Shown: positions 1-64,000 of the stretch, piece after piece
Numbering within the stretch: position 1 is the first letter of the stretch
How the letters are laid out: each line of letters starts with the position of its first letter
Assembly (NCBI GenBank): GCA_910587155.1
Contig: CAJULA010000008.1
Location: 32,343-96,342 of the forward strand
Direction of reading: 5' to 3'
Source: an uncultured Lachnospiraceae bacterium
Lineage (GTDB): Bacteria > Bacillota > Clostridia > Lachnospirales > Lachnospiraceae
DNA: 64,000 nucleotides
Program-made: the position numbers and the translations under genes
Notes under the pieces: model-generated
What the model saw: only the letters and a program-made list of their open reading frames with translations
Database searches by the model: none
What the model was told of the DNA's origin: nothing

Positions 1-1
1 T

Positions 2-1267
2 TATAATTACGGCCGGCCGGAAGTTTCCAACTACCTGATTGCCAATGCACTGTTCTGGATCGAACAGTACCATGCGGACGGTATCCGTATCGACGCAGTC
101 GCTTCCATGCTCTATCTGGACTATGGCAAACGGGACGGCCAGTGGGTTGCCAATATTTACGGAGGCAATGAAAATCTGGAAGCCATGGAATTTCTGAAAC
201 ATTTAAATTCCGCCATTGAAAAAAGAGGAAACGGCGCCGTCAGCATTGCGGAGGAATCCACTGCCTGGCCCAAGGTGACCGGCTCCATGGAGGACGGCGG
301 TCTGGGCTTCTCCTATAAATGGAATATGGGCTGGATGAATGACTATCTGGAATATATCAAATACGATCCCTATTTCCGTTCCCATCATCACGGAGAACTG
401 ACATTCAGTATGATCTATGCTTACAGTGAGAAATTCATGCTGGAATTCTCCCATGATGAAGTGGTTCATGGCAAAGCATCCCTGCTGGGCAAGATGCCGG
501 GAGAGCGAAGAGATAAATTTGCCAACCTGCGCCTTACCCTCGCCCATATGATGATGCATCCGGGCAAGAAACTGTTGTTTATGGGGCAGGATATCGGAGA
601 ATTTGACGAATGGAATGAAAACAGGGAAGTGGAGTGGGATCTTCTGCAGTATGAAGACCATCAGGGAGTCAACCGGCTGATGCAGGATCTGAACCACTTT
701 TACCGGGAGCATCCGGCGCTGTATGAACTGGATACGGAAAGCGAGGGCTTTGAGTGGATCAATAATATCTCGGCCAATGAGAGCATGCTTGTATTTCTGC
801 GGAAAGGCCGGAAAGAGAATGAGATACTGCTGATCGTGGAGAATTTTGCCAATGCCGAATGGGATGCACATAAGATCGGCGTGCCCTTTGCCGGTAAATT
901 CAAGGAAATATTCAATACGGATGCAGAAATCTATGGCGGTAGCGGCCGCATAAATCCCAGGGTCAAGACGGCCAAGGCAAGCGAATGCGATCACCGGGAA
1001 TATTCCATTACCGTGCGCTGTGCTCCGCTGTCTGTGGCAGTCTTTTCCTGCACGGAAGATAAAACGGTTTCCATTGCCAAAGCGGCCGGCGTTAGAGGAG
1101 CTGTGAGCGGGAAAAAAACTGCCGCAGGCCGGACGGCAGGGAGTAAAAAAACGAAGACAGCGGGAAGCGAAAAATCCCAGGCAGCCGGGAAGGCATTAAA
1201 AACCGGGAAAAAGACAGTCTCTGCAGCCGGTAAAGCTTCCGTGAAAAATACTAAAAAAGAGAAATAG
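2..1267 (+). CDS. glgB: 1,4-alpha-glucan (glycogen) branching enzyme, C-terminal part; 5' end lies outside the window
   Basis: Frame is open from nt 2 (YNYGRPEVSNYLIANALFWIEQYHADGIRIDAVASMLYLDY...), upstream of the ATG at 107 used by the ORF track. GH13 branching-enzyme motifs are present (GIRIDAV, EESTAWP, FSHDEVVHGK). The product ends in a Lys/Ala/Gly-rich tail. Confidence 0.9.
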   Translation, partial: YNYGRPEVSNYLIANALFWIEQYHADGIRIDAVASMLYLDYGKRDGQWVANIYGGNENLEAMEFLKHLNSAIEKRGNGAVSIAEESTAWPKVTGSMEDGGLGFSYKWNMGWMNDYLEYIKYDPYFRSHHHGELTFSMIYAYSEKFMLEFSHDEVVHGKASLLGKMPGERRDKFANLRLTLAHMMMHPGKKLLFMGQDIGEFDEWNENREVEWDLLQYEDHQGVNRLMQDLNHFYREHPALYELDTESEGFEWINNISANESMLVFLRKGRKENEILLIVENFANAEWDAHKIGVPFAGKFKEIFNTDAEIYGGSGRINPRVKTAKASECDHREYSITVRCAPLSVAVFSCTEDKTVSIAKAAGVRGAVSGKKTAAGRTAGSKKTKTAGSEKSQAAGKALKTGKKTVSAAGKASVKNTKKEK

Positions 1268-1318
1268 GAAAAGTGATGCGGCCAGGTTTTGCTGCCCGCA
1301 TCATCCGGGAGGTTTGGT

Positions 1319-2197
1319 ATGTTGATTTGTTTATTGGAACAGGGGACAGATCCTAATCTGTCAGAAGCAGATATCGGTCTGATCAGCAGATTTTTGCAGG
1401 AACTGCCTGAGAAGGCGCTGGGTCTGGGGATTCGCGTGATACTGGCGGCGGTCGTCTTTTTTCTCGGACTGCAGATGATCGGACTGCTGCGCAGACTGGT
1501 GTCAAAATCCCTGTCCCGGACAAATGCGGACAAAGGTGTGGCACAGTTTTTGGATTCTCTGATCCGCATAGGTCTGACTGCTCTTTTGGTGCTGATGATT
1601 GCCATCAGCTTTGGCCTGGATGCTGCCAGTGTCATGGCCATGCTTGGCTCTGTTGGTGTGGCTTTTGCCCTGGCTTTGCAGGGAAGTCTTTCCAATTGTG
1701 CGGGAGGTGTGCTTATCCTGCTTCAGAAGCCTTTTGTGGTAGGGGATTATATCATAGAAGGCAGCAAAGGGCAGGAAGGAACCGTTATTGAGATCCAGCT
1801 TTTTTATACAAAGCTGCGCACGGCGGATGATGTTATCATTACCCTGCCAAACGGCTCTCTGGCCAATAATAATATTACGAACTATACTGCCGTTGCAACA
1901 AGACGCATGGACGTGACGATAGGAATTTCCTATGAGGCGGATGTAAAGCAGGCAAAAGAAGTATTGACGGGGGTCCTGGACGGAGAACCGAGGGTGCTTG
2001 CAGAGCTGGACAAGAAGGTATTTGTCAAAGAACTGGCGGACAGCGCCGTTGTCCTTGATGTACGCTGCTGGTTTAAAAATGAAGACTACTGGGACGGCCG
2101 TGCGGCTGTTCTGGAAGCGTGCAAGCTGGCGCTGGATGAAAACAAAATTTCCATCCCGTATCCGCAGATGGATGTGCATATGAAAAAAGAGGGGTAG
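1319..2197 (+). CDS. MscS-family mechanosensitive ion channel
   Basis: Three N-terminal hydrophobic helices are followed by an MscS beta-domain motif (GDYIIEGSKGQEGTVIEIQLFYTKLRTADDVIITLPNGSLANNNITNYT). The ATG at 1319 lies 6 nt after GGGAGG (1307-1312) and is preferred over the TTG at 1289. Confidence 0.85.
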   Translation: MLICLLEQGTDPNLSEADIGLISRFLQELPEKALGLGIRVILAAVVFFLGLQMIGLLRRLVSKSLSRTNADKGVAQFLDSLIRIGLTALLVLMIAISFGLDAASVMAMLGSVGVAFALALQGSLSNCAGGVLILLQKPFVVGDYIIEGSKGQEGTVIEIQLFYTKLRTADDVIITLPNGSLANNNITNYTAVATRRMDVTIGISYEADVKQAKEVLTGVLDGEPRVLAELDKKVFVKELADSAVVLDVRCWFKNEDYWDGRAAVLEACKLALDENKISIPYPQMDVHMKKEG

Positions 2198-2260
2198 TAT
2201 AGGATGGGAACCCAAAGATCTATGCGTAGGAAAGTCGCTTAGGCGTCACAAAACAGAAAC

Positions 2261-2306
2261 AAAAAAACCTTTGCATCTGCTCTGTATGTGCAGTGCAAAG
2301 GTTTTG
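2261..2306. terminator. Bidirectional rho-independent terminator between mscS (+) and tRNA-Thr (-)
   Basis: A7 run, then a hairpin CCTTTGCA(T)CTGC ... GCAGTGCAAAGG (2268-2301), then TTTT. This gives a U-tract on both strands. Confidence 0.6.
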
Positions 2307-2311
2307 ATAAC

Positions 2312-2384
2312 AGCCGAAAAAGGGACTCGAACCCTCGACCCCTTCATTACGAGTGAAGTGCTCTACCAGCTGAGCTATTTCGGC
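2312..2384 (-). tRNA. tRNA-Thr, anticodon CGU
   Basis: The reverse complement folds by hand into a 73-nt cloverleaf: acceptor GCCGAAA/TTTCGGC, D-arm GCTC-AGCTGGTA-GAGC, anticodon stem CTTCA/TGAAG with loop CTCGTAA, T-arm GAGGG-TTCGAGT-CCCTT, discriminator T. No CCA is encoded. Confidence 0.9.
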
Positions 2385-2495
2385 CTGTTTCGCTGACGTA
2401 TGTTATTATAAAGGGTAACGGAAGATTTTGCAAGCACAATTTGCATTTTTTCATAAAAATCAAAAAAGTCAAAATATACGAGGAGGAAAATCAAA

Positions 2496-3107
2496 ATGAA
2501 AAAGAAACTGATCTCTCTGGCAGCGGCGGTTATGCTCTTTGTCTGTGCCGGTATGACGGTTTGCGCGGAGCCTGTGGCGATGGAGGACGGGACTGTGTTT
2601 GACGCGGAATATTATGCGGAAAACAATCCTGATGTCGTGGCGGTCCTTGGCGCGGATGCGGCAGTTCTGTACCAGCATTATCTTCTGTGCGGCAGGGCGG
2701 AAGGACGTGCGCCGTCCACACCGGATATCAGCAGCATGGACTATAATCACCAGGTCATGGAGCTTTGTAACGGGCAGCGCAAAGCGGCAGGCGTAGGGGA
2801 GCTGACGTACGATGATTCTCTGGGCAGTGTGGCCGATATCCGGGCAAAGGAACTGGTGATCGCATTTTCCCATGTAAGGCCGGACGGCTCCAGTGCGCTG
2901 GATATGGTTCCTTTTGACGGCGGGACACGCTATAAAGGAGAGAATATCGCATGCGGCTTTGGCACCCCGCAGCGTGTGGTGGAAGGCTGGATGAACAGCG
3001 AAGGGCACAGAAAAAATATTCTGAGCGGCAATTATTCCCGGATCGGTGTGGGATATTATGTGGACGAGACCGGATATCCTTACTGGGTACAGATCTTTGC
3101 CGGATAA
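2496..3107 (+). CDS. Secreted CAP/SCP (YkwD-like) domain protein
   Basis: GAGGAGGA RBS and a signal peptide (MKKKLISLAAAVMLFVCAGMTVCA). C-terminal CAP-domain motifs are present (GENIACGF, GWMNSEGHRKNIL, IGVGYY). Confidence 0.8.
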   Translation: MKKKLISLAAAVMLFVCAGMTVCAEPVAMEDGTVFDAEYYAENNPDVVAVLGADAAVLYQHYLLCGRAEGRAPSTPDISSMDYNHQVMELCNGQRKAAGVGELTYDDSLGSVADIRAKELVIAFSHVRPDGSSALDMVPFDGGTRYKGENIACGFGTPQRVVEGWMNSEGHRKNILSGNYSRIGVGYYVDETGYPYWVQIFAG

Positions 3108-3145
3108 ACGAAGAAAGGGCATGAACGGAACAGGGAGGTGCTTTC

Positions 3146-3940
3146 ATGGCAATGTTACATACGATATATTTCAGCGGAAAGGGGACGACCAGAGCCTGTG
3201 CAGAATACATCGGGCAGTTGCTGGATCGGGAAATACAAACCTATGATTGGCTGCGTCAGCCCTGTGATAAGGAGCAGGAGATGATGGAGGATGATGTTTT
3301 GTTGTTTTCCATGCCGGTATATGGCGGCTTTATCCCGTATATCTGCGCCGGAATGGCCAGACATTTGAAAGGGAATCATACACCGGCCATTCTGGCGGCG
3401 GTTTATGGGAACCGTCACTACGATTATGCCCTGCAGCAGATGAAAGATATTCTGACCGCGCAGGGGTTTGTGGTGATTGCCGCGGGGGCATTTCTGGCAC
3501 AGCATTCCATCTTCCCGTCCGTTGCCTCAGGCCGCCCTGATGAGAGGGATAAGGCGGTGATGACAGAATTTGCGGCAGCGTGCAGAGAACTGCTGCAGGG
3601 ATGGAAGGAAAGACGGTTTGAAGAAATCCGCCTTCCGGGCAGTCAGGCGTATGACGCGGCTTCTTTTCAGGGTGTGCCGTTTCATCCGGATGCCGATAAG
3701 ACATGCACGGGCTGCGGCGCCTGTGTGAGCGTATGTCCCATGCGGGCCATTGACGCTGCCAGTCCTGCAAAAACGGATCCGGCAAAGTGCATTTCCTGCG
3801 GCGCCTGTATCGCCGCCTGTCCGGCGGGGGCAAGAGGGTATCACGGAGCGGCATACAAGGCGGCAGGTCTTATATTTGCAAAAAAATGTTCCGCTTACAG
3901 AGTAGCGGAGCTGTACTATGTAAAAGAACTGCAAGTTTAA
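3146..3940 (+). CDS. Flavodoxin-like / 2x[4Fe-4S] ferredoxin fusion (EFR1-family ferredoxin-like)
   Basis: GGGAGG RBS. The N-terminus has a flavodoxin-type YFSGKGTT loop. The C-terminus has two CxxCxxCxxxCP motifs (CTGCGACVSVCP, CISCGACIAACP). Confidence 0.75.
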   Translation: MAMLHTIYFSGKGTTRACAEYIGQLLDREIQTYDWLRQPCDKEQEMMEDDVLLFSMPVYGGFIPYICAGMARHLKGNHTPAILAAVYGNRHYDYALQQMKDILTAQGFVVIAAGAFLAQHSIFPSVASGRPDERDKAVMTEFAAACRELLQGWKERRFEEIRLPGSQAYDAASFQGVPFHPDADKTCTGCGACVSVCPMRAIDAASPAKTDPAKCISCGACIAACPAGARGYHGAAYKAAGLIFAKKCSAYRVAELYYVKELQV

Positions 3941-3947
3941 AAATTTC

Positions 3948-3976
3948 TTGTCATTTCCTCTCTTTTTTGCTATAAT
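3948..3976 (+). promoter_or_regulatory. Sigma-70-type promoter candidate for the 4053 gene
   Basis: TTGTCA (3948-3953), a 17-nt spacer, then TATAAT (3971-3976). Confidence 0.5.
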
Positions 3977-3983
3977 TAAATCG

Positions 3984-4011
3984 TAAGTAGTAAGTGATAA
4001 GTAGTAAGTAA
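3984..4011 (+). repeat. Four tandem heptamers TAAGTNN in the predicted 5' UTR
   Basis: TAAGTAG TAAGTGA TAAGTAG TAAGTAA with an exact 7-nt period, starting about 8 nt after the -10 box. Confidence 0.7.
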
Positions 4012-4052
4012 AAATAATCCGTCAGAGGCGGAGATACAGGGGAGGGAATGAT

Positions 4053-5009
4053 ATGAGAAAAGAGCATACTTTATCTTCACAGTTTGCCATCATAGGTCTG
4101 GATGGGCAGCCCGCTTTGCAGTATTGCGCGGCAAAGGCGGCGGTTGTGCGGGGAATTGCGGCAGCGGCTTTTCTGGATAAGATTTTGTTTTGGCAGAAAG
4201 AGGCGTGGGCAGGAGAAACATTTTCGGCAGAACTGACAACAGCACTTGAGAGAGTCCGGAAACTGAAGAAAAAAGAGGCACAGCGTCTGGAAAAGGATAT
4301 GGTGGCCGGGCTTGTGGCGGACGGCGCGATGGAGATCATACCTGATCTGCTCGGCTGTGATATGGATTATGTCACGGCCGGTGTGGAAATAAAAGCATAC
4401 CGCAGTGATGCCGGGCTATATTTGTCTGTCACGGAAGGTCTGCGGGGAGAAATCCTGGACGACGGGCCGGTGACCATAGAATGTGTCTGCCTTTTGTGGC
4501 TGATCCGGGAAAGCGGATGTATCCATGAGATTTTTTCCGTGCGTGAACAGGAGCAGATCCAGGAGAAGATAACCACGATGACGGCCTCGGCCGGGCGCTT
4601 TGACGGGGACCCTGTCAGTATGGCGTCGGCCGCATACGCGGAGATGGCAGATATTATCTGGAAACAGGAATTCCATAAAGGGCTGGAACTGATGGTAACA
4701 TCTTTCCTGAAAGGGAAACGCAGTCTGTTTCGCAATCCTTACCTGGCAGGAATCAATCTGCTCTTTCCCTTTCTGGAACGGAGAGCGGCGATTTTTGTTG
4801 ATTTTGTGGTTCTGGGAACGGATGTGGCAGGGAGACGCGGGGCGATGGAAGCATACCTGTCAGAAAAAGGGCATTACGTGGAGGAAGTAAAAAGCGGGTC
4901 AGAGACATTGCTGCGGATCGACAATATGTACTACCGCATCTGGCCCAAAACAGTAGTAGTCAACCGGATCCCCATACAGGGCGCCAGTCTGCTGCCGGTT
5001 TACCGGTGA
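4053..5009 (+). CDS. Hypothetical protein (318 aa, no family recognised)
   Basis: Long ORF with a strong RBS (GGGGAGGG 7 nt upstream) and its own promoter. No motif could be assigned. Confidence 0.7.
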   Translation: MRKEHTLSSQFAIIGLDGQPALQYCAAKAAVVRGIAAAAFLDKILFWQKEAWAGETFSAELTTALERVRKLKKKEAQRLEKDMVAGLVADGAMEIIPDLLGCDMDYVTAGVEIKAYRSDAGLYLSVTEGLRGEILDDGPVTIECVCLLWLIRESGCIHEIFSVREQEQIQEKITTMTASAGRFDGDPVSMASAAYAEMADIIWKQEFHKGLELMVTSFLKGKRSLFRNPYLAGINLLFPFLERRAAIFVDFVVLGTDVAGRRGAMEAYLSEKGHYVEEVKSGSETLLRIDNMYYRIWPKTVVVNRIPIQGASLLPVYR

Positions 5010-5065
5010 TCCGGCTGAACGGTGATAACAGTCGGCAACGTGCCATATGTGTGCATATCGTTTCT

Positions 5066-5103
5066 AAACGTCCACGTTTGTAACGATACAAACATGGACG
5101 TTT
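5066..5103. promoter_or_regulatory. 17-bp inverted repeat (1 mismatch, 4-nt spacer) upstream of the MerR-family gene; operator or RNA hairpin
   Basis: AAACGTCCACGTTTGTA acga TACAAACATGGACGTTT, ending 23 nt before the ATG at 5126. Confidence 0.55.
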
Positions 5104-5125
5104 GAAAGAAAGAAAGTGATAAAAA

Positions 5126-5392
5126 ATGTCAAGGCGCAGAACGATGGAAACAATCCTTGCTTCCGAATATATAACAATCGGTGAACTGGCAATGCTGACC
5201 GGATGCCGTTACAGTACATTGAAATTTTATACGGAAGAAGGCATGCTTTCCTATGAACAGGCAGAGCAGAATCTGACCAGAAGGTACAGACGAAAGAAGA
5301 GTGTGGAACGGGTGGAATGGATATGCGCGCAGCGTCGGGAAGGCAGAAGTGTGCAGGAAATTAAGCGCCTGCTCTGTGACAGTCCAGGTTGA
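5126..5392 (+). CDS. Small MerR-family HTH transcriptional regulator
   Basis: MerR-type N-terminal HTH (ITIGELAMLTGCRYSTLKFYTEEGML). The start could instead be the ATG at 5144. Confidence 0.7.
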   Translation: MSRRRTMETILASEYITIGELAMLTGCRYSTLKFYTEEGMLSYEQAEQNLTRRYRRKKSVERVEWICAQRREGRSVQEIKRLLCDSPG

Positions 5393-5456
5393 CTTTTGCT
5401 GTCAGACTGCTATAATCAGACAGGTTCTATCTTATAACAGACGGGAGAGACAAAAG

Positions 5457-6482
5457 ATGCTGTCATTTGAAAGCGATTATACAACGGGAGCCCATCCCGC
5501 CATATTGCGGCGTCTGATGGAGACAAACAGGGAATCGCTGCCGGGATACGGCAGTGACTCCTACTGTGAACAGGCGAAATATAAAATCCGGGAGGCATGC
5601 GGATGCCCACAGGCGGAGGTCTTTTTTATGACAGGAGGCACCCAGACCAATGCCGTGGTGATCGCCTCCATGCTGCGTGAATATGAAGGGGTGATCGCGG
5701 CGCAGACCGGTCATGTAAGTATCCACGAGGCGGGCGCCATCGAGAATACGGGGCATAAAGTATTGGAACTTCCTCAGAAAGAGGGCAGGATAGAAGCCTC
5801 CGTGCTGGAGCAGTATCTGACCCGCTTTGCGCAGGATGAAAATCATGAACATATGGTATTTCCGGGCATGGTATCTCTCTCTCATCCGACGGAATACGGG
5901 ACACTGTATACAAAAAAGGAACTGGAACAGATCTCGGCGGTCTGTAAACAATACCGGATCCCTTTGTATCTGGATGGTGCCCGTCTGGGATATGGCCTGA
6001 TGAGTCGGAAAAGTGATATGACACTCGCCGATATCGCCCGGCTCTGTGATGTGTTTTATATCGGAGGGACAAAGGTGGGGGCCTTGTGCGGTGAGGCGGT
6101 CGTATTTACGGCTCATAATATGCCGCCGCATTTTCTGACGATGGCAAAGCGCCGGGGTGCCCTGCTGGCAAAAGGGAGACTGCTGGGAATCCAGTTTGAC
6201 ACACTGTTTACCGACAATCTGTATTTTGAGATCAGCAGACATGCCATTTTGATGGCAGAGCGGCTGAAAGAACTGTTTACGGAAAAGGGATACCGGTTTT
6301 ATCTGCAATCACCCACGAACCAGCAGTTTGTCATACTGGAAAATCGAAAGATGGAGGCGCTGCAAAAGCAGGTGGCATTCAGCTTCTGGGAACAATTTGA
6401 TGAAGCGCATACAGTTGTGCGTTTTGCCACCAGCTGGTCCACTTCCGGGGAAGATATCGCGGAATTGTCAAAGCTGTTGTAA
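5457..6482 (+). CDS. Low-specificity L-threonine aldolase / beta-eliminating lyase family (PLP-dependent)
   Basis: The product starts MLSFESDYTTGAHPAILRRL and contains GGTQTNAVVI and a GGTK lysine motif. The ATG at 5457 follows GGGAGAG. The longer ORF-track start at 5301 overlaps the MerR gene. Confidence 0.85.
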   Translation: MLSFESDYTTGAHPAILRRLMETNRESLPGYGSDSYCEQAKYKIREACGCPQAEVFFMTGGTQTNAVVIASMLREYEGVIAAQTGHVSIHEAGAIENTGHKVLELPQKEGRIEASVLEQYLTRFAQDENHEHMVFPGMVSLSHPTEYGTLYTKKELEQISAVCKQYRIPLYLDGARLGYGLMSRKSDMTLADIARLCDVFYIGGTKVGALCGEAVVFTAHNMPPHFLTMAKRRGALLAKGRLLGIQFDTLFTDNLYFEISRHAILMAERLKELFTEKGYRFYLQSPTNQQFVILENRKMEALQKQVAFSFWEQFDEAHTVVRFATSWSTSGEDIAELSKLL

Positions 6483-6512
6483 GAAAAGCAGATATAGAGG
6501 GGAGATTGCAAT

Positions 6513-7763
6513 ATGAGGGGAAAAAAGAGGGCGGCGATAAGTAAATGGACAATTCATTCCATTGTCTGTATCATGGCGGTCTTTCTGTTGTCCGCGGGAC
6601 TGCTCACCGCATGCGGGCGGCAGGAAGATCCCGGAGAGGCGGATGCGCTGGATGATATCTCTGAGGAGACGGCGGAGCTGTCTGCCGATACAGACAACGG
6701 ACGTGAAGAAACCGGCGATGAAAAAGACGTGGCAGACCTGCCCGGAGGACAGGAGACGGAGGGAGAAAAGGCAGATACGGAAAAACTGCAGGAAAAATTC
6801 GGTGAGGGCTGTATCGCCGGACAGACGTTTGAGGTGGAACTGAGCGAATACCCGCGGGCCGTATTTTTTGTCCCTTTTGCACCTGTGTCTGACGGTGAGG
6901 ATTTCCGGATGCAGATTATGCTGGATGGGGAAGTTCTGACAAAGATCGACGGCTATGTTCCACAAGCGCTGGCGGGAGAGACGTTCACCAGTCTGGATGC
7001 CGTTTCTTTTTATGATGTCAATTTTGACGGCAATACGGACATCGTCTTGATCGAGACGTATGGCACTGCCAGTTTCGCGGCGGTTTATTATGGTTATGGG
7101 GAATTGGGCTCTGGCTATTTTACGATACAGGAAGAATTGTCGGACAATCTGAGCGGCCAGGTGGAAGCGCTTTCTGTCTCAGGGATACGCGGCTTTTTAT
7201 CAGACGGGAAAAAGAACGGGGAATTCGCCGGTTATCAGGAGGCCTATCGGGCTGTGGCGAGACTTTGCAGTCTGGAAAGGGACGATCAGACCTTTGCTCT
7301 GCTCTATGTTGATGATGATGAAATACCGGAGCTGGCAGCCGGGCTGACCGGATATTATGTCGATCTGTATACCTTTCATGACGGTTGTCTGTATTTACTG
7401 ATGGATGACTGGGGCTATGGCGCCATGGGTAATCATGGGTATGAATATGCGCCCCGACAGAACAGCATACGAAATTACAACGCGGACTATGCCGGCGCCA
7501 TCATGTATACGACATATATGCAGATCAGTGAAAGGTATACCCTGGATACGGTTGTGTCCATCGAGACGTTCAATTTTGATGACGTGAACGGAAACGGCGT
7601 GCCGGATGAGGAGGAAGAGGACTCCATGGGCTTATACAGTGTGGACAGGATTGACGGCAGAGACGTCACCAGGGAGGAGGCCGCTTCGTATGACAGAGGC
7701 GATTATGAAGCTGTCGTCGGCGAAATGAACCTGGCGGAGCTGGAGGCAGCACTTGAGAGGTGA
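6513..7763 (+). CDS. Lipoprotein with acidic linker and DxNxDG-type (FG-GAP/calcium-loop-like) motifs
   Basis: Signal peptide with lipobox LLTAC at the N-terminus, then a Glu/Asp-rich low-complexity linker. DVNFDGNTD and DVNGNGVPD motifs are present. Confidence 0.75.
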   Translation: MRGKKRAAISKWTIHSIVCIMAVFLLSAGLLTACGRQEDPGEADALDDISEETAELSADTDNGREETGDEKDVADLPGGQETEGEKADTEKLQEKFGEGCIAGQTFEVELSEYPRAVFFVPFAPVSDGEDFRMQIMLDGEVLTKIDGYVPQALAGETFTSLDAVSFYDVNFDGNTDIVLIETYGTASFAAVYYGYGELGSGYFTIQEELSDNLSGQVEALSVSGIRGFLSDGKKNGEFAGYQEAYRAVARLCSLERDDQTFALLYVDDDEIPELAAGLTGYYVDLYTFHDGCLYLLMDDWGYGAMGNHGYEYAPRQNSIRNYNADYAGAIMYTTYMQISERYTLDTVVSIETFNFDDVNGNGVPDEEEEDSMGLYSVDRIDGRDVTREEAASYDRGDYEAVVGEMNLAELEAALER

Positions 7764-7769
7764 TGAGAT

Positions 7770-8694
7770 ATGGGCACAGACAGGTTAAAAAAGAAGCTGG
7801 AGGAACAGCGCGGAGTGTATCATGCCCTGAGAAAGGGGGATACCAATCTGGTCTGCTACAAAGAATACAGGGACGGACGATGAAAAAACGATCGCCTGGC
7901 TTTTCGGGGAAGAAGTCAGTGCCAGAGAGCGCAATTCCTTTCAGGGGATCGGGAGCACACTGGGGATTCTGACATGGCTGCTGAAAAAGTATGACAGGGA
8001 TCATAAGTATGAGGCGTTCTTTCAGCGGGCCAAGAACGCCAACTTTGACTGTGCCTGCGGCTATGACCCGGAAGGGACCGTAGATGACGACTTTGAGAAT
8101 CACACGCTGTTGGACTGTATTTACTTATGTCAGGATCTGGATTATAAAGATGTCATGGACGCTCTGGTGCATGAGTGGAAACAGGAAATCGAAGATTCCT
8201 GCGGCTTTAATCCTTCCAGTCGCCGTATGCTGATTGGTTTCCATTCCTTTCTTGGCAGAGAGGCGGAAAACGAGAGATTGTATCAGGAACAGCTGAGCGA
8301 AACCGCGGCGTCAGACGCGGCCGGCGCGCGCGATATTATTGGCGGATACAGAGATTTGATCCGTTGTTATCTGCGTTTGGGGCATTACGTAAAAGCGTAC
8401 TGCTGTTGCGTCATGGTTATGAAAAATCCGGGCTATGAACAGATCAGGACACTGCGTCTGGCAGGGGATATTCTGGAAGGGTGTTTTGAAGTGGTCGCTC
8501 ATGCTCCGAACCGGGCGTCTGACTTATGGGAACTGGCAAACAGGGAGCTGCAAAGGGGCGGATTTTGCCGGTATGGCAATCTGTATACAAAAGGGATTGC
8601 CGCGGCAAGAGCTGTCGGGGACTGCTGCGTTCCGGCGCTGGAGCGGGAATACCGGGAATGGAGGAAGGCCTGCGGCTTATCTTTGGGGGACTGA
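7770..8694 (+). pseudogene. Frameshifted gene of unknown function (Cys-rich product)
   Basis: ATG at 7770 opens a 37-codon ORF (MGTDRLKKKLEEQRGVYHALRKGDTNLVCYKEYRDGR) that stops at 7881-7883. The +1 frame is open from 7831 to 8694 with protein-like sequence but has no ATG/GTG/TTG before the TTG at 8110. Confidence 0.55.
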
Positions 8695-8707
8695 GAAGGA
8701 GAGGCAT

Positions 8708-9265
8708 ATGAGATCAGTGTTATCTGAACATACAAAAAATGAGAAAATAAACAGTGTGATCTATGATATGTCACCGTCGCCTGATTTCCGGCATGATATT
8801 GTTGACGGTAATATCAGCAGGATAATTGGAAATGGCCTGAAAAACAGTCTGTGCCTCATATTTATGGAAAATCTGGACTACAGATATCATTCGGATATCA
8901 ATGATGATTACGTATGTCCCGATATTATGGTAATATGTGACCGGAAATATCTGAAAGGCGGATCATACAGTGGTACGCCGAAATTTATTGTGGAAACATT
9001 GAGTCCGTCCACGGCAAAAAGAGATCGGTCAGAGAAAAAAGATATTTATGAAAATGCCGGTGTGGAAGAATATTGGATCGTATCTGCGCAGGGAAAATCA
9101 GTTGAAATCTATTATCTTGTGCAAGGCAGATACATTCTGGAGCAGAGCTATATCCTTCAGGATGATGAAGAAGAGGAGCATTACAATGCGGAAACTCTTA
9201 TCAGCCTGCGGGCATTTCCCCATATTAAAATGACATTGCGGGAAATTTTTGCAGGAATCGACTGA
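8708..9265 (+). CDS. Uma2-family (DUF820) PD-(D/E)xK endonuclease
   Basis: The ATG at 8708 follows GAAGGAGAGG. Motifs present: PDIMVICD ... FIVETLSPST ... DRSEKKDIYENAGVEEYWIV. Confidence 0.8.
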   Translation: MRSVLSEHTKNEKINSVIYDMSPSPDFRHDIVDGNISRIIGNGLKNSLCLIFMENLDYRYHSDINDDYVCPDIMVICDRKYLKGGSYSGTPKFIVETLSPSTAKRDRSEKKDIYENAGVEEYWIVSAQGKSVEIYYLVQGRYILEQSYILQDDEEEEHYNAETLISLRAFPHIKMTLREIFAGID

Positions 9266-9324
9266 ACATGGCGGTACGGCTTGCCGCAATATCAGGACGG
9301 GCTGCAGTAACTGACAAAAAAGGC

Positions 9325-9353
9325 TTGAAACATATGTTCGTATATGATACAAT
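9325..9353 (+). promoter_or_regulatory. Strong sigma-70 promoter candidate with extended -10, directly abutting the ATG at 9360
   Basis: TTGAAA (9325-9330), a 17-nt spacer, then TGATACAAT (-10 at 9348-9353). The ATG follows 6 nt later and there is no Shine-Dalgarno sequence. Confidence 0.5.
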
Positions 9354-9359
9354 CTCGTT

Positions 9360-9731
9360 ATGAAAAAAAATGACATACTCCTTGCAGGAGCCGTGCTTGG
9401 CGCCGCCTTTCTTTTTTTGCTCATGCAAAAGGCCGGTGAGATATCATCATCTGCCGGCATGGTCACTGTCTGGCAGGGCAGAGAACAGGTTGGCGTCTAT
9501 CCGCTTTCTGAGGACAGGCGGGAAGTCTTTGTCTCCCCTTCCGGCGGCAGGAATATACTTGTGATCGAGGACGGGGAAGCCTATATGGAGGATGCGGACT
9601 GTCCGGACGGGCTGTGTGTGAAGCAGGGGCGGATTTCGCTTGCGGGACAGACACTGACATGTCTGCCTCATCGTCTACAGATCCGGATAGAGGATGTTCC
9701 GGGGACGGGGCCGGACGCTGTGACGGGATAA
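9360..9731 (+). CDS. NusG domain II-containing (DUF1312-like) membrane-anchored protein
   Basis: N-terminal TM helix followed by a small beta domain with a CPDGLCV motif. Sits in the usual pairing upstream of a Gx transporter gene. Confidence 0.7.
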   Translation: MKKNDILLAGAVLGAAFLFLLMQKAGEISSSAGMVTVWQGREQVGVYPLSEDRREVFVSPSGGRNILVIEDGEAYMEDADCPDGLCVKQGRISLAGQTLTCLPHRLQIRIEDVPGTGPDAVTG

Positions 9732-9789
9732 ATTTGCGGCATTGCAAAGACATGGCTGAGAGCCGGGGAGGAAAGGAACTGCGCAGGGC

Positions 9790-10326
9790 ATGACAGAGAA
9801 AGAGAAAAAAGGCATCCGCGCACGCACAAGAGCGTCAGAGGCGGCTTATCTGGGGATGATGTTGGCGTTCGCACTGATACTGGGATATGCGGAGTCATTG
9901 ATTCCCCTTGTATTTGCTGTTCCGGGAATGAAGCTGGGACTGCCCAATCTGGCAGTCCTTCTGCTTCTTTTCCGCTCCGGGCCGAAAGAGGCATTTCTCG
10001 TCAATGTGCTGCGCATTATGTTAAGCGGTTTTTTGTTCGGCAGTCTTTCCAGTATTCTGTACAGCCTGGCAGGAGGTGTGCTGAGCTTTTCGGTGATGCT
10101 GCTCGGTAAGAAAACAGGGCGCTTCGGTGTATGCGGCATCAGTATTGCGGGCGGGGTAATGCACAATGTGGGACAGCTCGCCATAGCGGCAGTTGTGGTA
10201 GAGAGCGGAGGGCTTTTTTATTATCTGCCCCCGCTTCTGGCGGCGGGCGCCGTGACAGGCCTGTTAAACGGTATTGTGGCGGAGCAGATACAAAAGCGTG
10301 TCCAGGGACATCTCCCTGAGAAATAA
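9790..10326 (+). CDS. Gx transporter family protein (heptaprenyl diphosphate synthase component I-like)
   Basis: Polytopic membrane protein with a LGYAESLIP...PGMKLGLPN motif. Confidence 0.8.
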   Translation: MTEKEKKGIRARTRASEAAYLGMMLAFALILGYAESLIPLVFAVPGMKLGLPNLAVLLLLFRSGPKEAFLVNVLRIMLSGFLFGSLSSILYSLAGGVLSFSVMLLGKKTGRFGVCGISIAGGVMHNVGQLAIAAVVVESGGLFYYLPPLLAAGAVTGLLNGIVAEQIQKRVQGHLPEK

Positions 10327-10344
10327 CAGGATGGGACAGACACT

Positions 10345-10956
10345 ATGATTGCATATGTAAAAGGTACATTGGAAGAGATCACGGAGGGCAATGCCGTGGT
10401 GGAAGTAGGCGGTATCGGATATAACATCAGGATATCGGCGGGGACGATGAACCGGCTTCCCCGTCTCCATCAGCCGGTCACACTGTATACCTATACGGCG
10501 GTGCGGGAAGATGCTTTCTGGCTGTACGGGTTTCTGACCAGAGAGGAGCTGGAAGTGTTCCGGCTGCTGATCACGGTTAACAGTGTGGGACCCAAAGGGG
10601 CTCTTGGCATTTTATCCGTGATGAGTGTGTCGGAACTGCGGTTTGCCATTCTGGCGGGAGATGTAAAGCTGCTGTCACGGGCGCCGGGAATCGGCAGGAA
10701 AACGGCCGAACGGCTGATCCTTGACTTGCGGGACCGGATACCTGCGGACGAGGCTGCAGGGAGCGTATCCCTGCCCGGGGCTTCTCTGCCGGGAACCGGG
10801 GGAGGCGGCGCGAAGGGAGAAGCGGTGGAAGCGCTGGTAGCGCTGGGATATGGCTCCGGGGATGCCTGGAAGGCAGTGAATGCGCTTACCGACATGGAAG
10901 AAGCGGATGTGGAGACGATCTTAAAAGCAGCCCTTAAGCAGATGGTATCATTTTAA
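10345..10956 (+). CDS. ruvA: Holliday junction branch migration protein RuvA
   Basis: MIAYVKGTLEEI...GIGYNI... followed by HhH motifs (VNSVGPKGALGIL, APGIGRKTAERLILDL). Confidence 0.95.
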   Translation: MIAYVKGTLEEITEGNAVVEVGGIGYNIRISAGTMNRLPRLHQPVTLYTYTAVREDAFWLYGFLTREELEVFRLLITVNSVGPKGALGILSVMSVSELRFAILAGDVKLLSRAPGIGRKTAERLILDLRDRIPADEAAGSVSLPGASLPGTGGGGAKGEAVEALVALGYGSGDAWKAVNALTDMEEADVETILKAALKQMVSF

Positions 10957-11062
10957 CAGAGAAAATACCGTGCCGGACGGAGCGAATGGGCATCACGGAG
11001 CGGCGGCATGTGTATGAGCACGTGCTATGAAAGAAGCGGCAGTGGAGACAGGCAGGGAGAAG

Positions 11063-12061
11063 ATGGAACGCAGAGTGATAGAGACTGGTCTGATGGAAGA
11101 GGACGTCAGGCTGGAAGGGAGTCTGAGACCTCAGTATCTGAAAGATTATATCGGACAGGAAAAGGCAAAAGAGAGTCTGAAAATATATATCGAAGCGGCC
11201 AGACAGAGAAATGACGCACTGGACCATGTGTTATTTTATGGGCCGCCCGGTCTGGGAAAAACGACGCTGGCAGGCATCATCGCCAATGAGATGGGTGTCC
11301 ATATGAAGATAACGAGCGGACCGGCGATAGAAAAGCCGGGAGAGATGGCGGCTATTCTCAACAATCTTCAGGAAGGGGATCTGTTGTTTGTGGATGAGAT
11401 CCACCGCCTGAACAGACAGGTGGAGGAAGTGTTGTATCCGGCTATGGAGGATTATGTGATCGACATTATGATCGGTAAGGGGGCCTCCGCCCGTTCGATC
11501 CGGCTGGATCTGCCCAGATTCACACTGGTGGGAGCCACTACCAGAGCCGGACTTTTGACGGCGCCGCTGCGGGACCGGTTCGGCGTCATCCACCGGCTGG
11601 AATTTTATACGGTCGAAGAGCTCTGTCAGATCATTCTTCATTCGGCCAGAGTGCTGGAAGTGGAGATTGAAAAAAAAGGGGCCATGGAGCTGGCCAGAAG
11701 GAGCCGGGGGACACCGCGTATCGCCAACCGTATCCTCAGGCGGGTACGGGATTTTGCCCAGGTACGCTTTGACGGTATCATTACCGAGACAGTAGCCGAT
11801 ACGGCACTCGATCTGCTGGATGTGGACAGGCTGGGGCTGGATTATGTGGACCGCAGGCTGCTGTGTACGATGATAGAGAAATTTAACGGCGGTCCGGTAG
11901 GGCTGGATACACTGGCGGCCGCCATCGGAGAGGATGCGGGAACGATAGAAGACGTCTATGAACCCTATCTGATCCAGAACGGTCTCATAAACCGCACACC
12001 CAGAGGGCGCATGGTAACCGACCTGGCCTGCCGCCATTTGGGACTTGAAATTCCCCTGTAA
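11063..12061 (+). CDS. ruvB: Holliday junction DNA helicase RuvB
   Basis: [12 protein letters not shown], Walker [12 protein letters not shown], and DEIHRL. The ATG at 11063 follows GGGAGAAG; the ORF-track start at 11027 is an alternative. Confidence 0.95.
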
Positions 12062-12127
12062 TACAGGTATAATGGACTATACGCTAGGGGATCGTTTGGA
12101 AATACGGTTATCTTACAGATAAGGGGT

Positions 12128-12544
12128 ATGGAGATGGCAGCAAAAACGGATACGGAAGTGATTATCGGCGGGAAGGTCTTTACTCTGAGCGGATATGAAA
12201 GTGAAGAGTATCTTCAGAAGGTGGCTTCCTATATTAATAATAAAATAGCGGAGTATAATAAGGCCGACCAGTTCCGGCGCCAGTCGCTGGATATCCAGAA
12301 TGTGCTGCTGCAGCTCAATATCGCGGACGATTATTTCAAGGCCAAGAAACAGATCAGTATTCTGGAAGAGGATATCGAGAGCAAGGAAAAAGAGATTTAC
12401 GATCTGAAGCATGAACTGATCGCGTCCCAGATGAAGATGGAGAGCACCGAGAAAAACATGAAAGCTCTGAAAAAAGAGCTGAACGAGAATGCGAAAAAGA
12501 TCGTCCGTATGGAGACAGAGTTAAAAGGACAAAAAAAGGCATGA
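12128..12544 (+). CDS. zapA: Cell division protein ZapA
   Basis: VIIGGKVFTLSGYESEEYLQKVASYINNKI followed by a coiled coil. The stop overlaps the next start (ATGA). Confidence 0.85.
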   Translation: MEMAAKTDTEVIIGGKVFTLSGYESEEYLQKVASYINNKIAEYNKADQFRRQSLDIQNVLLQLNIADDYFKAKKQISILEEDIESKEKEIYDLKHELIASQMKMESTEKNMKALKKELNENAKKIVRMETELKGQKKA

Positions 12545-14784
12545 ACAAAGTCGAGCTGTTGGCGCCGGCAGGCAGCCTGGAAGGTTTTCAGGGGGCTGTT
12601 CATGCGGGAGCGGATGCCGTTTATATTGGTGGAAGAAAATATGGAGCCAGAGCATATGCAGGGTTTCCCCCGGAAGAGATATGCCTGGCTATTCGTTATG
12701 CACATTTATATGGAAGAAAAGTGTATCTGACCGTCAATACGCTGGTACGGGAGTCCGAGATGGAAGAACTTCCGGATTTTATCCGCCCTTTTTATGAAGA
12801 AGGGCTGGACGGGGTTATCGTACAGGATATGGGAGTCCTTTCCCTGGTGCGGGAAGCGTTTCCCCTCCTTCCCCTTCATGCCAGTACCCAGATGAATATT
12901 ACGGGCGCGGACGGGGCAGAATTTCTGCTGGCCCACGGAGTTTCGCGGGTGGTGCCTGCCAGAGAGCTGTCCCTGCCGGAGCTGCGTGCGATCAAAGAGA
13001 CAGGGATCGAAGTGGAGGCCTTTGTCCATGGCGCCATGTGTTACTGCTATTCCGGACAGTGTCTGTTTAGCAGTATGCTGGGCGCAAGGAGCGGGAACCG
13101 GGGCAGGTGTGCCCAGTCATGCCGGCTGCCCTATCAGGTGCTGGATGAACAGGGAAAAGAAAAATGGCCGGATGGCGGCTGTCCTCCGTACCCGCTCAGC
13201 CTCAAAGATATGTGTACCCTGTCATTTCTGCCGGAGATTCTGCAGAGTGGGATTGATTCTCTGAAAATAGAAGGACGGATGAAAAAACCGGAATATACTG
13301 CCGGTGTTACCGCCCTCTACCGCCAATATATCGACAGATACTATGAAAAGCCTGCGGAGGAATACAGAGTTTCGCAGGAAGACAGGGAAAGACTGCGCAG
13401 ACTGTATATTCGCAGCGAAATACAGGAAGGCTATTATCACAGGCATAACGGCAGAGCGATGATCACGCCTGGCAAGCCGGGATATCTCGGCGCAGATCCG
13501 GCATATCTGAAGGAAATACGGAGAAACTATATCGAATCGGCCCCTGCAATTGATGTGGACGGAGAGGTTATTCTAAAGAAAGGCAAGCCTGCTGTCTGCC
13601 GTTTTTGGAAGAGGGAAAACGGGCAGAGCGGAGAGTTGCTCATCAGCCGGGAAGGCCAGATGGTTATGACGGCGCAAAGGCAGCCGCTGACAGAGGAGGC
13701 TGTGAAAAAGCAGATGACAAAGTGCGGCAATACGCCGTTTGCCATCCGCAGACTGGATGTCACTATGGAGGCGAATTGTTTTCTTCCCGTCAGGGCACTC
13801 AATGATCTGCGCCGTGATACCCTGGGGGCACTGGAGAGGAAGATGACGGATAGCGGCCGCCGTAGCAGCCATAGGGAAGAAGATGGGGGATCGAAAGAGA
13901 CTGCCACGGGGACGGCGCCGGAACAGGGAGGGATCCCTTACAGTGCCATCCAGTTTGAGACATGGGAGCAGATGGAAGCCCTGTATGACAGTACATTTCC
14001 TGACCGGCTTTATGTAAGCGGTGATCTTTTGTCCAAAGAGAGCGAAAGCAGAAGGTCCCCGCAGCTTGAGGCATGGAAACAGAAAAAGAAGGGCAGGGAA
14101 CTGTTTCTTATGATGCCCCGCGTAATCCGCCGTCGGGACGAGCCATATCTGTCCGCACTGAAAAAAATTCTTTTTGCCGGTGATACGATATGGGATGGGG
14201 TGCTGTTTCACAATGTGGAGAGTTTGCGCTTTCTCGAAAAAAACGGATATCAAAAAAAGAAAATGGCGGATGCCGGTCTGTATGTGTGGAATCAGAGAGC
14301 CAGACGGTTCTGGCAGGAGCTTGGAGTGGGGACGACAGCGCCGCTGGAATGTAACAGTGAGGATCTTGGCAGACTGGGCCTTTCAGGAATGGAAATGGTT
14401 GTATATGGACGCAGTCCTTTGATGGTAACGGCAAACTGTTTCTATCAGACCGCGGGCCGGTGTCTGAGGAAGGAAAGGCAGGGCGGCGCGGAGAGCGGAA
14501 GGCTTTTGCTGCGCGACCGGTATCATACGGATTTCCCGGTGCGGGCTGTGTGCAGCCACTGCTATAATGAGATTTATAACAGTGTGCCCCTGTCCCTGCA
14601 TGAATATGGCAGATCAGTGGCGGCTGCTGCGGTGGCCGGCATCCGCCTTATATTTACCACGGAGGGGCCGGCGGAGATCCGGCAGGTTCTGGATTGTTTC
14701 CGGGATTTCACCACAGCGCCCGGTCGCCGGAGAACCGTGCCGTTTCCCTGTACAAAAGGCCATTATAAAAGAGGAGCGGAATAG
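12541..14784 (+). CDS. U32-family peptidase-like protein, long form
   Basis: VELLAPAGSLEGFQGAVHAGADAVYIGG and the U32 signature region E..R.SGNRGRCAQSCR. Confidence 0.9.
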   Translation: MNKVELLAPAGSLEGFQGAVHAGADAVYIGGRKYGARAYAGFPPEEICLAIRYAHLYGRKVYLTVNTLVRESEMEELPDFIRPFYEEGLDGVIVQDMGVLSLVREAFPLLPLHASTQMNITGADGAEFLLAHGVSRVVPARELSLPELRAIKETGIEVEAFVHGAMCYCYSGQCLFSSMLGARSGNRGRCAQSCRLPYQVLDEQGKEKWPDGGCPPYPLSLKDMCTLSFLPEILQSGIDSLKIEGRMKKPEYTAGVTALYRQYIDRYYEKPAEEYRVSQEDRERLRRLYIRSEIQEGYYHRHNGRAMITPGKPGYLGADPAYLKEIRRNYIESAPAIDVDGEVILKKGKPAVCRFWKRENGQSGELLISREGQMVMTAQRQPLTEEAVKKQMTKCGNTPFAIRRLDVTMEANCFLPVRALNDLRRDTLGALERKMTDSGRRSSHREEDGGSKETATGTAPEQGGIPYSAIQFETWEQMEALYDSTFPDRLYVSGDLLSKESESRRSPQLEAWKQKKKGRELFLMMPRVIRRRDEPYLSALKKILFAGDTIWDGVLFHNVESLRFLEKNGYQKKKMADAGLYVWNQRARRFWQELGVGTTAPLECNSEDLGRLGLSGMEMVVYGRSPLMVTANCFYQTAGRCLRKERQGGAESGRLLLRDRYHTDFPVRAVCSHCYNEIYNSVPLSLHEYGRSVAAAAVAGIRLIFTTEGPAEIRQVLDCFRDFTTAPGRRRTVPFPCTKGHYKRGAE

Positions 14785-14796
14785 TCCGGCAGGCAT

Positions 14797-16176
14797 ATGG
14801 AACAATATATTACAGAGTTTTCCAAATATTTCATCACACTGTTTGCTTCCTTTTACACCTTTGAATGTTTTGCCGTGTTCCGGTATCATACGGAGGAAGA
14901 GAGGAGCGGCATCTATATCCGGCAGTACGTTTTTATGTTTCTTGTACATGTGAGCTGCTTTCTGCCCATCTATGTGAAAGAGGGCAAGGTGGAATACATT
15001 TTCTTTTTTATCTTCCAGCAGATCGCCATGTATGCCACAATCGTATTGTTTCATATGATTTATCCGCGGGCGAACCGGCTGGTAATCAATAACATGTGTT
15101 TTTTGACAGCCGTGGGACTCTCGGTACTGACAAGGCTTTCCTATCAACGCGCCGTGCGCCAGTTTGTGATTGCTGTTGCCGCGTCCGTAGCCGCGCTTAT
15201 CATACCGGAATTAATAACACGTGTGAGGAACTGGCGGAATCTCACCTGGCTGTATGCCGGAGTGGGAATTGCGGCACTGGGAGCCGTGCTGGTGCTCGGG
15301 GCGGTGACACATGGTGCCAGACTCTCTTTTTCCGTCCTGGGGATCACCTTCCAGCCCTCTGAGCTGATCAAGATTGTGTTTGCCTTTCTGATTGCGTCCA
15401 TTCTCTGCCGGCCTTATTCCTTCTGGAATGTAGCATTGTCTGCGGCAGTGGCAGGGGCGCATGTAATGATACTGGTGCTTTCAAAAGACCTGGGCAGTGC
15501 GCTGATCTATTTTGTGACTTATGTGGTGATGGTCTATGTGGCAACGGCCAAAAAGCGCTATCTTCTGGCAGGTATATTCGGCGGCAGCGCGGCGGCATAT
15601 CTGTCCTGGCGGATATTTACCCATGTACAGGTGCGGGTACAGGCATGGCTGGATCCGTGGAGCGTGATCGACAAAGAGGGATATCAGATTACCCAGTCGT
15701 TGTTTGCCATTGGCTGCGGAGGACTCTTCGGCCTGGGCCTGGGGCAGGGCAGCCCGTCCTCCATCCCCTTTGTGACAACCGATTTTATCTTTTCGGCCAT
15801 AGCGGAAGAGATGGGAATCTTATTTTCCTTATGTCTGATCCTGATTTATATCAGCTGTTTCATGGTGTTTATGCGGATTGCCCTTTCTCTGAAAGATGAA
15901 TTTTTCCGGCTGACGGTGGTGGGACTGGGGATTACTTATCTGTTCCAGATTTTTCTTACGATCGGAGGCGGTATCAAATTTATTCCGCTCACCGGCGTGA
16001 CACTGCCGTTTATCAGCTATGGCGGGAGCAGCGTACTCAGCACGATCGTGATGTTTTCAGTGATTCAGGGCCTGTATCTGGCAGGAGGTAAGAGAAATGC
16101 CGCGGGAAAGAACGACAGAACAGAATCGCCGGACGGACAGAAAAAAAGCCGCCGCCGAAGTGATAAAGAAGCGTAA
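14797..16176 (+). CDS. FtsW/RodA/SpoVE (SEDS) family peptidoglycan polymerase
   Basis: Polytopic membrane protein with SEDS motifs (FQPSELIKI, GGGIKFIPLTGVTLPFISYGGSS). Confidence 0.9.
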   Translation: MEQYITEFSKYFITLFASFYTFECFAVFRYHTEEERSGIYIRQYVFMFLVHVSCFLPIYVKEGKVEYIFFFIFQQIAMYATIVLFHMIYPRANRLVINNMCFLTAVGLSVLTRLSYQRAVRQFVIAVAASVAALIIPELITRVRNWRNLTWLYAGVGIAALGAVLVLGAVTHGARLSFSVLGITFQPSELIKIVFAFLIASILCRPYSFWNVALSAAVAGAHVMILVLSKDLGSALIYFVTYVVMVYVATAKKRYLLAGIFGGSAAAYLSWRIFTHVQVRVQAWLDPWSVIDKEGYQITQSLFAIGCGGLFGLGLGQGSPSSIPFVTTDFIFSAIAEEMGILFSLCLILIYISCFMVFMRIALSLKDEFFRLTVVGLGITYLFQIFLTIGGGIKFIPLTGVTLPFISYGGSSVLSTIVMFSVIQGLYLAGGKRNAAGKNDRTESPDGQKKSRRRSDKEA

Positions 16177-17581
16177 CAGAGAGATCATGCAGGTAACGGT
16201 TTTCTTTGTGGCGCTTTTCCTTGTGATGATGGGATATTTTACTTTTTATGCGCTGACACATGAAGAAGAACTGATGAATAACAGCTATAATAACCGCCAG
16301 CAGATACTTAGCGCCAAAAACAGGAGGGGCAGCATCTGTGCCAGAGACGGGGAAGTGCTGGCCATGACGCAGGAAGACGCCGCGGGCAGTGAAAAGCGGA
16401 TCTATCCGTATGACAATCTTTTTGCCCATGTGGTGGGATATGCGGATAAAGGAAGGGCCGGACTGGAAGCCCAGGCCAATTATTATCTGATCAGATCCAG
16501 TATCCCGGTGACAGATAAATTCAAAGACGGAAGCAGCGGTGCGAAAAATCCGGGAGATAATGTGTATACCACGCTGGATGTCGGACTGCAGCAGGCTGCC
16601 GACCGGGCACTCGGCGTCTATAAAGGGACAATTATTGCCATGGATCCGACCAGCGGTGAGATATTGGCCATGGTGTCGAGGCCCGATTTTGATCCCAACC
16701 GGATTGCGGAGCAGTGGGATGATATCCTGCAGGATGAAGAGAACGGGACACTGCTGAACCGGGCCACTCAGGGGCTGTATCCGCCCGGCTCCACGTTTAA
16801 GATTATCACAGCCCTGGAATATATCAGAGAACATCCTGACAGCTGGCAGAATTATCGTTATCAATGCAGCGGCAGCCTGCGGGAAGGAGAGGATGTGATC
16901 AATTGTTACCATGGGGCGAAGCATGGAAGTGTGGATCTGGAAAAATCTTTTGCCAAATCCTGCAATACTTCCTTCGCCAGTATGGGAATGGAATTTGACA
17001 GGGAAAAATTCCAGGAGACGTTAAGCAGCCTTCTGTTCAATCAGGAACTTCCGCTTGACTGTCTGTATAATCAGAGCAAACTGGAAATTCTGGAGGATGA
17101 CGGACGGGGTGAGATGATGCAGAATGCCATTGGCCAGGGGCGCACACAGATGACGCCCATCCATCTGGCCATGATCACGTCGGCCGTGGCCAATGACGGG
17201 GTACTGATGAAGCCTTACCTGATCGAACGGGTGGAGAGTGCGCAGGGGGCGGTCATCAAGAGATTCGCCGCGGAGGAGTATGGGGAACTGATAAGCGGCG
17301 AGGAAGCCGCCGTGCTGAAAGAATATATGACGGCAGTCGTGGAGGAGGGAACAGGGAGCAAACTGTCCGGCCTGTCATATACGGCGGCAGGCAAGACCGG
17401 GTCCGCGGAGTATGGGACGAAAAAAGGAGAGAGCCATGCCTGGTTTACCGGATTTGCGCCGGTGGAGGACCCGGCACTGGTGGTAACGGTAATCATCGAG
17501 GGCGCCGGATCCGGCGGGGATTACGCCGTACCGGTGGCACGCAGGGTATTTGACGCTTACCTGGCCGGAGAGACGGAATAA
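16097..17581 (+). CDS. Class B penicillin-binding protein (PBP2/FtsI-type transpeptidase)
   Basis: AGGAGG lies 8 nt upstream of the ATG at 16097. TM anchor present, with SxxK (PGSTFK), SCN and KTG(S) motifs. Overlaps the SEDS gene by 80 nt. Confidence 0.9.
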   Translation: MPRERTTEQNRRTDRKKAAAEVIKKRNREIMQVTVFFVALFLVMMGYFTFYALTHEEELMNNSYNNRQQILSAKNRRGSICARDGEVLAMTQEDAAGSEKRIYPYDNLFAHVVGYADKGRAGLEAQANYYLIRSSIPVTDKFKDGSSGAKNPGDNVYTTLDVGLQQAADRALGVYKGTIIAMDPTSGEILAMVSRPDFDPNRIAEQWDDILQDEENGTLLNRATQGLYPPGSTFKIITALEYIREHPDSWQNYRYQCSGSLREGEDVINCYHGAKHGSVDLEKSFAKSCNTSFASMGMEFDREKFQETLSSLLFNQELPLDCLYNQSKLEILEDDGRGEMMQNAIGQGRTQMTPIHLAMITSAVANDGVLMKPYLIERVESAQGAVIKRFAAEEYGELISGEEAAVLKEYMTAVVEEGTGSKLSGLSYTAAGKTGSAEYGTKKGESHAWFTGFAPVEDPALVVTVIIEGAGSGGDYAVPVARRVFDAYLAGETE

Positions 17582-17586
17582 AAGAA

Positions 17587-17615
17587 TTGCTTAATGGGAC
17601 AAGATAGGATATACT
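17587..17615 (+). promoter_or_regulatory. Promoter candidate for the NUDIX gene
   Basis: TTGCTT, a 17-nt spacer, then TATACT. Confidence 0.35.
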
Positions 17616-17660
17616 GTTATAGATAGTCAGACTGACACACCAGAGCAGGAGGAATTGCAC

Positions 17661-18113
17661 ATGATTGAAGCAACGAGCTGTGGCGGTGTGGTTATATTCC
17701 GGGGGAAGATTCTGCTTTTGTATAAGAATTACAAAAATAAATACGAAGGCTGGGTTTTGCCCAAGGGAACTGTAGAACCGGGAGAAGAGTTTAAAGATAC
17801 CGCACTGCGGGAGGTGCTGGAAGAATCCGGGGCCAGAGCATCCGTCATTAAATATGTGGGAAAGAGCGATTATACCTTCAATGTGCCGGATGATACGGTG
17901 GAAAAAGAAGTGCACTGGTATCTGATGATGGCTGACAGCTATTACAGCAAACCACAACGCGAAGAATATTTTGAGGATTCAGGATATTATAAGTTTCATG
18001 AAGCATATCATCTGTTACGATTTGCCAATGAGAAGCAGATATTGGAAAAGGCTTATCATGAGTATCTGGAGCTGAAGAAGAACAATTTATGGGGAAACCG
18101 GAAATATTATTAA
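17661..18113 (+). CDS. NUDIX hydrolase
   Basis: AGGAGGA RBS. Nudix box GWVLPKGTVEPGEEFKDTALREVLEESG. Confidence 0.85.
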   Translation: MIEATSCGGVVIFRGKILLLYKNYKNKYEGWVLPKGTVEPGEEFKDTALREVLEESGARASVIKYVGKSDYTFNVPDDTVEKEVHWYLMMADSYYSKPQREEYFEDSGYYKFHEAYHLLRFANEKQILEKAYHEYLELKKNNLWGNRKYY

Positions 18114-18127
18114 GGCGCGCAAACAGA

Positions 18128-18466
18128 ATGAGATTTTACAGAGAACTGTATGTGGGGGATTCCATACACCATGCCGGTCGGGTCAAATGGAAGCTGCGGC
18201 ATCATGCGGGACAGCTGCGGGTTTTTGTCATTGTGCTGGCGGGAGGATGTGATCAGCTGGAGATTATCCACTGTGCCATCCTTAAGCAGAAGTACTACCG
18301 GCGCCGTCCGCTTTTCGTGGTGGGAATCGCGGGCGGCTATACGGAAGCCCTTTTACTCGTTCAGAAGATGGTCTCCGATATTTACGGAAAGACAGGCGGC
18401 TGTGAACTAAAGCAATATTTTTTGAAGGATTGGAACGGACAGACCAAAACCAGTGCCGACAGGTGA
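18128..18466 (+). CDS. Hypothetical protein (about 112 aa)
   Basis: ORF starting MRFYRELYVGDSI... The ATG at 18128 avoids overlap with the NUDIX gene. No family recognised. Confidence 0.5.
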   Translation: MRFYRELYVGDSIHHAGRVKWKLRHHAGQLRVFVIVLAGGCDQLEIIHCAILKQKYYRRRPLFVVGIAGGYTEALLLVQKMVSDIYGKTGGCELKQYFLKDWNGQTKTSADR

Positions 18467-18515
18467 CTGGCTGACTGTCCGTCATGTGAGTTTCGGTGAG
18501 AGCGCAGAGGAATTT

Positions 18516-19607
18516 ATGCTGTATATACTTGGAATGACTGGAAAATGGATCGGGATCATACTGCTTTGTATCCTGATACTGCTGGCGGCACTGCTGTTGG
18601 CGGTACTGTTTGTTCCCATCCGTTATCATCTGTCTGCGGTCAGGGAAGAAAACGGCCCGCCGCAGGGAAAAGTAAGAGTGTACTGGCTGTTTTCACTGGT
18701 GTCGGCGTCTGCCGCCTGGGAGGGCGGATTGAAGTATGGGCTGCGGCTATGCGGATTCCCTGTCTATGGGAATCTGAAAAGCGGCAAAGGGAAAGCCGGG
18801 GCCGGGAAAAAAGCGGCCGGGAAAGAACGGCGCAGGAGCCGGAAGAAAAAGCATCCCCCAAAGACATCGACACCGGAAGAAGAAACAGAAAAAAAAGTGA
18901 CAGTGGATTCGCCGGTGCAGGAGCGGCGCCCGGAAGAGGCATCCGGATACAGGCAAAAGGACGACCCGCTGCAGCCGGGCAGAGAGACAAACGGGGATAC
19001 GGCAGAAGCCGCGGCGCCGCAGCCGCGAGGCGAAGCGGAGACGGTGTCCGGGCCGGAAGATACTGACAGAAAAAAAGAAAAGGAAAAGCGCAAAAAGCCC
19101 GGGTTCAGAGTGCGATTGTCGGAATTTTGGCAGAAAATACTGTCCTTTTTGCGTATGCTGGGCAGACTGATTGCGAACCTGTTGGCGCTGCCTGAACGGC
19201 TGCGGAAAAAGGCGGAGGATCTGAAAGAAAAAGCGGATCGGTATGTAACGTTTTTGCAGAGCGAAGAGTTTGTGCAGGCAGTGGCCGTATGCAAAAAACA
19301 GCTGTTATTTCTGGTAAGGAGCATAAAACCCCGAAAAATACGGGCGGATATCCGCTTTGGATTTTCAGATCCGGCGACGACAGGGCAGATTCTTGCGTTT
19401 GTGGGAATGATATATCCGCTGCTTGGAAAAACTGTTATTCTGAGGCCGGATTTTGAAGAGGCGCTCTGCTGCGGAAAGATCACGGTGAAAGGCAGAATTT
19501 TCCTGTTTGATCTGCTCAGAATCGCATGGATATTGTATTTCAATAAAAATATAAAACGATTGATCCGTATGTGGAAGAAGGAGGAAGCATTGCATGATGG
19601 ACAATAA
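18516..19607 (+). CDS. DUF2953 (YtfI-like) sporulation-associated membrane protein with a large charged insert
   Basis: N-terminal TM helix (WIGIILLCILILLAALLLAVLFVP). Lies directly upstream of, and overlaps, a GerW/YtfJ gene, as in the Bacillus ytfI-ytfJ pair. Confidence 0.65.
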   Translation: MLYILGMTGKWIGIILLCILILLAALLLAVLFVPIRYHLSAVREENGPPQGKVRVYWLFSLVSASAAWEGGLKYGLRLCGFPVYGNLKSGKGKAGAGKKAAGKERRRSRKKKHPPKTSTPEEETEKKVTVDSPVQERRPEEASGYRQKDDPLQPGRETNGDTAEAAAPQPRGEAETVSGPEDTDRKKEKEKRKKPGFRVRLSEFWQKILSFLRMLGRLIANLLALPERLRKKAEDLKEKADRYVTFLQSEEFVQAVAVCKKQLLFLVRSIKPRKIRADIRFGFSDPATTGQILAFVGMIYPLLGKTVILRPDFEEALCCGKITVKGRIFLFDLLRIAWILYFNKNIKRLIRMWKKEEALHDGQ

Positions 19608-19986
19608 TTTTTCAGGAGTTGTGGATTCTCTGCTGAAAGGCATGGACAGTGTATTATCCACCAAGACCGTAGTGGGGGAAGCCACGAAAATCGGAGATAC
19701 CATTATTCTGCCTCTGGTGGATGTGACGTTTGGTGTGGGCGCAGGCGCCTCCAAGGGCGATAAAAAGAATGGCGGTATGGGTGGTATGTCCGGAAAGATG
19801 ACACCGTCCGCCGTGCTGGTGATCAAAAACGGCCAGACAAAACTGGTCAATGTGAAGAATCAGGATACGGTAACAAAGATCCTGGATATGATACCGGATC
19901 TCGTGGAGCGTTTTACCACGAAAAAAGAAGATATGCCTGCGGACGCGGAAGCGGTGGAGATCGCCTTTCCGGAGGAAAAAGAGTAA
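19594..19986 (+). CDS. ytfJ: GerW/YtfJ-family sporulation protein
   Basis: AGGAGG RBS. TKTVVGEATKIGDTIILPLVDVTFGVGAG....PSAVLVIKNGQ is typical of the family. Confidence 0.85.
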   Translation: MMDNNFSGVVDSLLKGMDSVLSTKTVVGEATKIGDTIILPLVDVTFGVGAGASKGDKKNGGMGGMSGKMTPSAVLVIKNGQTKLVNVKNQDTVTKILDMIPDLVERFTTKKEDMPADAEAVEIAFPEEKE

Positions 19987-20036
19987 CCATCAGCCCGGGA
20001 ACGTCATAAGATAACTGATAAGAAGCAGTGAAATGA

Positions 20037-20186
20037 ATGTCTGTTATGAAAAAGCTGATTGGATTTGCGTCAATCTGTATCGCTGTCGGGATGCTGCTGA
20101 TGCTTCTGCTCGGCAGCCGCTTTACCGGCCTTGTATTAATGGGTGTCTTTGCGTTGATGGGCTATGTGGCCGTATTTTGTGAATGA
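20037..20186 (+). CDS. Possible small membrane protein (46-49 aa)
   Basis: MSVMKKLIGFASICIAVGMLLMLLLGSRFTGLVLMGVFALMGYVAVFCE forms two hydrophobic helices. It is below the ORF-track size cutoff and has no clear RBS. Confidence 0.35.
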   Translation: MSVMKKLIGFASICIAVGMLLMLLLGSRFTGLVLMGVFALMGYVAVFCE

Positions 20187-20192
20187 GACGTA

Positions 20193-20849
20193 ATGTGGCA
20201 ATTGCAGGAGTTGAGGGTTTTGCGTACAATGAGGGAAAGGGAAACCATGGAGTCCGGGCATCTGGAAGCGCCCGGCAGACAGTTAGAGGAAGTGCAGGAG
20301 AAGGAAGAAAAGGAGAAACAGGAAGAGGGGCTGCGGACCCTGGAGGGGAAAGAATCGCAGGAAGCATGGGCTGCACTGGAGCGGGAGAGGGAGCTGCTGA
20401 CAAAGCAGCAGGAACGGCTCAGGCAGGAGCGGGAGCGGTTTTATGAAGAGATGCGGGAAATGCAGACCCGGATGGACAACGAAAGAAGGCGGATGGAAGA
20501 AGCCGGTAAGACTCTGAAAAAGGACGAGCTCTTTTTTCAGCAGAAAATGGAAATTTTAAAGGGAGGCTTCGCGCAGTTGGCTCAGGACCGCAAGGCGCTG
20601 GAGAGGGATAAGATACTGCTGGAAGCAAAGCTGGAAGAGCGGCGCAGCAGTCAGTGCGGCGCAGGGTATGACGGGGTGCGGCTTTTTTTCAGTGGTGTCA
20701 GCAATCCGCTCACACTGAAGAAACGTCATCGGGATCTGGTCAAGATATTCCATCCGGACAACCTCTGCGGCGATACGAAACTGCTGCAGCAGATTAACCG
20801 CATGTATGAAACGATGCTGGAAGAAGTGGGATGGAAAAAAAAGGCATAA
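20193..20849 (+). CDS. Coiled-coil protein with C-terminal J-like domain (HPD present)
   Basis: Glu/Arg-rich coiled coil followed by KKRHRDLVKIFHPDNLCGDTKLLQQINRMYETM. The start is uncertain (ATG at 20193, 20229 or 20247). Confidence 0.7.
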   Translation: MWQLQELRVLRTMRERETMESGHLEAPGRQLEEVQEKEEKEKQEEGLRTLEGKESQEAWAALERERELLTKQQERLRQERERFYEEMREMQTRMDNERRRMEEAGKTLKKDELFFQQKMEILKGGFAQLAQDRKALERDKILLEAKLEERRSSQCGAGYDGVRLFFSGVSNPLTLKKRHRDLVKIFHPDNLCGDTKLLQQINRMYETMLEEVGWKKKA

Positions 20850-20876
20850 GGGAAATCCCCTTATGCTCTTTCTACT
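20835..20876. terminator. Shared bidirectional terminator of the J-like gene (+) and rpmB (-)
   Basis: A8 run, hairpin GCATAAGGG aaatc CCCTTATGC (20844-20866), then a T-rich tail. Both stop codons lie inside the stem arms. Confidence 0.55.
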
Positions 20877-21046
20877 TTGTTGGACTTTAAACATCCGGTA
20901 CAAATGTGCATTCTCTTCACTGTGCCGTTTATGTTGCATTTTACTCGCTTGATGTTGGATTTCCAAATACGATTGGAACGTCTATGAGAATGGCTTACAT
21001 TGTTTCCAAAATGAACGCCTTTGCCACAAATTTCACATTTAGCCAT
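20861..21046 (-). CDS. rpmB: 50S ribosomal protein L28
   Basis: MAKCEICGKGVHFGNNVSHSHRRSNRIWKSNIKRVK... with a TAGGAGGTG RBS. The ORF-track start at 21112 is an upstream extension. Confidence 0.95.
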   Translation of the reverse strand: MAKCEICGKGVHFGNNVSHSHRRSNRIWKSNIKRVKCNINGTVKRMHICTGCLKSNKVERA

Positions 21047-21139
21047 CTTTGCACCTCCTATGCGATATAGTCTGTTGTACCATCTTACGGATGAGCGATG
21101 GGAAACGCTCACAACATTGAAATTTTAGCATATTTGGTA

Positions 21140-21168
21140 TTGAAATGCAAGTATAAATATCTTAAAAT
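21140..21168 (+). promoter_or_regulatory. Promoter candidate for asp23-yloV
   Basis: TTGAAA, a 17-nt spacer, then TAAAAT, in an AT-rich divergent region. Confidence 0.4.
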
Positions 21169-21202
21169 TATGGAAAGAATGAACTTAGGAGGTTGATGCC
21201 CC

Positions 21203-21565
21203 ATGAAAAGGACTTCGATGAATACCCGGATGGGAACAATTCTGATTGATAATGAAGTGATTGCCCAGTATGCGGGCTCGGTGGCGGTGGAATGCTTCGG
21301 CATCGTGGGAATGGCGTCCGTCAATGTCAAAGACGGCATTGTAAAGCTGCTGAAAAAAGACAGCATCACACACGGAATCGCCGTGACCGTCGGCGCGGAT
21401 CACAGGCTGACGCTGGATTTCCATGTGATCGTATCCTATGGCGTGAGTATACTGACGGTAGCGGACAACCTGACAGACAGTGTCAGATACAAGGTGGAAG
21501 AATTTACAGGACTTGAGATAGAAAAAATTAATATCTATGTGGAAGGAGTCCGGGTAATTGACTGA
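21203..21565 (+). CDS. Asp23/Gls24-family envelope stress protein (YloU-like)
   Basis: AGGAGG RBS. IDNEVIAQYAGSVAVECFGIVGMA is typical of the family. Confidence 0.9.
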   Translation: MKRTSMNTRMGTILIDNEVIAQYAGSVAVECFGIVGMASVNVKDGIVKLLKKDSITHGIAVTVGADHRLTLDFHVIVSYGVSILTVADNLTDSVRYKVEEFTGLEIEKINIYVEGVRVID

Positions 21566-21575
21566 TAAGGAGGAA

Positions 21576-23228
21576 ATGCCAGTGGTTTGTAATGAGATCG
21601 GAGCCGGGATGATCGCGAAGATGTTTCTGGCCGGCGCCCGCAGTCTGGAGGCAAAAAAAGAATGGATCAATGAACTGAATGTGTTCCCGGTGCCGGACGG
21701 AGATACCGGTACGAATATGACAATGACCGTCCTTTCGGCAGCCCGGGAAGTGGCGGCTCTGAAAGACCCTGATATGAAGGAGCTTTCAAGAGCGATTGCT
21801 TCCGGCTCGCTCAGGGGGGCACGGGGAAATTCAGGCGTGATCCTGTCGCAGCTCTTCAGGGGCTTTACCAAAGGAATCGAAGGATATACGAGGATAACGG
21901 TGCCGGTATTTGCGGATGCCTTTACCAAGGCGGTGGAGACGGCCTATAAAGCGGTTATGAAACCAAAGGAAGGGACGATTCTTACCGTGGCCCGCAGCGG
22001 CGCCGAGCGGGCGGCACAGCTCAGCGAAGAGGGCGAAGAAAATCTGGAAGTTTTTTTCCGGGAGATTTTGGAGCATATGGAGTATACGCTCAATCAGACA
22101 CCGGAAATCCTGCCGGTACTGGCGCAGGCAGGTGTGGTTGATTCGGGCGGGCAGGGGCTGCTGGAGGTATTGAAGGGCGCTGTTGACGCTTTTCTGGGCA
22201 AAGAGACGGATTACGCGCCGATTCTGCCTGTCTCTGCGAATGACCGGGAAGAAATGCCCGCTGTCGCGGAAACCGCGGAAATACGGTTTGGTTACTGCAC
22301 GGAATTTATTATCATGACAGAGCGGCCGGTAGAGAGAAGAAGGGAAGAGGCTCTGAAGACGTATCTGGAATCCATAGGGGATTCTCTTATCGTCGTGGCG
22401 GATGAAGAGGTCATTAAGGTACATGTACATACCAATGACCCGGGTCTGGCTATTCAGAAAGCGCTGACATACGGCCAGCTTTCCCATATGAAAATAGATA
22501 ATATGCGTCTGGAGCATCAGGAAAAGCTGTTTAGGCAGGCGGAAAAGCCGCCGGAGGAAAAGCCGCACAAGGCGATGGGCTTTGTCGCCGTATGCGCAGG
22601 GGAAGGCCTGTGCCGGATCTTTCGTGAACTGGGCGCCGATGAGATCATAGAAGGCGGACAGACAATGAACCCGAGCACGGAAGATATGCTGCAGGCCATC
22701 CGGGCGGTTGCGGCAGACACGGTTTTTATCCTCCCCAACAATAAAAATGTGGTGATGGCGGCGCAGCAGGCCAGGGATATGACCGATGACAAAAAGGTGA
22801 TCGTGATGCCCTGTCACAGCGTACCCCAGGGTATCACTGCCATCGTCAGCTATGTACCGGAGCTGTCCGCGGAGGAGAATGAAAGTTCCATGCTGGAAGA
22901 AATCGGCCATGTGAAAACCGGACAGATCACCTATGCGGTCAGAGATACTTCCGTAAACGGCAGAGAGATCCGCCAGGGAGACTACATGGGGATCGACGAT
23001 ACGGGAATTGTGGCTGTCAGCAGTCATCTGGAGCGGGCAGTGCTGGAAACCGTGGGGGTGATGGCAGATGACGGGACGGAACTGCTCAGTATCTATTACG
23101 GAAAGGAAGTAAAAGCGGAGGACGCTGAGGCGGTAAAAGAGAAGATAGAGAGGAAATATCCGAAGCTGGATATCGAACTTCAGGACGGCGGTCAGCCTGT
23201 CTACTATTATCTGCTCTCCGCAGAGTAG
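21576..23228 (+). CDS. yloV: DAK2 domain fusion protein YloV
   Basis: TAAGGAGGA RBS before the ATG at 21576. DAK2 motifs are present (PDGDTGTNM, GARGNSGVILSQ) with a C-terminal DegV-like half. Confidence 0.9.
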   Translation: MPVVCNEIGAGMIAKMFLAGARSLEAKKEWINELNVFPVPDGDTGTNMTMTVLSAAREVAALKDPDMKELSRAIASGSLRGARGNSGVILSQLFRGFTKGIEGYTRITVPVFADAFTKAVETAYKAVMKPKEGTILTVARSGAERAAQLSEEGEENLEVFFREILEHMEYTLNQTPEILPVLAQAGVVDSGGQGLLEVLKGAVDAFLGKETDYAPILPVSANDREEMPAVAETAEIRFGYCTEFIIMTERPVERRREEALKTYLESIGDSLIVVADEEVIKVHVHTNDPGLAIQKALTYGQLSHMKIDNMRLEHQEKLFRQAEKPPEEKPHKAMGFVAVCAGEGLCRIFRELGADEIIEGGQTMNPSTEDMLQAIRAVAADTVFILPNNKNVVMAAQQARDMTDDKKVIVMPCHSVPQGITAIVSYVPELSAEENESSMLEEIGHVKTGQITYAVRDTSVNGREIRQGDYMGIDDTGIVAVSSHLERAVLETVGVMADDGTELLSIYYGKEVKAEDAEAVKEKIERKYPKLDIELQDGGQPVYYYLLSAE

Positions 23229-23265
23229 GATGTTTTTTTCGGCGGTTTTGCGGACCTTCGCCCTG

Positions 23266-24000
23266 TCAGGTACGTATTTTGGTCAGGACATAGCCGAACC
23301 TGATCCATCTGTTGAAGGCGGCTTCCTCTTCCCTGTCTATGATGATCGGTCTGCCCAGATTGTTGACCGGTTCCAGTACCCAGGGAGAGGAGGCGGCCAG
23401 TCTGCGGACGTAGACGCGGCCCGTGTCCTTATTCAGAAAGATTCCGGTATCGCCCTCGTGGATCGCCTTTTTGCAGATCAGAAGGATGTCGCCATAATGA
23501 TAGGCCGGATGGAGATGATCGGATGTGATCTGTATACCGCAGTAAAGATCGTCTCCGAATTTTTTGCGGTAGGAAGCGGCATTGATTTTATAGAAATGAG
23601 AAGAATCATACAGCATGCCGTCTTCCATACTGCCTGTGGGTACAAAGACGGTAATATAATCGTCCGTATCTGTATGATCCTCGGAAAAGTCGATTTCGAA
23701 ATCAAGGATACCTCTGACAAAATTTTGCTGCCGGGGAGACATGCTTTTCCATTTCTGGAGAAGCCGGGTATCCTCTTCATACTGATCAATCAGTTCCAGA
23801 ATTGCCTTCCCCGTCATGGCCTGCAAAAGTTGTGCCGTATACAGATCAATTTTTGTCGTTGAGCCGGAGATGATTTTCTTATAACCGGACAATGACATTT
23901 CCAGCTTCTTTGCCATCTGCGCCTGTGTCAGTCCGCGCTTTAATCTCTCCTTTTCCATATTCAGCGTAAAATTCTTTGCAATCTCCTGCTTTGATAACAT
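23266..24000 (-). CDS. XRE-family HTH repressor with C-terminal S24 (LexA/CI-like) peptidase domain
   Basis: HTH is LKRGLTQAQMAKKLEMSLSGYKKIISG. The C-terminus has TGSMEDG ... GDILLICKK ... GDTGIF ... RVYVRRL, resembling the S24 Ser/Lys fold. The ATG at 24000 gives MLSKQE. Confidence 0.8.
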   Translation of the reverse strand: MLSKQEIAKNFTLNMEKERLKRGLTQAQMAKKLEMSLSGYKKIISGSTTKIDLYTAQLLQAMTGKAILELIDQYEEDTRLLQKWKSMSPRQQNFVRGILDFEIDFSEDHTDTDDYITVFVPTGSMEDGMLYDSSHFYKINAASYRKKFGDDLYCGIQITSDHLHPAYHYGDILLICKKAIHEGDTGIFLNKDTGRVYVRRLAASSPWVLEPVNNLGRPIIIDREEEAAFNRWIRFGYVLTKIRT

Positions 24001-24099
24001 GACAGTACCTCTACAAATGGTCACTTTCGGAACCATTTTTTATCTTTGGAAACGGATCAGGAAAGGCTTTTGGCCATGACAGTAACTCCTTTTCCGGTA

Positions 24100-24115
24100 T
24101 ATAATTCGAATTATA
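24100..24115. promoter_or_regulatory. Perfect 16-bp palindrome (candidate operator) in the divergent promoter region
   Basis: TATAATTCGAATTATA reads as TATAAT on both strands. ATGACA lies 18 nt upstream on the + strand. Confidence 0.6.
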
Positions 24116-24169
24116 ACACACGCGTAATAATATTGAAATAAAAATGTAAGATAGAAGGGCGGGATATCT

Positions 24170-24661
24170 ATGAAAAGGGAATTTGTGGAGCATGTGTTAA
24201 TATCAATGGGAATGCCCGTGAAGCTGAAGGGCTTTAAGTATATTGCAGAAGCGGTGCTGCTTCTGGATACACCCGAGTGGCAGGAACCTAAATGGACGGC
24301 TCTGTATTACAAGATCGCCAGATTATACGGAGATACGGAATCACGGGTGGAACGGGCCATCCGCAATGCGTTTACCACAACCCGTACCCGGGTTACCAAC
24401 TATGAACTGATTGATCATTACATTGGATTTACCAATTGTCAGAATTCCAACTCTATTACCTTTCTACACCGAAACATCAAAGAAGAATTTTTGAAAAAGC
24501 AGCAAGAAGAAAAAACGGAATTTATATGGGACGAAGAACAGGAGATACAGTTTGCAGAGGTAACACTGGAACAACTTCAGTCTTTCAACGAAGTAACCGC
24601 AGATATGATCAAAGAGATCGTGCGCAAGACATTGAAGGAGATGCTATTTGAACTCGCATAA
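24170..24661 (+). CDS. Stand-alone Spo0A C-terminal (DNA-binding) domain protein, no receiver domain
   Basis: GMPVKLKGFKYIAEAVLLL....ALYYKIARLYGDTESRVERAIRNAF matches the Spo0A_C helix pattern. An acidic C-terminal extension follows. Confidence 0.75.
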   Translation: MKREFVEHVLISMGMPVKLKGFKYIAEAVLLLDTPEWQEPKWTALYYKIARLYGDTESRVERAIRNAFTTTRTRVTNYELIDHYIGFTNCQNSNSITFLHRNIKEEFLKKQQEEKTEFIWDEEQEIQFAEVTLEQLQSFNEVTADMIKEIVRKTLKEMLFELA

Positions 24662-24670
24662 CAGTAATTG

Positions 24671-24716
24671 AAACGACGGATGACAAAGCAGGGAGCATGT
24701 CAGCCGTCGTTTTTGA
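24671..24716. terminator. Terminator hairpin between the convergent Spo0A_C gene (+) and LRR gene (-)
   Basis: AAACGACGGATGACA ... TGTCAGCCGTCGTTT forms a stem of about 15 bp with 1 mismatch, followed by TTTT on the + strand. Confidence 0.6.
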
Positions 24717-24732
24717 TATTCCTCTATGTATA

Positions 24733-26676
24733 TCAGCGGATCAGGATGTCATCCAGTCCGGCCGTATCGGCGATGGGGTTGTCTTCACAGAGAACGAATT
24801 CCAGCGCGGGAAGCTCAGTGAGCGGTGTCAGGTCAACGACGTAATTGTCGGTGATGTCCAGCAGTCTTAACCCGGTCAGACCATACTCGGAAAGAAATGT
24901 CAGGTCGGTCAGTTCATTTCCCTTCAGATATAGAGTATCCAGTCCGGGGAAGTTTTCAAACATATCGGTATGCTGGGACAGGGTCAGTTTCTGCTCATCC
25001 TGCAGCCAGCCCCGTCCGCCCGCGTCAGTGAGCTGATAAAGGGTAACATTGTCCATATCCAGCACCCTCAGATTTTCATTTGGAGAAAGAGATTCCGTAT
25101 TCAGCCCGATGTTGCAGTCAGCCATATAGAGCTCCTCAAGAGTGGGAATGGAGAGGAGTGCGGCTGCGTCTGCATAGACGGTGCTGCCTGTGATATCCAG
25201 TCCCAGCAGACCCGGAATGCGTGTGACAGGTTCCAGATTGACGTGATAGCCGGACATATCATACAGATCAAGATAGATCAGATTGTGCAGGGAATCCAGA
25301 AACGTCAGATCTTCGCAGTTACAGTCATCCAGAGACAGATAAGACACATTGCCCGCGTCGCGCACGGCGCTTATGTCACCGGCCCCTTTTATGCCCAGAT
25401 ATTCCAGATTCTGCAGTCCGGCAAAAGAAGGAAGGGTGTTTTCATAGGAAACAGTCAGCTGTAGCTGTGTCAGGTTCGTCAGTTTTTCCAGTGTGCTTAA
25501 ATCACTGATTTTCCAGGTATCTTCAAGGCTTAATTCTGTCAGGGAATCCGCACACGATTCCAGCGCGTGAATGGACATCAGTTCATCCGTATCAGAAAGA
25601 TAGAGTGCGGACAGCATGGGCATATTTTCCACGAAACCGATATCCTTCAAAGAGGAAGACTCGATGGAAAGATGCTGCAGTGCGCCCAGGTCGTAAAGCG
25701 GACTGAAATCCGAGACACGGTCGCAGTCGGCAAGGGAAAGCCCTTCCAGGCCGGGCACGGACGAGAGTGCGCTGATATCCTGCATATCCGAACAGTCTGC
25801 CGCAAAGAAGATCAGATTGGGGAAATTTTCGATGCCGTCGCAGGAGTTCATGAAAATAGTGGAGTTGATCTGGATATAGGAGATATTTTGCGGATCAGGC
25901 ACCGCATCATACAGTTCGCTCAGTGTCATATCGGAAGAGATGCAGGCCAGAGAGTCCATACCTTTTAAGTCGCCCGGATTCAGATGTCCGTATTCCAGAG
26001 CCAGCCAGGAAACGTTTTTGAAACAGGAGAGATCCGCCAGATCCATGTACAGGTCTTCATTGAGAAAATAATTTATGGTCGTACCGTCATCCAGACAGCA
26101 GGAAATACATTTACGGTTATCATCGTCATAGTACAGATCCAGTTCTGTAATCTGGTTCAGATGCGCCATTGTGATCTCGGAAAAATCCACATCAAAAATC
26201 TGAGAAACCAGTACCTGAAATGACTCTGACTGGGGAAGCGCATCCTCTTCCATGACGGCGCTTTCATATTCTGACGCAGTGCTTTCCGTGGGAGCGGCGA
26301 CAGTGGAAGCATCCACATCTTCGCCGGACAGGCTTGAGACATGGAAGAGGGCCACGGCGACGACAAAGACAAAGACAATGCCAAATGTGACCCAACCGAT
26401 GATGGCGGAAACATTTGCCTTGTTATTATGGCGGGAAGCGGATACCGTGATGCCGCGCGGCGGCTGATAAGGAATCTGCCCTCCTGCATAGGTCTGCTGA
26501 TTTGTGACAGGCCCCGGCTGCATCGCGGGCTGCTGCCACTGGGGCGTGGAATCCACAGATATGGGAGATGTGGCATCTTTATCTATGATCTGATAATAAC
26601 CGCAGTTCTGACAGATCATACGGCCGTCCTGCTCTCTCATGCGTGTGGAACAGATGGGACATTTTTCAAGTTTCAT
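24733..26676 (-). CDS. Zinc-ribbon / single-TM / leucine-rich-repeat (LRR) protein
   Basis: N-terminal CPIC...CQNC ribbon, Gln/Pro-rich linker, TM helix (IIGWVTFGIVFVFVVAVALF), then about 500 aa of LxxLxLxxN/C-type repeats. Confidence 0.85.
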   Translation of the reverse strand: MKLEKCPICSTRMREQDGRMICQNCGYYQIIDKDATSPISVDSTPQWQQPAMQPGPVTNQQTYAGGQIPYQPPRGITVSASRHNNKANVSAIIGWVTFGIVFVFVVAVALFHVSSLSGEDVDASTVAAPTESTASEYESAVMEEDALPQSESFQVLVSQIFDVDFSEITMAHLNQITELDLYYDDDNRKCISCCLDDGTTINYFLNEDLYMDLADLSCFKNVSWLALEYGHLNPGDLKGMDSLACISSDMTLSELYDAVPDPQNISYIQINSTIFMNSCDGIENFPNLIFFAADCSDMQDISALSSVPGLEGLSLADCDRVSDFSPLYDLGALQHLSIESSSLKDIGFVENMPMLSALYLSDTDELMSIHALESCADSLTELSLEDTWKISDLSTLEKLTNLTQLQLTVSYENTLPSFAGLQNLEYLGIKGAGDISAVRDAGNVSYLSLDDCNCEDLTFLDSLHNLIYLDLYDMSGYHVNLEPVTRIPGLLGLDITGSTVYADAAALLSIPTLEELYMADCNIGLNTESLSPNENLRVLDMDNVTLYQLTDAGGRGWLQDEQKLTLSQHTDMFENFPGLDTLYLKGNELTDLTFLSEYGLTGLRLLDITDNYVVDLTPLTELPALEFVLCEDNPIADTAGLDDILIR

Positions 26677-26852
26677 ACGTATCTTGTTCCTTTCCTGTAA
26701 TAGTGGATATCGCTTTCTCTCCGTACACGGCGTACTGCCAGGGGATTGAGGTATACCCTTGTAATGATTATTTTAACATAAATAAGGATAAAGGGGAATT
26801 GTGATTTATGGCAGGAAGGGGTAAAATAATCTGAGACAGGGGAGGTGCGGCG

Positions 26853-28187
26853 ATGAAGAGCAGGAAAAACAAAATCTGTTATCTATTGCCGGTCCTGCTT
26901 ATTCTGGCTGTGGCCCTGGGACTGTCGCCGGTGACGGAATGGGTTCGCAGAGAAAAGGGTGAGCGGGAGGGAATTGTGATTGACATAGAGGATAACAGTG
27001 AGTATGCCGGGAATCCGGATTATGAGTTGTATGGTTATACCCGCTATATCCGGGACGGAGAGCTGCTGCTTCGGGCGGAGCGGTATGACGGCGACGGGTG
27101 GCAGCAGGAATGGATGCAGTGGGTTTACGACGAAGCGGGGCGGACGGCAGAGGAACGCTTTTGCGACGGCCCGGGGCGTGAGTGGGAAACGGGTAAAGAG
27201 AAACAATATGAATATGATGAACAGGGAGACCTTGTGCATGAATGGGAGTACGAAAACGGTATCCTGAATGAGGAGAGCTTTTACCGGCCGCTGGAGGAAG
27301 GATTTGCAGGCGTCACTTATACTTACGAAGTGTCCGGAAAAGAAGGAAACAACCCCTTGTGGCAGATCGCTTCCTACGAGTCCTATGTGTGCAATACACA
27401 AGGGGACGTCCTCTATTGTCTGCGCTATGACAAAGATGGGGAACTGACCTCATCCATGCGTGCGTACTATGATGAGAGGGGACGGCTGCTCGGATGGAAG
27501 GAAGGCAGCAGGGAGGATGCGAGATGGCGGGTATACAGTGCCGACTGGCAGGAGGAGGGTGGCACGGTTGCCAATACCGTAACCTGTTTCGGGAGGACGG
27601 TGTATGCGGAAACCTATGTTCGCGATCCGGCTACGGATGCACTGCTTCTGACGGCACATACGCCGGGGAGCGAGACGGGAGAGGACTCGGGCATCTACCG
27701 GGCGGCGTATGACAAAAGCCAGCTTTTATGGGAGATGAGCTGCCTTGGAGAAAGACTGGACTGCTTTCGGTCTCTTTGTTATGACCAGGCCGGAGCACTC
27801 AGTCACGAACTGGCATGTGTGGCGTATGATGACGGATTTGACTGTGTGCTGCGCCGTTATGAATATGACAGCGAGGGAAGACTGCTGGGAATGTATGATT
27901 ATGAGAGTCGCGTCGTATATGGAGCGATGGGCATGGACGGCGGCAACGGATATGCAGTGCTTGCCGCGGAAACATTCGGAAAATGGCCGCTTGCGATCCT
28001 GATCTATGATCCGGACGGTGAGGTAAGGGAACGTCTGTCGTTTGATGAATCCGGCATGTTTACTGAGGAAAAGAAAGCTGGCGGAAGTATGAAGGAGTGG
28101 GAGGGAGAACCAAAACATGGCAATGATAGGAATCGATCTGGGAACGACAAATTCACTGGCGGCACTCTGGCGGGGCGGCCGGGTTGA
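26853..28187 (+). CDS. Membrane-anchored YD-repeat (Rhs-like repeat) protein
   Basis: GGGGAGGTG RBS and an N-terminal TM/signal anchor. Repeated YD motifs are present (VYDEAGRT, YEYDEQGDLV, RYDKDGEL, YYDERGRLLG, YEYDSEGRLLG, IYDPDGEV). The last 71 nt overlap the Hsp70 gene. Confidence 0.7.
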   Translation: MKSRKNKICYLLPVLLILAVALGLSPVTEWVRREKGEREGIVIDIEDNSEYAGNPDYELYGYTRYIRDGELLLRAERYDGDGWQQEWMQWVYDEAGRTAEERFCDGPGREWETGKEKQYEYDEQGDLVHEWEYENGILNEESFYRPLEEGFAGVTYTYEVSGKEGNNPLWQIASYESYVCNTQGDVLYCLRYDKDGELTSSMRAYYDERGRLLGWKEGSREDARWRVYSADWQEEGGTVANTVTCFGRTVYAETYVRDPATDALLLTAHTPGSETGEDSGIYRAAYDKSQLLWEMSCLGERLDCFRSLCYDQAGALSHELACVAYDDGFDCVLRRYEYDSEGRLLGMYDYESRVVYGAMGMDGGNGYAVLAAETFGKWPLAILIYDPDGEVRERLSFDESGMFTEEKKAGGSMKEWEGEPKHGNDRNRSGNDKFTGGTLAGRPG

Positions 28188-29835
28188 GCTGATCCCCAAT
28201 TCATTTGGGGAATATCTGACGCCGTCGGTGGTCGGTATCGGACAGGGCGGAGAGATCCATGTGGGCCGGGTGGCGGCGGAGATGCTTATCACCAGTCCGG
28301 CACATGCCTTTGCAGAATTCAAGCGCAATATGGGGACAGACTGTAAATATGGAAAGGATGGGGCCTATACGGCAGAAGATCTTTCTTCTTTCGTACTGCG
28401 CAGGCTGAAGGAGGATGCGGAGGCCTATCTGGGAGAGCCGGTCACGGAAGCGGTGATCAGCGTCCCGGCCTATTTCAATGACGATAAACGATGCGCCACA
28501 AAAAATGCGGGGAAGCTGGCCGGGCTCCATGTAGAGCGTCTGATTAATGAGCCTTCCGCCGTAGCCCTGAAGCATCATATGGGAAACGAAGAGGCGGAAA
28601 CGTTTATTATCTTTGACTTTGGCGGCGGCACGCTGGATGTTTCGCTTGTCGACGCGTTTGACAATATGGTGGAAATCCAGGCGGTGGCAGGAGATAATCA
28701 CCTTGGCGGCAAAGATTTCAATGAGCTGATTGCCGCTGAGTTTTACAGAGAAAATAAGATTATGGAGCATCTGCTGACGGAGGAAGAGCGGGGAATCGTC
28801 ATCAAAGAGGCAGAAGCGCTCAAACGCCAGCTTACGGATACTGACAGTGCCAGACGGACAGTCATACTTGGCGGCAGAGAATATACAATGCGGATGACAA
28901 ACCAGCATCTGATCCATACGGGCGCAGAACTGTTTCGCAGGATGGCGGTTCCCATCAGACAGGTAATCAGTGACAGCGGGCTGGAGGTGGGAGATATCGA
29001 CAAGATTATCCTGGCCGGCGGTTCCTGCCGGATGCCCGTGGTGGCCCGTTATCTGAGAACTCTGTTGGATATCCCGGTGGTGGCGGATGAAAATCCCGAT
29101 GAGAGCATCGCCATGGGAGTCGGTATCGCGGCTGCCATCAAGGAGCGTGAGGGAGATGTCAGGGATATGATCCTGGCGGATATCTGCCCCTTTTCCCTGG
29201 GAGTCGCTGTTTATGACGGGAGTTTTTCCCCGATTATACAGAGAAATGATACCCTGCCCTGCAGCCGGACAGAATATTATGTGACGGTCAGCGACAACCA
29301 GACGGCTATGAAGTTTCCTGTCTATCAGGGGGATAATCTGATTGCCAGAGAAAACCTGCTGCTTGGAACGATGGAGATCACCGGCCTTCCCCGGGCGCCG
29401 AAAGGAACCGTGGGCGCCTCCGTCACCTTTCTGTATGATATCAATGGTATTCTTGATATCCGTATTGACAGCGGCAGACAGAAGCTGCACAAGGTAATCA
29501 TGAACAAACGGATGGGCTTAAGCGAACAGGCGCTGGAGAAACGGCTGGAAGAACTGCGGCAGATGACCCTCAGTCCCATGGAGGATGAGAAAAATCTGTA
29601 CCTGATTGAAAAGGCGCAGCGACTGTACCGGGAATGCAGCCCCGGCGTGAGAAGCTATCTTGTGTCGGCGCTGATGCATTTCCGCGAAGTGCTGGAAAAC
29701 GGGCAGGGACGGGAAATCAGGGAAGCCTATGTACAGTTTTCCGTTTATCTGGACGCGATAGAGAAAAACAAGTTTCATTTCAGCGGCTTTGACGAATCCT
29801 TTTTTGAAGACGACAGGGAAGATGAGATGGACTGA
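28117..29835 (+). CDS. Hsp70-family chaperone, short HscC-like type (572 aa)
   Basis: IGIDLGTTNS, NSFGEYLTPSVV, VISVPAYFNDDKR, DFGGGTLDVS, LAGGSCRMP, FSPIIQRNDTLP. From memory it resembles E. coli HscC more than DnaK, and it lacks the DnaK C-terminal EEVD-type tail. Confidence 0.9.
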   Translation: MAMIGIDLGTTNSLAALWRGGRVELIPNSFGEYLTPSVVGIGQGGEIHVGRVAAEMLITSPAHAFAEFKRNMGTDCKYGKDGAYTAEDLSSFVLRRLKEDAEAYLGEPVTEAVISVPAYFNDDKRCATKNAGKLAGLHVERLINEPSAVALKHHMGNEEAETFIIFDFGGGTLDVSLVDAFDNMVEIQAVAGDNHLGGKDFNELIAAEFYRENKIMEHLLTEEERGIVIKEAEALKRQLTDTDSARRTVILGGREYTMRMTNQHLIHTGAELFRRMAVPIRQVISDSGLEVGDIDKIILAGGSCRMPVVARYLRTLLDIPVVADENPDESIAMGVGIAAAIKEREGDVRDMILADICPFSLGVAVYDGSFSPIIQRNDTLPCSRTEYYVTVSDNQTAMKFPVYQGDNLIARENLLLGTMEITGLPRAPKGTVGASVTFLYDINGILDIRIDSGRQKLHKVIMNKRMGLSEQALEKRLEELRQMTLSPMEDEKNLYLIEKAQRLYRECSPGVRSYLVSALMHFREVLENGQGREIREAYVQFSVYLDAIEKNKFHFSGFDESFFEDDREDEMD

Positions 29836-29858
29836 CCGGCAGGAGAAGGGAAGAATCT

Positions 29859-30986
29859 ATGGATATATGGAACGTGCTGGGGATTGCGCGGACGACGGAT
29901 ATCCGGCAGATCAAAGGAGCCTACGCCCGGCAGGCCAGACAATATCATCCCGAGGATCACCCGGAGCAGTTTCGCCTGCTGCAGAAGGCTTACAAAGCGG
30001 CGCTGCAGTATGCCAGAAACGGCGGGCGCACGGGGACGGCACACATACAGTCCGGGGACCTGGGGAGAGAGCCGGAGGCCCATACGCAGCCGATGGACTG
30101 CCGGACAGAGCCGGAGGCCCGTATGCAGCCTGCGGATCGGCGCCCGGAGCCGGAATCCGGGCAGTCGCCTGTTGTTCTGCCAAGGGACGTGCCCTCCGCT
30201 GCGTCATCGTCTGCGCCGGCCGGAGCCGGAACGGGCGAAGAACGGGAGTTTGATTTTTCCGGGATTGATGCAGACGGGGAAAAAAACAGTTTCTTTGTGC
30301 AGTTTCATCTGATTGTCTGCAATCCGTGTCTGATCAATAACCGGATTGCCTGGAATCTGTTTCTGAACAGGCCAAAGTGCCAAAAACTGTTTCAGGAGCC
30401 TGCCTTCAGGGAAGAATTTGTCAGAACTCTCTGTGGTCTGCATGGATTTCGCAGAGATACCCTCCTTTTGTTTGAACAATATCTGAAACAGTTTCACCAG
30501 GAACAGGAGGGACAACGCGGCAGACGCAGGGAAACGGATCTGCCCTGTTTTTTAAAGATGAAATGGCTCCATACCCGGATGGCCGCATTTGACAGCGAAA
30601 GATTTAAGGGAAAAGAAGGTATGGCGTTCCAGAATATGGTCATGGCCCGTTTTCGCCGTCAGGAACGCATGATTGATCTGGGGCGCCGCAGGGATGTGGA
30701 AGATTATATGCAGGTTTACTTCGCATTTGCCGCTTCCAATGAAGAAAAACTGTACCGCCTTTACCGGAAAAGGAAATATGCCCGCCTGCGAAGCGTCGTT
30801 TTGTGCCTGCTGATCCTTTCGCTTTCCTTTACCGCTATTTTGGGCGGCGGACTTTTGCAGGGCAGGGCGGCCCGGAGGGCAGAGGAGGCCTATCGGGAGG
30901 AGATCCGTTCTCAGCAGGAAAAACAGGCGCCTGCGATCAGAACAAGGGCCGAGAAAGAGATAGACAGGATACTGGAGAAGTATTGA
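29859..30986 (+). CDS. J-domain protein with C-terminal TM helix (DjlC-like architecture); HPD replaced by HPE
   Basis: The J domain reads MDIWNVLGIARTTDIRQIKGAYARQARQYHPEDHPEQFRLLQKAYKAAL. A Pro/Glu repeat linker follows, then the hydrophobic helix VVLCLLILSLSFTAILGGGLL near the C-terminus. Confidence 0.85.
   Translation: MDIWNVLGIARTTDIRQIKGAYARQARQYHPEDHPEQFRLLQKAYKAALQYARNGGRTGTAHIQSGDLGREPEAHTQPMDCRTEPEARMQPADRRPEPESGQSPVVLPRDVPSAASSSAPAGAGTGEEREFDFSGIDADGEKNSFFVQFHLIVCNPCLINNRIAWNLFLNRPKCQKLFQEPAFREEFVRTLCGLHGFRRDTLLLFEQYLKQFHQEQEGQRGRRRETDLPCFLKMKWLHTRMAAFDSERFKGKEGMAFQNMVMARFRRQERMIDLGRRRDVEDYMQVYFAFAASNEEKLYRLYRKRKYARLRSVVLCLLILSLSFTAILGGGLLQGRAARRAEEAYREEIRSQQEKQAPAIRTRAEKEIDRILEKY
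30069..30160 (+). repeat. Imperfect 39-bp tandem repeat (about 2.4 copies) inside the J-protein gene
   Basis: Units start at 30069, 30108 and 30147, each opening with GAGCCGGA; units 1 and 2 share GAGCCGGAGGCCC, unit 3 reads GAGCCGGAATCC. They encode EPEAHTQPMDCRT / EPEARMQPADRRP / EPESGQSP. Confidence 0.6.
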
Positions 30987-31009
30987 TCACATGGCGCCCG
31001 AACATCAGG

Positions 31010-31038
31010 TTGTAATTTTATCTTCGTTTTGTTAGAAT
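31010..31038 (+). promoter_or_regulatory. Promoter candidate for recG with extended -10
   Basis: TTGTAA, a 17-nt spacer ending in TGT, then TAGAAT. Confidence 0.45.
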
Positions 31039-31082
31039 ATGTTAAGGTTATTGTCAGAGCATGTTCTGATGGGAGAGTACAG

Positions 31083-33116
31083 ATGGAATCAAATTCGCAA
31101 ATCCGCGTATTAAAAGGCGTCGGTGAGAAGACGGCCGCTCTGTTTGAAAAAATTGGCATAGGGAATATAGAGGATTTGCTGCGGCATTATCCCCTGGCCT
31201 ATGATACGTTTTCTGCCGCTGTTGCGATGGACAGGCTGCAGGCCGGTGTGCTGTGTGCGGTGCGCGGACGGCTGTCCGGGGGGATTGCCATGAGGCGGGT
31301 ACGCTCTCTTACGATCTCCGTCTGCCGGGTCAGCGACGGGACGGAGACGGTTTCCCTCACTTTTTTTAATATGCCGTATCTGAAAAACAGGATAAAGCCG
31401 GGAGAAGACTATATTTTCCGCGGTGTGGCGCAGGGCGGGCCGGGGAAATGGAAGATGGAACAGCCTGCGGTCTGTACGCCTTCCGCTTATGAAGAACTGC
31501 TTGATACCCTGCAGCCCCGGTATTCTCTGACAAAGGGACTGACCAATCATATGGTGACAAAGGCAATGCGGCAGGCTCTTTCCCTTTGCAGCGGGCCGGG
31601 GGAGTATTTACCGGAGGATATCCGGGCATGCTATGATCTGATGGAATACCGGGAGGCACTGGAAGGCATTCATTTTCCCGCGCACAGAGACATGCTGCAA
31701 AAGGCGAGGAACCGGCTGGTATTTGATGAATTTTTTCTGTTTATACTGCGATTGCGGTGGTGCCGGGAGCATGAACAGGCGGCGGAGAACAGATGGCCCA
31801 TGGCGGACAGGCCGGAGAGCGAGCGGCTGATCCGGGAGCTGCCGTATCCTCTGACGGGTGCGCAGAGACGGGTCTGGGACGAGATCAAAGCGGACCTTGC
31901 GGGAAAGACGGTGATGAACCGGCTTATACAGGGGGATGTGGGGTGCGGCAAAACGATATTGGCAGTGCTGGCCTTGCTGCAGACAGTGGCCTGTGGCTGG
32001 CAGGGTGCGCTGATGGCGCCGACGGAAGTGCTGGCAAGGCAGCATTTTGAATCCCTGTGCGAGCTGACAAAGGCGCATGACCTGCCCTTTGTCCCCCTGC
32101 TTTTGACCGGTTCCATGTCAGCCAGGGGAAAAAAAGAATGCTACCGACAGATTGAGTCAGGAGAGGCCAATGTGGTGATCGGTACGCATGCGCTCATTCA
32201 GGAAAAGGCAGTGTATCGGAATCTGGCGCTTGTGGTGACGGACGAGCAGCACCGTTTCGGTGTGCGTCAGCGGGAAGCACTGGCCGGAAAGGGGACAGAT
32301 ACCCATGTGCTTGTCATGAGCGCCACGCCCATCCCCAGGACGCTGGCCCTTATTCTCTACGGGGATCTCCACATCTCACTCGTGGATGAGATGCCGGCCC
32401 GGCGTCTGCCGATCAAAAACTGTGTGGTGGATATCTCTTACCGGGAAAAAGCGTACCGCTTTATCGGAAAGGAGATCGAAAACGGCAGACAGGCCTATAT
32501 TATCTGCCCCATGGTAGAGGAGGGGGAGATGGAAGGGCTGGAGAATGTAGTGGCCTACAGTGAAAAACTAAAGGGTATCTTTCCTGCGCAGGTACGGATT
32601 GCCGCTCTTCACGGCAGGATGAAAGCTGCGGAAAAAAACAGGATTATGGAGGCGTTTGGCCGGGGAGAGATTGATATTCTTGTCTCCACAACCGTGGTGG
32701 AGGTAGGAATCAATGTCCCCAATGCTTCGGTGATGATGGTGGAAAATGCGGAACGTTTCGGTCTGGCGCAGCTCCATCAGCTCCGCGGAAGGGTGGGAAG
32801 GGGCAGTGAGCAGTCCTACTGTATTTTTGTCAGCACGTCCGGGCAGACGCATACGATGGAGCGGCTGTCGGTTCTGCGCAGATCCAATGACGGGTTTCTG
32901 ATTGCGGAAGAGGATCTGCGGCTGCGGGGGCCGGGCGACATGTTTGGGATCAGACAGAGCGGCAGTCTGGAATTCAGGCTGGCGGATATTTATCAGGATG
33001 CAAAGATATTACGGCAGGCAGACCGGGCAGTGGAAGATCTTCTGAGGAAGAAAGGCGGCATGACGGGAGATCTGGGGCTGTCTCTTCCCTATATGGTTGA
33101 CTTTGCAGGCATCTGA
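31083..33116 (+). CDS. recG: ATP-dependent DNA helicase RecG
   Basis: GGGAGAG RBS before the ATG at 31083. LPYPLTGAQRRV, Walker A GDVGCGKT, DEQHRFGV, and the TRG-region QLHQLRGRVGRG. Confidence 0.95.
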   Translation: MESNSQIRVLKGVGEKTAALFEKIGIGNIEDLLRHYPLAYDTFSAAVAMDRLQAGVLCAVRGRLSGGIAMRRVRSLTISVCRVSDGTETVSLTFFNMPYLKNRIKPGEDYIFRGVAQGGPGKWKMEQPAVCTPSAYEELLDTLQPRYSLTKGLTNHMVTKAMRQALSLCSGPGEYLPEDIRACYDLMEYREALEGIHFPAHRDMLQKARNRLVFDEFFLFILRLRWCREHEQAAENRWPMADRPESERLIRELPYPLTGAQRRVWDEIKADLAGKTVMNRLIQGDVGCGKTILAVLALLQTVACGWQGALMAPTEVLARQHFESLCELTKAHDLPFVPLLLTGSMSARGKKECYRQIESGEANVVIGTHALIQEKAVYRNLALVVTDEQHRFGVRQREALAGKGTDTHVLVMSATPIPRTLALILYGDLHISLVDEMPARRLPIKNCVVDISYREKAYRFIGKEIENGRQAYIICPMVEEGEMEGLENVVAYSEKLKGIFPAQVRIAALHGRMKAAEKNRIMEAFGRGEIDILVSTTVVEVGINVPNASVMMVENAERFGLAQLHQLRGRVGRGSEQSYCIFVSTSGQTHTMERLSVLRRSNDGFLIAEEDLRLRGPGDMFGIRQSGSLEFRLADIYQDAKILRQADRAVEDLLRKKGGMTGDLGLSLPYMVDFAGI

Positions 33117-33127
33117 ACGTAAAATAA

Positions 33128-34012
33128 ATGAGGAAAATAGTCGGAAAGGAAAGAGACGTGACTGCGATTGTAACAGACTCTAACAGCGGGATTACACAGG
33201 AAGAAGCCAGAGAACTGGGGGTATTTGTACTGCCCATGCCTTTTATGATAGAGGATGTCATTTATTATGAGGGGAAAGACCTGACGCAGGAGACATTTTA
33301 TAAAAGGATGGAAGCAGGAGAGCGGATCAGCACCTCTCAGCCCACGCCGGAGGAAGTGACAAGGCTGTGGGAGGAAGTGCTGAAGGAGCATGAACAGCTG
33401 GTCTATATACCCATGTCCAGCGGGCTTTCCGGTTCCTGTCAGACGGCACAGCTTCTGGCAGGGGATTATGAGGGCAGAGTTTTTGTGACGGATAATCAGC
33501 GGATTTCCGTTACCCAGAGGCAGAGTGTGAAGGACGCGCTTTTGCTGGTACGGGAGGGGATGGATGCCGGACGGATCAGGGATACACTGGAAGAGGACCG
33601 GTTTCATTCCAGTATCTATATTATGCTGGAAACGCTGACTTATCTGAAGCGGGGCGGACGTATCACACCTGCGGCGGCGGCACTGGGAAATATCCTGCGC
33701 CTGAAACCGGTACTGCAGATTCAGGGAGAAAAGCTGGACGCATTTGCCAAAGCGAGAACACTGGCGCAGGGCAAAAGCATTATGACAAATGCGGTAAAAA
33801 ACGACATTGCCCGGCGGTTTGGCGGCAAAGAGGCAGGTGTGCGGCTGTTTATTGCCCACAGTCATAATGAGGCCGGGGCGCAGGCTTTTCGAGAGGAACT
33901 CAGATCGGAATTTCCGGGCAGCGAGATTGAGATTCAGTGCCTGTCGCTGAGTATCGGCTGTCATCTGGGGCCGGGTTCTCTGGCGCTGGCCTGTACGCAG
34001 AATCTTCGCTAG
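33128..34012 (+). CDS. DegV-family fatty-acid-binding protein
   Basis: IVTDSNSGITQEEA...STSQPTPEE...YIPMSSGLSGS... are typical DegV motifs. Confidence 0.9.
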   Translation: MRKIVGKERDVTAIVTDSNSGITQEEARELGVFVLPMPFMIEDVIYYEGKDLTQETFYKRMEAGERISTSQPTPEEVTRLWEEVLKEHEQLVYIPMSSGLSGSCQTAQLLAGDYEGRVFVTDNQRISVTQRQSVKDALLLVREGMDAGRIRDTLEEDRFHSSIYIMLETLTYLKRGGRITPAAAALGNILRLKPVLQIQGEKLDAFAKARTLAQGKSIMTNAVKNDIARRFGGKEAGVRLFIAHSHNEAGAQAFREELRSEFPGSEIEIQCLSLSIGCHLGPGSLALACTQNLR

Positions 34013-34015
34013 GAT

Positions 34016-35176
34016 ATGAAAAACGTGGGTAACCGGGACATGCCGGATTCTTATGTATACAGGGATGGCAAAAAGCTGCGCTGCGGCTATACGACCGGTG
34101 CCTGTGCGGCTGCAGCAGCCGGAGCCGCCGCGCAGACACTGCTGACAGGGGACATGCCGGCCCGGACCGTTCTGCATCTGCCGGGCGGGCAGACGCTTGC
34201 CCTGGCGACGGAGCTGATTTCGGAAAGCACAGGGCGGGTTTCCTGCGGAGTGCGTAAGGACGGCGGCGACGACCGGGACGTCACGCACGGTGCGCTGATC
34301 ATTGCACAGGTGGAAAAGGAGCGGACACCGGGGATCACGATCACCGGCGGGCCGGGAGTCGGGCGGGTAACGGCGCCGGGGCTGGATCAGCCGCCGGGCA
34401 GTTATGCCATCAACCGGGTTCCCAGACAGATGATCCGGGAAGCGGTGGAAGCCGCGGCCGCAGCCTGCGGATATGAAGGAGGATTTCTGGTGACGCTCCT
34501 GGTGCCGGAGGGGGAAGCGCTGGCGGCAAAGACCTTCAATCCTTCTCTGGGAATCGAAGGGGGCATTTCCATTCTGGGGACGAGCGGCATCGTGGAACCG
34601 ATGAGTGAGCGGGCACTGGTAGATACAATCCGGCTGGAAATGCAGATGCAGGCAGCCCGCGGAAGACGCTATTGTATCCTTTGTCCGGGAAATTATGGGA
34701 TGGATTATCTTAGCGGCGTGATGGGGTTTGAGAAAGGCCATGCCATAAAATGCGGTAATTTCATCGGAGAAGCCATTGATATGGCGCCTGCCTGCCATAT
34801 GAAGGGGCTGCTTCTGACAGGGCATCTGGGCAAACTGGTCAAGCTGGGGGCCGGGATGATGAATACCCACTCCCGATACGGGGACGGCAGGATGGAAATA
34901 TTGTGTGCCTGTGCGCTGGAAGCGGGCGGAGACATTGCTCTGCTGAAAGGCATTATGGCCTGTGTGTCCACTGACGCTGCGGTGGCACTGCTGAAAAAGG
35001 CGCAGCTGGCGACACCGGTGATGGAGATCTTAATGAAAAAGATCGAATACCATCTGCAGCGGAGAGTATTGGAAGGGATCCGCATCGGTGCCGTGGTTTT
35101 TTCCAATGAATACGGACTGCTGGGGCAGACAACGGAGGCGGCGGCGCTGGCCGGCGAGATCCGGGAAGAGGGATGA
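34016..35176 (+). CDS. cbiD: Cobalt-precorrin-5B (C1)-methyltransferase CbiD
   Basis: LRCGYTTGACAAAAAGAAA and ILGTSGIVEPMS motifs. Starts 3 nt after the degV stop. Confidence 0.9.
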   Translation: MKNVGNRDMPDSYVYRDGKKLRCGYTTGACAAAAAGAAAQTLLTGDMPARTVLHLPGGQTLALATELISESTGRVSCGVRKDGGDDRDVTHGALIIAQVEKERTPGITITGGPGVGRVTAPGLDQPPGSYAINRVPRQMIREAVEAAAAACGYEGGFLVTLLVPEGEALAAKTFNPSLGIEGGISILGTSGIVEPMSERALVDTIRLEMQMQAARGRRYCILCPGNYGMDYLSGVMGFEKGHAIKCGNFIGEAIDMAPACHMKGLLLTGHLGKLVKLGAGMMNTHSRYGDGRMEILCACALEAGGDIALLKGIMACVSTDAAVALLKKAQLATPVMEILMKKIEYHLQRRVLEGIRIGAVVFSNEYGLLGQTTEAAALAGEIREEG

Positions 35177-35183
35177 AAGTGTT

Positions 35184-35942
35184 ATGGTATATTTTGTAGG
35201 CGCAGGACCGGGGGCGGCGGATCTGATTACGCTGCGGGGGAAGGCTCTGCTGGAAAAAGCGGATATGGTTATCTATGCCGGATCACTGGTCAATCCGGCC
35301 CTTCTGGAATATACAAAGGATGGCTGCCATATTTACAACAGCGCGCGCATGACCCTTCCGGAGGTGCTGGATACTATAGAAGGGGGCAACGGCGCGGGGA
35401 TGGACATTGTCAGGCTGCATACGGGCGATCCCTGTCTGTATGGCGCCATACAAGAGCAGATGGACGCGCTGAAAGAAAGAGAGATTCCCTATGAGGTTTG
35501 TCCGGGGGTCAGCAGCTTCTGCGGGGCGGCAGCCGCCCTGAAAACAGAGTATACCCTGCCCGGACTGACTCAGTCAGTCATTATTGCGAGAGCGGAGGGC
35601 AGGACGGCTGTCCCGGACAGAGAACGGCTTTCTGCATTGGCCGGTCACGGCGCGGCGATGGTTCTTTTTCTGAGCATGGGACTGACAGAGCAGGTCAGAG
35701 AAGAATTGCTTGCAGGCGCTTACCGGGAAGACACCCCCTGTGCCATCGTATACAAAGCCACCTGGGCGGAGGAAAAGATTGTCAGAGGAACCCTGGGGCG
35801 TCTGCCTCAGATGGCCCGGGAAAACGGCATTGACAGGACGGCGCTGATCCTTGTGGGTGATTTCCTGGAAGGCGAGTATGCGCTCTCCCGTCTGTATGCG
35901 CCGGATTTTTCCACAGCATTTCGCAGGGGAACCGGGCGATGA
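35184..35942 (+). CDS. cbiF: Cobalt-precorrin-4 C11-methyltransferase CbiF (CobM)
   Basis: VYFVGAGPGAADLITLRG...ADMVIYAGSLV...HTGDPCLYGA. The ORF-track start at 35088 runs back into cbiD. Confidence 0.9.
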   Translation: MVYFVGAGPGAADLITLRGKALLEKADMVIYAGSLVNPALLEYTKDGCHIYNSARMTLPEVLDTIEGGNGAGMDIVRLHTGDPCLYGAIQEQMDALKEREIPYEVCPGVSSFCGAAAALKTEYTLPGLTQSVIIARAEGRTAVPDRERLSALAGHGAAMVLFLSMGLTEQVREELLAGAYREDTPCAIVYKATWAEEKIVRGTLGRLPQMARENGIDRTALILVGDFLEGEYALSRLYAPDFSTAFRRGTGR

Positions 35943-37006
35943 TACAGGTCGGTATTGTGGCGTTCTCAGAAAAGGGCGGCAGGCTGGCACTTCGTCTGGT
36001 GGCGGCGCTCCGGGAACGGGGTTTTGCGCCGCAGGGCTATCTTTCCGGGCGGCATCAGGCGGAGGGGCTGGAGGCTTTTACGAGCCTGTCCTCTCTGACA
36101 GCACGGCTTTTTACGGAAAAGGATCTGCTGCTTTTCATTGGCGCCTGCGGTATCGCAGTACGGGCCATTGCGCCTTATATCAAAAGTAAGATGAAAGATC
36201 CGGGGGTGGCAGTGGCGGATGAGTGTGGCAGATATGTGATTTCACTGCTGTCCGGACATGTGGGTGGCGCCAATGACTTTACGATGTTAACGGCCGGGCT
36301 GTTGGGGGCAGAGCCGGTGATCACCACCGCCACGGACAGAAACGGTATGTTCGCCGTTGACAGCTGGGCGGCGTCGCAGCATCTGCGGATTATGGAACCT
36401 GCGACGATCGTTGCCATCTCTTCCCGGCTGCTTGCCGGAAAAGCCGTGGGAGTATGCAGTGATATTCCCATAACAGGCCCTCTTCCCCGGGGGCTGGTCT
36501 GGCAGGATGGAGAAGCGGAAGAGACAGGGCTCCGTGCGGGAATCGTGATTTCTTATGATGCGGAAGGGGCGCACAGCCGTTTCCCCATCGCCTGCCCGCT
36601 GGTGCCCATGGATCTGGTGGTCGGTATGGGATGCAGAAAAGGGACAGAGGCAAAAGCTCTGCGGCTCTTTTTGTGCCGGGTACTGGAGGAGAACGGCCTG
36701 CAGCTTCGGCGGGTGGGGCGGCTCTGCTCCATTCGGGCCAAAGAGGGGGAAGCGGGGCTGGTGCAGCTGGCCAGGGCACTTGGCGTAGCATTTGACACCT
36801 GGACGGCCGGCGAACTGATGCAGGCAGAGGGAAGCTTTGTCTCTTCTGCGTTCGTACAGTCGCAGATGGGCGTGGATAATGTATGCGAACGGAGTGCCGC
36901 TCTGGGGAGCGGAGGCGGACGCAGGCTGGTGGCAAAGCAGCGGGAAAACGGAATGACACTGGCCGTTTATCAGAGAGAGATAAAGCCGGTGTTCCGGGCG
37001 CCATAG
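35939..37006 (+). CDS. cbiG: Cobalt-precorrin-5A hydrolase CbiG
   Basis: ATGA overlap with cbiF. CbiG N- and C-domain pattern present (GACGIAVRAIAP, SGHVGGAN, GMGCRKG). Confidence 0.85.
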   Translation: MIQVGIVAFSEKGGRLALRLVAALRERGFAPQGYLSGRHQAEGLEAFTSLSSLTARLFTEKDLLLFIGACGIAVRAIAPYIKSKMKDPGVAVADECGRYVISLLSGHVGGANDFTMLTAGLLGAEPVITTATDRNGMFAVDSWAASQHLRIMEPATIVAISSRLLAGKAVGVCSDIPITGPLPRGLVWQDGEAEETGLRAGIVISYDAEGAHSRFPIACPLVPMDLVVGMGCRKGTEAKALRLFLCRVLEENGLQLRRVGRLCSIRAKEGEAGLVQLARALGVAFDTWTAGELMQAEGSFVSSAFVQSQMGVDNVCERSAALGSGGGRRLVAKQRENGMTLAVYQREIKPVFRAP

Positions 37007-37029
37007 CGGACGGGATGAGAGGCAGGGAT

Positions 37030-38616
37030 ATGGGACTTTATATTGTGGGAATGGGGCCGGGAAAGCCGGAGGGTATGACGGCAGAAGCGCAGACGGTGCT
37101 GACTGACTGCGAAGTCATAGCCGGGTATACGGTCTATACACAGCTTCTGAAGGAGCGGTTTCCCGAAAAAGAATATATCAGCACACCCATGAGGCAGGAG
37201 ATCATCCGCTGCCGCCGTGCGTTAGAGGAGGCGGCCCGGGGGCGCAAGACGGCTCTTGTCTGTAGCGGCGACGCGGGTATCTACGGAATGGCGGGACTGG
37301 TGCTGGAGCTGGCGGAGGAAATGGAGCAGGCGCCGGATATCAGGATCATTCCCGGCGTGACTGCCGCCAGCAGTGCCGCGGCACTGCTCGGGGCACCGCT
37401 GGGGCATGATTTTGCCGTGATCAGTCTCAGCGATCTTCTGACAGATCAGGAGACGATCAAAAACCGTCTGCGGGCCGCCGCCATGGCAGACATGGCCGTC
37501 TGCCTGTATAATCCGTCCAGCAAAAAAAGAGCGGATTATCTGCGGATGGCCTGTGATATCATACTGACATACCGCAGCCCGCAGACCGTGTGCGGCTATG
37601 CCAGAAATATCGGACGGGATGGGGAAGAGACGAAAATACTTACGCTGGAAGAACTGCGCAGGGCGCAGACGGATATGTTTACAACTGTCTGTATCGGCAG
37701 TTCCCGGACCAGGGTAATCGGCGGACGGATGGTGACACCAAGGGGGTATGAGCGCAGGCCGGACGGTCCGCGGATGCGCGAAACGGACCGGGAAGCGGGA
37801 AAAGAGCCGCCTGCCTGTCTGCCTGGCACCGTTGTCCGGGCCGTAATCTTCGGCGGTACTACAGAGGGCAGGCTGCTGTATGAAAGATGCCATGAATTGG
37901 GAATTCCCGTTTCCGTTCATGTGGCGACGCAATATGGCCGCCAGGCTCTGTCAGGCGATGAGGAAAGTCTGAAATGGCAGGAGGAGAAGCCATGCTCCGC
38001 AATCCATACGGGCAGGCTGACCGCGCCGGAAATGGAAGAAGCCATAAAAAGTGCCGGCGCGGAACTGGTGTTTGACGCCACACATCCCTTTGCCAGGGAA
38101 GCCACGGCCAATATACGGAGTGCGTGCCGTGCCCTGGGGATTCCCTGTTACAGGATCAGCCGCAGGACCGCTCCAAAGGAAGACGTGCCGGAAGCGCTTT
38201 ATTTTGACAGCATCAGGGAGGCGGTATCTTTTCTTGCCGACCGTGAGGGCAATATCCTGGCGGCTACCGGCAGCCGGGATCTGAAAGAATATACGGCGCT
38301 GGAAGATTTCCGCAGGCGTCTGTATGTGCGGGTGCTTCCCCTGCCGGGGACACTGGAAGACTGTATCGGTCTGGGAATTTGCGGACGGCATCTGACTGCC
38401 ATGCAGGGACCTTTTTCCGAAGAGATGAATTATGGCTTCTTAAAGGAATTTGAAATCAGATGGCTGGTGACCAAGCAGTCCGGCAGTGTGGGCGGGTTTG
38501 AGGAAAAGCGCGGCGCTGCCAGGCGGGCGGGAACGCATCTGCTTGTTATCCGGAAAGAAGAAGAGACAGGCATCAGCCTGAAAGAAGCAATGGAGATGTT
38601 GGAGGAACTTACATGA
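37030..38616 (+). CDS. cbiH: Fusion of cobalt-precorrin-3B C17-methyltransferase (CbiH) and cobalt-precorrin-6A reductase (CbiJ)
   Basis: N-terminal half: LYIVGMGPGKPEGMT...VIAGYTVY...SGDAGIYGMAG. C-terminal half: VIFGGTTEGR...DATHPFA...QGPFS...LVTKQSG (CbiJ/CobK pattern). One uninterrupted ORF. Confidence 0.85.
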   Translation: MGLYIVGMGPGKPEGMTAEAQTVLTDCEVIAGYTVYTQLLKERFPEKEYISTPMRQEIIRCRRALEEAARGRKTALVCSGDAGIYGMAGLVLELAEEMEQAPDIRIIPGVTAASSAAALLGAPLGHDFAVISLSDLLTDQETIKNRLRAAAMADMAVCLYNPSSKKRADYLRMACDIILTYRSPQTVCGYARNIGRDGEETKILTLEELRRAQTDMFTTVCIGSSRTRVIGGRMVTPRGYERRPDGPRMRETDREAGKEPPACLPGTVVRAVIFGGTTEGRLLYERCHELGIPVSVHVATQYGRQALSGDEESLKWQEEKPCSAIHTGRLTAPEMEEAIKSAGAELVFDATHPFAREATANIRSACRALGIPCYRISRRTAPKEDVPEALYFDSIREAVSFLADREGNILAATGSRDLKEYTALEDFRRRLYVRVLPLPGTLEDCIGLGICGRHLTAMQGPFSEEMNYGFLKEFEIRWLVTKQSGSVGGFEEKRGAARRAGTHLLVIRKEEETGISLKEAMEMLEELT

Positions 38617-39836
38617 GTAAACAAATCAGTATCGTGGGAATCGGCATGGGGAATCCGAATCTGCTGACCAAGGAGGCGCGATGTGCCCTGCTGGAAGCGG
38701 ATCTGATCATCGGCGCCAAACGGATGAGGGGAACGCTGCCCAAAAACTGTAAGGGGCAGTATCGGGAGACATTTGAGGGAAAGGAGATCTTATCCATCAT
38801 TGATGAGTGCGAGGGAGAGCACATCGCGATCTGTATGTCGGGGGACAGCGGCTTTTTCAGCGGAACCAAGGGGATTTTATCCCTGCTGGAAAAAAAGTAT
38901 GAAGTCCATATCACGGCCGGTATTTCCAGTATTTCCTATCTGTCAGCCCGGAGCGGGATACCGTGGCAGGATGCCTGTATTGTCAGCCTGCACGGCAGGC
39001 AGGAAAACTGGATTCAGGCGGTGAAAAATCACGAAAAGACGTTTTTGCTTATGGGCGGGAGCCTGCGCAGTATTGTAGAAAAGCTGTGCCTGTGCGAAAT
39101 GGAGGATTGTACGCTGACCATCGGTATCCGCCTGTCCTATCCGGATGAGCGTATCGTCACAGCCACTGCCGGAGAACTTCTGGAAAAAGAAGAACGTCTG
39201 GCCGAACTGGATCATTCCCTGAGTGTGCTGTTTATTATCAATGAACGTGCCTGCACCGCACCGTCCTTCGGTCTGGCGGACGATGAATTTATCAGAGGAC
39301 AGGCGCCCATGACCAAAAGTGAAGTGCGGGCCGTAACCATCAGCAGGCTCCACCTGAAAGAGAGCGCCATTGTCTATGATATCGGCGCAGGCACGGGTTC
39401 TGTCTCCGTGGAAATGGCGGCACAGGCCTGGCGCGGCAATGTCTATGCCATCGAAAGCAGTTCCCGGGCGCTGGAACTGCTGAGAGCCAATAAGGAAAAA
39501 TTTATGGCCGAAAACCTGGAAATCGTGGAGGGCAGCGCGCCGGACGCTCTGGCGCCGCTTCCGGCGCCGGACGCTGTGTTTATCGGCGGGAGCAGGAGGG
39601 AAAAAGAGAACATCCTCAAGGCTGTGCTGGCCAAAAATGCCAGGGTACATATCGTGATGAATCTGATCTCGCTGGAATCGCTGGGTGAGATGCTGGAGCT
39701 GGTAAAGAAATATCATCTGGAAAACCTGGAGATCACCCAGGTCACGGCAGTGCGGGGGCGGGAGATCGCCGGGCAGCATCTGATGGACGGACAGAATCCG
39801 GTATTTATCGTATCCATGGACGGCAGCGGCTTCTGA
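38613..39836 (+). CDS. cbiET: Bifunctional cobalt-precorrin-7 (C5)-methyltransferase / cobalt-precorrin-6B (C15)-methyltransferase, decarboxylating (CbiE-CbiT)
   Basis: ATGA overlap with the upstream gene. The CbiE half contains ISIVGIGMGNP. The CbiT half contains MTKSEVRAVTISRL...DIGAGTGSVSVE. Confidence 0.85.
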   Translation: MSKQISIVGIGMGNPNLLTKEARCALLEADLIIGAKRMRGTLPKNCKGQYRETFEGKEILSIIDECEGEHIAICMSGDSGFFSGTKGILSLLEKKYEVHITAGISSISYLSARSGIPWQDACIVSLHGRQENWIQAVKNHEKTFLLMGGSLRSIVEKLCLCEMEDCTLTIGIRLSYPDERIVTATAGELLEKEERLAELDHSLSVLFIINERACTAPSFGLADDEFIRGQAPMTKSEVRAVTISRLHLKESAIVYDIGAGTGSVSVEMAAQAWRGNVYAIESSSRALELLRANKEKFMAENLEIVEGSAPDALAPLPAPDAVFIGGSRREKENILKAVLAKNARVHIVMNLISLESLGEMLELVKKYHLENLEITQVTAVRGREIAGQHLMDGQNPVFIVSMDGSGF

Positions 39837-39867
39837 CGGCTGACAACTGAGTACTGACTACTGACAA
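39833..39867 (+). repeat. Five tandem heptamers CTGA(C)NN between cbiET and cbiA-cobT
   Basis: CTGACGG CTGACAA CTGAGTA CTGACTA CTGACAA with an exact 7-nt period. The first TGA is the cbiET stop. Confidence 0.65.
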
Positions 39868-39884
39868 AAGGAGCGGCATATGAT

Positions 39885-42326
39885 ATGGGGACAGTGACCG
39901 GAAAACGGCTGATGATTGCGGGCACAGGCAGCGGCTGTGGGAAGACAACGGCGGTATGCGCTATCTTATACGGACTGAAAAAACAGGGGTTTGCCGTGGA
40001 AGCGTGGAAAAGCGGTCCCGACTATATTGATCCCATGTTTCACCGCAGAGTGCTGGGAAGCACGTCCGGAAATCTGGATCTGTACTTTTCGGGTGCGGAC
40101 GGTGTGCGGCGGCTGTTGGCGCAGCGGATCGACAAAGCGGATATCGGCATCGTGGAAGGGGCCATGGGATACTATGACGGCATCGGCATGACAGGCCGGG
40201 CAGGCTGCCATGAGCTGGCAGAAGCGGCCGGGCTTCCTGTCGTTCTCGTTGTCAGTCCGCAGGGAATGGGAAATTCCGTGGGGGCGCTGCTGCAGGGATT
40301 TTTGCAGTACAGGCAGCCCAGCCATATTGCGGGCGTTTTATTTAACCGCGTGTCGGCATCCAGGTATGAACAGCTTCGTCCGCTGGCGGAGAAGCTGGGG
40401 CTGCGGGCAGTGGGGTATCTTCCGGTGCAGGAAGCGTTTGCGCCGGGGAGCCGTCATCTGGGACTGATTACGGCGGATGAGATAGAAAATTTTCAGGGCC
40501 GGCTGGCGCAGTTTTATCAGATCATAAAGGATACCATAGACTGGCGGGCGCTGACTGATCTGGCAGACAGTGCGCCACCCGTTACGTATGCGGACGCCCC
40601 ATCGGCCCCGTCAGACGGTATGGAGTCTTTGCGTATCGGGGTTGCGCAGGATGAGGCGTTCTGTTTTGTCTATGAAGATAACCTGCGCTGGCTTCGGCGT
40701 AAGGGCTGCCAACTGGTCCCTTTTAGCCCGCTGCGGGATCAGAGACTGCCGGCGAATCTGGACGGCATGATATTGTGCGGCGGATACCCGGAGCTGTATG
40801 CCGGAAAGCTGTCGGCAAACAAAGAAATGCGAAAGGAGATCAGAGAGGCATTTTTCTCAGGTCTTCCCTGTATTGCGGAATGCGGGGGCTTTCTGTATCT
40901 GCAGAAAAGTCTGACAGACGGACAGGGGTGTGTGCATGAGATGGCAGGGGTATTCCCCGGACACGCCTTTGGCAGAGGGGGGCTGGAAAGATTTGGTTAT
41001 ATCAGCCTGTCTGCAAACGGCGGACGTGTGTTCGGAGAAGCAGAGATGCCACTACGGGCCCATGAATTTCATTATTATGACTGTGACAGGCCGGGCAGTG
41101 CCTTTTTGGCTCAAAAAGCTTCGGGCACCGGACAGTGGCTGACAGGAGAAGCCGGGGATCATTTTTATGCCGGGTTTCCGCATATTTATTTTGAAAGCAA
41201 TGAAACATTCGCGGAAGGCTTTCTTGCCAGAGCCCGGTATTATCGCGAACGGCACGGATATGTATCCGTGTCCCATGAGCCATATACGAAGCTGGGCCGG
41301 GAGGCGGATCAATCGGCCAGGGAGGCGGCGCAGACGCAGTGGGATGCGGTGGCAAAACCGCTGCGGGGGCTGGGTCGGCTGGAAGATATGATTGTCAGGA
41401 TTGCGGGCATTCAGGGAAATCACGATATTGCGATCAGCAAACGGGCCGTACTGGTATTTTGTGCTGACAACGGCATCACCGCGCAGGGCGTGACGCAGAC
41501 AGACAGCCATGTGACGGCATTGGTAGCCGGTAATATCGCGGAAGGCACGGCCAGTGTCAGCCGGATGTGTGCGCAGAGCGGCACGGATGTCTATGCCATT
41601 GACATAGGGATCAGAGACAGCGTATGCGCACCCTCCATGCTCTCACGCCGGATCGCGGCCGGGACACGGGATTTTTCACAGGAACCGGCCATGAGCCGCG
41701 AACAGGCTGTGCGGGCCATCGAGACGGGCATTGATCTTGTGAAGGAATACAGAGAACGGGGATATACCATACTGGCTACCGGGGAAATGGGCATCGGCAA
41801 TACGACCACAGCCAGTGCGATGGCGGCTGCGCTGCTTCCTCTGTCACCGGAGCAGGCGGCAGGCCGGGGAGCGGGGCTTTCTGACGAAGGGCTGGCGCGC
41901 AAGCGGGCGGTAATCGAAGATGCACTGCGCCGCTATCGCCTGCGGGAAAGGAATCCGCTGGAGGTGCTCTCTCATGTGGGCGGCTTTGATATCGCAGGTA
42001 TGACAGGTGCTTTTATCGGCGGCTGTATGTATGGTGTGCCGATCGTGATCGACGGTATGATCTCGGCGGTGGCTGCGCTGACAGCCTCTCTGCTCTGCGA
42101 GCGGGCCGTGGGCTGTATGCTGGCATCGCACAGGAGCCGGGAACCCGCGATGGCGGTTGTGATGGAGCGCCTGGGCCTTGTGCCGGTCATAGACGGTGAT
42201 CTGGCACTGGGGGAAGGCACCGGGGCGGCGCTTTTATTTCCCATGCTGGACATGGCCGAGCGTGTTTACAGAAATACGGAAACCTTTGAAAAAATGCAGA
42301 TAGAGAGCTATCGGAAATATGACTGA
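39885..42326 (+). CDS. cbiA: Fusion of cobyrinate a,c-diamide synthase (CbiA) and nicotinate-nucleotide--dimethylbenzimidazole phosphoribosyltransferase (CobT)
   Basis: N-terminus: LMIAGTGSGCGKTT plus a glutamine amidotransferase half (CGGYPE, AECGGFLYL). C-terminal 340 aa or so: KPLRGLGRLED...FCADNGI...GEMGIGNTTTASA (CobT). One 813-codon ORF; the start could be 39885, 39894 or 39912. Confidence 0.85.
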   Translation: MGTVTGKRLMIAGTGSGCGKTTAVCAILYGLKKQGFAVEAWKSGPDYIDPMFHRRVLGSTSGNLDLYFSGADGVRRLLAQRIDKADIGIVEGAMGYYDGIGMTGRAGCHELAEAAGLPVVLVVSPQGMGNSVGALLQGFLQYRQPSHIAGVLFNRVSASRYEQLRPLAEKLGLRAVGYLPVQEAFAPGSRHLGLITADEIENFQGRLAQFYQIIKDTIDWRALTDLADSAPPVTYADAPSAPSDGMESLRIGVAQDEAFCFVYEDNLRWLRRKGCQLVPFSPLRDQRLPANLDGMILCGGYPELYAGKLSANKEMRKEIREAFFSGLPCIAECGGFLYLQKSLTDGQGCVHEMAGVFPGHAFGRGGLERFGYISLSANGGRVFGEAEMPLRAHEFHYYDCDRPGSAFLAQKASGTGQWLTGEAGDHFYAGFPHIYFESNETFAEGFLARARYYRERHGYVSVSHEPYTKLGREADQSAREAAQTQWDAVAKPLRGLGRLEDMIVRIAGIQGNHDIAISKRAVLVFCADNGITAQGVTQTDSHVTALVAGNIAEGTASVSRMCAQSGTDVYAIDIGIRDSVCAPSMLSRRIAAGTRDFSQEPAMSREQAVRAIETGIDLVKEYRERGYTILATGEMGIGNTTTASAMAAALLPLSPEQAAGRGAGLSDEGLARKRAVIEDALRRYRLRERNPLEVLSHVGGFDIAGMTGAFIGGCMYGVPIVIDGMISAVAALTASLLCERAVGCMLASHRSREPAMAVVMERLGLVPVIDGDLALGEGTGAALLFPMLDMAERVYRNTETFEKMQIESYRKYD

Positions 42327-42365
42327 CAAAGTCACATTGTCACGGTTACGGAAGAAGGGGGCGGC

Positions 42366-42941
42366 ATGCTGTACCTGATCACGGGAGCCAGCGGAAGCGG
42401 CAAATCGGAATATGCGGAAAGACTGGCCTGTGATCTGGCCCGGGAAGATAAGGTGCGCTATAAGCTGTATGTGGCGACCATGGAATCCCAGAGCAGACAG
42501 GCGAAAGAGCGGATTGCACGGCATAAAGCGCAGCGGGAGGGAAAAGGATTTGTGACCGTGGAATCTCTGTATGGACTTCCCTTTTCCGGTGCAGAAAAGG
42601 AATCTCCCTGGGGGAAGTATCCTCTCGCCGATTCCGTCATTTTGCTGGAATGCCTTTCTAATCTGCTGGCGAATCTGATGTTCTCCGGCGGGATGAACGG
42701 TGAGCAGGCGGCGGCACGGATTTTTTCACAAGCGCAGCGGGCCCGCCGTCTCTGCCGGCATCTCGTGATCGTCACGAACGAGATTTTTTCGGACGGCTTA
42801 CAATATGCCAGGGAGACACAAGACTATGTCAGGGCGCTGGGGATGACAAACCGTCTGCTGGCAGGAGAGGCGGACGGTTTTTGGGAAGTGGTGTATTCCG
42901 TTCCACTCTGCCTGAAAGGAGATAAACTATGGCAGTTCTGA
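42366..42941 (+). CDS. cobU: Adenosylcobinamide kinase / adenosylcobinamide-phosphate guanylyltransferase CobU
   Basis: P-loop ITGASGSGKSEYAE, a His-containing ERIARHKAQR segment, and LVIVTNEI. Confidence 0.85.
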   Translation: MLYLITGASGSGKSEYAERLACDLAREDKVRYKLYVATMESQSRQAKERIARHKAQREGKGFVTVESLYGLPFSGAEKESPWGKYPLADSVILLECLSNLLANLMFSGGMNGEQAAARIFSQAQRARRLCRHLVIVTNEIFSDGLQYARETQDYVRALGMTNRLLAGEADGFWEVVYSVPLCLKGDKLWQF

Positions 42942-43705
42942 AAAGTCTGTGTCTGGCTTTTTCCATGTATTCCAGGATTCCCATGCCGCGCGTGGACTGG
43001 GAAGAGAAAAATATGCGATATGTGCTCTGCTTTTTTCCCTGGGTGGGACTCGTGGTGGGAGGCGGGATGTACGGCCTGTGGCTGCTGCGGTCATGGCTGG
43101 GAGTATTTATTCCCTTTCCGGTTTTTGTCCTGACCGGAACCGTATTGCCCGTTCTGATTACCGGCGGGATTCATATGGATGGTTTTATGGATACGATGGA
43201 TGCCCTCTGTTCCAATCAGGGCAGAGAGAGAAAGCTGGAAATACTCAAAGACCCGCATACCGGCGCCTTTGCCTGCATTTTTCTTGTGTGTGAAATGACA
43301 CTTTACGGCGCGGCGCTGTATCTCCTTATGGAGGAACGACAGGTACTCTTTCTGGGAATCGGTTTTTTTCTGTCCAGGACACTGAGCGCTTTTGCACTGC
43401 TGACAGTAACAAATGCCCGCGGCTCTGGTATGGCCAGCACTTTTTCCCGGGGCGCACGCAAAAAGACTGTCCTGGCCGTGCTGATGTTATGGCTGTTTCT
43501 GGCAGCAGGGACGGCATATTTTCTGTATGGCATGTATGGCATCCTCTGCGTGGCGCTCAGTCTGCTCGTATTTTTTTATTATGAGTGGATGGCGTACAGA
43601 CGCTTCGGCGGCCTGACGGGTGATCTGGCGGGCTGGTTTGTCGTAGTATATGAGCTCGTGTTTGTGTGGATGAGCGGAATTATGGGGTATGTATGGAACT
43701 TATAA
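42929..43705 (+). CDS. cobS: Adenosylcobinamide-GDP ribazoletransferase (cobalamin synthase) CobS
   Basis: Polytopic membrane protein with GGIHMDGFMDTMDAL and FGGLTGD motifs. Confidence 0.9.
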   Translation: MAVLKSLCLAFSMYSRIPMPRVDWEEKNMRYVLCFFPWVGLVVGGGMYGLWLLRSWLGVFIPFPVFVLTGTVLPVLITGGIHMDGFMDTMDALCSNQGRERKLEILKDPHTGAFACIFLVCEMTLYGAALYLLMEERQVLFLGIGFFLSRTLSAFALLTVTNARGSGMASTFSRGARKKTVLAVLMLWLFLAAGTAYFLYGMYGILCVALSLLVFFYYEWMAYRRFGGLTGDLAGWFVVVYELVFVWMSGIMGYVWNL

Positions 43706-44109
43706 TCGGCGGCTGCTTTCAGGGAAAGCTGGATTATGCAAAACAGAGATGCAAAGAGGCAGGGATTTGTGTCCGGGAAGAGGAGATACTGGACGGCGGA
43801 AAAATGCCGGCAGAGGAATACAGGGAACGAACTGGCGCCCCGGTACGGATCCTCAACCATCTGCATCTTGTGGTAAGGCAATATGTGGAGACAGGAAAAG
43901 AGCAGGAAATCATTCCCCTGCTGGATCGGTTGCTTATGAAATATCCGGATATGCTGATTGTATGTGACGAGGTGGGACTGGGGCTGGTGCCTGTGGGAGA
44001 GACGCAGCAGGAATACCGGGAGGCAGTGGGGCGCACCCTTTGCCATCTGGCGCGGCAGGCCGTGCACATGGTGCGCATCACCGCCGGTATCCCGCTTGTG
44101 ATCAGGTGA
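43693..44109 (+). CDS. CobU-like paralog with degenerate P-loop
   Basis: MELIIGGCFQGKLDYA replaces GxxxxGKS. The C-terminal CobU-like motif is retained (LIVCDEVGLGLVPVGETQQEYREAVGR). Overlaps the cobS end by 13 nt. Confidence 0.65.
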   Translation: MELIIGGCFQGKLDYAKQRCKEAGICVREEEILDGGKMPAEEYRERTGAPVRILNHLHLVVRQYVETGKEQEIIPLLDRLLMKYPDMLIVCDEVGLGLVPVGETQQEYREAVGRTLCHLARQAVHMVRITAGIPLVIR

Positions 44110-44680
44110 GCAGATGCCGGACGGCTTCCCAGTCGATCGTGGGCAGGTTTTTCTGCGTCACGGCTGACGTGGCTTTCTTTTTGGCAGAGATCTTTGCCAT
44201 ATTTATCATAAGCGAACCCAGTGCACAGACAACGGCGATGCCCATAATGATCGGGATGACCGGAAATCCGAAATCAACCTGTTCGACAATGGTATAGACA
44301 TAGCAGAGGGCGCTGACAATGATACCGACCACAATCGAGATAATGGGCGTGCTGTACATGTTTTTCTGCATACCGGAGACTGCCCAGGACTGCGGCTTCT
44401 TGCAGTGCGGGCAGGTATCCTTAAAGTCAGCGGAATAAATATGCTTCTGTGTGGCATTGTCATGAATCTGCCGGACCTGCCGGATCAGATTTTCATGGGC
44501 TTTTTTCTCCAGCTTTTCGATTTCAGGCTGCGTCAGGACATTGTAATTACTGTTCTTTTCTGCCGCCGGCCCTGTGATGACGGCACGCAGTAAGCCGCTG
44601 TCCTGCATACAGTGTTCACAGCGAAAAGAATAAGGTACTTCCGCGCTCTCTTTGCGCGCATGTTTGTAATAGGAACTCAT
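44102..44680 (-). CDS. Hypothetical zinc-ribbon protein with two TM helices, on the opposite strand inside the cob cluster
   Basis: Strong RBS (AAGGAGGGG). CEHC ... CPHC pair, then two hydrophobic helices. Confidence 0.7.
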   Translation of the reverse strand: MSSYYKHARKESAEVPYSFRCEHCMQDSGLLRAVITGPAAEKNSNYNVLTQPEIEKLEKKAHENLIRQVRQIHDNATQKHIYSADFKDTCPHCKKPQSWAVSGMQKNMYSTPIISIVVGIIVSALCYVYTIVEQVDFGFPVIPIIMGIAVVCALGSLMINMAKISAKKKATSAVTQKNLPTIDWEAVRHLLT

Positions 44681-44773
44681 TTACTATTTCCCCTCCTTAT
44701 GTAGTTATGGATATGTATCATGCTTATTATAAAATAGCACAATCAAAGGAGGAGTGCAAGATTGGAGGACACA

Positions 44774-45421
44774 ATGGAATTGATCTGGATCAGGCATGGA
44801 ATGACCGAGGGAAACACAAGACAGCGGTATATCGGCGGCAGAACGGATGAGGGATTGTGCCCGGCAGGGCGGGAAGCGCTGCGGGAAAATGTAGCTGCGG
44901 GGCTGTATCCCCGGGCGGATCTGGTTTACGTCAGTCCGATGCAGCGCTGTCTGGAGACGGCGCAGATTGTGTATCCCGATGTGCCGAAGCGGATCGTGGA
45001 AGGCTTTCGGGAATGTGATTTCGGTCTGTTTGAGAATAAAAATGACGAAGAACTGGCGGCGGAGTCCTTTTATCAGAACTGGCGGGCTAAGAGAGAGACG
45101 GCGTCCTTTCCCGGAGGAGAGCATCCGGAAGATTTTAAACGGCGGTGCAGGGAGACGCTGCTTTCTCTGACAGCCCGGGGAGAGATGCCGGAGAAAACCG
45201 CCTTTGTGGTGCATGGCGGAGTTATCATGGCCGTCTTATCCGGGCTGGATGAAAACAGGGGCGCTTTTTATGATTATTATACCTGCAATGGAGAAGGGTA
45301 TATATGCAGGGCAGAACAAAAAGGCGGCGAACTGTTGCTGCGGGACTGCAGAAGATTTGGCCCACACACACAAAGTGGCCAGGGCAATCACAGCGAAACG
45401 GGGGAGGGAGTAACCGTATGA
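44774..45421 (+). CDS. cobC: Alpha-ribazole phosphatase / histidine phosphatase family (CobC)
   Basis: GGAGGA RBS. The RHG motif (LIWIRHGMTEGN) is present. Context and ATGA coupling to cbiB support the call. Confidence 0.8.
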   Translation: MELIWIRHGMTEGNTRQRYIGGRTDEGLCPAGREALRENVAAGLYPRADLVYVSPMQRCLETAQIVYPDVPKRIVEGFRECDFGLFENKNDEELAAESFYQNWRAKRETASFPGGEHPEDFKRRCRETLLSLTARGEMPEKTAFVVHGGVIMAVLSGLDENRGAFYDYYTCNGEGYICRAEQKGGELLLRDCRRFGPHTQSGQGNHSETGEGVTV

Positions 45422-46680
45422 ATATTGTTTATGCTATGGGAATCGGTTTTATTCTGGACTGTTTTCTGGGAGATCCTCACAGTCTGCCGCATCCGGTGCG
45501 CTGGATGGGCAGACTGATTTCTTTTCTGACGCATCATCTGCACGGAGGGCAGGAGGAAGAAAGGACAGCCTGCCGGCAGGGCGGCGGAGCGTATAAGAAA
45601 AATCCGCGGGCGGAATTTTGGAGGGGCGCCCTGATGGTTGTCATCGTTCTGGCAGTAACGGGAGGGGCAGTCTGTCTGCTGCGGTATCTCATGTATGGTC
45701 TGTCTGCTGCGGCAGGGATCATAACGGACGGTATTCTGTTCTATTATGCCATCGCTCCTAAAAGCCTGTACCTTGAGAGTATGGCGGTCTGCCGGGCACT
45801 GGCATCCCCCGGAAAAGAGGCGGAAAGCGGCCCTGATCTGGGAGAAGCGCGCAGACGGCTTTCCATGATTGTGGGACGGGATACGGAGAGGCTGACCGAA
45901 GCGGGAATCATACGGGCTGCGGTGGAAACTGTGGCGGAAAATACTTCGGACGGAGTAACGGCACCGATGCTGTATATGGCAGCAGGCGGACCGGTACTCT
46001 GTTTTTTATATAAAGCGGTGAACACCATGGATTCCATGGTGGGATACCATAATGAAACCTTTGAATATTTCGGCAGGGCGGCAGCCAGGACGGACGATAT
46101 ATGGAATTATATACCGGCCAGACTGACCGCGTTTGTCATGCTGCTCACCGTATTTTTTCCGGCGCCTGCCGGAGGCGGGATGCTGAGAGGGACGGACCGG
46201 CGGGCAAAGCGAAGCAGGAAGCCGTATTGCCAGAAAGGTTTGCAGTGTACTGCTTCCGGGAATGAGACAAAGAAAACTGAAAAAATAAAAAATATTCTAA
46301 AAAAAGCAAAAAGTATATACAATTTTGACGCCAAAAATTGTATGAATAATTCCGATAATTCGAGAAACATAGTAAGAAGACAGAAAAAATATGCAGGGCA
46401 GAATATAAAACAGGTGTTATTTATTTACAGACGGGACAGAGGGAAACATAAAAGTCCCAATTCCGCCCAGACGGAAAGTGTCTGTGCCGGTATCCTGGGC
46501 ATCAGACTGGCGGGGGATGCCAGTTACTTTGGCAGGACGGTGCAGAAGCCTTATATTGGTGATGATCTGCGCCCGCCCTGCCGACAGGATATCTTGTGGG
46601 CCAATGCGCTGATGTATGAAACCGCGCTGATCATGATGGCACTGCTTGCGATATGCCGCCTGTTGGTGGTAAACTGGTAA
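45418..46680 (+). CDS. cbiB: Adenosylcobinamide-phosphate synthase CbiB with a large internal insertion
   Basis: GDPHSLPHPVRWMG, IVGRDT, VAENTSDGVTAP, YKAVNTMDSMVGY and RRDRGKHKSPNS motifs. About 75 extra residues lie between the last two motif blocks. Confidence 0.85.
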   Translation: MNIVYAMGIGFILDCFLGDPHSLPHPVRWMGRLISFLTHHLHGGQEEERTACRQGGGAYKKNPRAEFWRGALMVVIVLAVTGGAVCLLRYLMYGLSAAAGIITDGILFYYAIAPKSLYLESMAVCRALASPGKEAESGPDLGEARRRLSMIVGRDTERLTEAGIIRAAVETVAENTSDGVTAPMLYMAAGGPVLCFLYKAVNTMDSMVGYHNETFEYFGRAAARTDDIWNYIPARLTAFVMLLTVFFPAPAGGGMLRGTDRRAKRSRKPYCQKGLQCTASGNETKKTEKIKNILKKAKSIYNFDAKNCMNNSDNSRNIVRRQKKYAGQNIKQVLFIYRRDRGKHKSPNSAQTESVCAGILGIRLAGDASYFGRTVQKPYIGDDLRPPCRQDILWANALMYETALIMMALLAICRLLVVNW

Positions 46681-46757
46681 CAGGATATTTTATCGCAGAA
46701 GCGACGTTTCACATTCGCAGCTGCTTTTAGGAACAATATACAGGAAGGGAGTCTTTT

Positions 46758-47402
46758 ATGAAAAAGCAATACAGACCGGCAGAGATTGAGGCAGAGAGTT
46801 TCCGCATCATTGCAGAAGAAATCAAAGGGATGGGACGGGAGCTGCCTTTGGAGACAGCGCCTGTGGTGATGCGTACCATCCATACGACCGCGGATTTTTC
46901 TTATCTGGACAGTCTGTATTTTTCCGATCATATAATGGAAACGGCCAGGAAGGCACTAAGGCTTGGGCTCCACGTGGTAACGGATACCAATATGGCGCTG
47001 GCGGGCATCAGCAGGCAGACGCTCCGGACTCTGGGCGGCGACGCATTCTGTCTTATGGCAGATGAGGAGGTGGCCAGGGAGGCGGCAGAGCGGCAGGTGA
47101 CAAGAGCCATTGTCAGTATGGAAAAGACGGCCCTGATGGGCGGGGCGCTGATCTATGTGATCGGAAATGCCCCCACCGCCCTCATCCGTGTGGTGGAACT
47201 GGCGCGGGAAGGCCGGATACGGCCGGCATTTGTCATCGGTGCGCCGGTGGGCTTTGTCAATGTGGAAGAAGCAAAGGAGCTGCTGATCGCTTCCGGCATC
47301 CCCTGTATCGTCCCCCGCGGACGCAAAGGGGGCAGCAATGTGGCGGCGGCGATTCTAAATGCCCTTCTCTATGAGACGGCAGAGCGCCCCGGGCGGAACT
47401 GA
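46758..47402 (+). CDS. cbiC: Cobalt-precorrin-8 methylmutase CbiC
   Basis: EIEAESFRII, HTTADF, and VIGNAPTAL motifs. Confidence 0.9.
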   Translation: MKKQYRPAEIEAESFRIIAEEIKGMGRELPLETAPVVMRTIHTTADFSYLDSLYFSDHIMETARKALRLGLHVVTDTNMALAGISRQTLRTLGGDAFCLMADEEVAREAAERQVTRAIVSMEKTALMGGALIYVIGNAPTALIRVVELAREGRIRPAFVIGAPVGFVNVEEAKELLIASGIPCIVPRGRKGGSNVAAAILNALLYETAERPGRN

Positions 47403-47525
47403 AAAACAGCATCCCCCGTACGATGCCCGGACAGTGAAACGGATGCTCGGCCAGGCGGTTCACTGTCCCCGGCAGTGGGTATCGGAAGGGGGGATGCGGA
47501 ACTGAAAACAGGGAGGCAGACAGCA

Positions 47526-48689
47526 ATGAAAGCAGACGGACAAGAAGTGGAGAGCAGGGTGCAGCGGCACGGCGGCAACCGGTATGGACGGGAGATTTTG
47601 TTGGATTTTTCCGTCAATACCAATCCACTTGGCATGCCGGATGATATCAGGGCGGCATTAAAGAGCGCCCTGGAAACCCCCTCCTTCTGGGAGTGGTATC
47701 CCGATCCGGATTGTGGCAGGCTGCGGCAGTCGCTTTCCGTGTATCATGACATTGCAAGGGAGCAGATTGTCTGCGGCAATGGTGCGTCCGAACTGATTTT
47801 TGTCATCGTACGCAGTGTCCTGTCGGAGAAACGGGAAGAGAAAGGAGCGCGCTCCGGACTCCGCTGCCTGCTGCCGGTTCCCTCTTTTGGAGAATATGAG
47901 AGAGCACTGCTGGCAGCCGGCGCGGAGATCGTCTATGACAGACTAAAGGAGTGTGCGCACTTTGCCCCGACAGAAGAACTGGCAGACAGGATTACTGAGG
48001 AAACGGCGCTTTTATTTCTGTGCAGCCCGGGCAACCCGACAGGGGCTCTGATTCGCCCCGCACTGCTTTGGAAGATTCTGGAGCGGTGTGAGCGGACAGG
48101 GACTTATGTGCTGCTGGATACCTGCTTTCTGGAGCTGGCAGGCGAAGGCGGCGGGAGAGAGGCTTTTTTGGCGGCTCCGGCAGCGGAGGGCGGGACCTGT
48201 ACATACAGGCAGATTCTGGAAACCTATCCGCATCTTATCCTTCTCAAAGCGTTTACCAAACTCTATGCCATGCCCGGACTGCGGCTGGGCTACTGCCTTT
48301 GCGGGACGGCAGGGGCAGCAGAGCGGATCAGGGAACAGCTTTCCTGCTGGAATGTTTCCGCAACGGCACAATATGCCGGATTGACTGCGCTGGACTCGGA
48401 AAAGAATGCTGACTATATCGGTCAATCAGTGCGGATGATACGGGAACAGAGAAAATTGCTGGAAAATGGACTGGCTGATCTGGGCATAAAAGCACTTCCT
48501 GGTCAGGCCAATTTTATCTGTTTTTACAGCAACAAATCGTTGTATCAACCGCTTCTGGAAAAGGGAATTCTGATCCGTGACTGTGGCAGTTTCCGGGGGA
48601 TGGGAGAGGGCTGGTATCGTGTGGCGGTAAAAAAGCAGGAGGAAAATGAGAAATTACTCAGGGAAATGGGGATTATCCTAAAGAGGTGA
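47526..48689 (+). CDS. cobD: Threonine-phosphate decarboxylase CobD (class I/II aminotransferase fold)
   Basis: GGGAGGCAG RBS. HGGN...LDFSVNTNPLG, a FTK lysine motif, and cob-cluster context. Confidence 0.85.
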   Translation: MKADGQEVESRVQRHGGNRYGREILLDFSVNTNPLGMPDDIRAALKSALETPSFWEWYPDPDCGRLRQSLSVYHDIAREQIVCGNGASELIFVIVRSVLSEKREEKGARSGLRCLLPVPSFGEYERALLAAGAEIVYDRLKECAHFAPTEELADRITEETALLFLCSPGNPTGALIRPALLWKILERCERTGTYVLLDTCFLELAGEGGGREAFLAAPAAEGGTCTYRQILETYPHLILLKAFTKLYAMPGLRLGYCLCGTAGAAERIREQLSCWNVSATAQYAGLTALDSEKNADYIGQSVRMIREQRKLLENGLADLGIKALPGQANFICFYSNKSLYQPLLEKGILIRDCGSFRGMGEGWYRVAVKKQEENEKLLREMGIILKR

Positions 48690-48694
48690 CAGGA

Positions 48695-50215
48695 ATGAAA
48701 GGGAATATCATGATTCAGGGGACCATGTCCAATGTGGGCAAAAGTCTTTTCACCGCAGGTCTTCTGCGGGTACTGGTACAGGACGGATTTTCGGCAGCAC
48801 CGTTCAAATCGCAGAATATGGCACTGAACTCCTATATTACGGCGGAAGGACTGGAAATGGGACGGGCACAGGTGATGCAGGCCGAGGCCGCGGGTATTTT
48901 TCCGGAAATCGCCATGAACCCGATTCTGTTAAAGCCCAATTCGGAAACCGGTTCGCAGGTCATTGTAAACGGAGAAGTGGCAGGCAATATGAAAGCGGAA
49001 GAATATTTTCGCAGAAAAAAAGAATATATTCCCCAGATTATGGAAGCCTACCATAAGCTGCAGCAAAAATATGGCATTATCGTCATAGAGGGCGCCGGCA
49101 GTCCGGCCGAGATCAATCTGAAAGAATCCGATATTGTCAATATGGGCCTGGCAGAGATGGTGGACGCACCTGTGCTTTTGCTCGGGGATATCGACAGAGG
49201 GGGCGTCTTTGCCCAGCTTTATGGCACTGTGGCTTTGTTGGAGGAAGCGGAGCGGCGGCGTGTCAAAGGATTTATTATGAATAAATTCCGGGGAGAGAAG
49301 CGTCTGCTGACACCGGGGATCGGGATGCTCTATGAAAGGTGCCGGATCCCGGTGGTCGGTGTGATTCCCTATACGCAGCTGGATATTGATGATGAAGACT
49401 CCATGGCGGAGCGCCTTCTCTCCGGCAGTCGGCCGGAACTGATTGATATCGCAGTGATCCGTCTGCCGCATATTTCCAACTTCACGGACTTTAATCCGCT
49501 GGAAAACATTGAAAATGTATCCCTGCGCTATATTTCCACCGTCCGGGAACTGGGAACTCCCGATCTGATCCTTCTGCCCGGCACAAAAAATACCATGCAT
49601 GATCTGTACTGGATGCGGGAAAACGGGATTGAGAAAAAGATCAAACAGCTTGTCCACCAGGAAACAAGCCTGCTGATGGGTATCTGCGGCGGATTCCAGA
49701 TGATGGGACATACCCTCTCTGACCCTCACTGTGTGGAATGGGAGGGAAAGATGCAGGGAATGGACATGCTGCCTTTGCAGACGGTTTTTGAAGAAATGAA
49801 AGTACGCAGCCGCGTATCGGGACAGATTCTGCCGGTCAGAAGTGGAGGCAATCAGATCTTCCAGGCACTTGCCGCCAGCACGTTTACCGGCTATGAGATC
49901 CATATGGGAAGGACGGAAAGTCTGGAGGATACGGGAAAACTTACAGAAATCACACATATGGATGATGGCACGGTGAAACAGGACGGCTATGTGTCAGGCA
50001 GCTGCATGGGCACCTATGTCCATGGTATTTTTGAATCCGGCACCTTCCGCAATAACCTGATCCAGCTTCTGTTTGACCGCAGGGGGCTGGTATGGAACGG
50101 AAAAAAACAGATGGATTATCTGAGCTATAAAAACAGACAGTATGACATGCTGGCCGATGTCGTGCGCGAACATACCGATCTCAAAGCCATTTATCACATG
50201 ATTGGATTGTCATAA
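48695..50215 (+). CDS. cobQ: Cobyric acid synthase CobQ (CbiP)
   Basis: IMIQGTMSNVGKS, IEGAGSPAE, and a GATase half with ICGGFQMMG. The ATG at 48695 follows AAGAGGTG. Confidence 0.9.
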   Translation: MKGNIMIQGTMSNVGKSLFTAGLLRVLVQDGFSAAPFKSQNMALNSYITAEGLEMGRAQVMQAEAAGIFPEIAMNPILLKPNSETGSQVIVNGEVAGNMKAEEYFRRKKEYIPQIMEAYHKLQQKYGIIVIEGAGSPAEINLKESDIVNMGLAEMVDAPVLLLGDIDRGGVFAQLYGTVALLEEAERRRVKGFIMNKFRGEKRLLTPGIGMLYERCRIPVVGVIPYTQLDIDDEDSMAERLLSGSRPELIDIAVIRLPHISNFTDFNPLENIENVSLRYISTVRELGTPDLILLPGTKNTMHDLYWMRENGIEKKIKQLVHQETSLLMGICGGFQMMGHTLSDPHCVEWEGKMQGMDMLPLQTVFEEMKVRSRVSGQILPVRSGGNQIFQALAASTFTGYEIHMGRTESLEDTGKLTEITHMDDGTVKQDGYVSGSCMGTYVHGIFESGTFRNNLIQLLFDRRGLVWNGKKQMDYLSYKNRQYDMLADVVREHTDLKAIYHMIGLS

Positions 50216-50236
50216 CAAAATGCGGCCAACAAACAT

Positions 50237-50265
50237 TTGACGAACCCACCGCAATGGTATATATT
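50237..50265 (+). promoter_or_regulatory. Promoter candidate for the topoisomerase operon
   Basis: TTGACG, a 17-nt spacer, then TATATT. Confidence 0.4.
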
Positions 50266-50295
50266 GTAAAAGATAATTTTGGGGTGAAAGAGGTT

Positions 50296-52224
50296 ATGGC
50301 CATGGCAAAGAAAGAAACCTATGACGCTTCCAGCATCACTGTACTGGAGGGGCTGGATGCGGTACGGATGCGGCCCGGCATGTATATTGGCAGCGTATCC
50401 ACAAAGGGTCTGAATCATCTGATCTATGAGATCGTAGACAATGCGGTGGACGAACATCTGGCCGGATATTGCAGCCGGATATGGGTGTCGCTCAATGCGG
50501 ACGGTTCCGCCACCGTTTCCGATAACGGCCGGGGAATTCCGGTGGGGATGCATGAAAAGGGGATGAGCGCGGAGCGGCTTGTGTTTACCACACTGCATGC
50601 GGGCGGCAAGTTTGACGACAATGTATATAAGACGAGCGGCGGCCTGCATGGCGTGGGCTCCTCTGTTGTCAATGCCCTTTCCACGTGGTTGACCGTACAG
50701 GTCAAGCGAGACGGATATATCTATGAGGACAGTTACGAACGGGGAAATCCGGTGACAGAGCTGGAAGACGGCCTGCTCCCTGTCGTGGGAAAGACGAAAG
50801 AGAGCGGGACGAGCATTTCTTTTCTGCCTGACGATACGATTTTTGACAGGACACGTTTTAAAGAGGATGAGGTAAAGAGTCGTCTCCATGAGACTGCCTA
50901 TCTGAACCCGCAGCTGACAATCGTCTTTGAAGACAGGCGGGGAGAGACCCCTGAGATACTGGAATTTCATGAGCCGGACGGCATCACCGGCTTTATCCGG
51001 GATATGAACCATTCGAAAGAGGCGGTTCATGATGTGATTTATTATCAGGGAGAGAGCGAAGGCATTTCAGTGGAGGCGGCCTTTCAGTATGTCAATGAGT
51101 TCCACGAAAATATTCTGGGATTCTGCAATAATATTTACAATGCGGAAGGCGGCGCTCATCTCACCGGGTTTAAGACAATATTCACTTCGGTGATCAACAG
51201 CTATGCCCGGGAATTAAATATTCTGAAGGAAAAGGATGTCAACTTTACCGGTGCCGATGTACGAAACGGCATGACAGCGGTCATCTCCATCAAGCATCCC
51301 GATCCGCGGTTTGAGGGGCAGACAAAGACCAAGCTGGATAATCAGGATGCGGCCAGAGCGGTGGCCAAGGTGACGGGCGATGAAATACAGCGATATTTTG
51401 ACCGTAACCTGGAAGTGCTCAAAAACATCATCGGCTGTGCGGAAAAGGCGGCAAAGATTCGAAAAACGGAAGAGAAGGCAAAGACGAATATGCTGACGAA
51501 GCAGAAATTTTCCTTTGATTCCAACGGTAAGCTGGCGAACTGTGAAAGCCGTGATCCTGCCATATGCGAAATCTTTATCGTGGAGGGAGATTCCGCCGGC
51601 GGCAGTGCCAAGACGGCGCGCAACCGCATGTATCAGGCCATACTGCCGATCCGCGGGAAAATACTGAATGTGGAAAAGGCCAGTATCGACAAGATATTGG
51701 CAAACGCGGAGATCAAAACGATGATCAACGCTTTTGGCTGCGGTTTTTCGGAAGGCTACGGCAATGATTTTGATATTACGAAGCTGCGCTATGACAAGAT
51801 CATCATCATGGCCGATGCCGATGTAGACGGCGCGCATATTTCCACGTTGCTGCTGACATTGTTTTACCGGTTTATGCCGGAGCTGATCTATGAAGGTCAT
51901 GTATACATTGCCATGCCGCCGCTGTACAAGGCCATGCCGGCCAGGGGCGCTGAAGAATATCTGTATGATGACAAAGCGCTGGAACGTTACCGCAGGCGCC
52001 ACAAAGGCCCTTTTACCCTGCAGCGGTATAAGGGATTGGGCGAGATGGATGCACAGCAGCTCTGGGAGACGACACTGAATCCGGAGACGAGGATGTTAAA
52101 ACAGGTGGAGATTGAGGATGCCCGCATGGCTTCTGACGTGACGGGGATGCTGATGGGGACAGAGGTGCCGCCGAGGCGGGCTTTTATCTACCGTCATGCC
52201 ACCGACGCGCAGCTTGACGTATAA
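50296..52224 (+). CDS. Type IIA topoisomerase subunit B (GyrB/ParE family; ParE-like by partner and context)
   Basis: YDASSITVLEGLDAVRMRPGMYIG, GGLHGVG, EGDSAGGS and PLRGKILNV motifs. The start is ATG 50296 or 50302. Confidence 0.9.
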   Translation: MAMAKKETYDASSITVLEGLDAVRMRPGMYIGSVSTKGLNHLIYEIVDNAVDEHLAGYCSRIWVSLNADGSATVSDNGRGIPVGMHEKGMSAERLVFTTLHAGGKFDDNVYKTSGGLHGVGSSVVNALSTWLTVQVKRDGYIYEDSYERGNPVTELEDGLLPVVGKTKESGTSISFLPDDTIFDRTRFKEDEVKSRLHETAYLNPQLTIVFEDRRGETPEILEFHEPDGITGFIRDMNHSKEAVHDVIYYQGESEGISVEAAFQYVNEFHENILGFCNNIYNAEGGAHLTGFKTIFTSVINSYARELNILKEKDVNFTGADVRNGMTAVISIKHPDPRFEGQTKTKLDNQDAARAVAKVTGDEIQRYFDRNLEVLKNIIGCAEKAAKIRKTEEKAKTNMLTKQKFSFDSNGKLANCESRDPAICEIFIVEGDSAGGSAKTARNRMYQAILPIRGKILNVEKASIDKILANAEIKTMINAFGCGFSEGYGNDFDITKLRYDKIIIMADADVDGAHISTLLLTLFYRFMPELIYEGHVYIAMPPLYKAMPARGAEEYLYDDKALERYRRRHKGPFTLQRYKGLGEMDAQQLWETTLNPETRMLKQVEIEDARMASDVTGMLMGTEVPPRRAFIYRHATDAQLDV

Positions 52225-52294
52225 TTGCCGCGGGACTCTATGACAGCCCGGATGGGACACTGTCCCGGCTGCCGCGTAACAGGAGCCATTAACT

Positions 52295-54532
52295 ATGGAT
52301 GAGAGAATACTGAAAACCGAATATTCGGAAGTGATGCAGAAATCCTATATCGACTATGCCATGAGCGTAATCATAGCACGTGCTCTGCCGGACGTGCGGG
52401 ACGGACTCAAACCGGTGCAGCGGCGGACTCTTTATGATATGTACGAGCTGGGTATCCGCTATGACAGGCCCTATCGGAAGAGCGCCCGTATTGTGGGCGA
52501 TACCATGGGAAAATACCATCCTCACGGGGACAGTTCCATTTACGAAGCGCTGGTGGTAATGACGCAGGATTTCAAAAAAGGGCTGCCGCTGATCGACGGA
52601 CACGGAAATTTCGGCAATATTGAGGGCGACGGCGCCGCGGCCATGCGTTATACGGAGGCGCGCCTGCAAAAGATTACCCAGGAAGCGTTTCTGGCCGATC
52701 TGGATAAGGACGTCGTGGACTTTATTCCCAATTTTGACGAGACGGAAAGAGAGCCGTCCGTTCTGCCGGTGCGGATTCCGAACCTGCTCATCAATGGTTC
52801 CGAAGGGATTGCCGTAGGCATGGCGACCAGCATTCCGCCCCATAATCTGGGAGAAGTGATTGATGCCGTCAAAGCCTACATGCGGGATCCTGCCATCGAC
52901 ACTGCCGGTCTGATGAAATATATCAAAGGGCCGGATTTTCCCACCGGGGGCATTGTGATCAACAAGTCGGATCTGAAGCAGATCTACGAGACCGGGTCCG
53001 GCAAAATCAGGATCAGAGGAAAGACAGAGACGGAAAAGGGCCGCGGGGGCAGGATCAACCTCGTGATCACGGAAATCCCCTATCCCATGATCGGCGCCGG
53101 CATTTCCAAATTTCTGTCCGATGTGGCCGCCCTCGCGGAAACGAAAAAGACTATGGACATCGTGGACATTTCCAATCAGTCCTCCAAGGAAGGCATCCGT
53201 ATCGTCATAGAGCTGCGCAAAGATACCGATGTGGAAAACTTTAAAAACATGCTCTATAAAAAGACCCGTCTGGAAGACACCTTCGGCGTGAATATGCTGG
53301 CCATTGCCGACGGGCGTCCGGAGACGATGGGGCTTAAGCAGATCATTGCTGCCAGTGTGGATTTTCAGTTTGAAGTGACAAGACGCAAATATACGACACT
53401 GCTGGCAAAGGAACAGGAGAAAAAGGAGATTCAGGAGGGGCTGATCAAGGCCTGCAATGTGATTGACCTGATTATAGAGATACTGCGCGGCTCCAGAGAC
53501 CGGGCCATGGCCAGAGACTGCCTGGTGGAGGGAAAGACAGACGGTATCCGGTTTCATTCCAAAGAGTCCAGGGTGATGGCAGGGCTGCTGCGTTTTACGG
53601 AAAAGCAGGCAAACGCCATTCTGGAAATGCGCCTGTACCGACTGATCGGACTGGAGCTGGAAGCTCTGGTAAAAGAACATGAAGAGACGCTTACCAATAT
53701 CTATCGCTATGAGGACATTCTGGAACGCAGAGATTCCATGGCAACGGTCATCATCAATGAACTTGATGCCATCAAAAAAGCATATAAGAGAAACCGGCGT
53801 ACGGTAGTGGAAGACGGCAAGGAAGCCGTATTTGAAGAAAAGAAGCCGCAGGAGATGGATATTGTCTTTCTCATGGATCGTTTCGGCTATGTAAAAGCCA
53901 TTGATATGGGCACCTATGAGCGGAACAAAGAAGCGGCCGAGAGTGAAAACCGTTTCGTATTTTCCTGTAAAAATACCGGACGCCTCTGTTTCTTCACCGA
54001 CTCGGGTTCCCTTCATACCGTCAAGGCTGCCGACATTCCTTTCGGCAAATTCCGGGACAAAGGGATACCGCTGGATAATGTGAGCAATTTTGATTCTTCT
54101 GCGGAACAGATCCTATACGCCACAAACCAGACAGAGTTAAATCTTTGCAGGGTAGTCTTTGTCACAGCCCTTTCCATGGTGAAGATCGTGGACGGCGGTG
54201 AATTTGACGTGGCCAAACGCACCGTGGCTGCCACCAAACTGCAGGACGGAGACAGTGTCGTCAGCGTTATGGCGCTCCGAGAGCAGCGCGAGGTGATATT
54301 GCAGAGCAACCACGGATATTTCCTGAAATTTTTGCTGGACGAGATACCGGTAAAGAAAAAGAGCGCGCTGGGCGTGCGGGGCATGAAGCTGGCCGATGAC
54401 GACCAGGTGGAGCATGTCTACTATACCGGAGGCGATGGAGACACATCCATCCCCTACAAGAGCAAAACGCTGGAGCTGACAAAACTAAAAACCGGAAAAC
54501 GGGATACAAAAGGCGTGAAAGTAAGAGCGTAA
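52295..54532 (+). CDS. Type IIA topoisomerase subunit A (GyrA/ParC family; ParC-like, no GyrA box seen)
   Basis: [24 protein letters not shown] and [10 protein letters not shown] motifs (catalytic Tyr). The C-terminal domain is short and has no QRRGGKG-type GyrA box. Confidence 0.9.
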
Positions 54533-54540
54533 TGTTAAGC

Positions 54541-54632
54541 CAGCAGCTTACCGCAGAGCGCCGGGATTGCTTAACGGACGGGGACGCGGCCGGGAAGCAA
54601 TCCGAGACAGTGGCGCCGGAGGGAAGCTGCGG
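54541..54632 (+). other. GC-rich nested inverted repeats (possible structured RNA) between the topoisomerase gene and rsmD
   Basis: Three nested pairings: GCAGCTT/AAGCTGC, GCGCC/GGCGC, GGATTGCTT/AAGCAATCC. No U-tract follows. Confidence 0.35.
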
Positions 54633-54659
54633 AACTAATTATAGAAGGGATACAAAGAT

Positions 54660-55205
54660 ATGAGAGTCATTGCGGGAACCGCCCGTCGTCTGCCGCTGAA
54701 AGCACCGCAGGGCATGGATGTCAGACCTACCACCGACCGGATCAAGGAAACTTTATTCAATATCTTGCAGAGCGATGTGGGAGGCAGCGTCTTTGTCGAT
54801 CTGTTCAGCGGCAGCGGCGGCATTGGAATAGAAGCCCTCAGCCGGGGTGCAAAAAAAGCGTACTTTGTGGAACATGACAAACGGGCTGCCGGATTTATCC
54901 GGGAAAATCTGGCTTTTACCAGACTGGCTGAAAGGGCGGTCGTGTTACAGCAGGATGTTTTTTCCGCCCTGTACAGGATTGGGGAGGAAGCGGATCTGAT
55001 CTTTATGGATCCACCGTACGGACAGGGGCTGGAGAAACAGGTGATGGAGAGACTGCGGGAAGCGGACTTTGTGACCGCGGATACCCGGATCATCATAGAA
55101 ACCTCTCTGGATACGGATTTTTCCTGGCTGGAAAAATCAGGTTTCCTCCTCCTGCGGGAGAAACGCTATAAGACAAACAGACATATGTTTGTCAGGAGGG
55201 CATAA
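54660..55205 (+). CDS. rsmD: 16S rRNA (guanine966-N2)-methyltransferase RsmD
   Basis: MRVIAGTARRLPLKAP....RPTTDRIKETLFNIL, DLFSGSGGIG, and DPPY. Confidence 0.9.
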   Translation: MRVIAGTARRLPLKAPQGMDVRPTTDRIKETLFNILQSDVGGSVFVDLFSGSGGIGIEALSRGAKKAYFVEHDKRAAGFIRENLAFTRLAERAVVLQQDVFSALYRIGEEADLIFMDPPYGQGLEKQVMERLREADFVTADTRIIIETSLDTDFSWLEKSGFLLLREKRYKTNRHMFVRRA

Positions 55206-55208
55206 CAG

Positions 55209-55697
55209 ATGAAAAACGCCATTTATCCGGGCAGCTTTGACCCGGTTACTTACGGGCACCTGGATATTATCAGAAGAGCTGCGGCAATTTTTGATGAACT
55301 GATCATCAGTGTTTTAAATAATGTCAGAAAAACTCCATTGTTTTCTGTGGAGGAACGTGTTAGAATACTGGAAAACGCCACAAAAGACATCCCCAATGTG
55401 CGGGTGGAATCCTTCAGCGGCCTGCTCGTGGATTATGCCATGCGGCGGGATGTCCATGTCATCGTGAGAGGACTGCGGGCGATTACCGATTTTGAATATG
55501 AGTTACAGAATGCACAGACGAACAGACTGTTGTCAAAAGGAGAACTGGACACCATGTTTTTTACCACCAGTCTGGAATACGCCTATTTAAGTTCTACGAC
55601 AGTCAGAGAAATTGCCAGCTTTGGCGGGGATATTTCCGGATGTGTGCCAGACTTCGTAGAAGAACTGATCTATAATAAGTTTGGAATCCATAAATGA
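55209..55697 (+). CDS. coaD: Phosphopantetheine adenylyltransferase
   Basis: [17 protein letters not shown] and SSTTVREI motifs. Confidence 0.95.
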
Positions 55698-55708
55698 AAG
55701 GTGCAGGC

Positions 55709-56308
55709 ATGAGCAGTAAGATAGAGCAGTTGATAGATGAAATCGAACAGTATATTGACAGTTGTAAATATCAGGCACTGTCCAATACGAAGATCATTGT
55801 AAATAAAGAAGAGATTGATGAGCTTCTCCGTGAACTCCGTATGAAGACGCCTGATGAGATCAAACGATATCAGAAGATCATCAGCAACAAGGAAGCGATC
55901 TTAAAAGATGCCAAGGAGAAGGCGGAGGCGCTGATCAACGCTGCCACCGTACAGACAAACGAATTGATCAATGAACATGAAATCATGCAGCAGGCCTATG
56001 CACAGGCCAATGAAGTGGTGGAGATGGCTACCAGACAGGCTCAGGAGATCCTGGATAATGCCATGATAGAGGCCAATGGCGTCAAGGCGGCGGCCATGCA
56101 GTATACCGATGATATCCTGGGCAATCTGGAGACTCTGATTACCCAATTTATTGAAAATACATCCCAACAGTTTGACCGTTCCACCCACTCTCTGGAGGAT
56201 TGCCTGAATATCGTCAAGTCAAACCGGATGGAACTCAACCCGGCTCCGGAAGAGCCGGAAAACCAGGAACAGGAACTGGCGGAAGAAGAGAGCATCCGCC
56301 TGATGTAA
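55709..56308 (+). CDS. Coiled-coil protein of unknown function (ATPase subunit H/b-like heptads)
   Basis: Long helical Glu/Lys/Ala-rich ORF. The start is ATG 55709 or 55694. No catalytic motif. Confidence 0.55.
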   Translation: MSSKIEQLIDEIEQYIDSCKYQALSNTKIIVNKEEIDELLRELRMKTPDEIKRYQKIISNKEAILKDAKEKAEALINAATVQTNELINEHEIMQQAYAQANEVVEMATRQAQEILDNAMIEANGVKAAAMQYTDDILGNLETLITQFIENTSQQFDRSTHSLEDCLNIVKSNRMELNPAPEEPENQEQELAEEESIRLM

Positions 56309-56326
56309 GATGCAGAGGAGACCCCA

Positions 56327-57361
56327 ATGAAATTCAGAAAACGTTTTATGACCGGACTGGCAGCGGCTCTGCTTTTTGCCGCTGCGGTCCCTTTTCATAC
56401 TCTGGCAGCTCCGGCAGATATAGGTGCCGGGACAGGGCAGGATATTGTTGTTGTCATTGATCCGGGACACGGCGGCAGCAATATCGGCGGACAGATTCCG
56501 GGTGTGGATGAAAAAAATGCCACCCTTGTCACTGCGCTGGCCATGAAAGAAGAACTGGAAAAATATGAAGGAATTACCGTATATCTGACCCGCTACGGGG
56601 ATCAGGAGCTGAGCCTTGCAGAGCGTCCACGGCTCGCGAAAGCGGTGGATGCGGATTTCTTTTTCAGTATTCACTATAACAAAGCCGTGCCGAACCGTCT
56701 GTACGGCGCGGAAGTGTGGATCCCCTCTCTGGGTGAGAACTATGCAAAAGGATACGCCTGCGGCGATCTGATTCTGAATGAGCTCTGTGATACATACGGA
56801 CTTTACCGGAGAGGAATCAAGACAAAGCTGAATGATAAGGGGACTGATTATTACGGCGTGATCAAAAATGCCACCGCTCTGGGCATCCCTTCCATGATTA
56901 TCGAACACTGCCATATTGACAACGAAGTGGATATGCCATTCTTTAACAGCCCGGAGAAACTGGTGCTTCTGGGACGCCTGGATGCCACAGGCGTGGCCAA
57001 ATATTTCGGCCTGAAGTCAGAAGCGCTGGGCGTGGATTATTCCGCGGTGCCAAAGACGATGGTAGCGCCTCCCACATCCCCGGTATCCCAGGATCTGACT
57101 CCTCCTGAGACGGCCGCTATCCTTTCCGCCTCCCGGGCAGACGGCAAAATTACCGCCACATTGCAGGGAAGCGATGCGCAGAGCAGTATTCTTTATTATG
57201 ACTACAGCCTGGACGGCGGACTGACCTGGTCAATCCTTCAGAAATGGGAAAGTGCCGGTGCGACCCATACCGTGACGATTCCTGCGGACGGTCCTTCTCT
57301 TACCGTGCGCATCTACAACCAGTATGACCTTGCTTCCCAGAGCGGGACAGTGATGTTATAA
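56327..57361 (+). CDS. N-acetylmuramoyl-L-alanine amidase (Amidase_3) with signal peptide and C-terminal beta domain
   Basis: Signal peptide present. VVVIDPGHGGSNIGG, SIHYN and IIEHCHIDN motifs. Confidence 0.85.
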   Translation: MKFRKRFMTGLAAALLFAAAVPFHTLAAPADIGAGTGQDIVVVIDPGHGGSNIGGQIPGVDEKNATLVTALAMKEELEKYEGITVYLTRYGDQELSLAERPRLAKAVDADFFFSIHYNKAVPNRLYGAEVWIPSLGENYAKGYACGDLILNELCDTYGLYRRGIKTKLNDKGTDYYGVIKNATALGIPSMIIEHCHIDNEVDMPFFNSPEKLVLLGRLDATGVAKYFGLKSEALGVDYSAVPKTMVAPPTSPVSQDLTPPETAAILSASRADGKITATLQGSDAQSSILYYDYSLDGGLTWSILQKWESAGATHTVTIPADGPSLTVRIYNQYDLASQSGTVML

Positions 57362-57422
57362 AATAGCAGGCAGGGGCCATATTCCAAACAGGAAAAGAAA
57401 GAGACAGCGAAAGGGAACATGA

Positions 57423-57764
57423 ATGGATGTAATCGAAATTTTCAGCTTCAGCATTTGCCTGATTGTCGCACTGATCATGGCCGCAATCGGCGTGGCGCAG
57501 ATCAGAAGCAAGACACCGGTAGGATTCTACTCAGGGGAAAAGCCTTTGGAGGAAAGGGAACTGTCGGATGTGCCTATGTGGAATAAAAAACATGGCCTGA
57601 TGTGGATCAGCTACGGAATTATCATCCTTGTTTCTTATTTCGGCGGATTCCTGATCGGTATGGCGACGGTGTGGTGTGTGATTCCCGTCGTGGGAGGGAC
57701 GATCCTTCCTGTCTTTGTCATGATCTGGTATCATCACCATCTGATCAGGCTGTATAAAATCTGA
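57423..57764 (+). CDS. Small membrane protein (3 predicted TM helices)
   Basis: Hydrophobic ORF with no recognised family. Confidence 0.55.
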   Translation: MDVIEIFSFSICLIVALIMAAIGVAQIRSKTPVGFYSGEKPLEERELSDVPMWNKKHGLMWISYGIIILVSYFGGFLIGMATVWCVIPVVGGTILPVFVMIWYHHHLIRLYKI

Positions 57765-57893
57765 CCGGATCAGAAGTCCGTCATAAAACCTTTGCTTTCC
57801 GTTACGAAAGAGCAATGTCCGGCATACACTTTTGTCGGCGGCATACCGATATAAAAGATAGAAAAATTTACCTGAATCATGGAGGATAACGGT

Positions 57894-58682
57894 ATGGGAC
57901 TTGCAATCGGTATGAGACCCCCCGGCCCCAGGAAAGTCACGCTGAAAAACCCGGACGGATCTGTGGCAGCGACAGTCAGCTTTCATACGCCGGAAAAGAA
58001 AAAGGTCAAACGGCTTAACTATAATTTCAAGGAAATATCAGGACAGATTCTCCGGGCCAAGACCTGCATGAGCGCCAAGCAGGTGGCAGTGCGTGCCCGC
58101 AGCAAGGCAGCCATACTCCGCAGACAGTTAAAATGCGGTGTATATGACGACCAGGAACTGGAAAGTGCGATCCTGCATGCAGAGCAGATGGTCCGCATTG
58201 CCAAGAAGCGGATGCGGCATCTGGAAGAAGAGGAGCGGGCCGGAAAGGAAAAGGGAGAGACGATCTGTGAAGCAGAGCTGGAAGGAAAAGAGGAAGAAAC
58301 CACTCTGGGCGATATGATTATGCCCGAAGATCTGGGACTGAGCGGTGAGAAGGTAAAAGAACTGATGCAGGAACTGCAGGATCTTCTGGAAGAGATGGAG
58401 AGCCAGGACGGACTTTCAGACCTTTATGGAATCACCGCGGGAGCAGATATTGATCCCGCAGACCTGGAGCTGATGAAGAAGAAGCACCGGGCCGATGAAC
58501 TGCGGGAGATTGCCGAGGCGGATATGAAATATCTCAAAGCCTTTTTCACCAAGCTTGAGCGTGACAGACGGGAGGTGTCCAGCGGTGTATCGCTGAATCT
58601 CTCCGGGGTGGAGATGCCTGTGCCGGTGGCAGCAGAAGAACCTGTTATCATAGAGGGCGGCAGTTTTGACGTGATGGCATGA
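57894..58682 (+). CDS. Hypothetical acidic protein
   Basis: GGAGGA lies 7 nt before the ATG at 57894; the ORF-track start is 57879. The N-terminus is basic and the second half is Glu/Asp-rich. Confidence 0.55.
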   Translation: MGLAIGMRPPGPRKVTLKNPDGSVAATVSFHTPEKKKVKRLNYNFKEISGQILRAKTCMSAKQVAVRARSKAAILRRQLKCGVYDDQELESAILHAEQMVRIAKKRMRHLEEEERAGKEKGETICEAELEGKEEETTLGDMIMPEDLGLSGEKVKELMQELQDLLEEMESQDGLSDLYGITAGADIDPADLELMKKKHRADELREIAEADMKYLKAFFTKLERDRREVSSGVSLNLSGVEMPVPVAAEEPVIIEGGSFDVMA

Positions 58683-58710
58683 GACTGCTCTGCTGCGTGT
58701 CATCACTCCT

Positions 58711-59667
58711 TCAAAACCGCCCCGGGGACCTGTACATGAGCATCAGGTTAAAATAAATCATTGTCAACATGCTCTGCATTATTTTATGTAAAAGATAAGA
58801 AGTCATGGACAGATCGGTGTCTCCGACCATGGCATAGGTCTGCGCAATGCAGGACAGGCCGCCGAACGGAAGCAATGTGAGAATCAGAAGCGGATGTCCC
58901 GTCCCGGTCATGGTGATCCCGCCGGTGATCTCCAGCAGGAGGCAGACGGGTGCCTGCATCGTCCGCCAGGAAGCGGGCAGATGATCAAAGCAGAGCCTTG
59001 GCAGGATATTGAGCAGATTAAAAAATACCATATAACCTCCCAGCTTTGTAATGCTGCGGATACCGGATGAAACGGCGGTATCCAGGGCAGCCGCGAAGGT
59101 GGGGGGTTTTTTTGTGTGTCGGGGCGTCTCCCGGCTTGTGATCTGCCGGCCATAGACGATATACCGCAGAAACAGACCATAACAAAGCGGGATCCCATAC
59201 ATTCCTGTCAGATAAACCCAGACCGGTATATCGACCGGGAGGAAGGCCAGAACAAAGCCGGTGAAAAAGACAGGACCGATATTGTTACAGAAAGCAAGCA
59301 GAAATTCTGCCTCCGATTTGCTGATCTGCCCAAGGCGGTACATATCCCCGGCGATTTTGGAACCCATGGGAAAACCGCATAAAAAGCCGATGACAATGCC
59401 GTACAGGCAATGGTTGCCAACCCGGAACAGGGGATAGAGCAGCGGGCGGAAAAAAGAAGCAAACCGGTCTGATATCTGCAGAAGGATCATCATGCCCGAC
59501 AATACCATAAAGGGAAAAAGTGTGGGTATCATTTTGCGAAACCAGGCATCCAGCCCCATAAAAGCGTAGGAAAGCGCTGTTTCCGGATAGCAGAGGATGG
59601 CGGCGGTCATACAGACAAAGAAAAAAAGCAAACCTGATTTTTTTATAAATTTTTGCAAGATTTTCAC
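58711..59667 (-). CDS. ylbJ: Sporulation integral membrane protein YlbJ (nucleoside-recognition domain family)
   Basis: Polytopic membrane protein with GLDAWFRKMIPTLFPFMVLS and GGLSCIAQT motifs. GTG start with no clear RBS. Same neighbourhood as rsmD-coaD, as in the Bacillus ylbH-ylbI-ylbJ region. Confidence 0.75.
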   Translation of the reverse strand: MKILQKFIKKSGLLFFFVCMTAAILCYPETALSYAFMGLDAWFRKMIPTLFPFMVLSGMMILLQISDRFASFFRPLLYPLFRVGNHCLYGIVIGFLCGFPMGSKIAGDMYRLGQISKSEAEFLLAFCNNIGPVFFTGFVLAFLPVDIPVWVYLTGMYGIPLCYGLFLRYIVYGRQITSRETPRHTKKPPTFAAALDTAVSSGIRSITKLGGYMVFFNLLNILPRLCFDHLPASWRTMQAPVCLLLEITGGITMTGTGHPLLILTLLPFGGLSCIAQTYAMVGDTDLSMTSYLLHKIMQSMLTMIYFNLMLMYRSPGRF

Positions 59668-59720
59668 CCAGAAAAGAAAAAATGTTGTATACTCATAAAT
59701 ATGTGCCGGGAGGTGGATTC

Positions 59721-60482
59721 ATGCGTCTTGACAAATATCTGACAAAGGCCGGTATGGGAAGCCGCAGTCAGGTAAAAGAATACATTCGCGGAGGGCTGGT
59801 GACCGTGGAGGGAAAGACAGAGACCGATTGTGGACGTCACATTGAGGAGACGGCATGTGTGGTCACCTGCCGCGGACAGACTGTGGGATATCAGAAAACG
59901 GCCTATTACATGCTCAATAAGCCGGGCGGCTTTGTCTGTGCCACAAAGGATGAGAAGGATCGCACTGTGATGGAACTGTTGGCGGATACGGGCAGAGACG
60001 ATCTGTTTCCGGTGGGACGGCTGGACAAGGATACGGAAGGCCTGCTGCTTATCACCAACGACGGAGAGCTGGCGCACCGACTGCTGTCTCCTGCCAGACA
60101 TGTGCCCAAGCAATATCTGGCGGTGTTGTCCGGGGAGCCCTCGCCGCAGCAGACGGCCATGCTGGAACATGGTGTGGATATCGGTGAGGGAACGCTGACC
60201 GCACCCGCAGTATTTGCCTGGAAGGACAGGCAGCGGCTGGAAGCGCTGCTCACCGTGACAGAAGGTAAATATCATCAGGTGAAACGCATGTTTGCGGCGG
60301 TGGGCTGCCGGGTACTGGCGTTGCGCCGGCTTTCGATGGGGACACTGCTGCTGGATGAGCGTCTGGCCCCCGGAGCTTACCGGTGCCTTCTGGATACGGA
60401 AGTGGACAGTCTGCTTGCGGTAACCGGCCTGAAGGAACCGGCGCCGGGACACAAAGAGGAGAGAGAACATGCTGCGGAATAA
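59721..60482 (+). CDS. Pseudouridine synthase, RsuA/RluB family, with S4 domain
   Basis: GGGAGGTGG RBS. MRLDKYLTKAGMGSRSQVKEYI (S4 domain) and the catalytic GRLDKDTEGLLL motif. Confidence 0.9.
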   Translation: MRLDKYLTKAGMGSRSQVKEYIRGGLVTVEGKTETDCGRHIEETACVVTCRGQTVGYQKTAYYMLNKPGGFVCATKDEKDRTVMELLADTGRDDLFPVGRLDKDTEGLLLITNDGELAHRLLSPARHVPKQYLAVLSGEPSPQQTAMLEHGVDIGEGTLTAPAVFAWKDRQRLEALLTVTEGKYHQVKRMFAAVGCRVLALRRLSMGTLLLDERLAPGAYRCLLDTEVDSLLAVTGLKEPAPGHKEEREHAAE

Positions 60483-61134
60483 AAAAGCCGTAATTTTTGA
60501 TATGGACGGATCCCTTGTGGATTCCATGTGGGTATGGAAAGAGATTGATATCGAATATCTGGGGCGATTCGGCCTGGAAATTCCTGACGATCTGCAGCAC
60601 TGCATCGGCGGGATGAGTTTTACGGAAACAGCGGTTTATTTCAAAGAGCGGTTTTCGCTCGTTCGTTCCGTGGAGCAGATCAGAGACGACTGGAATCAGA
60701 TGGCCTGGGACAAATACCGCACCAGAGTGATGCTCAAGCCCGGTGCCCGTCAGCTGCTTGATCACTGCCGGGAGCAGGGGATCAGGCTTGGCATTGCCAC
60801 AAGCAATTCCCGGGAGATCGTGGATATGACGATGAAGGAGCGGGGCGTCGCCGGATATTTTTCCTGTATTATGACAGCCTGTGATGCCAGGAAGGGGAAA
60901 CCGGCACCGGATATCTACCTTCTGACAGCCAGCCGGCTTGGGGTGTCGCCTTGTGAGTGTCTGGTATTTGAGGATATCGTGCCGGGTATTCTGGCGGGAA
61001 AGGCGGCGGGGATGGAAGTGTGCGCGGTGGACGATGTCTATTCTTCCTACCAGGAAGCGGAAAAACGCCGCCTGGCCCATTATTACATAAAAGACTTTAC
61101 GGATATCAGAGAAGTCAGGGAACGCCTGCCATGA
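60469..61134 (+). CDS. HAD-superfamily hydrolase (beta-phosphoglucomutase-like subfamily IA)
   Basis: AVIFDMDGSLVDS, ATSNS, KGKPAPD and FEDIVPG motifs. Confidence 0.85.
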   Translation: MLRNKKAVIFDMDGSLVDSMWVWKEIDIEYLGRFGLEIPDDLQHCIGGMSFTETAVYFKERFSLVRSVEQIRDDWNQMAWDKYRTRVMLKPGARQLLDHCREQGIRLGIATSNSREIVDMTMKERGVAGYFSCIMTACDARKGKPAPDIYLLTASRLGVSPCECLVFEDIVPGILAGKAAGMEVCAVDDVYSSYQEAEKRRLAHYYIKDFTDIREVRERLP

Positions 61135-61164
61135 CCGTTACCCCTGCCGGAACAGAAAATAAGG

Positions 61165-63099
61165 ATGGGAGAGACAAAGTTGAACAACGGATTTTTGCCC
61201 GTGACAGCAAAAGAGATGAAGGCCCGGGGATGGGATGGCGTGGATTTTGTCTATGTATCCGGAGATGCCTATGTGGATCATCCCTCCTTTGGTCATGCGA
61301 TCATTACCAGACTGCTGGAGGCGCATGGCTATCGGGTGGGGATGATCGCGCAGCCCGACTGGAAAGATCCGGAGAGTGTGGCAGTATTTGGCAGACCGGC
61401 GCTGGGCTTTCTTGTAAGCGCCGGCAATATGGATTCCATGGTCAATCACTACTATGTATCCGGCAGGCGGCGGGAGAGCGACGCCTACAGCCCCGGCGGA
61501 CAGACGGGCAGACGGCCCGATCATGCGGCGGTGGTCTATGGCAATCTGATCCGCCGCAGATATGGAGACGTTCCGGTGATCCTGGGCGGTATAGAAGCCA
61601 GCCTGCGGCGGCTGGCACATTATGATTACTGGTCCGATACACTCAAGCGTTCCATTTTGCTGGATTCTCAGGCGGATCTGATTTCTTACGGCATGGGTGA
61701 GCGTTCCATTCTCGCCATAGCCGAAGCGCTCAAAAGCGGGCTGTCCGTGCGGGATCTTGTTTTTATCCCCGGAACCGTATACCGGACAAGGGACATATCC
61801 GGTATCTGCGAAAGTATTCTGCTGCCTTCCTTTGTGCAGATGCAAAGGGAAAAACGGGCGTATGCGGAGAGTTTTCTGATTCAGTACGAAAATACCGACC
61901 CGTATACCGGGCATACTTTGCTGGAAGAATATCCGGATGGTGTCTATGTGGTACAGAATCCGCCGTCCCTGCCCCTTACCATGCAGGAGATGGATGACAT
62001 CTACGAATTTCCTTATATGCGCGCCTGCCATCCTTCCTATGAGAGCGCCGGCGGTGTTCCGGCGATCCGGGAGATCAGGTTTTCTCTGACAAGCTGCCGG
62101 GGATGTTTTGGCGGCTGCAGCTTCTGTGCGCTGACCTTTCATCAGGGAAGAATCATACAGGCCAGAAGCCATGATTCTCTGTGCCGGGAAGCGGAGATTA
62201 TGATAAGGGATCCTGAATTCAAGGGGTATCTTCACGATGTGGGCGGTCCCACAGCCAATTTCCGTGCTCCGTCCTGTGAAAAGCAGCTCGTAACGGGCGT
62301 CTGCAAAAACAGACAGTGTCTGTACCCGTCCGTCTGTCCCGGCCTTACGGCGGATCACAGCGATTATCTGGCGCTGCTGCGGCGGCTGCGTGCACTGCCG
62401 GGTGTGAAAAAAGTCTTTATCCGCTCCGGGATACGCTTTGACTACCTGATGGCCGATGCGGATGACACTTTTTTCCGGGAACTGGTGGAGCATCATATCA
62501 GTGGTCAGCTCAAGGTGGCGCCGGAGCATATTGCAGATGTTGTCCTTGCACGAATGGGCAAGCCGCGGCACAAGGTATACGAAGCTTTTGCGGCCAAATA
62601 CCAAAAGCTGAACGGTCAGCTGGGAAAAAAGCAGTTTCTCGTACCCTATCTTATGTCTTCGCATCCGGGTTCCACCCTGAAAGAGGCCATAGCGCTGGCG
62701 GAATATCTGCGGGATCAGAGGCAGTCGCCGGAGCAGGTACAGGATTTCTACCCCACGCCGTCCACGCTCTCCACGGTCATGTATTATACGGGCATTGATC
62801 CCAGAAACGGACAGCATGTGTATGTCTGCAAAAATCCTCATGAGAAAGCCATGCAGCGGGCACTGATCCAGTACCGGGATCCGAAAAACAGGGCGCTGGT
62901 ACGGGAAGCTCTGACACTGGCGGGACGCAGAGATCTCATCGGTTTTGGCCCTGCCTGCCTGATCCGTCCCGGGAAAAACGAGCAGGGGCAGGAGCACAGG
63001 CCGGATGAGAAAAATACTCCGGACAAAAAGCGGAGGCATAAAAAGAAAAAAACAATCCGCAACATCCATAAAAAAAGAAAGCAAGGAGACAGTGTATGA
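61165..63099 (+). CDS. ygiQ: YgiQ-family radical SAM protein (UPF0313)
   Basis: LPVTAKEMKARGWDGVDFVYVSGDAYVDHPSFG, a CRGCFGGCSFC cluster, and a basic C-terminal tail. The start could instead be the TTG at 61180. Confidence 0.9.
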   Translation: MGETKLNNGFLPVTAKEMKARGWDGVDFVYVSGDAYVDHPSFGHAIITRLLEAHGYRVGMIAQPDWKDPESVAVFGRPALGFLVSAGNMDSMVNHYYVSGRRRESDAYSPGGQTGRRPDHAAVVYGNLIRRRYGDVPVILGGIEASLRRLAHYDYWSDTLKRSILLDSQADLISYGMGERSILAIAEALKSGLSVRDLVFIPGTVYRTRDISGICESILLPSFVQMQREKRAYAESFLIQYENTDPYTGHTLLEEYPDGVYVVQNPPSLPLTMQEMDDIYEFPYMRACHPSYESAGGVPAIREIRFSLTSCRGCFGGCSFCALTFHQGRIIQARSHDSLCREAEIMIRDPEFKGYLHDVGGPTANFRAPSCEKQLVTGVCKNRQCLYPSVCPGLTADHSDYLALLRRLRALPGVKKVFIRSGIRFDYLMADADDTFFRELVEHHISGQLKVAPEHIADVVLARMGKPRHKVYEAFAAKYQKLNGQLGKKQFLVPYLMSSHPGSTLKEAIALAEYLRDQRQSPEQVQDFYPTPSTLSTVMYYTGIDPRNGQHVYVCKNPHEKAMQRALIQYRDPKNRALVREALTLAGRRDLIGFGPACLIRPGKNEQGQEHRPDEKNTPDKKRRHKKKKTIRNIHKKRKQGDSV

Positions 63100-63872
63100 A
63101 TATCATCATCATTACCGGCGCATCCTCCGGACTTGGAGAAGAATTTGCGCGGCAGTTGGACAGGCTGTTTACTCATATGGATGAAATCTGGCTGATTGCC
63201 AGAAGAAAAGAACGGATGGAAGAGATAAGCAGAGGGCTTACCATGCGCTGCCGCCCGATCGGTCTTGATCTGACCGATCCCGGCGATATGGAGCGTCTGC
63301 ACGGGATGCTTAAAGAAAAAGCACCGGTTATCCGCATGCTGATAAACTGTGCCGGATTCGGCCTGATGGGACCGGTATCCGATATTCCGCTGCAGGAGCA
63401 GAAAGAAATGATACGCTTAAACTGTGTGGCGCTGACGGAGATGACCCATATGTGCCTGCCTTATATGCGCAGGAACAGCCGCATCATCCAGATGGCGTCC
63501 AGCGCGGCCTTTCTGCCGCAGGAAAATTTTGCGGTATATGCGGCGACCAAAGCCTATGTACTGAGCTTCTCCCAGGCACTGAACCAGGAACTGAAAAAGC
63601 AGGGAATCCGGGTGACCAGCGTCTGTCCCGGACCAGTGGACACGGCGTTTTTTACGATTGCCGAAAAATACGGAAAGACACTGGCTGTCAAGAAGCTGAC
63701 GATCGTGCCGCCGGACCGTGTGGTGAGGAAAGCCCTGCGGGATTGCCGCGCCGGAATCCCCCTTTCCGTCTGCAGTTTTCCCATACAGGCATTTCATGTA
63801 TTGTGCAAACTGCTTCCCCACGAGCTGATATTTTGTATGATGAGACTGCTTCAGGCAAAAAAGGATCGATAG
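63096..63872 (+). CDS. SDR-family oxidoreductase
   Basis: ATGA overlap with ygiQ. ITGASSGLG and YAATKAY motifs. Confidence 0.9.
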   Translation: MNIIIITGASSGLGEEFARQLDRLFTHMDEIWLIARRKERMEEISRGLTMRCRPIGLDLTDPGDMERLHGMLKEKAPVIRMLINCAGFGLMGPVSDIPLQEQKEMIRLNCVALTEMTHMCLPYMRRNSRIIQMASSAAFLPQENFAVYAATKAYVLSFSQALNQELKKQGIRVTSVCPGPVDTAFFTIAEKYGKTLAVKKLTIVPPDRVVRKALRDCRAGIPLSVCSFPIQAFHVLCKLLPHELIFCMMRLLQAKKDR

Positions 63873-63902
63873 CGTTTATCTATCAGGAAAGGCGGAAAGA
63901 CA

Positions 63903-64000
63903 ATGACAAAAGGCTGTTATGGCTATCTGACCCGGCAGAAAAAGAAAGAGATCATAAAGACTGTTTTGTTTTTTGCCCTTTCACTATCTGTGTTTGCCAT
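63903..64000 (+). CDS. 5' end of a membrane protein gene, truncated by the window edge
   Basis: The ATG follows AGGAAAGGCGGAAAG. MTKGCYGYLTRQKKKEIIKTVLFFALSLSVFA starts a TM helix. Only 32 codons are visible. Confidence 0.4.
   Translation, partial: MTKGCYGYLTRQKKKEIIKTVLFFALSLSVFA

Follow-up and report, generated by a model that had tools for sequence, protein, structure and literature searches.

Organization of the yloV-recG interval

The window, that is, the whole 64,000-nucleotide stretch of DNA analysed here, comes from an uncultured Lachnospiraceae bacterium and carries six genes between two conserved flanking genes. The left flank is yloV, a FakA-like DAK2 gene (21558-23228, + strand; Pfam Dak2, FakA-like_M and FakA-like_C), and a terminator-like hairpin followed by a T-run overlaps its stop codon (23210-23239, +). 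The right flank is recG (31083-33116, +, with its ATG at 31083; RecG_wedge, DEAD, Helicase_C and RecG_dom3_C). Between them lie the genes for an XRE repressor with an HTH_3 domain and a conserved C-terminal domain (23266-24000, open reading frame to 24036, -), a stand-alone Spo0A_C protein without a receiver domain (24170-24661, +; Pfam Spo0A_C E = 4.8e-15), a zinc-ribbon/TM/LRR protein (24733-26676, -; LRR_4 E = 2.7e-22), a protein with a transmembrane (TM) helix and RHS/YD repeats, hereafter YD (26853-28187, +; RHS_repeat PF05593 E = 4.6e-6), an HscC-like Hsp70 of 572 aa (28117-29835, +; HSP70 E = 1.7e-116), and a DjlC-like J protein with a C-terminal TM helix (29859-30986, +; DnaJ E = 1.2e-7). 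This layout was re-derived by gene calls and Pfam/NCBIfam profiles, and the positions of the six genes, of a palindrome, of a two-way terminator, and of a promoter-like site before recG, all proposed in a first-pass annotation, were reproduced. Single TM segments are predicted in the LRR protein (residues 86-119), YD (residues 5-32), and the J protein (residues 308-335).

The promoter-like element upstream of recG (TTGTAA-17-TAGAAT with a TG, 9/12; 31010-31038, +) is conserved in L001 and L109 among the related species; L083, in which 13 nt separate the J gene from the start of recG, lacks it. We note that matches of this quality occur at chance density (11 found versus 8.5 +/- 2.8 expected).

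The interval consists of three functionally separate, unrelated modules: the XRE and Spo0A_C genes (module 1), the LRR gene (module 2), and the YD, Hsp70, and J genes (module 3). The largest of them holds a Hsp70 pair of the HscC/DjlC type, predicted to be membrane-tethered, with YD as a recurrent operon partner.

Distribution and descent of the interval

With yloV as the anchor in 80 species, 69 of 74 Lachnospiraceae species showed yloV and recG side by side, separated by a median of 86 bp. The interval is therefore extra compared with the family norm, as had been noticed at first. The gap is filled in one genus-level clade only. In clade A (the window, L001, L083/L095, L100/L101, and L109), the YD-Hsp70-J triad lies upstream of recG, and all six genes occur in the same order in at least four further species (L001, L083/L095, L100/L101, and probably L109). 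In clade B, where the presence or absence of Hsp70-J was scored at the yloV-recG locus, the gap holds XRE and Spo0A_C (L004 and L006), these two and LRR (L003 and L005), or LRR, Hsp70, J, and a DUF305 gene (L111). Relatives thus hold nested subsets of the region (XRE and Spo0A_C; the same with LRR; LRR, Hsp70, and J; all six), and the original proposal of a single ~7.8-kb insertion had to be given up. The region had also been described as clade- or strain-variable. Variation among clades is borne out, but variation among strains is not, as the gene order was the same on 23/23 contigs examined from this species, all of them carrying its exact yloV.

Sequence divergence and base composition were compared between the interval and its flanks. 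Between the window and L001, identities of XRE (85%), Spo0A_C (88%), LRR (81%), and Hsp70 (88%) track those of yloV (87%) and recG (81%). YD (61%) and J (57%) diverge much faster than Hsp70. The GC3 of the triad is 0.58-0.61, versus 0.59-0.67 in the flanks. Neighbor-joining trees of Hsp70 and J mirror the recG tree; these trees carry no support values, and the order of gain versus loss is therefore not firm.

Searches for mobility agreed with the first-pass annotation, in which no mobility gene or repeat accounting for the arrival of the region had been seen. Neither an integrase, a recombinase, nor a transposase was found among open reading frames of at least 60 aa (Pfam, PHROGs), flanking direct repeats of the interval did not rise above chance level, and a search of the interval returned no tRNA and no Rfam RNA. 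The interval had no megablast match in phage or plasmid collections, the J protein had no tblastn match in plasmids, and pattern scans of a viral contig collection gave no relatives of Spo0A_C, Hsp70, or XRE. PADLOC-DB v2 gave no defence component; its sole match, of Spo0A_C to PDC-M01A (partial, 15 bits, E = 1.3e-3), is at chance level. The earlier statement that the genes match no named system thus holds for defence and toxin systems as covered by PADLOC, but not for Hsp70 and J, which fit the HscC-DjlB/DjlC class (see below).

The nested fill, the trees mirroring recG, the fixed gene order, and the lack of mobility signs therefore suggest an old, clade-fixed region. On balance, we favour the view that the interval is an old, vertically inherited, clade-specific region of three modules, which arose by stepwise gain followed by differential loss, rather than a mobile or defence island. 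It would illustrate how a variable region that resembles an island can arise by layered gain and loss.

A probable two-gene XRE/Spo0A_C switch

The XRE gene is more likely to start at 24000, giving a protein of 244 aa and matching public assembly calls, than at the start of the open reading frame at 24036. The protein had been named XRE-S24. The first half of this name is confirmed by the HTH_3 match (E = 4e-7), but the second half is not, as Pfam and PDB sequence searches gave no match to an S24 domain. The PHROG repressor phrog_4 aligns over residues 20-237. An hhalign comparison of the C-terminal domain with LexA recovered the expected register (GDILL / VxVRRL / LEPxN) at E = 0.17, which is not significant, and the position of the catalytic Lys156 of LexA is occupied by an invariant Arg in the XRE proteins (alignment A5, 8 species).

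The divergent Spo0A_C gene has a sigma-70-like promoter (ATGACA-18-TATAAT, 11/12; 24076-24105, +), with -35 and -10 blocks that are both conserved in an 8-species comparison. Its -10 box is overlapped by a perfect 16-bp palindrome, TATAATTCGAATTATA (24100-24115, no strand assigned), which is unique in the window. The palindrome is identical in four clade-A species and reads TATAATCCAGATTATA in L003 and L006, and it is kept across species while the flanking spacer diverges. These observations suggest that the palindrome is probably the operator of the XRE repressor, which would bind it over the -10 box and control the stand-alone Spo0A_C gene. The Spo0A_C protein matches phrog_24603 (E = 1e-16), and TIGR02875 at model positions 152-235 only (47.6 bits versus a cutoff of 200). 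Since it has no receiver domain and this match is partial, it is not the master regulator of sporulation. A bidirectional terminator hairpin, AAACGACGGATGACA...TGTCAGCCGTCGTTTTT, preceded by an A-run and followed by a T-run, lies at ~24671-24716 (no strand assigned), between the convergent Spo0A_C and LRR genes. Taken together, module 1 (23266-24661) is probably a self-contained two-gene switch with a conserved operator.

The alternative origin that survives best is a prophage or integrative element once inserted downstream of yloV, of which module 1, or possibly all of the left part, would be the decayed immunity region; the remaining genes would have been added afterwards at a permissive site. 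The matches of XRE to CI-like repressor families in PHROGs and of Spo0A_C to phrog_24603 speak for this, as do the divergent repressor/operator layout and the GC content, which is the lowest of the interval here (Spo0A_C GC 0.43, GC3 0.49). However, the viral contig scans, the megablast search of phage records, and the searches for att-like repeats and an integrase were all negative, and at least nine species keep XRE-Spo0A_C intact, pointing to a function still useful to the host. We consider a prophage origin unlikely, and prefer vertical descent of module 1 as a self-contained switch.

A predicted LRR surface protein next to the triad

Module 2 (24733-26676) is a surface protein, predicted to have a cytoplasmic zinc ribbon, a single TM segment, and an extracellular internalin-like LRR array. 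NCBIfam internalin models match it at scores far under the family cutoffs. Its orthologues in L003, L005, and L111 are present without the YD gene. The LRR gene and the triad are divergent around a 176-bp region, and in clade A the two may be co-regulated via this shared intergenic region.

This arrangement bears on a second alternative, in which the six genes arrived jointly as an island and form one accessory system that may act in defence or host interaction, with LRR and YD as surface sensors signalling via J and Hsp70 to XRE/Spo0A_C. The contiguity of the six genes, their conserved order in at least four further species, the three products predicted to be single-pass membrane proteins, and the divergent LRR-triad region are consistent with it. 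However, the triad or the Hsp70-J pair occurs at other loci without LRR, XRE, and Spo0A_C, and XRE-Spo0A_C, with or without LRR, occurs without chaperone genes, which does not support a single system. The operator occurs once in the window, module 1 and the LRR gene are divided by the bidirectional terminator, and the PADLOC search gave nothing beyond its chance-level match. A single system is, in our view, improbable, and we treat the three modules separately.

An operon encoding an HscC-like Hsp70 and its J protein

YD, Hsp70, and J make up module 3 (26853-30986), an operon of the sigma-A type. Its sigma-70-like promoter (TTGTGA-17-TAAAAT; 26799-26827, +) is visible as the same element in L001, L083, and L100, and no CIRCE or CtsR box was found upstream of the operon. 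The YD reading frame overlaps the start of Hsp70 by 71 nt. Public gene calls shorten Hsp70 by 48 residues to 524 aa, losing the phosphate-binding motif.

Hsp70 has more than 100 Lachnospiraceae relatives at 66-88% identity, and NCBI and JGI name relatives "molecular chaperone HscC". It is 36% identical to E. coli HscC, 32% to DnaK, and 29% to HscA. HscC-type proteins are shorter than DnaK (550-580 aa) and are marked by a lobe-I deletion, the absence of the GrpE-signature loop, and a shortened helix B (PMC8215388). With 572 aa from the start at 28117, Hsp70 falls inside this length range. We aligned it with E. coli HscC, DnaK, and HscA (alignment A1) and found three of the four HscC indels. The deletion in lobe I of the nucleotide-binding domain (DnaK residues 76-101; A1 columns 97-120) is common to HscC and absent in DnaK and HscA. 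The GrpE-signature loop (A1 columns 308-313, opposite DnaK ATGPKH) is missing, a gap that is also found in HscC and HscA. The deletion of ~9 residues in lid helix B (A1 columns 572-582) is common to E. coli HscC only. The fourth indel, the insertion of 4-8 residues in loop L1,2 of the SBD-beta (A1 columns 424-427), is absent from Hsp70 and its Lachnospiraceae relatives, and in A1 it is found in E. coli HscC only (NRQG).

The J protein, of 375 residues, contains an HPE J domain (residues 1-55), a disordered linker (57-135), a helical domain (141-293), and a TM helix (~311-333), which has a basic flank on its N-side, is continuous in the AF2 model, and is followed by a C-terminal tail of 42 residues. 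All 14 homologues keep the motif H30-P31-E32, which corresponds in the alignment to the HPE of E. coli DjlB/DjlC. HPE is found in ~1% of J proteins and is the hallmark of DjlB/C (PMC10410713, PMC13254874). DjlB/C are tail-anchored proteins, and membrane proteins are presumed to be the targets of HscC (PMC8215388). Overall identity in this comparison is 20-21%, with conservation confined to the J domain; the rest of the protein has no detectable similarity to DjlC. The central helical domain has no fold match in the PDB, and Foldseek finds J domains only. The J gene lies directly downstream of Hsp70 in 12 of the 13 lineages examined, the exception being L109 with a short extra J gene in between, and other loci across the Lachnospiraceae hold the pair as well.

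At the sequence level, Hsp70 and J match an HscC-class Hsp70 with a dedicated DjlC-class co-chaperone. The HPE J domain is predicted to face the cytoplasm and the C-terminal helix to anchor the protein in the membrane; following the example of E. coli HscC/DjlC, the two would therefore act on the cytoplasmic side of the membrane.

A small membrane YD-repeat protein coupled to the chaperone pair

The YD protein (444 aa; TIGR01643 E = 9.4e-5) has an N-terminal TM helix and a predicted beta-hairpin array of ~28 strands (residues 57-407), followed by a disordered, non-conserved stretch (residues 408-444). The AF2 model has a pLDDT of 84 and a pTM of 0.75. The best Foldseek matches of the model are the shells of Rhs, teneurin, and TcBC (E = 4e-10 to 1e-7), and its TM-scores to the real shells are 0.10-0.26. 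The family is small, with 32 clusters at E < 1e-10, ~25-30 of which are full-length.

Every YD-family locus having downstream sequence continues into Hsp70-J. The YD gene precedes Hsp70-J in 8 of 13 examined lineages, three of which have the triad at a different locus. These eight include the distant L113, whose J protein is 28% identical. The distance from the YD stop to the Hsp70 start is -71 to +55 nt in 7/8 lineages, and L113 has a gap of 63 nt. The remaining five Hsp70-J lineages (L086, L102, L104, L111, and L112) have no YD gene, and YD is therefore dispensable for the pair.

These observations suggest that YD is a membrane-anchored, outward-facing mini YD-repeat sheet. Wherever YD is present, its gene is closely linked to that of Hsp70, and the likeliest role of the protein is that of a dedicated partner or client of the Hsp70-J pair. 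For example, Hsp70-J may handle the basic cytoplasmic tail and TM segment of YD during insertion or turnover. It is very improbable that YD is instead a small Rhs-type polymorphic toxin or surface effector with Hsp70-J as its export or activation chaperone: Pfam and TIGRFAM do detect YD repeats, the fold matches Rhs, Tc, and teneurin shells, and YD and J diverge faster than Hsp70, but the beta array of ~350 residues is about a third of a shell and its TM-scores are those given above, the DPxGL Rhs-core motif was not seen on sequence inspection, a C-terminal toxin domain is lacking, since residues 408-444 are disordered and not conserved, as is an immunity gene, since the downstream gene is Hsp70 in every lineage, and gene calls and Pfam gave no secretion-system genes nearby.

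Discussion

The best reading of the main module is a membrane-tethered specialised chaperone with a lineage-specific YD protein as its probable partner or client, arranged across the membrane as predicted above. HscC-type Hsp70s and other DnaK derivatives are widespread and largely unexplored, with no defined client according to reviews (PMC8215388, PMC13580251). In this context, Hsp70-J repeatedly travels with one small membrane YD-repeat protein, which is a concrete candidate for a partner or client. The HscC/DjlC design, with its indel pattern, HPE J domain, and membrane anchor, extends into gut Lachnospiraceae, and Hsp70 is better conserved here than the neighbouring housekeeping genes.

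A bolder and rather doubtful proposal is that the triad is a previously undescribed trans-membrane chaperone unit, in which an HscC-class Hsp70 would be recruited by the membrane HPE J protein and dedicated to a fast-evolving, outward mini YD sheet. Such a unit might control the insertion and turnover of YD, or link Hsp70 activity in the cytoplasm to an envelope or surface signal that YD senses. If this is true, the triad would be the first case of an HscC-type system with a defined client or partner.

Comparison with known systems

Module 1 resembles CI/LexA-type repressors in the N-terminal HTH_3 of XRE, the palindromic operator over a divergent promoter, and the PHROG repressor match, but the C-terminal domain of XRE is not detectably S24 and has Arg at the catalytic Lys position. 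It differs from a phage-like switch in that the controlled gene is Spo0A_C instead of Cro or a lytic operon, and in that there is no prophage context. The Spo0A_C protein shares the DNA-binding effector domain with Spo0A, but not the receiver domain. The LRR protein is similar to class 1 internalin-like LRR proteins in its extracellular LRR array matching internalin models, whereas it uses a zinc ribbon and a TM anchor instead of a signal peptide with LPXTG/GW.

YD shares the beta-hairpin YD repeat, by sequence and predicted fold, with the Rhs/YD shells of T6SS Rhs effectors, TcB/TcC, and teneurins. Unlike these shells, it is about a third of their size, forms an open sheet instead of a closed cocoon, carries no plug, Rhs core protease, toxin, or immunity gene, and is anchored by an N-terminal TM helix.

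For the chaperone pair, the closest comparison is with E. coli. Hsp70 is similar to HscC (YbeW) in its length, lobe-I deletion, lack of the GrpE-signature loop, and shortened helix B, but it is only 36% identical and has no L1,2 insertion. The J protein is similar to DjlC (YbeV) and DjlB (YbeS) in having its gene beside that of Hsp70, an N-terminal HPE J domain, and a C-terminal membrane helix. Unlike DjlC, it has 42 residues after the TM helix, which make it not a strict tail anchor, and a central helical domain of dissimilar sequence. The neighbours of E. coli HscC are DUF1266 and Sel1-repeat genes, whereas in the window the neighbour is the gene for the YD-repeat membrane protein.

Gene content of the yloV-recG interval

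Six genes lie between yloV (FakA-like, + strand, ending at 23228) and recG (+, starting at 31083), and our ORF listing and domain scans reproduced the map of the first-pass annotation. They encode an XRE HTH_3 protein (-, ORF 23266-24036; the more probable start, also called in public assemblies, is 24000, for a product of 244 residues), a stand-alone Spo0A_C protein of 163 residues (24170-24661, +), a zinc-ribbon/TM/LRR protein of 647 residues (24733-26676, -), a TM and YD/RHS-repeat protein of 444 residues (26853-28187, +), an Hsp70 of 572 residues (28117-29835, +), and a J protein of 375 residues with a C-terminal hydrophobic helix (29859-30986, +). The non-coding elements reported previously are all present: a palindrome, a two-way terminator seen as a long hairpin with A and T runs on its flanks between the convergent Spo0A_C and LRR genes, and a promoter-like site near recG (31010-31038, +, 9/12 plus TG), which taken alone occurs at chance density and is kept in two related species. 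Searches of the interval found no integrase, transposase or meaningful flanking repeat, again as first described, and no tRNA or Rfam RNA.

We note that the Hsp70 in public assemblies has 524 residues, with its start placed after the YD stop codon (window 28117-28260; 16704-18278 in the comparison locus L106), and that this shorter call loses the N-terminal MAMIGIDLGTTNS phosphate-binding motif. Starting at 28117, the complete ORF overlaps the YD ORF by 71 nt, similar to the 68-nt overlap in L001, a locus from a close relative.

A layered, clade-specific region

Of the readings considered, a layered and clade-specific region fits the interval best. A yloV scan using one genome per species gave 80 Lachnospiraceae loci, 74 of which included both yloV and recG. 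The two genes are adjacent in 69 of these 74, with a median gap of 86 bp (range 1-661 bp). The gap is filled in the species most closely related to the window organism, with nested gene content: XRE and Spo0A_C in L004 and L006, these two plus LRR in L003 and L005, and all six genes in L001. A look-up of Hsp70 relatives added L083/L095 and L100/L101 with all six genes, as well as L109 (YD-Hsp70-(short J)-J-recG) and L111 (LRR-Hsp70-J-DUF305-recG, without the YD gene).

Neighbour-joining trees of recG and yloV separate clade A (the window, L001, L083/L095, L100/L101 and L109) from its sister clade B (L003, L004, L005, L006 and L111). The YD-Hsp70-J triad is present in every clade A member, and the content of clade B ranges from two genes up to LRR, Hsp70 and J. 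The trees of both Hsp70 and J agree with that of recG, the identities of the island genes follow those of the flanking genes, and the GC3 of the triad is like that of the flanks, being lower in Spo0A_C alone. Within the species, the six-gene order is identical on all 23 contigs read with the identical yloV. The region is thus extra relative to the family, yet old, fixed at about the genus level and vertically inherited, and its content reflects more than one gain together with differential loss; the order of these events is insecure, as the neighbour-joining trees carry no support values. The first-pass description as an accessory insertion holds in the sense of extra DNA relative to the family, but the interval is not one single recent insertion. 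Of the proposed "clade- or strain-variable" character, the variation between clades is confirmed, and the region does not vary between strains.

In L111, the DUF305 gene (5358-5939) lies on the opposite strand between J and recG in one clade B species missing YD, and this junction has taken up further small insertions. L008 was considered as an alternative island and rejected: recG is absent after yloV there owing to a rearrangement of housekeeping genes, and the stretch 2163-10815 contains VanY, tgt, isocitrate/isopropylmalate dehydrogenase, YkuD transpeptidase, class-V aminotransferase and 2-hydroxyacid dehydrogenase (serC/serA-like), and degV genes.

The Hsp70-J pair at other loci

The six genes do not behave as one unit. 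More than 100 relatives of the Hsp70 at 66-88% identity occur in Lachnospiraceae, and the protein is better conserved than yloV (60-64% in the same family). In other lineages the Hsp70-J genes lie elsewhere. A TetR-MFS pair flanks them on one side in L081, L088 and L102; on the other side is a GHKL-type ATPase or Fic gene in L081 and L088 and a DUF3048 gene in L102. In L086 their neighbours are Coat_F, CotH and cellulose-synthase genes, and still other contexts occur in L104, L112 and L113. None of these loci contains relatives of XRE, Spo0A_C or LRR, and the six genes are therefore not one system.

The TetR regulator and MFS transporter directly follow the pair in L081 (12981-15010), L088 (11203-13240) and L102 (6846-8939). 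Efflux pumps have been put forward, as speculation in a review, as possible HscC clients (PMC8215388); inherited synteny could equally account for this arrangement in the three lineages. Upstream of the conserved block in the window (18453-19986) there are sporulation-associated genes, namely Spore_YtfJ and, before it, a DUF2953 gene whose product has a long basic insert of low complexity; CotH and Coat_F genes are neighbours of the Hsp70-J pair in L086 and L088.

The proposed XRE/Spo0A_C switch and the LRR protein

Between the XRE and Spo0A_C genes there is a perfect 16-bp palindrome, TATAATTCGAATTATA (24100-24115), which overlaps the -10 box of an 11/12 promoter and occurs once in the 64-kb window. 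It is identical in four clade A species despite a divergent surrounding spacer, and clade B keeps its arms as TATAATCCAGATTATA. This conservation supports a predicted repressor-operator pair controlling Spo0A_C. The XRE HTH_3 part of the presumed "XRE-S24 repressor" was recovered; the S24 half is putative, and neither Pfam, a PDB sequence search nor an hhalign comparison with LexA gave a significant match. The LexA profile comparison of the C-terminal part falls in the right register with E = 0.17, and the Lys position of the S24 dyad is an invariant Arg.

PHROG matches and low GC hint at a phage-like ancestry of the switch. A phage or plasmid origin of the interval was rejected: the interval had no megablast match in the phage or plasmid collections, the J protein had none by tblastn in plasmids, and scans of viral contigs for relatives of Spo0A_C, Hsp70 and the XRE profile gave none, although these scans rely on short exact peptide patterns and distant relatives could go unseen. 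A defence system was rejected after a PADLOC search gave nothing.

The LRR gene encodes an internalin-like protein of the cell surface whose zinc ribbon is cytoplasmic, and we found nothing to link it with the chaperone genes other than their neighbouring positions in clade A.

The YD-repeat protein

The AF2 model of the YD protein (pLDDT 84, pTM 0.75) contains an N-terminal TM helix, about 28 beta strands arranged in hairpins (residues 57-407), and a disordered, non-conserved tail. Foldseek ranks Rhs effectors, teneurins and TcB/TcC shells highest (E = 4e-10 to 1e-7), with low TM-scores as expected of an open partial sheet. Unlike Rhs effectors, the protein has no Rhs core, toxin domain or immunity gene. 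According to the positive-inside rule, the sheet would be outside the cell and the short basic tail inside.

The YD protein belongs to a small family: when 1.84 billion representatives were searched exhaustively, 32 proteins reached E < 1e-10, about 25-30 of them full-length relatives of 390-500 residues. This search superseded a word-indexed profile search with a yield of just 8 proteins, for which saturation of the candidate list by large Rhs proteins is the probable reason. A metagenome scan with the YD profile gave at least 5 loci. Hsp70-J follows YD in every family member with downstream sequence, including L113 with its distant J protein (28% identity). In 7 of 8 lineages the YD gene overlaps the Hsp70 start or stops within 55 nt of it; in L113 the gap is 63 nt. 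Conversely, the YD gene is present in 8 of the 13 Hsp70-J lineages examined and absent in 5. Between the window and L001, YD (61% identity) and J (57%) diverge much faster than Hsp70 (88%). We infer that the membrane-tethered pair has in YD a dedicated partner or client, although one it can dispense with. A limited literature search gave nothing relevant on a YD/Hsp70 operon or on HscC in phage defence, and as far as it shows, the triad has not been described previously.

The chaperone pair and its relation to HscC/DjlC

A conserved sigma-A-like promoter precedes the triad operon, and the stretch 23000-31200 contains no CIRCE, CtsR or 0A boxes. Classical heat-shock control was rejected as CIRCE and CtsR boxes are absent, and the operon is not obviously in the heat-shock regulon.

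AF2 models the J protein (pLDDT 76) as a J domain (1-55) followed by a disordered linker (57-135), a confidently predicted all-helical domain (141-293), a membrane helix and a 42-residue tail. The helical domain carries the motif NPxxxNN..W..FL...FR..FV and has no Pfam family; Foldseek against the PDB matched J domains only, leaving it with no PDB counterpart. Distant homologues of about 600 residues (L113 2869-4674; proteins P0139, P0140 and P0142) contain this domain twice. One related species has an extra 204-residue gene between Hsp70 and J (L109 3495-4109; L110 3946-4560), whose product is 48% identical at its N-terminus to the J domain of the window protein; two J proteins per Hsp70 recall DjlB plus DjlC of E. 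coli. Separately, a 209-residue coiled-coil protein is encoded just upstream of rpmB (20220-20849, +). It had no match in Pfam, NCBIfam or PHROG, and its C-terminus reads as J-domain helices II-III with the HPD motif KIFHPDNLCGD; BLASTP against E. coli DnaJ gave the right register with a weak E = 0.063. It is kept at the same position in most Lachnospiraceae loci (34-80% identity).

In E. coli MG1655 (675-682 kb; L092 2712-7664), a DUF1266 gene precedes each of djlB and djlC, and a Sel1-repeat gene is nearby. Repeat-protein genes are therefore seen beside HscC-type loci in two phyla, although their kinds differ.

When aligned with HscC, DnaK and HscA from MG1655, the window Hsp70 shows identities of 36%, 32% and 29%, respectively. 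It shares with HscC two deletions, in lobe I and in helix B, and the lack of the GrpE-signature loop, but not the L1,2 insertion. Its J protein has HPE instead of HPD, invariant across 14 homologues and aligned with the HPE of DjlB/DjlC. According to previous studies, HPE is found in about 1% of J proteins and is characteristic of DjlB/DjlC (PMC10410713), and it is the sole tolerated HPD replacement and a mark of HscC partners (PMC13254874). [quoted passage not shown] The interval is best read as carrying, above all, a Lachnospiraceae form of the HscC/DjlC membrane chaperone pair together with a mini YD-repeat protein as its recurrent partner.

Follow-up and report, generated by a model that had tools for sequence, protein, structure and literature searches.

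Gene layout and junctions

Within the window, the 64,000-nucleotide stretch of DNA that was analysed, a mouse-gut Lachnospiraceae bacterium carries genes for a YD-repeat protein, an Hsp70 and a J protein side by side on the same strand. The features of this locus and its upstream neighbours are:

23266-24036, - strand: HTH_3 repressor-like gene (Pfam), context
24170-24661, + strand: stand-alone Spo0A_C-like gene (Pfam), context
24733-26676, - strand: divergent LRR surface protein of 647 aa with Zn-ribbon, membrane helix and LRR (Pfam LRR_4, E 2.7e-22), context
26799-26827, + strand: candidate promoter of the three-gene unit, TTGTGA-17-TAAAAT, 9/12 matches in a weak consensus scan (14 sites found vs 9.5 expected in shuffles)
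26839-26847, + strand: YD ribosome-binding site GGGGAGGTG, 5 nt 5' of ATG 26853
26853-28187, + strand: YD gene (ORF, 444 aa)
28099-28107, + strand: Hsp70 ribosome-binding site GGGAGGGAG, within the YD ORF and 9 nt 5' of ATG 28117
28117-29835, + strand: Hsp70 gene (ORF, 572 aa)
29841-29850, + strand: J ribosome-binding site AGGAGAAGGG, within the 23-nt gap
29859-30986, + strand: J gene (ORF, 375 aa)

The candidate promoter sits in the 176 nt that separate the divergent LRR and YD genes. Between YD and Hsp70 there is an overlap of 71 nt (28117-28187), the Hsp70 frame being +1 relative to that of YD, and the Hsp70 stop codon (29833-29835) is separated from the J ATG by 23 nt. These ORFs, the overlap and the gap are exactly those of the initial annotation, which had also given the Hsp70 its own ribosome-binding site, with the correct string, and had seen no terminator between the genes. 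The only terminator-like matches on the + strand (27753, 28618, 29175, 30158 and 30526) are weak stems of 5-8 bp within the ORFs, with none in the Hsp70-J gap. The Hsp70 start at 28117 is taken to be correct because the resulting N-terminus, MAMIGIDLGTTNS, matches the start MA[IV]IGIDLGTTNS common to all homologs; gene callers that avoid the overlap cut off this motif, as in locus L002 (524 aa).

A frameshift artefact, named in the initial annotation as a possible source of the overlap, was ruled out. Four independent DNA assemblies covering 27800-28500 contain neither substitutions nor indels, 20 metagenome runs (nine study codes) contain 100% of the sampled words, and the same 71-nt overlap is present in L003 and L023, which stand for one other species and specify a YD protein with 61% identity. 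The overlap of this length is lineage-specific, relatives having 10-nt overlaps or gaps of 5 or 20 nt. Metatranscriptome contigs span both junctions (27986-28162 and 29763-29962); being unstranded and of low depth, and possibly including DNA, they are consistent with co-transcription of the three genes. The YD, Hsp70 and J genes constitute one conserved module, probably an operon.

The YD-repeat protein

The YD protein begins with a basic tail (MKSRKNK) followed by the N-terminal anchor which had been noticed at the outset, a hydrophobic signal-anchor helix at residues 8-27 (26874-26933). Residues 43-410, approximately (26979-28082), form a beta-hairpin sheet of some 370 aa, and the 34 residues of the tail (411-444; 28083-28184), which are encoded by the overlap, are disordered. 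The AlphaFold model (pLDDT 83.4, pTM 0.76) contains one N-terminal helix and 27 strands, the tail having pLDDT values of 23-37. In both the YD and the J proteins, the membrane helix is flanked by basic residues on its N side. The YD protein is predicted to be signal-anchored with its N-terminus inside, and the sheet to be displayed outside the membrane, adjacent to the cell wall.

The repeats were recognized by Pfam RHS_repeat (27.3 bits; cut-off 22) and TIGR01643 (22.8 bits; cut-off 15.8); Pfam and NCBIfam matched nothing else in the protein, with Rhs core, cleavage motif, toxin domain and secretion marker all absent. Its best Foldseek matches are the Rhs, teneurin and Tc-BC shells (E 3e-11 to 1e-7), with low global TM-scores of 0.10-0.25. 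In common with the Rhs shells (T6SS RhsA, RhsP; Tc toxin BC; teneurins) it possesses the YD motif and an antiparallel beta-hairpin sheet. It differs from them in being about one third as long, in having no Rhs core, autoprotease, toxin or secretion-system marker, and in being anchored by an N-terminal membrane helix. The earlier opinion that the YD segment is too short for a full Rhs shell is borne out by this length, and Pfam, the AlphaFold model and Foldseek agree that no toxin domain is present. The family is rare (21 clusters among 1.84 billion protein representatives), and its C-terminus is conserved rather than polymorphic. One relative, P0039, has a C-terminal LysM domain (34.5 bits; cut-off 20.9).

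The HscC-type Hsp70

The 572 amino acid Hsp70 matches Pfam HSP70 with an E-value of 1.7e-116 and scores below every DnaK and HscA equivalog cut-off of NCBIfam. Along its full length it is 36% identical to E. coli HscC, versus 32% to DnaK and 29% to HscA. The features listed for HscC-type proteins are length, a deletion in the nucleotide-binding domain (NBD), loss of the GrpE loop, an L1,2 insertion and a nine-residue deletion in lid helix B (PMC8215388). A further trait of the type is an ATPase that responds to no J protein but its own HPE-type one; what bears on this here is the adjacency of the Hsp70 and J genes. With homologs of 564-587 aa, the protein has the short length of this type (550-580 aa; DnaK, ~640). 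An alignment with DnaK and HscA showed that ~25 residues of NBD lobe I (DnaK residues 76-101) are missing, just where E. coli HscC lacks them; such a deletion also occurs in some non-proteobacterial DnaKs and is not unique to HscC (PMC8215388). At the GrpE signature loop of DnaK there is a gap of 6 residues, against 4 in E. coli HscC, these figures being alignment-dependent. The lid as a whole is short, and in the pairwise alignment it matches that of HscC from end to end, the multiple alignment being unreliable in this region. The L1,2 loop insertion (4-8 residues), which E. coli HscC possesses as the four residues NRQG, is absent from the window's Hsp70 and from all eight clade members aligned, as in DnaK. 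The C-terminal tail, FHFSGFDESFFEDDREDEMD (29773-29832), is acidic-aromatic and conserved.

In a neighbour-joining tree, distance-based and without support values, all Hsp70s linked to HPE-type J proteins group with E. coli HscC. On sequence criteria the protein is an HscC-type specialised Hsp70, resembling E. coli HscC in its shortness, in its NBD deletions and in full-length identity. The function of HscC has been described in terms of Cd2+ and UV sensitivity and little beyond (PMC8215388).

The J protein

The J domain occupies residues 1-54 (29859-30020; Pfam DnaJ, 32.2 bits) and carries the triad HPE instead of HPD (H30-P31-E32; 29946-29954), which is invariant in 14 homologs. It is followed by a disordered linker (57-135; 30027-30263), a helical domain of ~150 aa (141-293; 30279-30737) with no PDB or Pfam match, a membrane helix (310-333; 30786-30857) and an outer helix of 42 aa (334-375; 30858-30983), the domain limits being those of the AlphaFold model. 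The C-terminal hydrophobic helix of the initial annotation is therefore present, though not as a pure tail anchor: since 42 residues come after it, the protein is bitopic. The J domain, linker and helical domain are predicted to be cytoplasmic and the 42-aa helix to be outside. J proteins with and without a linked YD gene could not be told apart by a profile of the outer helix.

HPE is a peculiarity of DjlB and DjlC (PMC13254874, PMC10410713). The J domain shows 35-41% gap-free identity to those of DjlB and DjlC, with an hhalign probability of 97%, and all three proteins have an N-terminal J domain with HPE and a C-terminal membrane helix. Homology is confined to the J domain, hhalign and BLASTP aligning 53-57 residues there and leaving the central region unmatched, and DjlB and DjlC both end within the membrane helix, unlike the window's J protein with its outer helix. 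Judged by these alignments, the J protein has a J domain of the HPE type found in DjlB/DjlC, the partners of HscC. The comparison with HscC and DjlB/DjlC drawn in the initial annotation is upheld by the identity to HscC, the NBD deletions, the HPE triad and the tree, all of them sequence-based.

The E. coli hscC-djlC-ybeU-ybeT-djlB-ybeR-ybeQ locus is likewise a cluster, and it includes an exported repeat protein, YbeT, with an N-terminal hydrophobic anchor and Sel1 repeats. Its accessory proteins are of the DUF1266 and Sel1 types, in place of the YD-repeat protein found here, and the present host is a Gram-positive-type Lachnospiraceae bacterium. No published description of a YD/Hsp70/J module was found in the literature.

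Linkage and genomic context

The initial annotation had proposed a search for co-occurrence and had allowed that YD homologs might never be linked to Hsp70/J genes. Among 80 species-level loci retrieved through the J protein alone, a YD-family gene adjoins the Hsp70/J pair in 23, and the linkage was also seen when distant YD homologs were looked up directly. The Hsp70 adjoins the J gene in nearly all of the 80. Three gene orders occur: YD-Hsp70-J (16 loci), YD-J-Hsp70 (6) and Hsp70-YD-J (1). Across loci the junctions are tight, one gene starting directly at the stop of the preceding one or overlapping it by 10-71 nt.

In the window's clade the module lies between fakA (21558-23228) and recG (31029-33116). 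In L013, L028, L032, L033 and L037 it is situated 5' of a TetR/MFS gene pair, and in L014, L041, L047, L050, L051 and L055 3' of a divergent MTHFR gene. Exceptions are L045, with a YD-J pair and no adjacent Hsp70; L017, with a YD gene and no Hsp70 or J within 10 kb; and L027, which has kept LRR, Hsp70 and J and lost YD. Neighbours other than YD are found at about half of the closest Hsp70/J pairs. The linkage is common to several gene orders and contexts and is not obligatory. Conservation of the LRR gene next to the module is restricted to the fakA-recG clade (10 loci, including the YD-less L027), and the HTH_3 and Spo0A_C-like genes are syntenic with the module in this clade only.

A fusion of the two families was found at L019 (11401-13128), where ~300 aa of YD repeats follow, as a C-terminal fusion, a J-family helical domain with its membrane helix and outer helix. 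The product matches the J profile at positions 138-385 (113.9 bits) and has no J domain; its gene adjoins a YD gene, and no Hsp70 lies within 10 kb. This is one example from one MAG, and a pattern scan of metagenome contigs for further J-YD fusions gave only ordinary YD-Hsp70-J loci.

A putative membrane-spanning module

We favour, with a probability of roughly 0.55, a module that spans the membrane, in which the YD protein serves outside as a dedicated, extracytoplasmic partner of the J protein, and the Hsp70 works inside. The YD ectodomain would associate with the J protein's outer helix; the J domain would recruit the Hsp70 at the inner face and turn on its ATPase; and the Hsp70 might then clamp cytoplasmic segments of the YD/J complex, or of neighbouring membrane proteins. 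Candidate clamp sites are the basic N-tail of the YD protein and the linker and helical domain of the J protein. The YD protein would act as a sensor or scaffold rather than as a folded Hsp70 client, and the module would link a structure on the cell surface with ATP-driven events at the membrane (remodelling, signalling or turnover). Contact between the YD and J proteins on the outer face is supported by L019, since there the J helical domain, together with its membrane and outer helices, is joined to YD repeats. The initial annotation is supported overall. Its suggestion of a client or partner of the chaperone pair stands as regards the linkage (23 of 80 loci); as to the alternatives, partner is favoured over client because prediction places the YD domain outside the cytoplasm. 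The YD protein is a candidate dedicated partner for a poorly understood class of chaperones.

Precedents for membrane J proteins that confine Hsp70 action to one membrane face are DjlA (with DnaK) and eukaryotic Sec63 (with BiP). DjlA has an N-terminal anchor and an HPD motif, with DnaK as its partner, while the J domain of Sec63 is lumenal. They resemble the arrangement proposed here in that a membrane-embedded J protein links an Hsp70 to events across or at the membrane; neither is known to have a YD-repeat partner.

A bolder version of this arrangement, which we regard as doubtful, envisages a transmembrane device of Gram-positive bacteria powered by Hsp70, in which the HscC-type Hsp70 would be coupled mechanically or allosterically, through the bitopic HPE-type J protein, to the extracellular YD sheet. 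If so, cytoplasmic ATP hydrolysis would remodel a surface structure, or the chaperone would read out a surface event; the HscC class would gain its first defined role and partner, and YD repeats would have a new use outside toxin shells.

Alternatively, the YD protein might be a client before export, the Hsp70/J pair keeping this aggregation-prone all-beta protein unfolded in the cytoplasm and delivering it at the membrane to Sec or YidC. In favour of this are the tight and often translational coupling between the YD and Hsp70 genes, the all-beta repeat structure of the YD protein, the membrane location of the J protein, and the help that DnaK gives to both the membrane insertion of tail-anchored DjlC and curli secretion (PMC8215388). 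We nevertheless consider this rather unlikely: YD-family proteins without a linked Hsp70 exist (L017, L019), the YD domain behind the J-less membrane protein of L019 must be exported without a dedicated Hsp70, and a targeting role leaves the conserved J outer helix unexplained. Signal-anchor proteins are, moreover, normally targeted by SRP co-translationally.

Less probable still is surface sensing in defence or envelope stress, whereby the YD sheet, with LysM in some relatives, would detect phage, wall damage or a ligand, and the Hsp70/J pair would release or inactivate a cytoplasmic effector or regulator. The architecture is the same as that of the favoured partner model, regulators lie nearby (HTH repressor-like and Spo0A_C-like in the window's clade, TetR in another), and E. 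coli DjlA, acting with DnaK, triggers Rcs envelope signalling. Against it, PADLOC gave no match for YD, Hsp70 or J, and the locus is vertically inherited at a fixed housekeeping site outside any defence island; no neighbouring regulator is a conserved output, because the regulators differ between clades.

A miniature Rhs or polymorphic toxin, with the Hsp70 as loading or unfolding chaperone, is very improbable in spite of the YD repeats and the Foldseek likeness to the Rhs, Tc-BC and teneurin shells, given the ~370 aa of repeats versus ~960-1,400 residues in the solved Rhs chains among the matches, the lack in Pfam of a core, cleavage motif, toxin domain or secretion marker, the non-polymorphic C-terminus, and the absence from the window's ORF list of an immunity-like small gene 3' of the module. 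The absence of any functional link, with adjacency as inherited synteny only, is equally disfavoured: a six-gene block is syntenic within the window's clade, which proves nothing alone, and some YD genes and many Hsp70/J pairs stand apart, yet the genes stay adjacent in each of three gene orders and in several chromosomal contexts unrelated to one another, and a domain fusion joins the YD and J families.

Gene organization of the module

The three genes of the module lie on the + strand, and are arranged as originally claimed. The ORF of the YD-repeat protein overlaps that of the Hsp70 by 71 nt in a different frame, the Hsp70 gene possesses its own ribosome-binding site (RBS), and 23 nt separate the Hsp70 stop from the start of the J gene. 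The RBSs, all purine-rich, were read from the sequence.

Features of the module (window coordinates, strand, feature)
26839–26847, +, RBS of the YD gene, GGGGAGGTG
26853–28187, +, ORF of the YD-repeat protein, 444 aa
28099–28107, +, RBS of the Hsp70 gene, GGGAGGGAG
28117–29835, +, ORF of the Hsp70, 572 aa
29773–29832, +, C-terminal tail of the Hsp70, FxFxGFDESFF(E/D)DD
29841–29850, +, RBS of the J gene, AGGAGAAGGG
29859–30986, +, ORF of the J protein, 375 aa

The upstream ATG at 28117 is the true start of the Hsp70 gene: translation from it gives the phosphate-binding motif universal at the N-terminus, MAMIGIDLGTTNS, and every relative in the alignment begins with MA[IV]IGIDLGTTNS. Gene callers which avoid overlaps lost this motif. 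No convincing terminator was discovered between the genes, again as first described, the + strand matches being few weak stems within ORFs; a scan of 23000–33500 with Rfam revealed no match.

The overlap is real. Every sampled word of the locus was present in mouse gut metagenome runs (n=20), positions 27800–28500 were covered by four independent DNA assemblies with zero differences, and the same 71-nt overlap exists in a sister species with a YD protein just 61% identical. A frameshift artefact of sequencing, the possibility raised in the initial annotation, is thereby ruled out, and a programmed YD-Hsp70 fusion is ruled out by the stops and gaps that separate both genes in relatives. More widely among relatives the overlap is not conserved: the two genes are 20 nt apart at locus L007 and 5 nt apart at L009, and in many others the stop is directly followed by the start, or the overlap is 10 nt. 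The extension adds 34 residues to the C-terminus of the YD protein, which are predicted to be disordered (pLDDT 23–37); that the sister species conserves them is explained by the other frame, which encodes the Hsp70 N-terminus.

Contigs identical to the locus were present in four mouse-gut metatranscriptomes, with pieces spanning the YD/Hsp70 (27986–28162) and Hsp70/J (29763–29962) junctions. These contigs, which are of low depth, unstranded and possibly derived from DNA carry-over, are consistent with co-transcription of the module.

The Hsp70 and its J protein

The scores of the Hsp70 lie far short of the equivalog cut-offs for DnaK and HscA. Over its entire length, lid included, the protein shares 36% identity with Escherichia coli HscC, as opposed to 32% with DnaK and 29% with HscA. 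Compared with the defining features of HscC (PMC8215388), it possesses the same deletion of approximately 25 residues in lobe I and has likewise lost the GrpE-signature loop; it differs in missing the 4-residue L1,2 insertion. In a neighbour-joining tree every Hsp70 adjoining a J gene with the HPE triad clusters with E. coli HscC, and the initial description of the protein as HscC-like is borne out. Its C-terminal tail is conserved across members of the clade with and without the YD gene. Eukaryotic Hsp70s have an EEVD tail; by analogy, and speculatively, the tail found here may serve as a docking motif.

Antisense to the Hsp70 gene is a 429-aa ORF (28201–29490, – strand) matching Pfam PF10712 'NAD-GH' (E-value=1.2e-30). 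This family was compiled from antisense ORFs of hsp70 genes, and the match is therefore not evidence of a gene; the ORF is a by-product of the Hsp70 coding structure.

The J domain is 35–41% identical, without gaps, to those of DjlB and DjlC (hhalign probability 97%). Its triad is HPE, not HPD, and is invariant in 14 homologs. HPE is the sole tolerated variant and the mark of the HscC partners DjlB and DjlC (PMC13254874); approximately 1% of all J proteins carry it (PMC10410713). Outside the J domain hhalign revealed no similarity to DjlB or DjlC, the outer helix being among the parts that differ. In the model the remainder of the protein is organized as follows:

Residues 57–135, disordered linker
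Residues 141–293, helical domain, confidently predicted
Residues 310–333, membrane segment within a long helix which continues for 42 residues

The C-terminal hydrophobic helix noted initially is thus a membrane helix, but not the end of the protein. The helical domain has no fold match in the PDB, matches nothing in Pfam with the threshold relaxed to E = 1, and shows no relation to DUF1266 (YbeU) or the centre of DjlC. J proteins with and without a linked YD gene were not told apart by an HMM of the outer-helix motif, and an aromatic-x-x-W motif in this helix is a by-eye, post hoc impression only.

The YD-repeat protein

The scores of the YD protein against Pfam RHS_repeat and TIGR01643 both exceed the cut-offs. 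An AlphaFold model built from a 16-sequence alignment is confident (pLDDT 83.4, pTM 0.76), and contains a single helix at the N-terminus, after which come 27 beta strands arranged as hairpins. The Foldseek matches in the PDB are Rhs effectors, the BC shells of Tc toxins and teneurins (E-values 3e-11 to 1e-7), with low global TM-scores, as expected of a fragment of such a sheet. No toxin domain was recognized originally, and none was found here, nor an Rhs core or secretion marker.

The family is very small. Exhaustive HMMER searching of 1.84 billion representatives recovered 21 clusters at 50% identity; a word-indexed search with the YD protein gave 2 clusters only, and one with the family alignment gave mostly generic YD proteins. 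All members are 240–550 aa in length, and the aligned full-length ones have an N-terminal hydrophobic helix in common. YD repeats appear to serve here as a small anchored surface domain, not as a toxin cage.

Linkage of the YD gene to the chaperone pair

In the clade of the window the module lies between fakA and recG as part of a six-gene block (HTH repressor-like, Spo0A_C-like, Zn-ribbon-LRR, YD, Hsp70, J) which is retained down to 42% J identity, and which could be mere inherited synteny. The decisive evidence comes instead from distant YD homologs and loci. Three such loci, examined directly, are arranged thus:

L016 (YD homolog P0035), YD-Hsp70-J, then a PDDEXK gene
L013 (partial YD homolog), YD overlapping Hsp70, then J, then TetR
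L014 (Acetatifactor; YD homolog P0037), YD-J-Hsp70, after a divergent MTHFR gene

When a single genome of each species was scanned with J-domain motifs only, 80 loci emerged, mostly in Lachnospiraceae, with other Clostridia and two Halopseudomonas; an Hsp70 gene is adjacent in nearly all, HscC/HPE-J pairs being widespread in gut Clostridia. Using its own profile, a member of the YD family was found adjoining the Hsp70/J pair in 23 of the 80, in the orders YD-Hsp70-J (16), YD-J-Hsp70 (6) and Hsp70-YD-J (1); the refuting condition of the initial annotation, that YD homologs are never linked to Hsp70/J genes, does not hold. At a further locus, L045, a divergent YD-J pair lacks an adjacent Hsp70. 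YD-linked loci are spread over several subclades of a single crown group of the Hsp70 tree, where YD-less ones lie among them. Because YD genes stand beside the pair at distant loci, in three orders and at interspersed positions of the tree, the linkage is old and has repeatedly survived rearrangement, but is not obligatory. At L017 the YD gene stands alone; at L027 the LRR, Hsp70 and J genes are kept and YD is lost. Neighbour clustering revealed no universal third gene beside YD-less Hsp70/J pairs. Their neighbours are varied, and many, in a raw tally, are exported proteins or lipoproteins.

Predicted membrane topology and proposed function

Because basic flanks lie on the N-terminal side of both membrane helices (MKSRKNK in the YD protein, YRKRKYARLRS in the J protein), both proteins are predicted to be N-in, C-out. 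The YD sheet and J tail would therefore lie outside, and the J domain and helical domain inside. P0039, a YD relative, has at its C-terminus a peptidoglycan-binding LysM domain (scoring 34.5 bits, with the cut-off at 20.9), which lends independent support to the outside placement of the YD sheet; a LysM domain at locus L047 has a borderline score.

At the locus of YD homolog P0040 the adjoining gene (L019:11401–13128) specifies a 576-aa protein which matches the J profile at positions 138–385 (113.9 bits) and so possesses the helical domain of the J family with its membrane and outer helices, but no J domain; approximately 300 aa of YD repeats are fused at its C-terminus, and no Hsp70 lies within 10 kb. 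This fusion places YD repeats on the side of the J outer helix and, by Rosetta-stone logic from a single example, suggests that the separate YD and J proteins interact. A hand-made degenerate DNA pattern for the J helical domain, run on metagenome contigs, found 8 ordinary loci and no second fusion.

Gene architecture, family assignments and comparative linkage are shown here, and on the best-supported reading they belong to a module that would span the membrane: an HscC-type Hsp70, a bitopic HPE-type J protein and a signal-anchored YD ectoprotein. On the outer face the YD ectoprotein would partner the J protein, a contact that we infer, as we do the target of the Hsp70, which would be recruited and activated on the inner face. 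The YD protein had been proposed as client or partner of the pair. The latter is favoured, a folded client being less likely because the YD domain is predicted to lie outside. A live alternative is that it is a client of the Hsp70/J pair prior to export; against this, YD proteins occur without a dedicated Hsp70, and the fusion with YD repeats lacks a J domain. The evidence speaks against reading the locus as a toxin system, as part of a defence island or as mere synteny.

Among known systems, E. coli HscC with DjlB and DjlC comes closest; the module differs from it in the non-J parts and the outer helix of the J protein, in the absent L1,2 insertion and in the YD partner. No client, partner or cellular role has been defined for HscC-type Hsp70s and the HPE-type J proteins they work with, a class known since 2002; the role of E. 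coli HscC is undefined past sensitivity to Cd2+ and UV, and its presumed targets are the cytosolic portions of membrane proteins (PMC8215388). The E. coli K-12 hscC locus (L020) also specifies, beside HscC, DjlB and DjlC, an exported repeat protein, YbeT (678852–679406), with an N-terminal hydrophobic anchor and Sel1 repeats, which may be a functional counterpart of the YD protein. In line with the initial annotation, searches of the literature on HscC/DjlC, on YD repeats with Hsp70 and on DUF1266/Ybe genes turned up no description of such a module; Barriot et al. 2020 (J Mol Biol), the principal survey of J proteins in bacteria, lay outside this coverage. The YD protein gives the HscC-type class a candidate partner that is concrete, conserved and tied to it by genetic linkage. 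The topological hypothesis, with contact outside the membrane and chaperone action inside, could be tested in cultured relatives such as Acetatifactor muris, a MAG of which contains locus L051, and the mouse-gut isolate 'Bacterium 0.1xD8-71' (L037).

Neighbouring genes

A stand-alone Spo0A_C-like DNA-binding protein without a receiver domain (24170–24661, + strand; Pfam E-value=4.8e-15) is encoded beside the module in the fakA-recG clade only; its gene has the top metatranscriptome contig depth of the neighbourhood (65x, run X27). Divergent from the YD gene, and retained in L027, is the gene of an LRR surface protein (24733–26676, – strand) that combines a zinc ribbon at the N-terminus, a Q/P-rich linker and a single membrane helix. 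This protein may be a second membrane client or partner for the chaperone pair, or have no connection with it. The position of its gene is mirrored in the YD-J-Hsp70 clade by the gene of a conserved lipoprotein of approximately 340 aa (lipobox LSGC; no Pfam match), likewise divergent from YD, at L014:8844–9866 (– strand), L047, L050 and L055. Downstream of recG, from 33128 onward, lie degV and a cobalamin biosynthesis cluster (cbiD, cbiG and TP_methylase genes), as in all syntenic relatives, and this ordinary housekeeping context argues against a mobile island.
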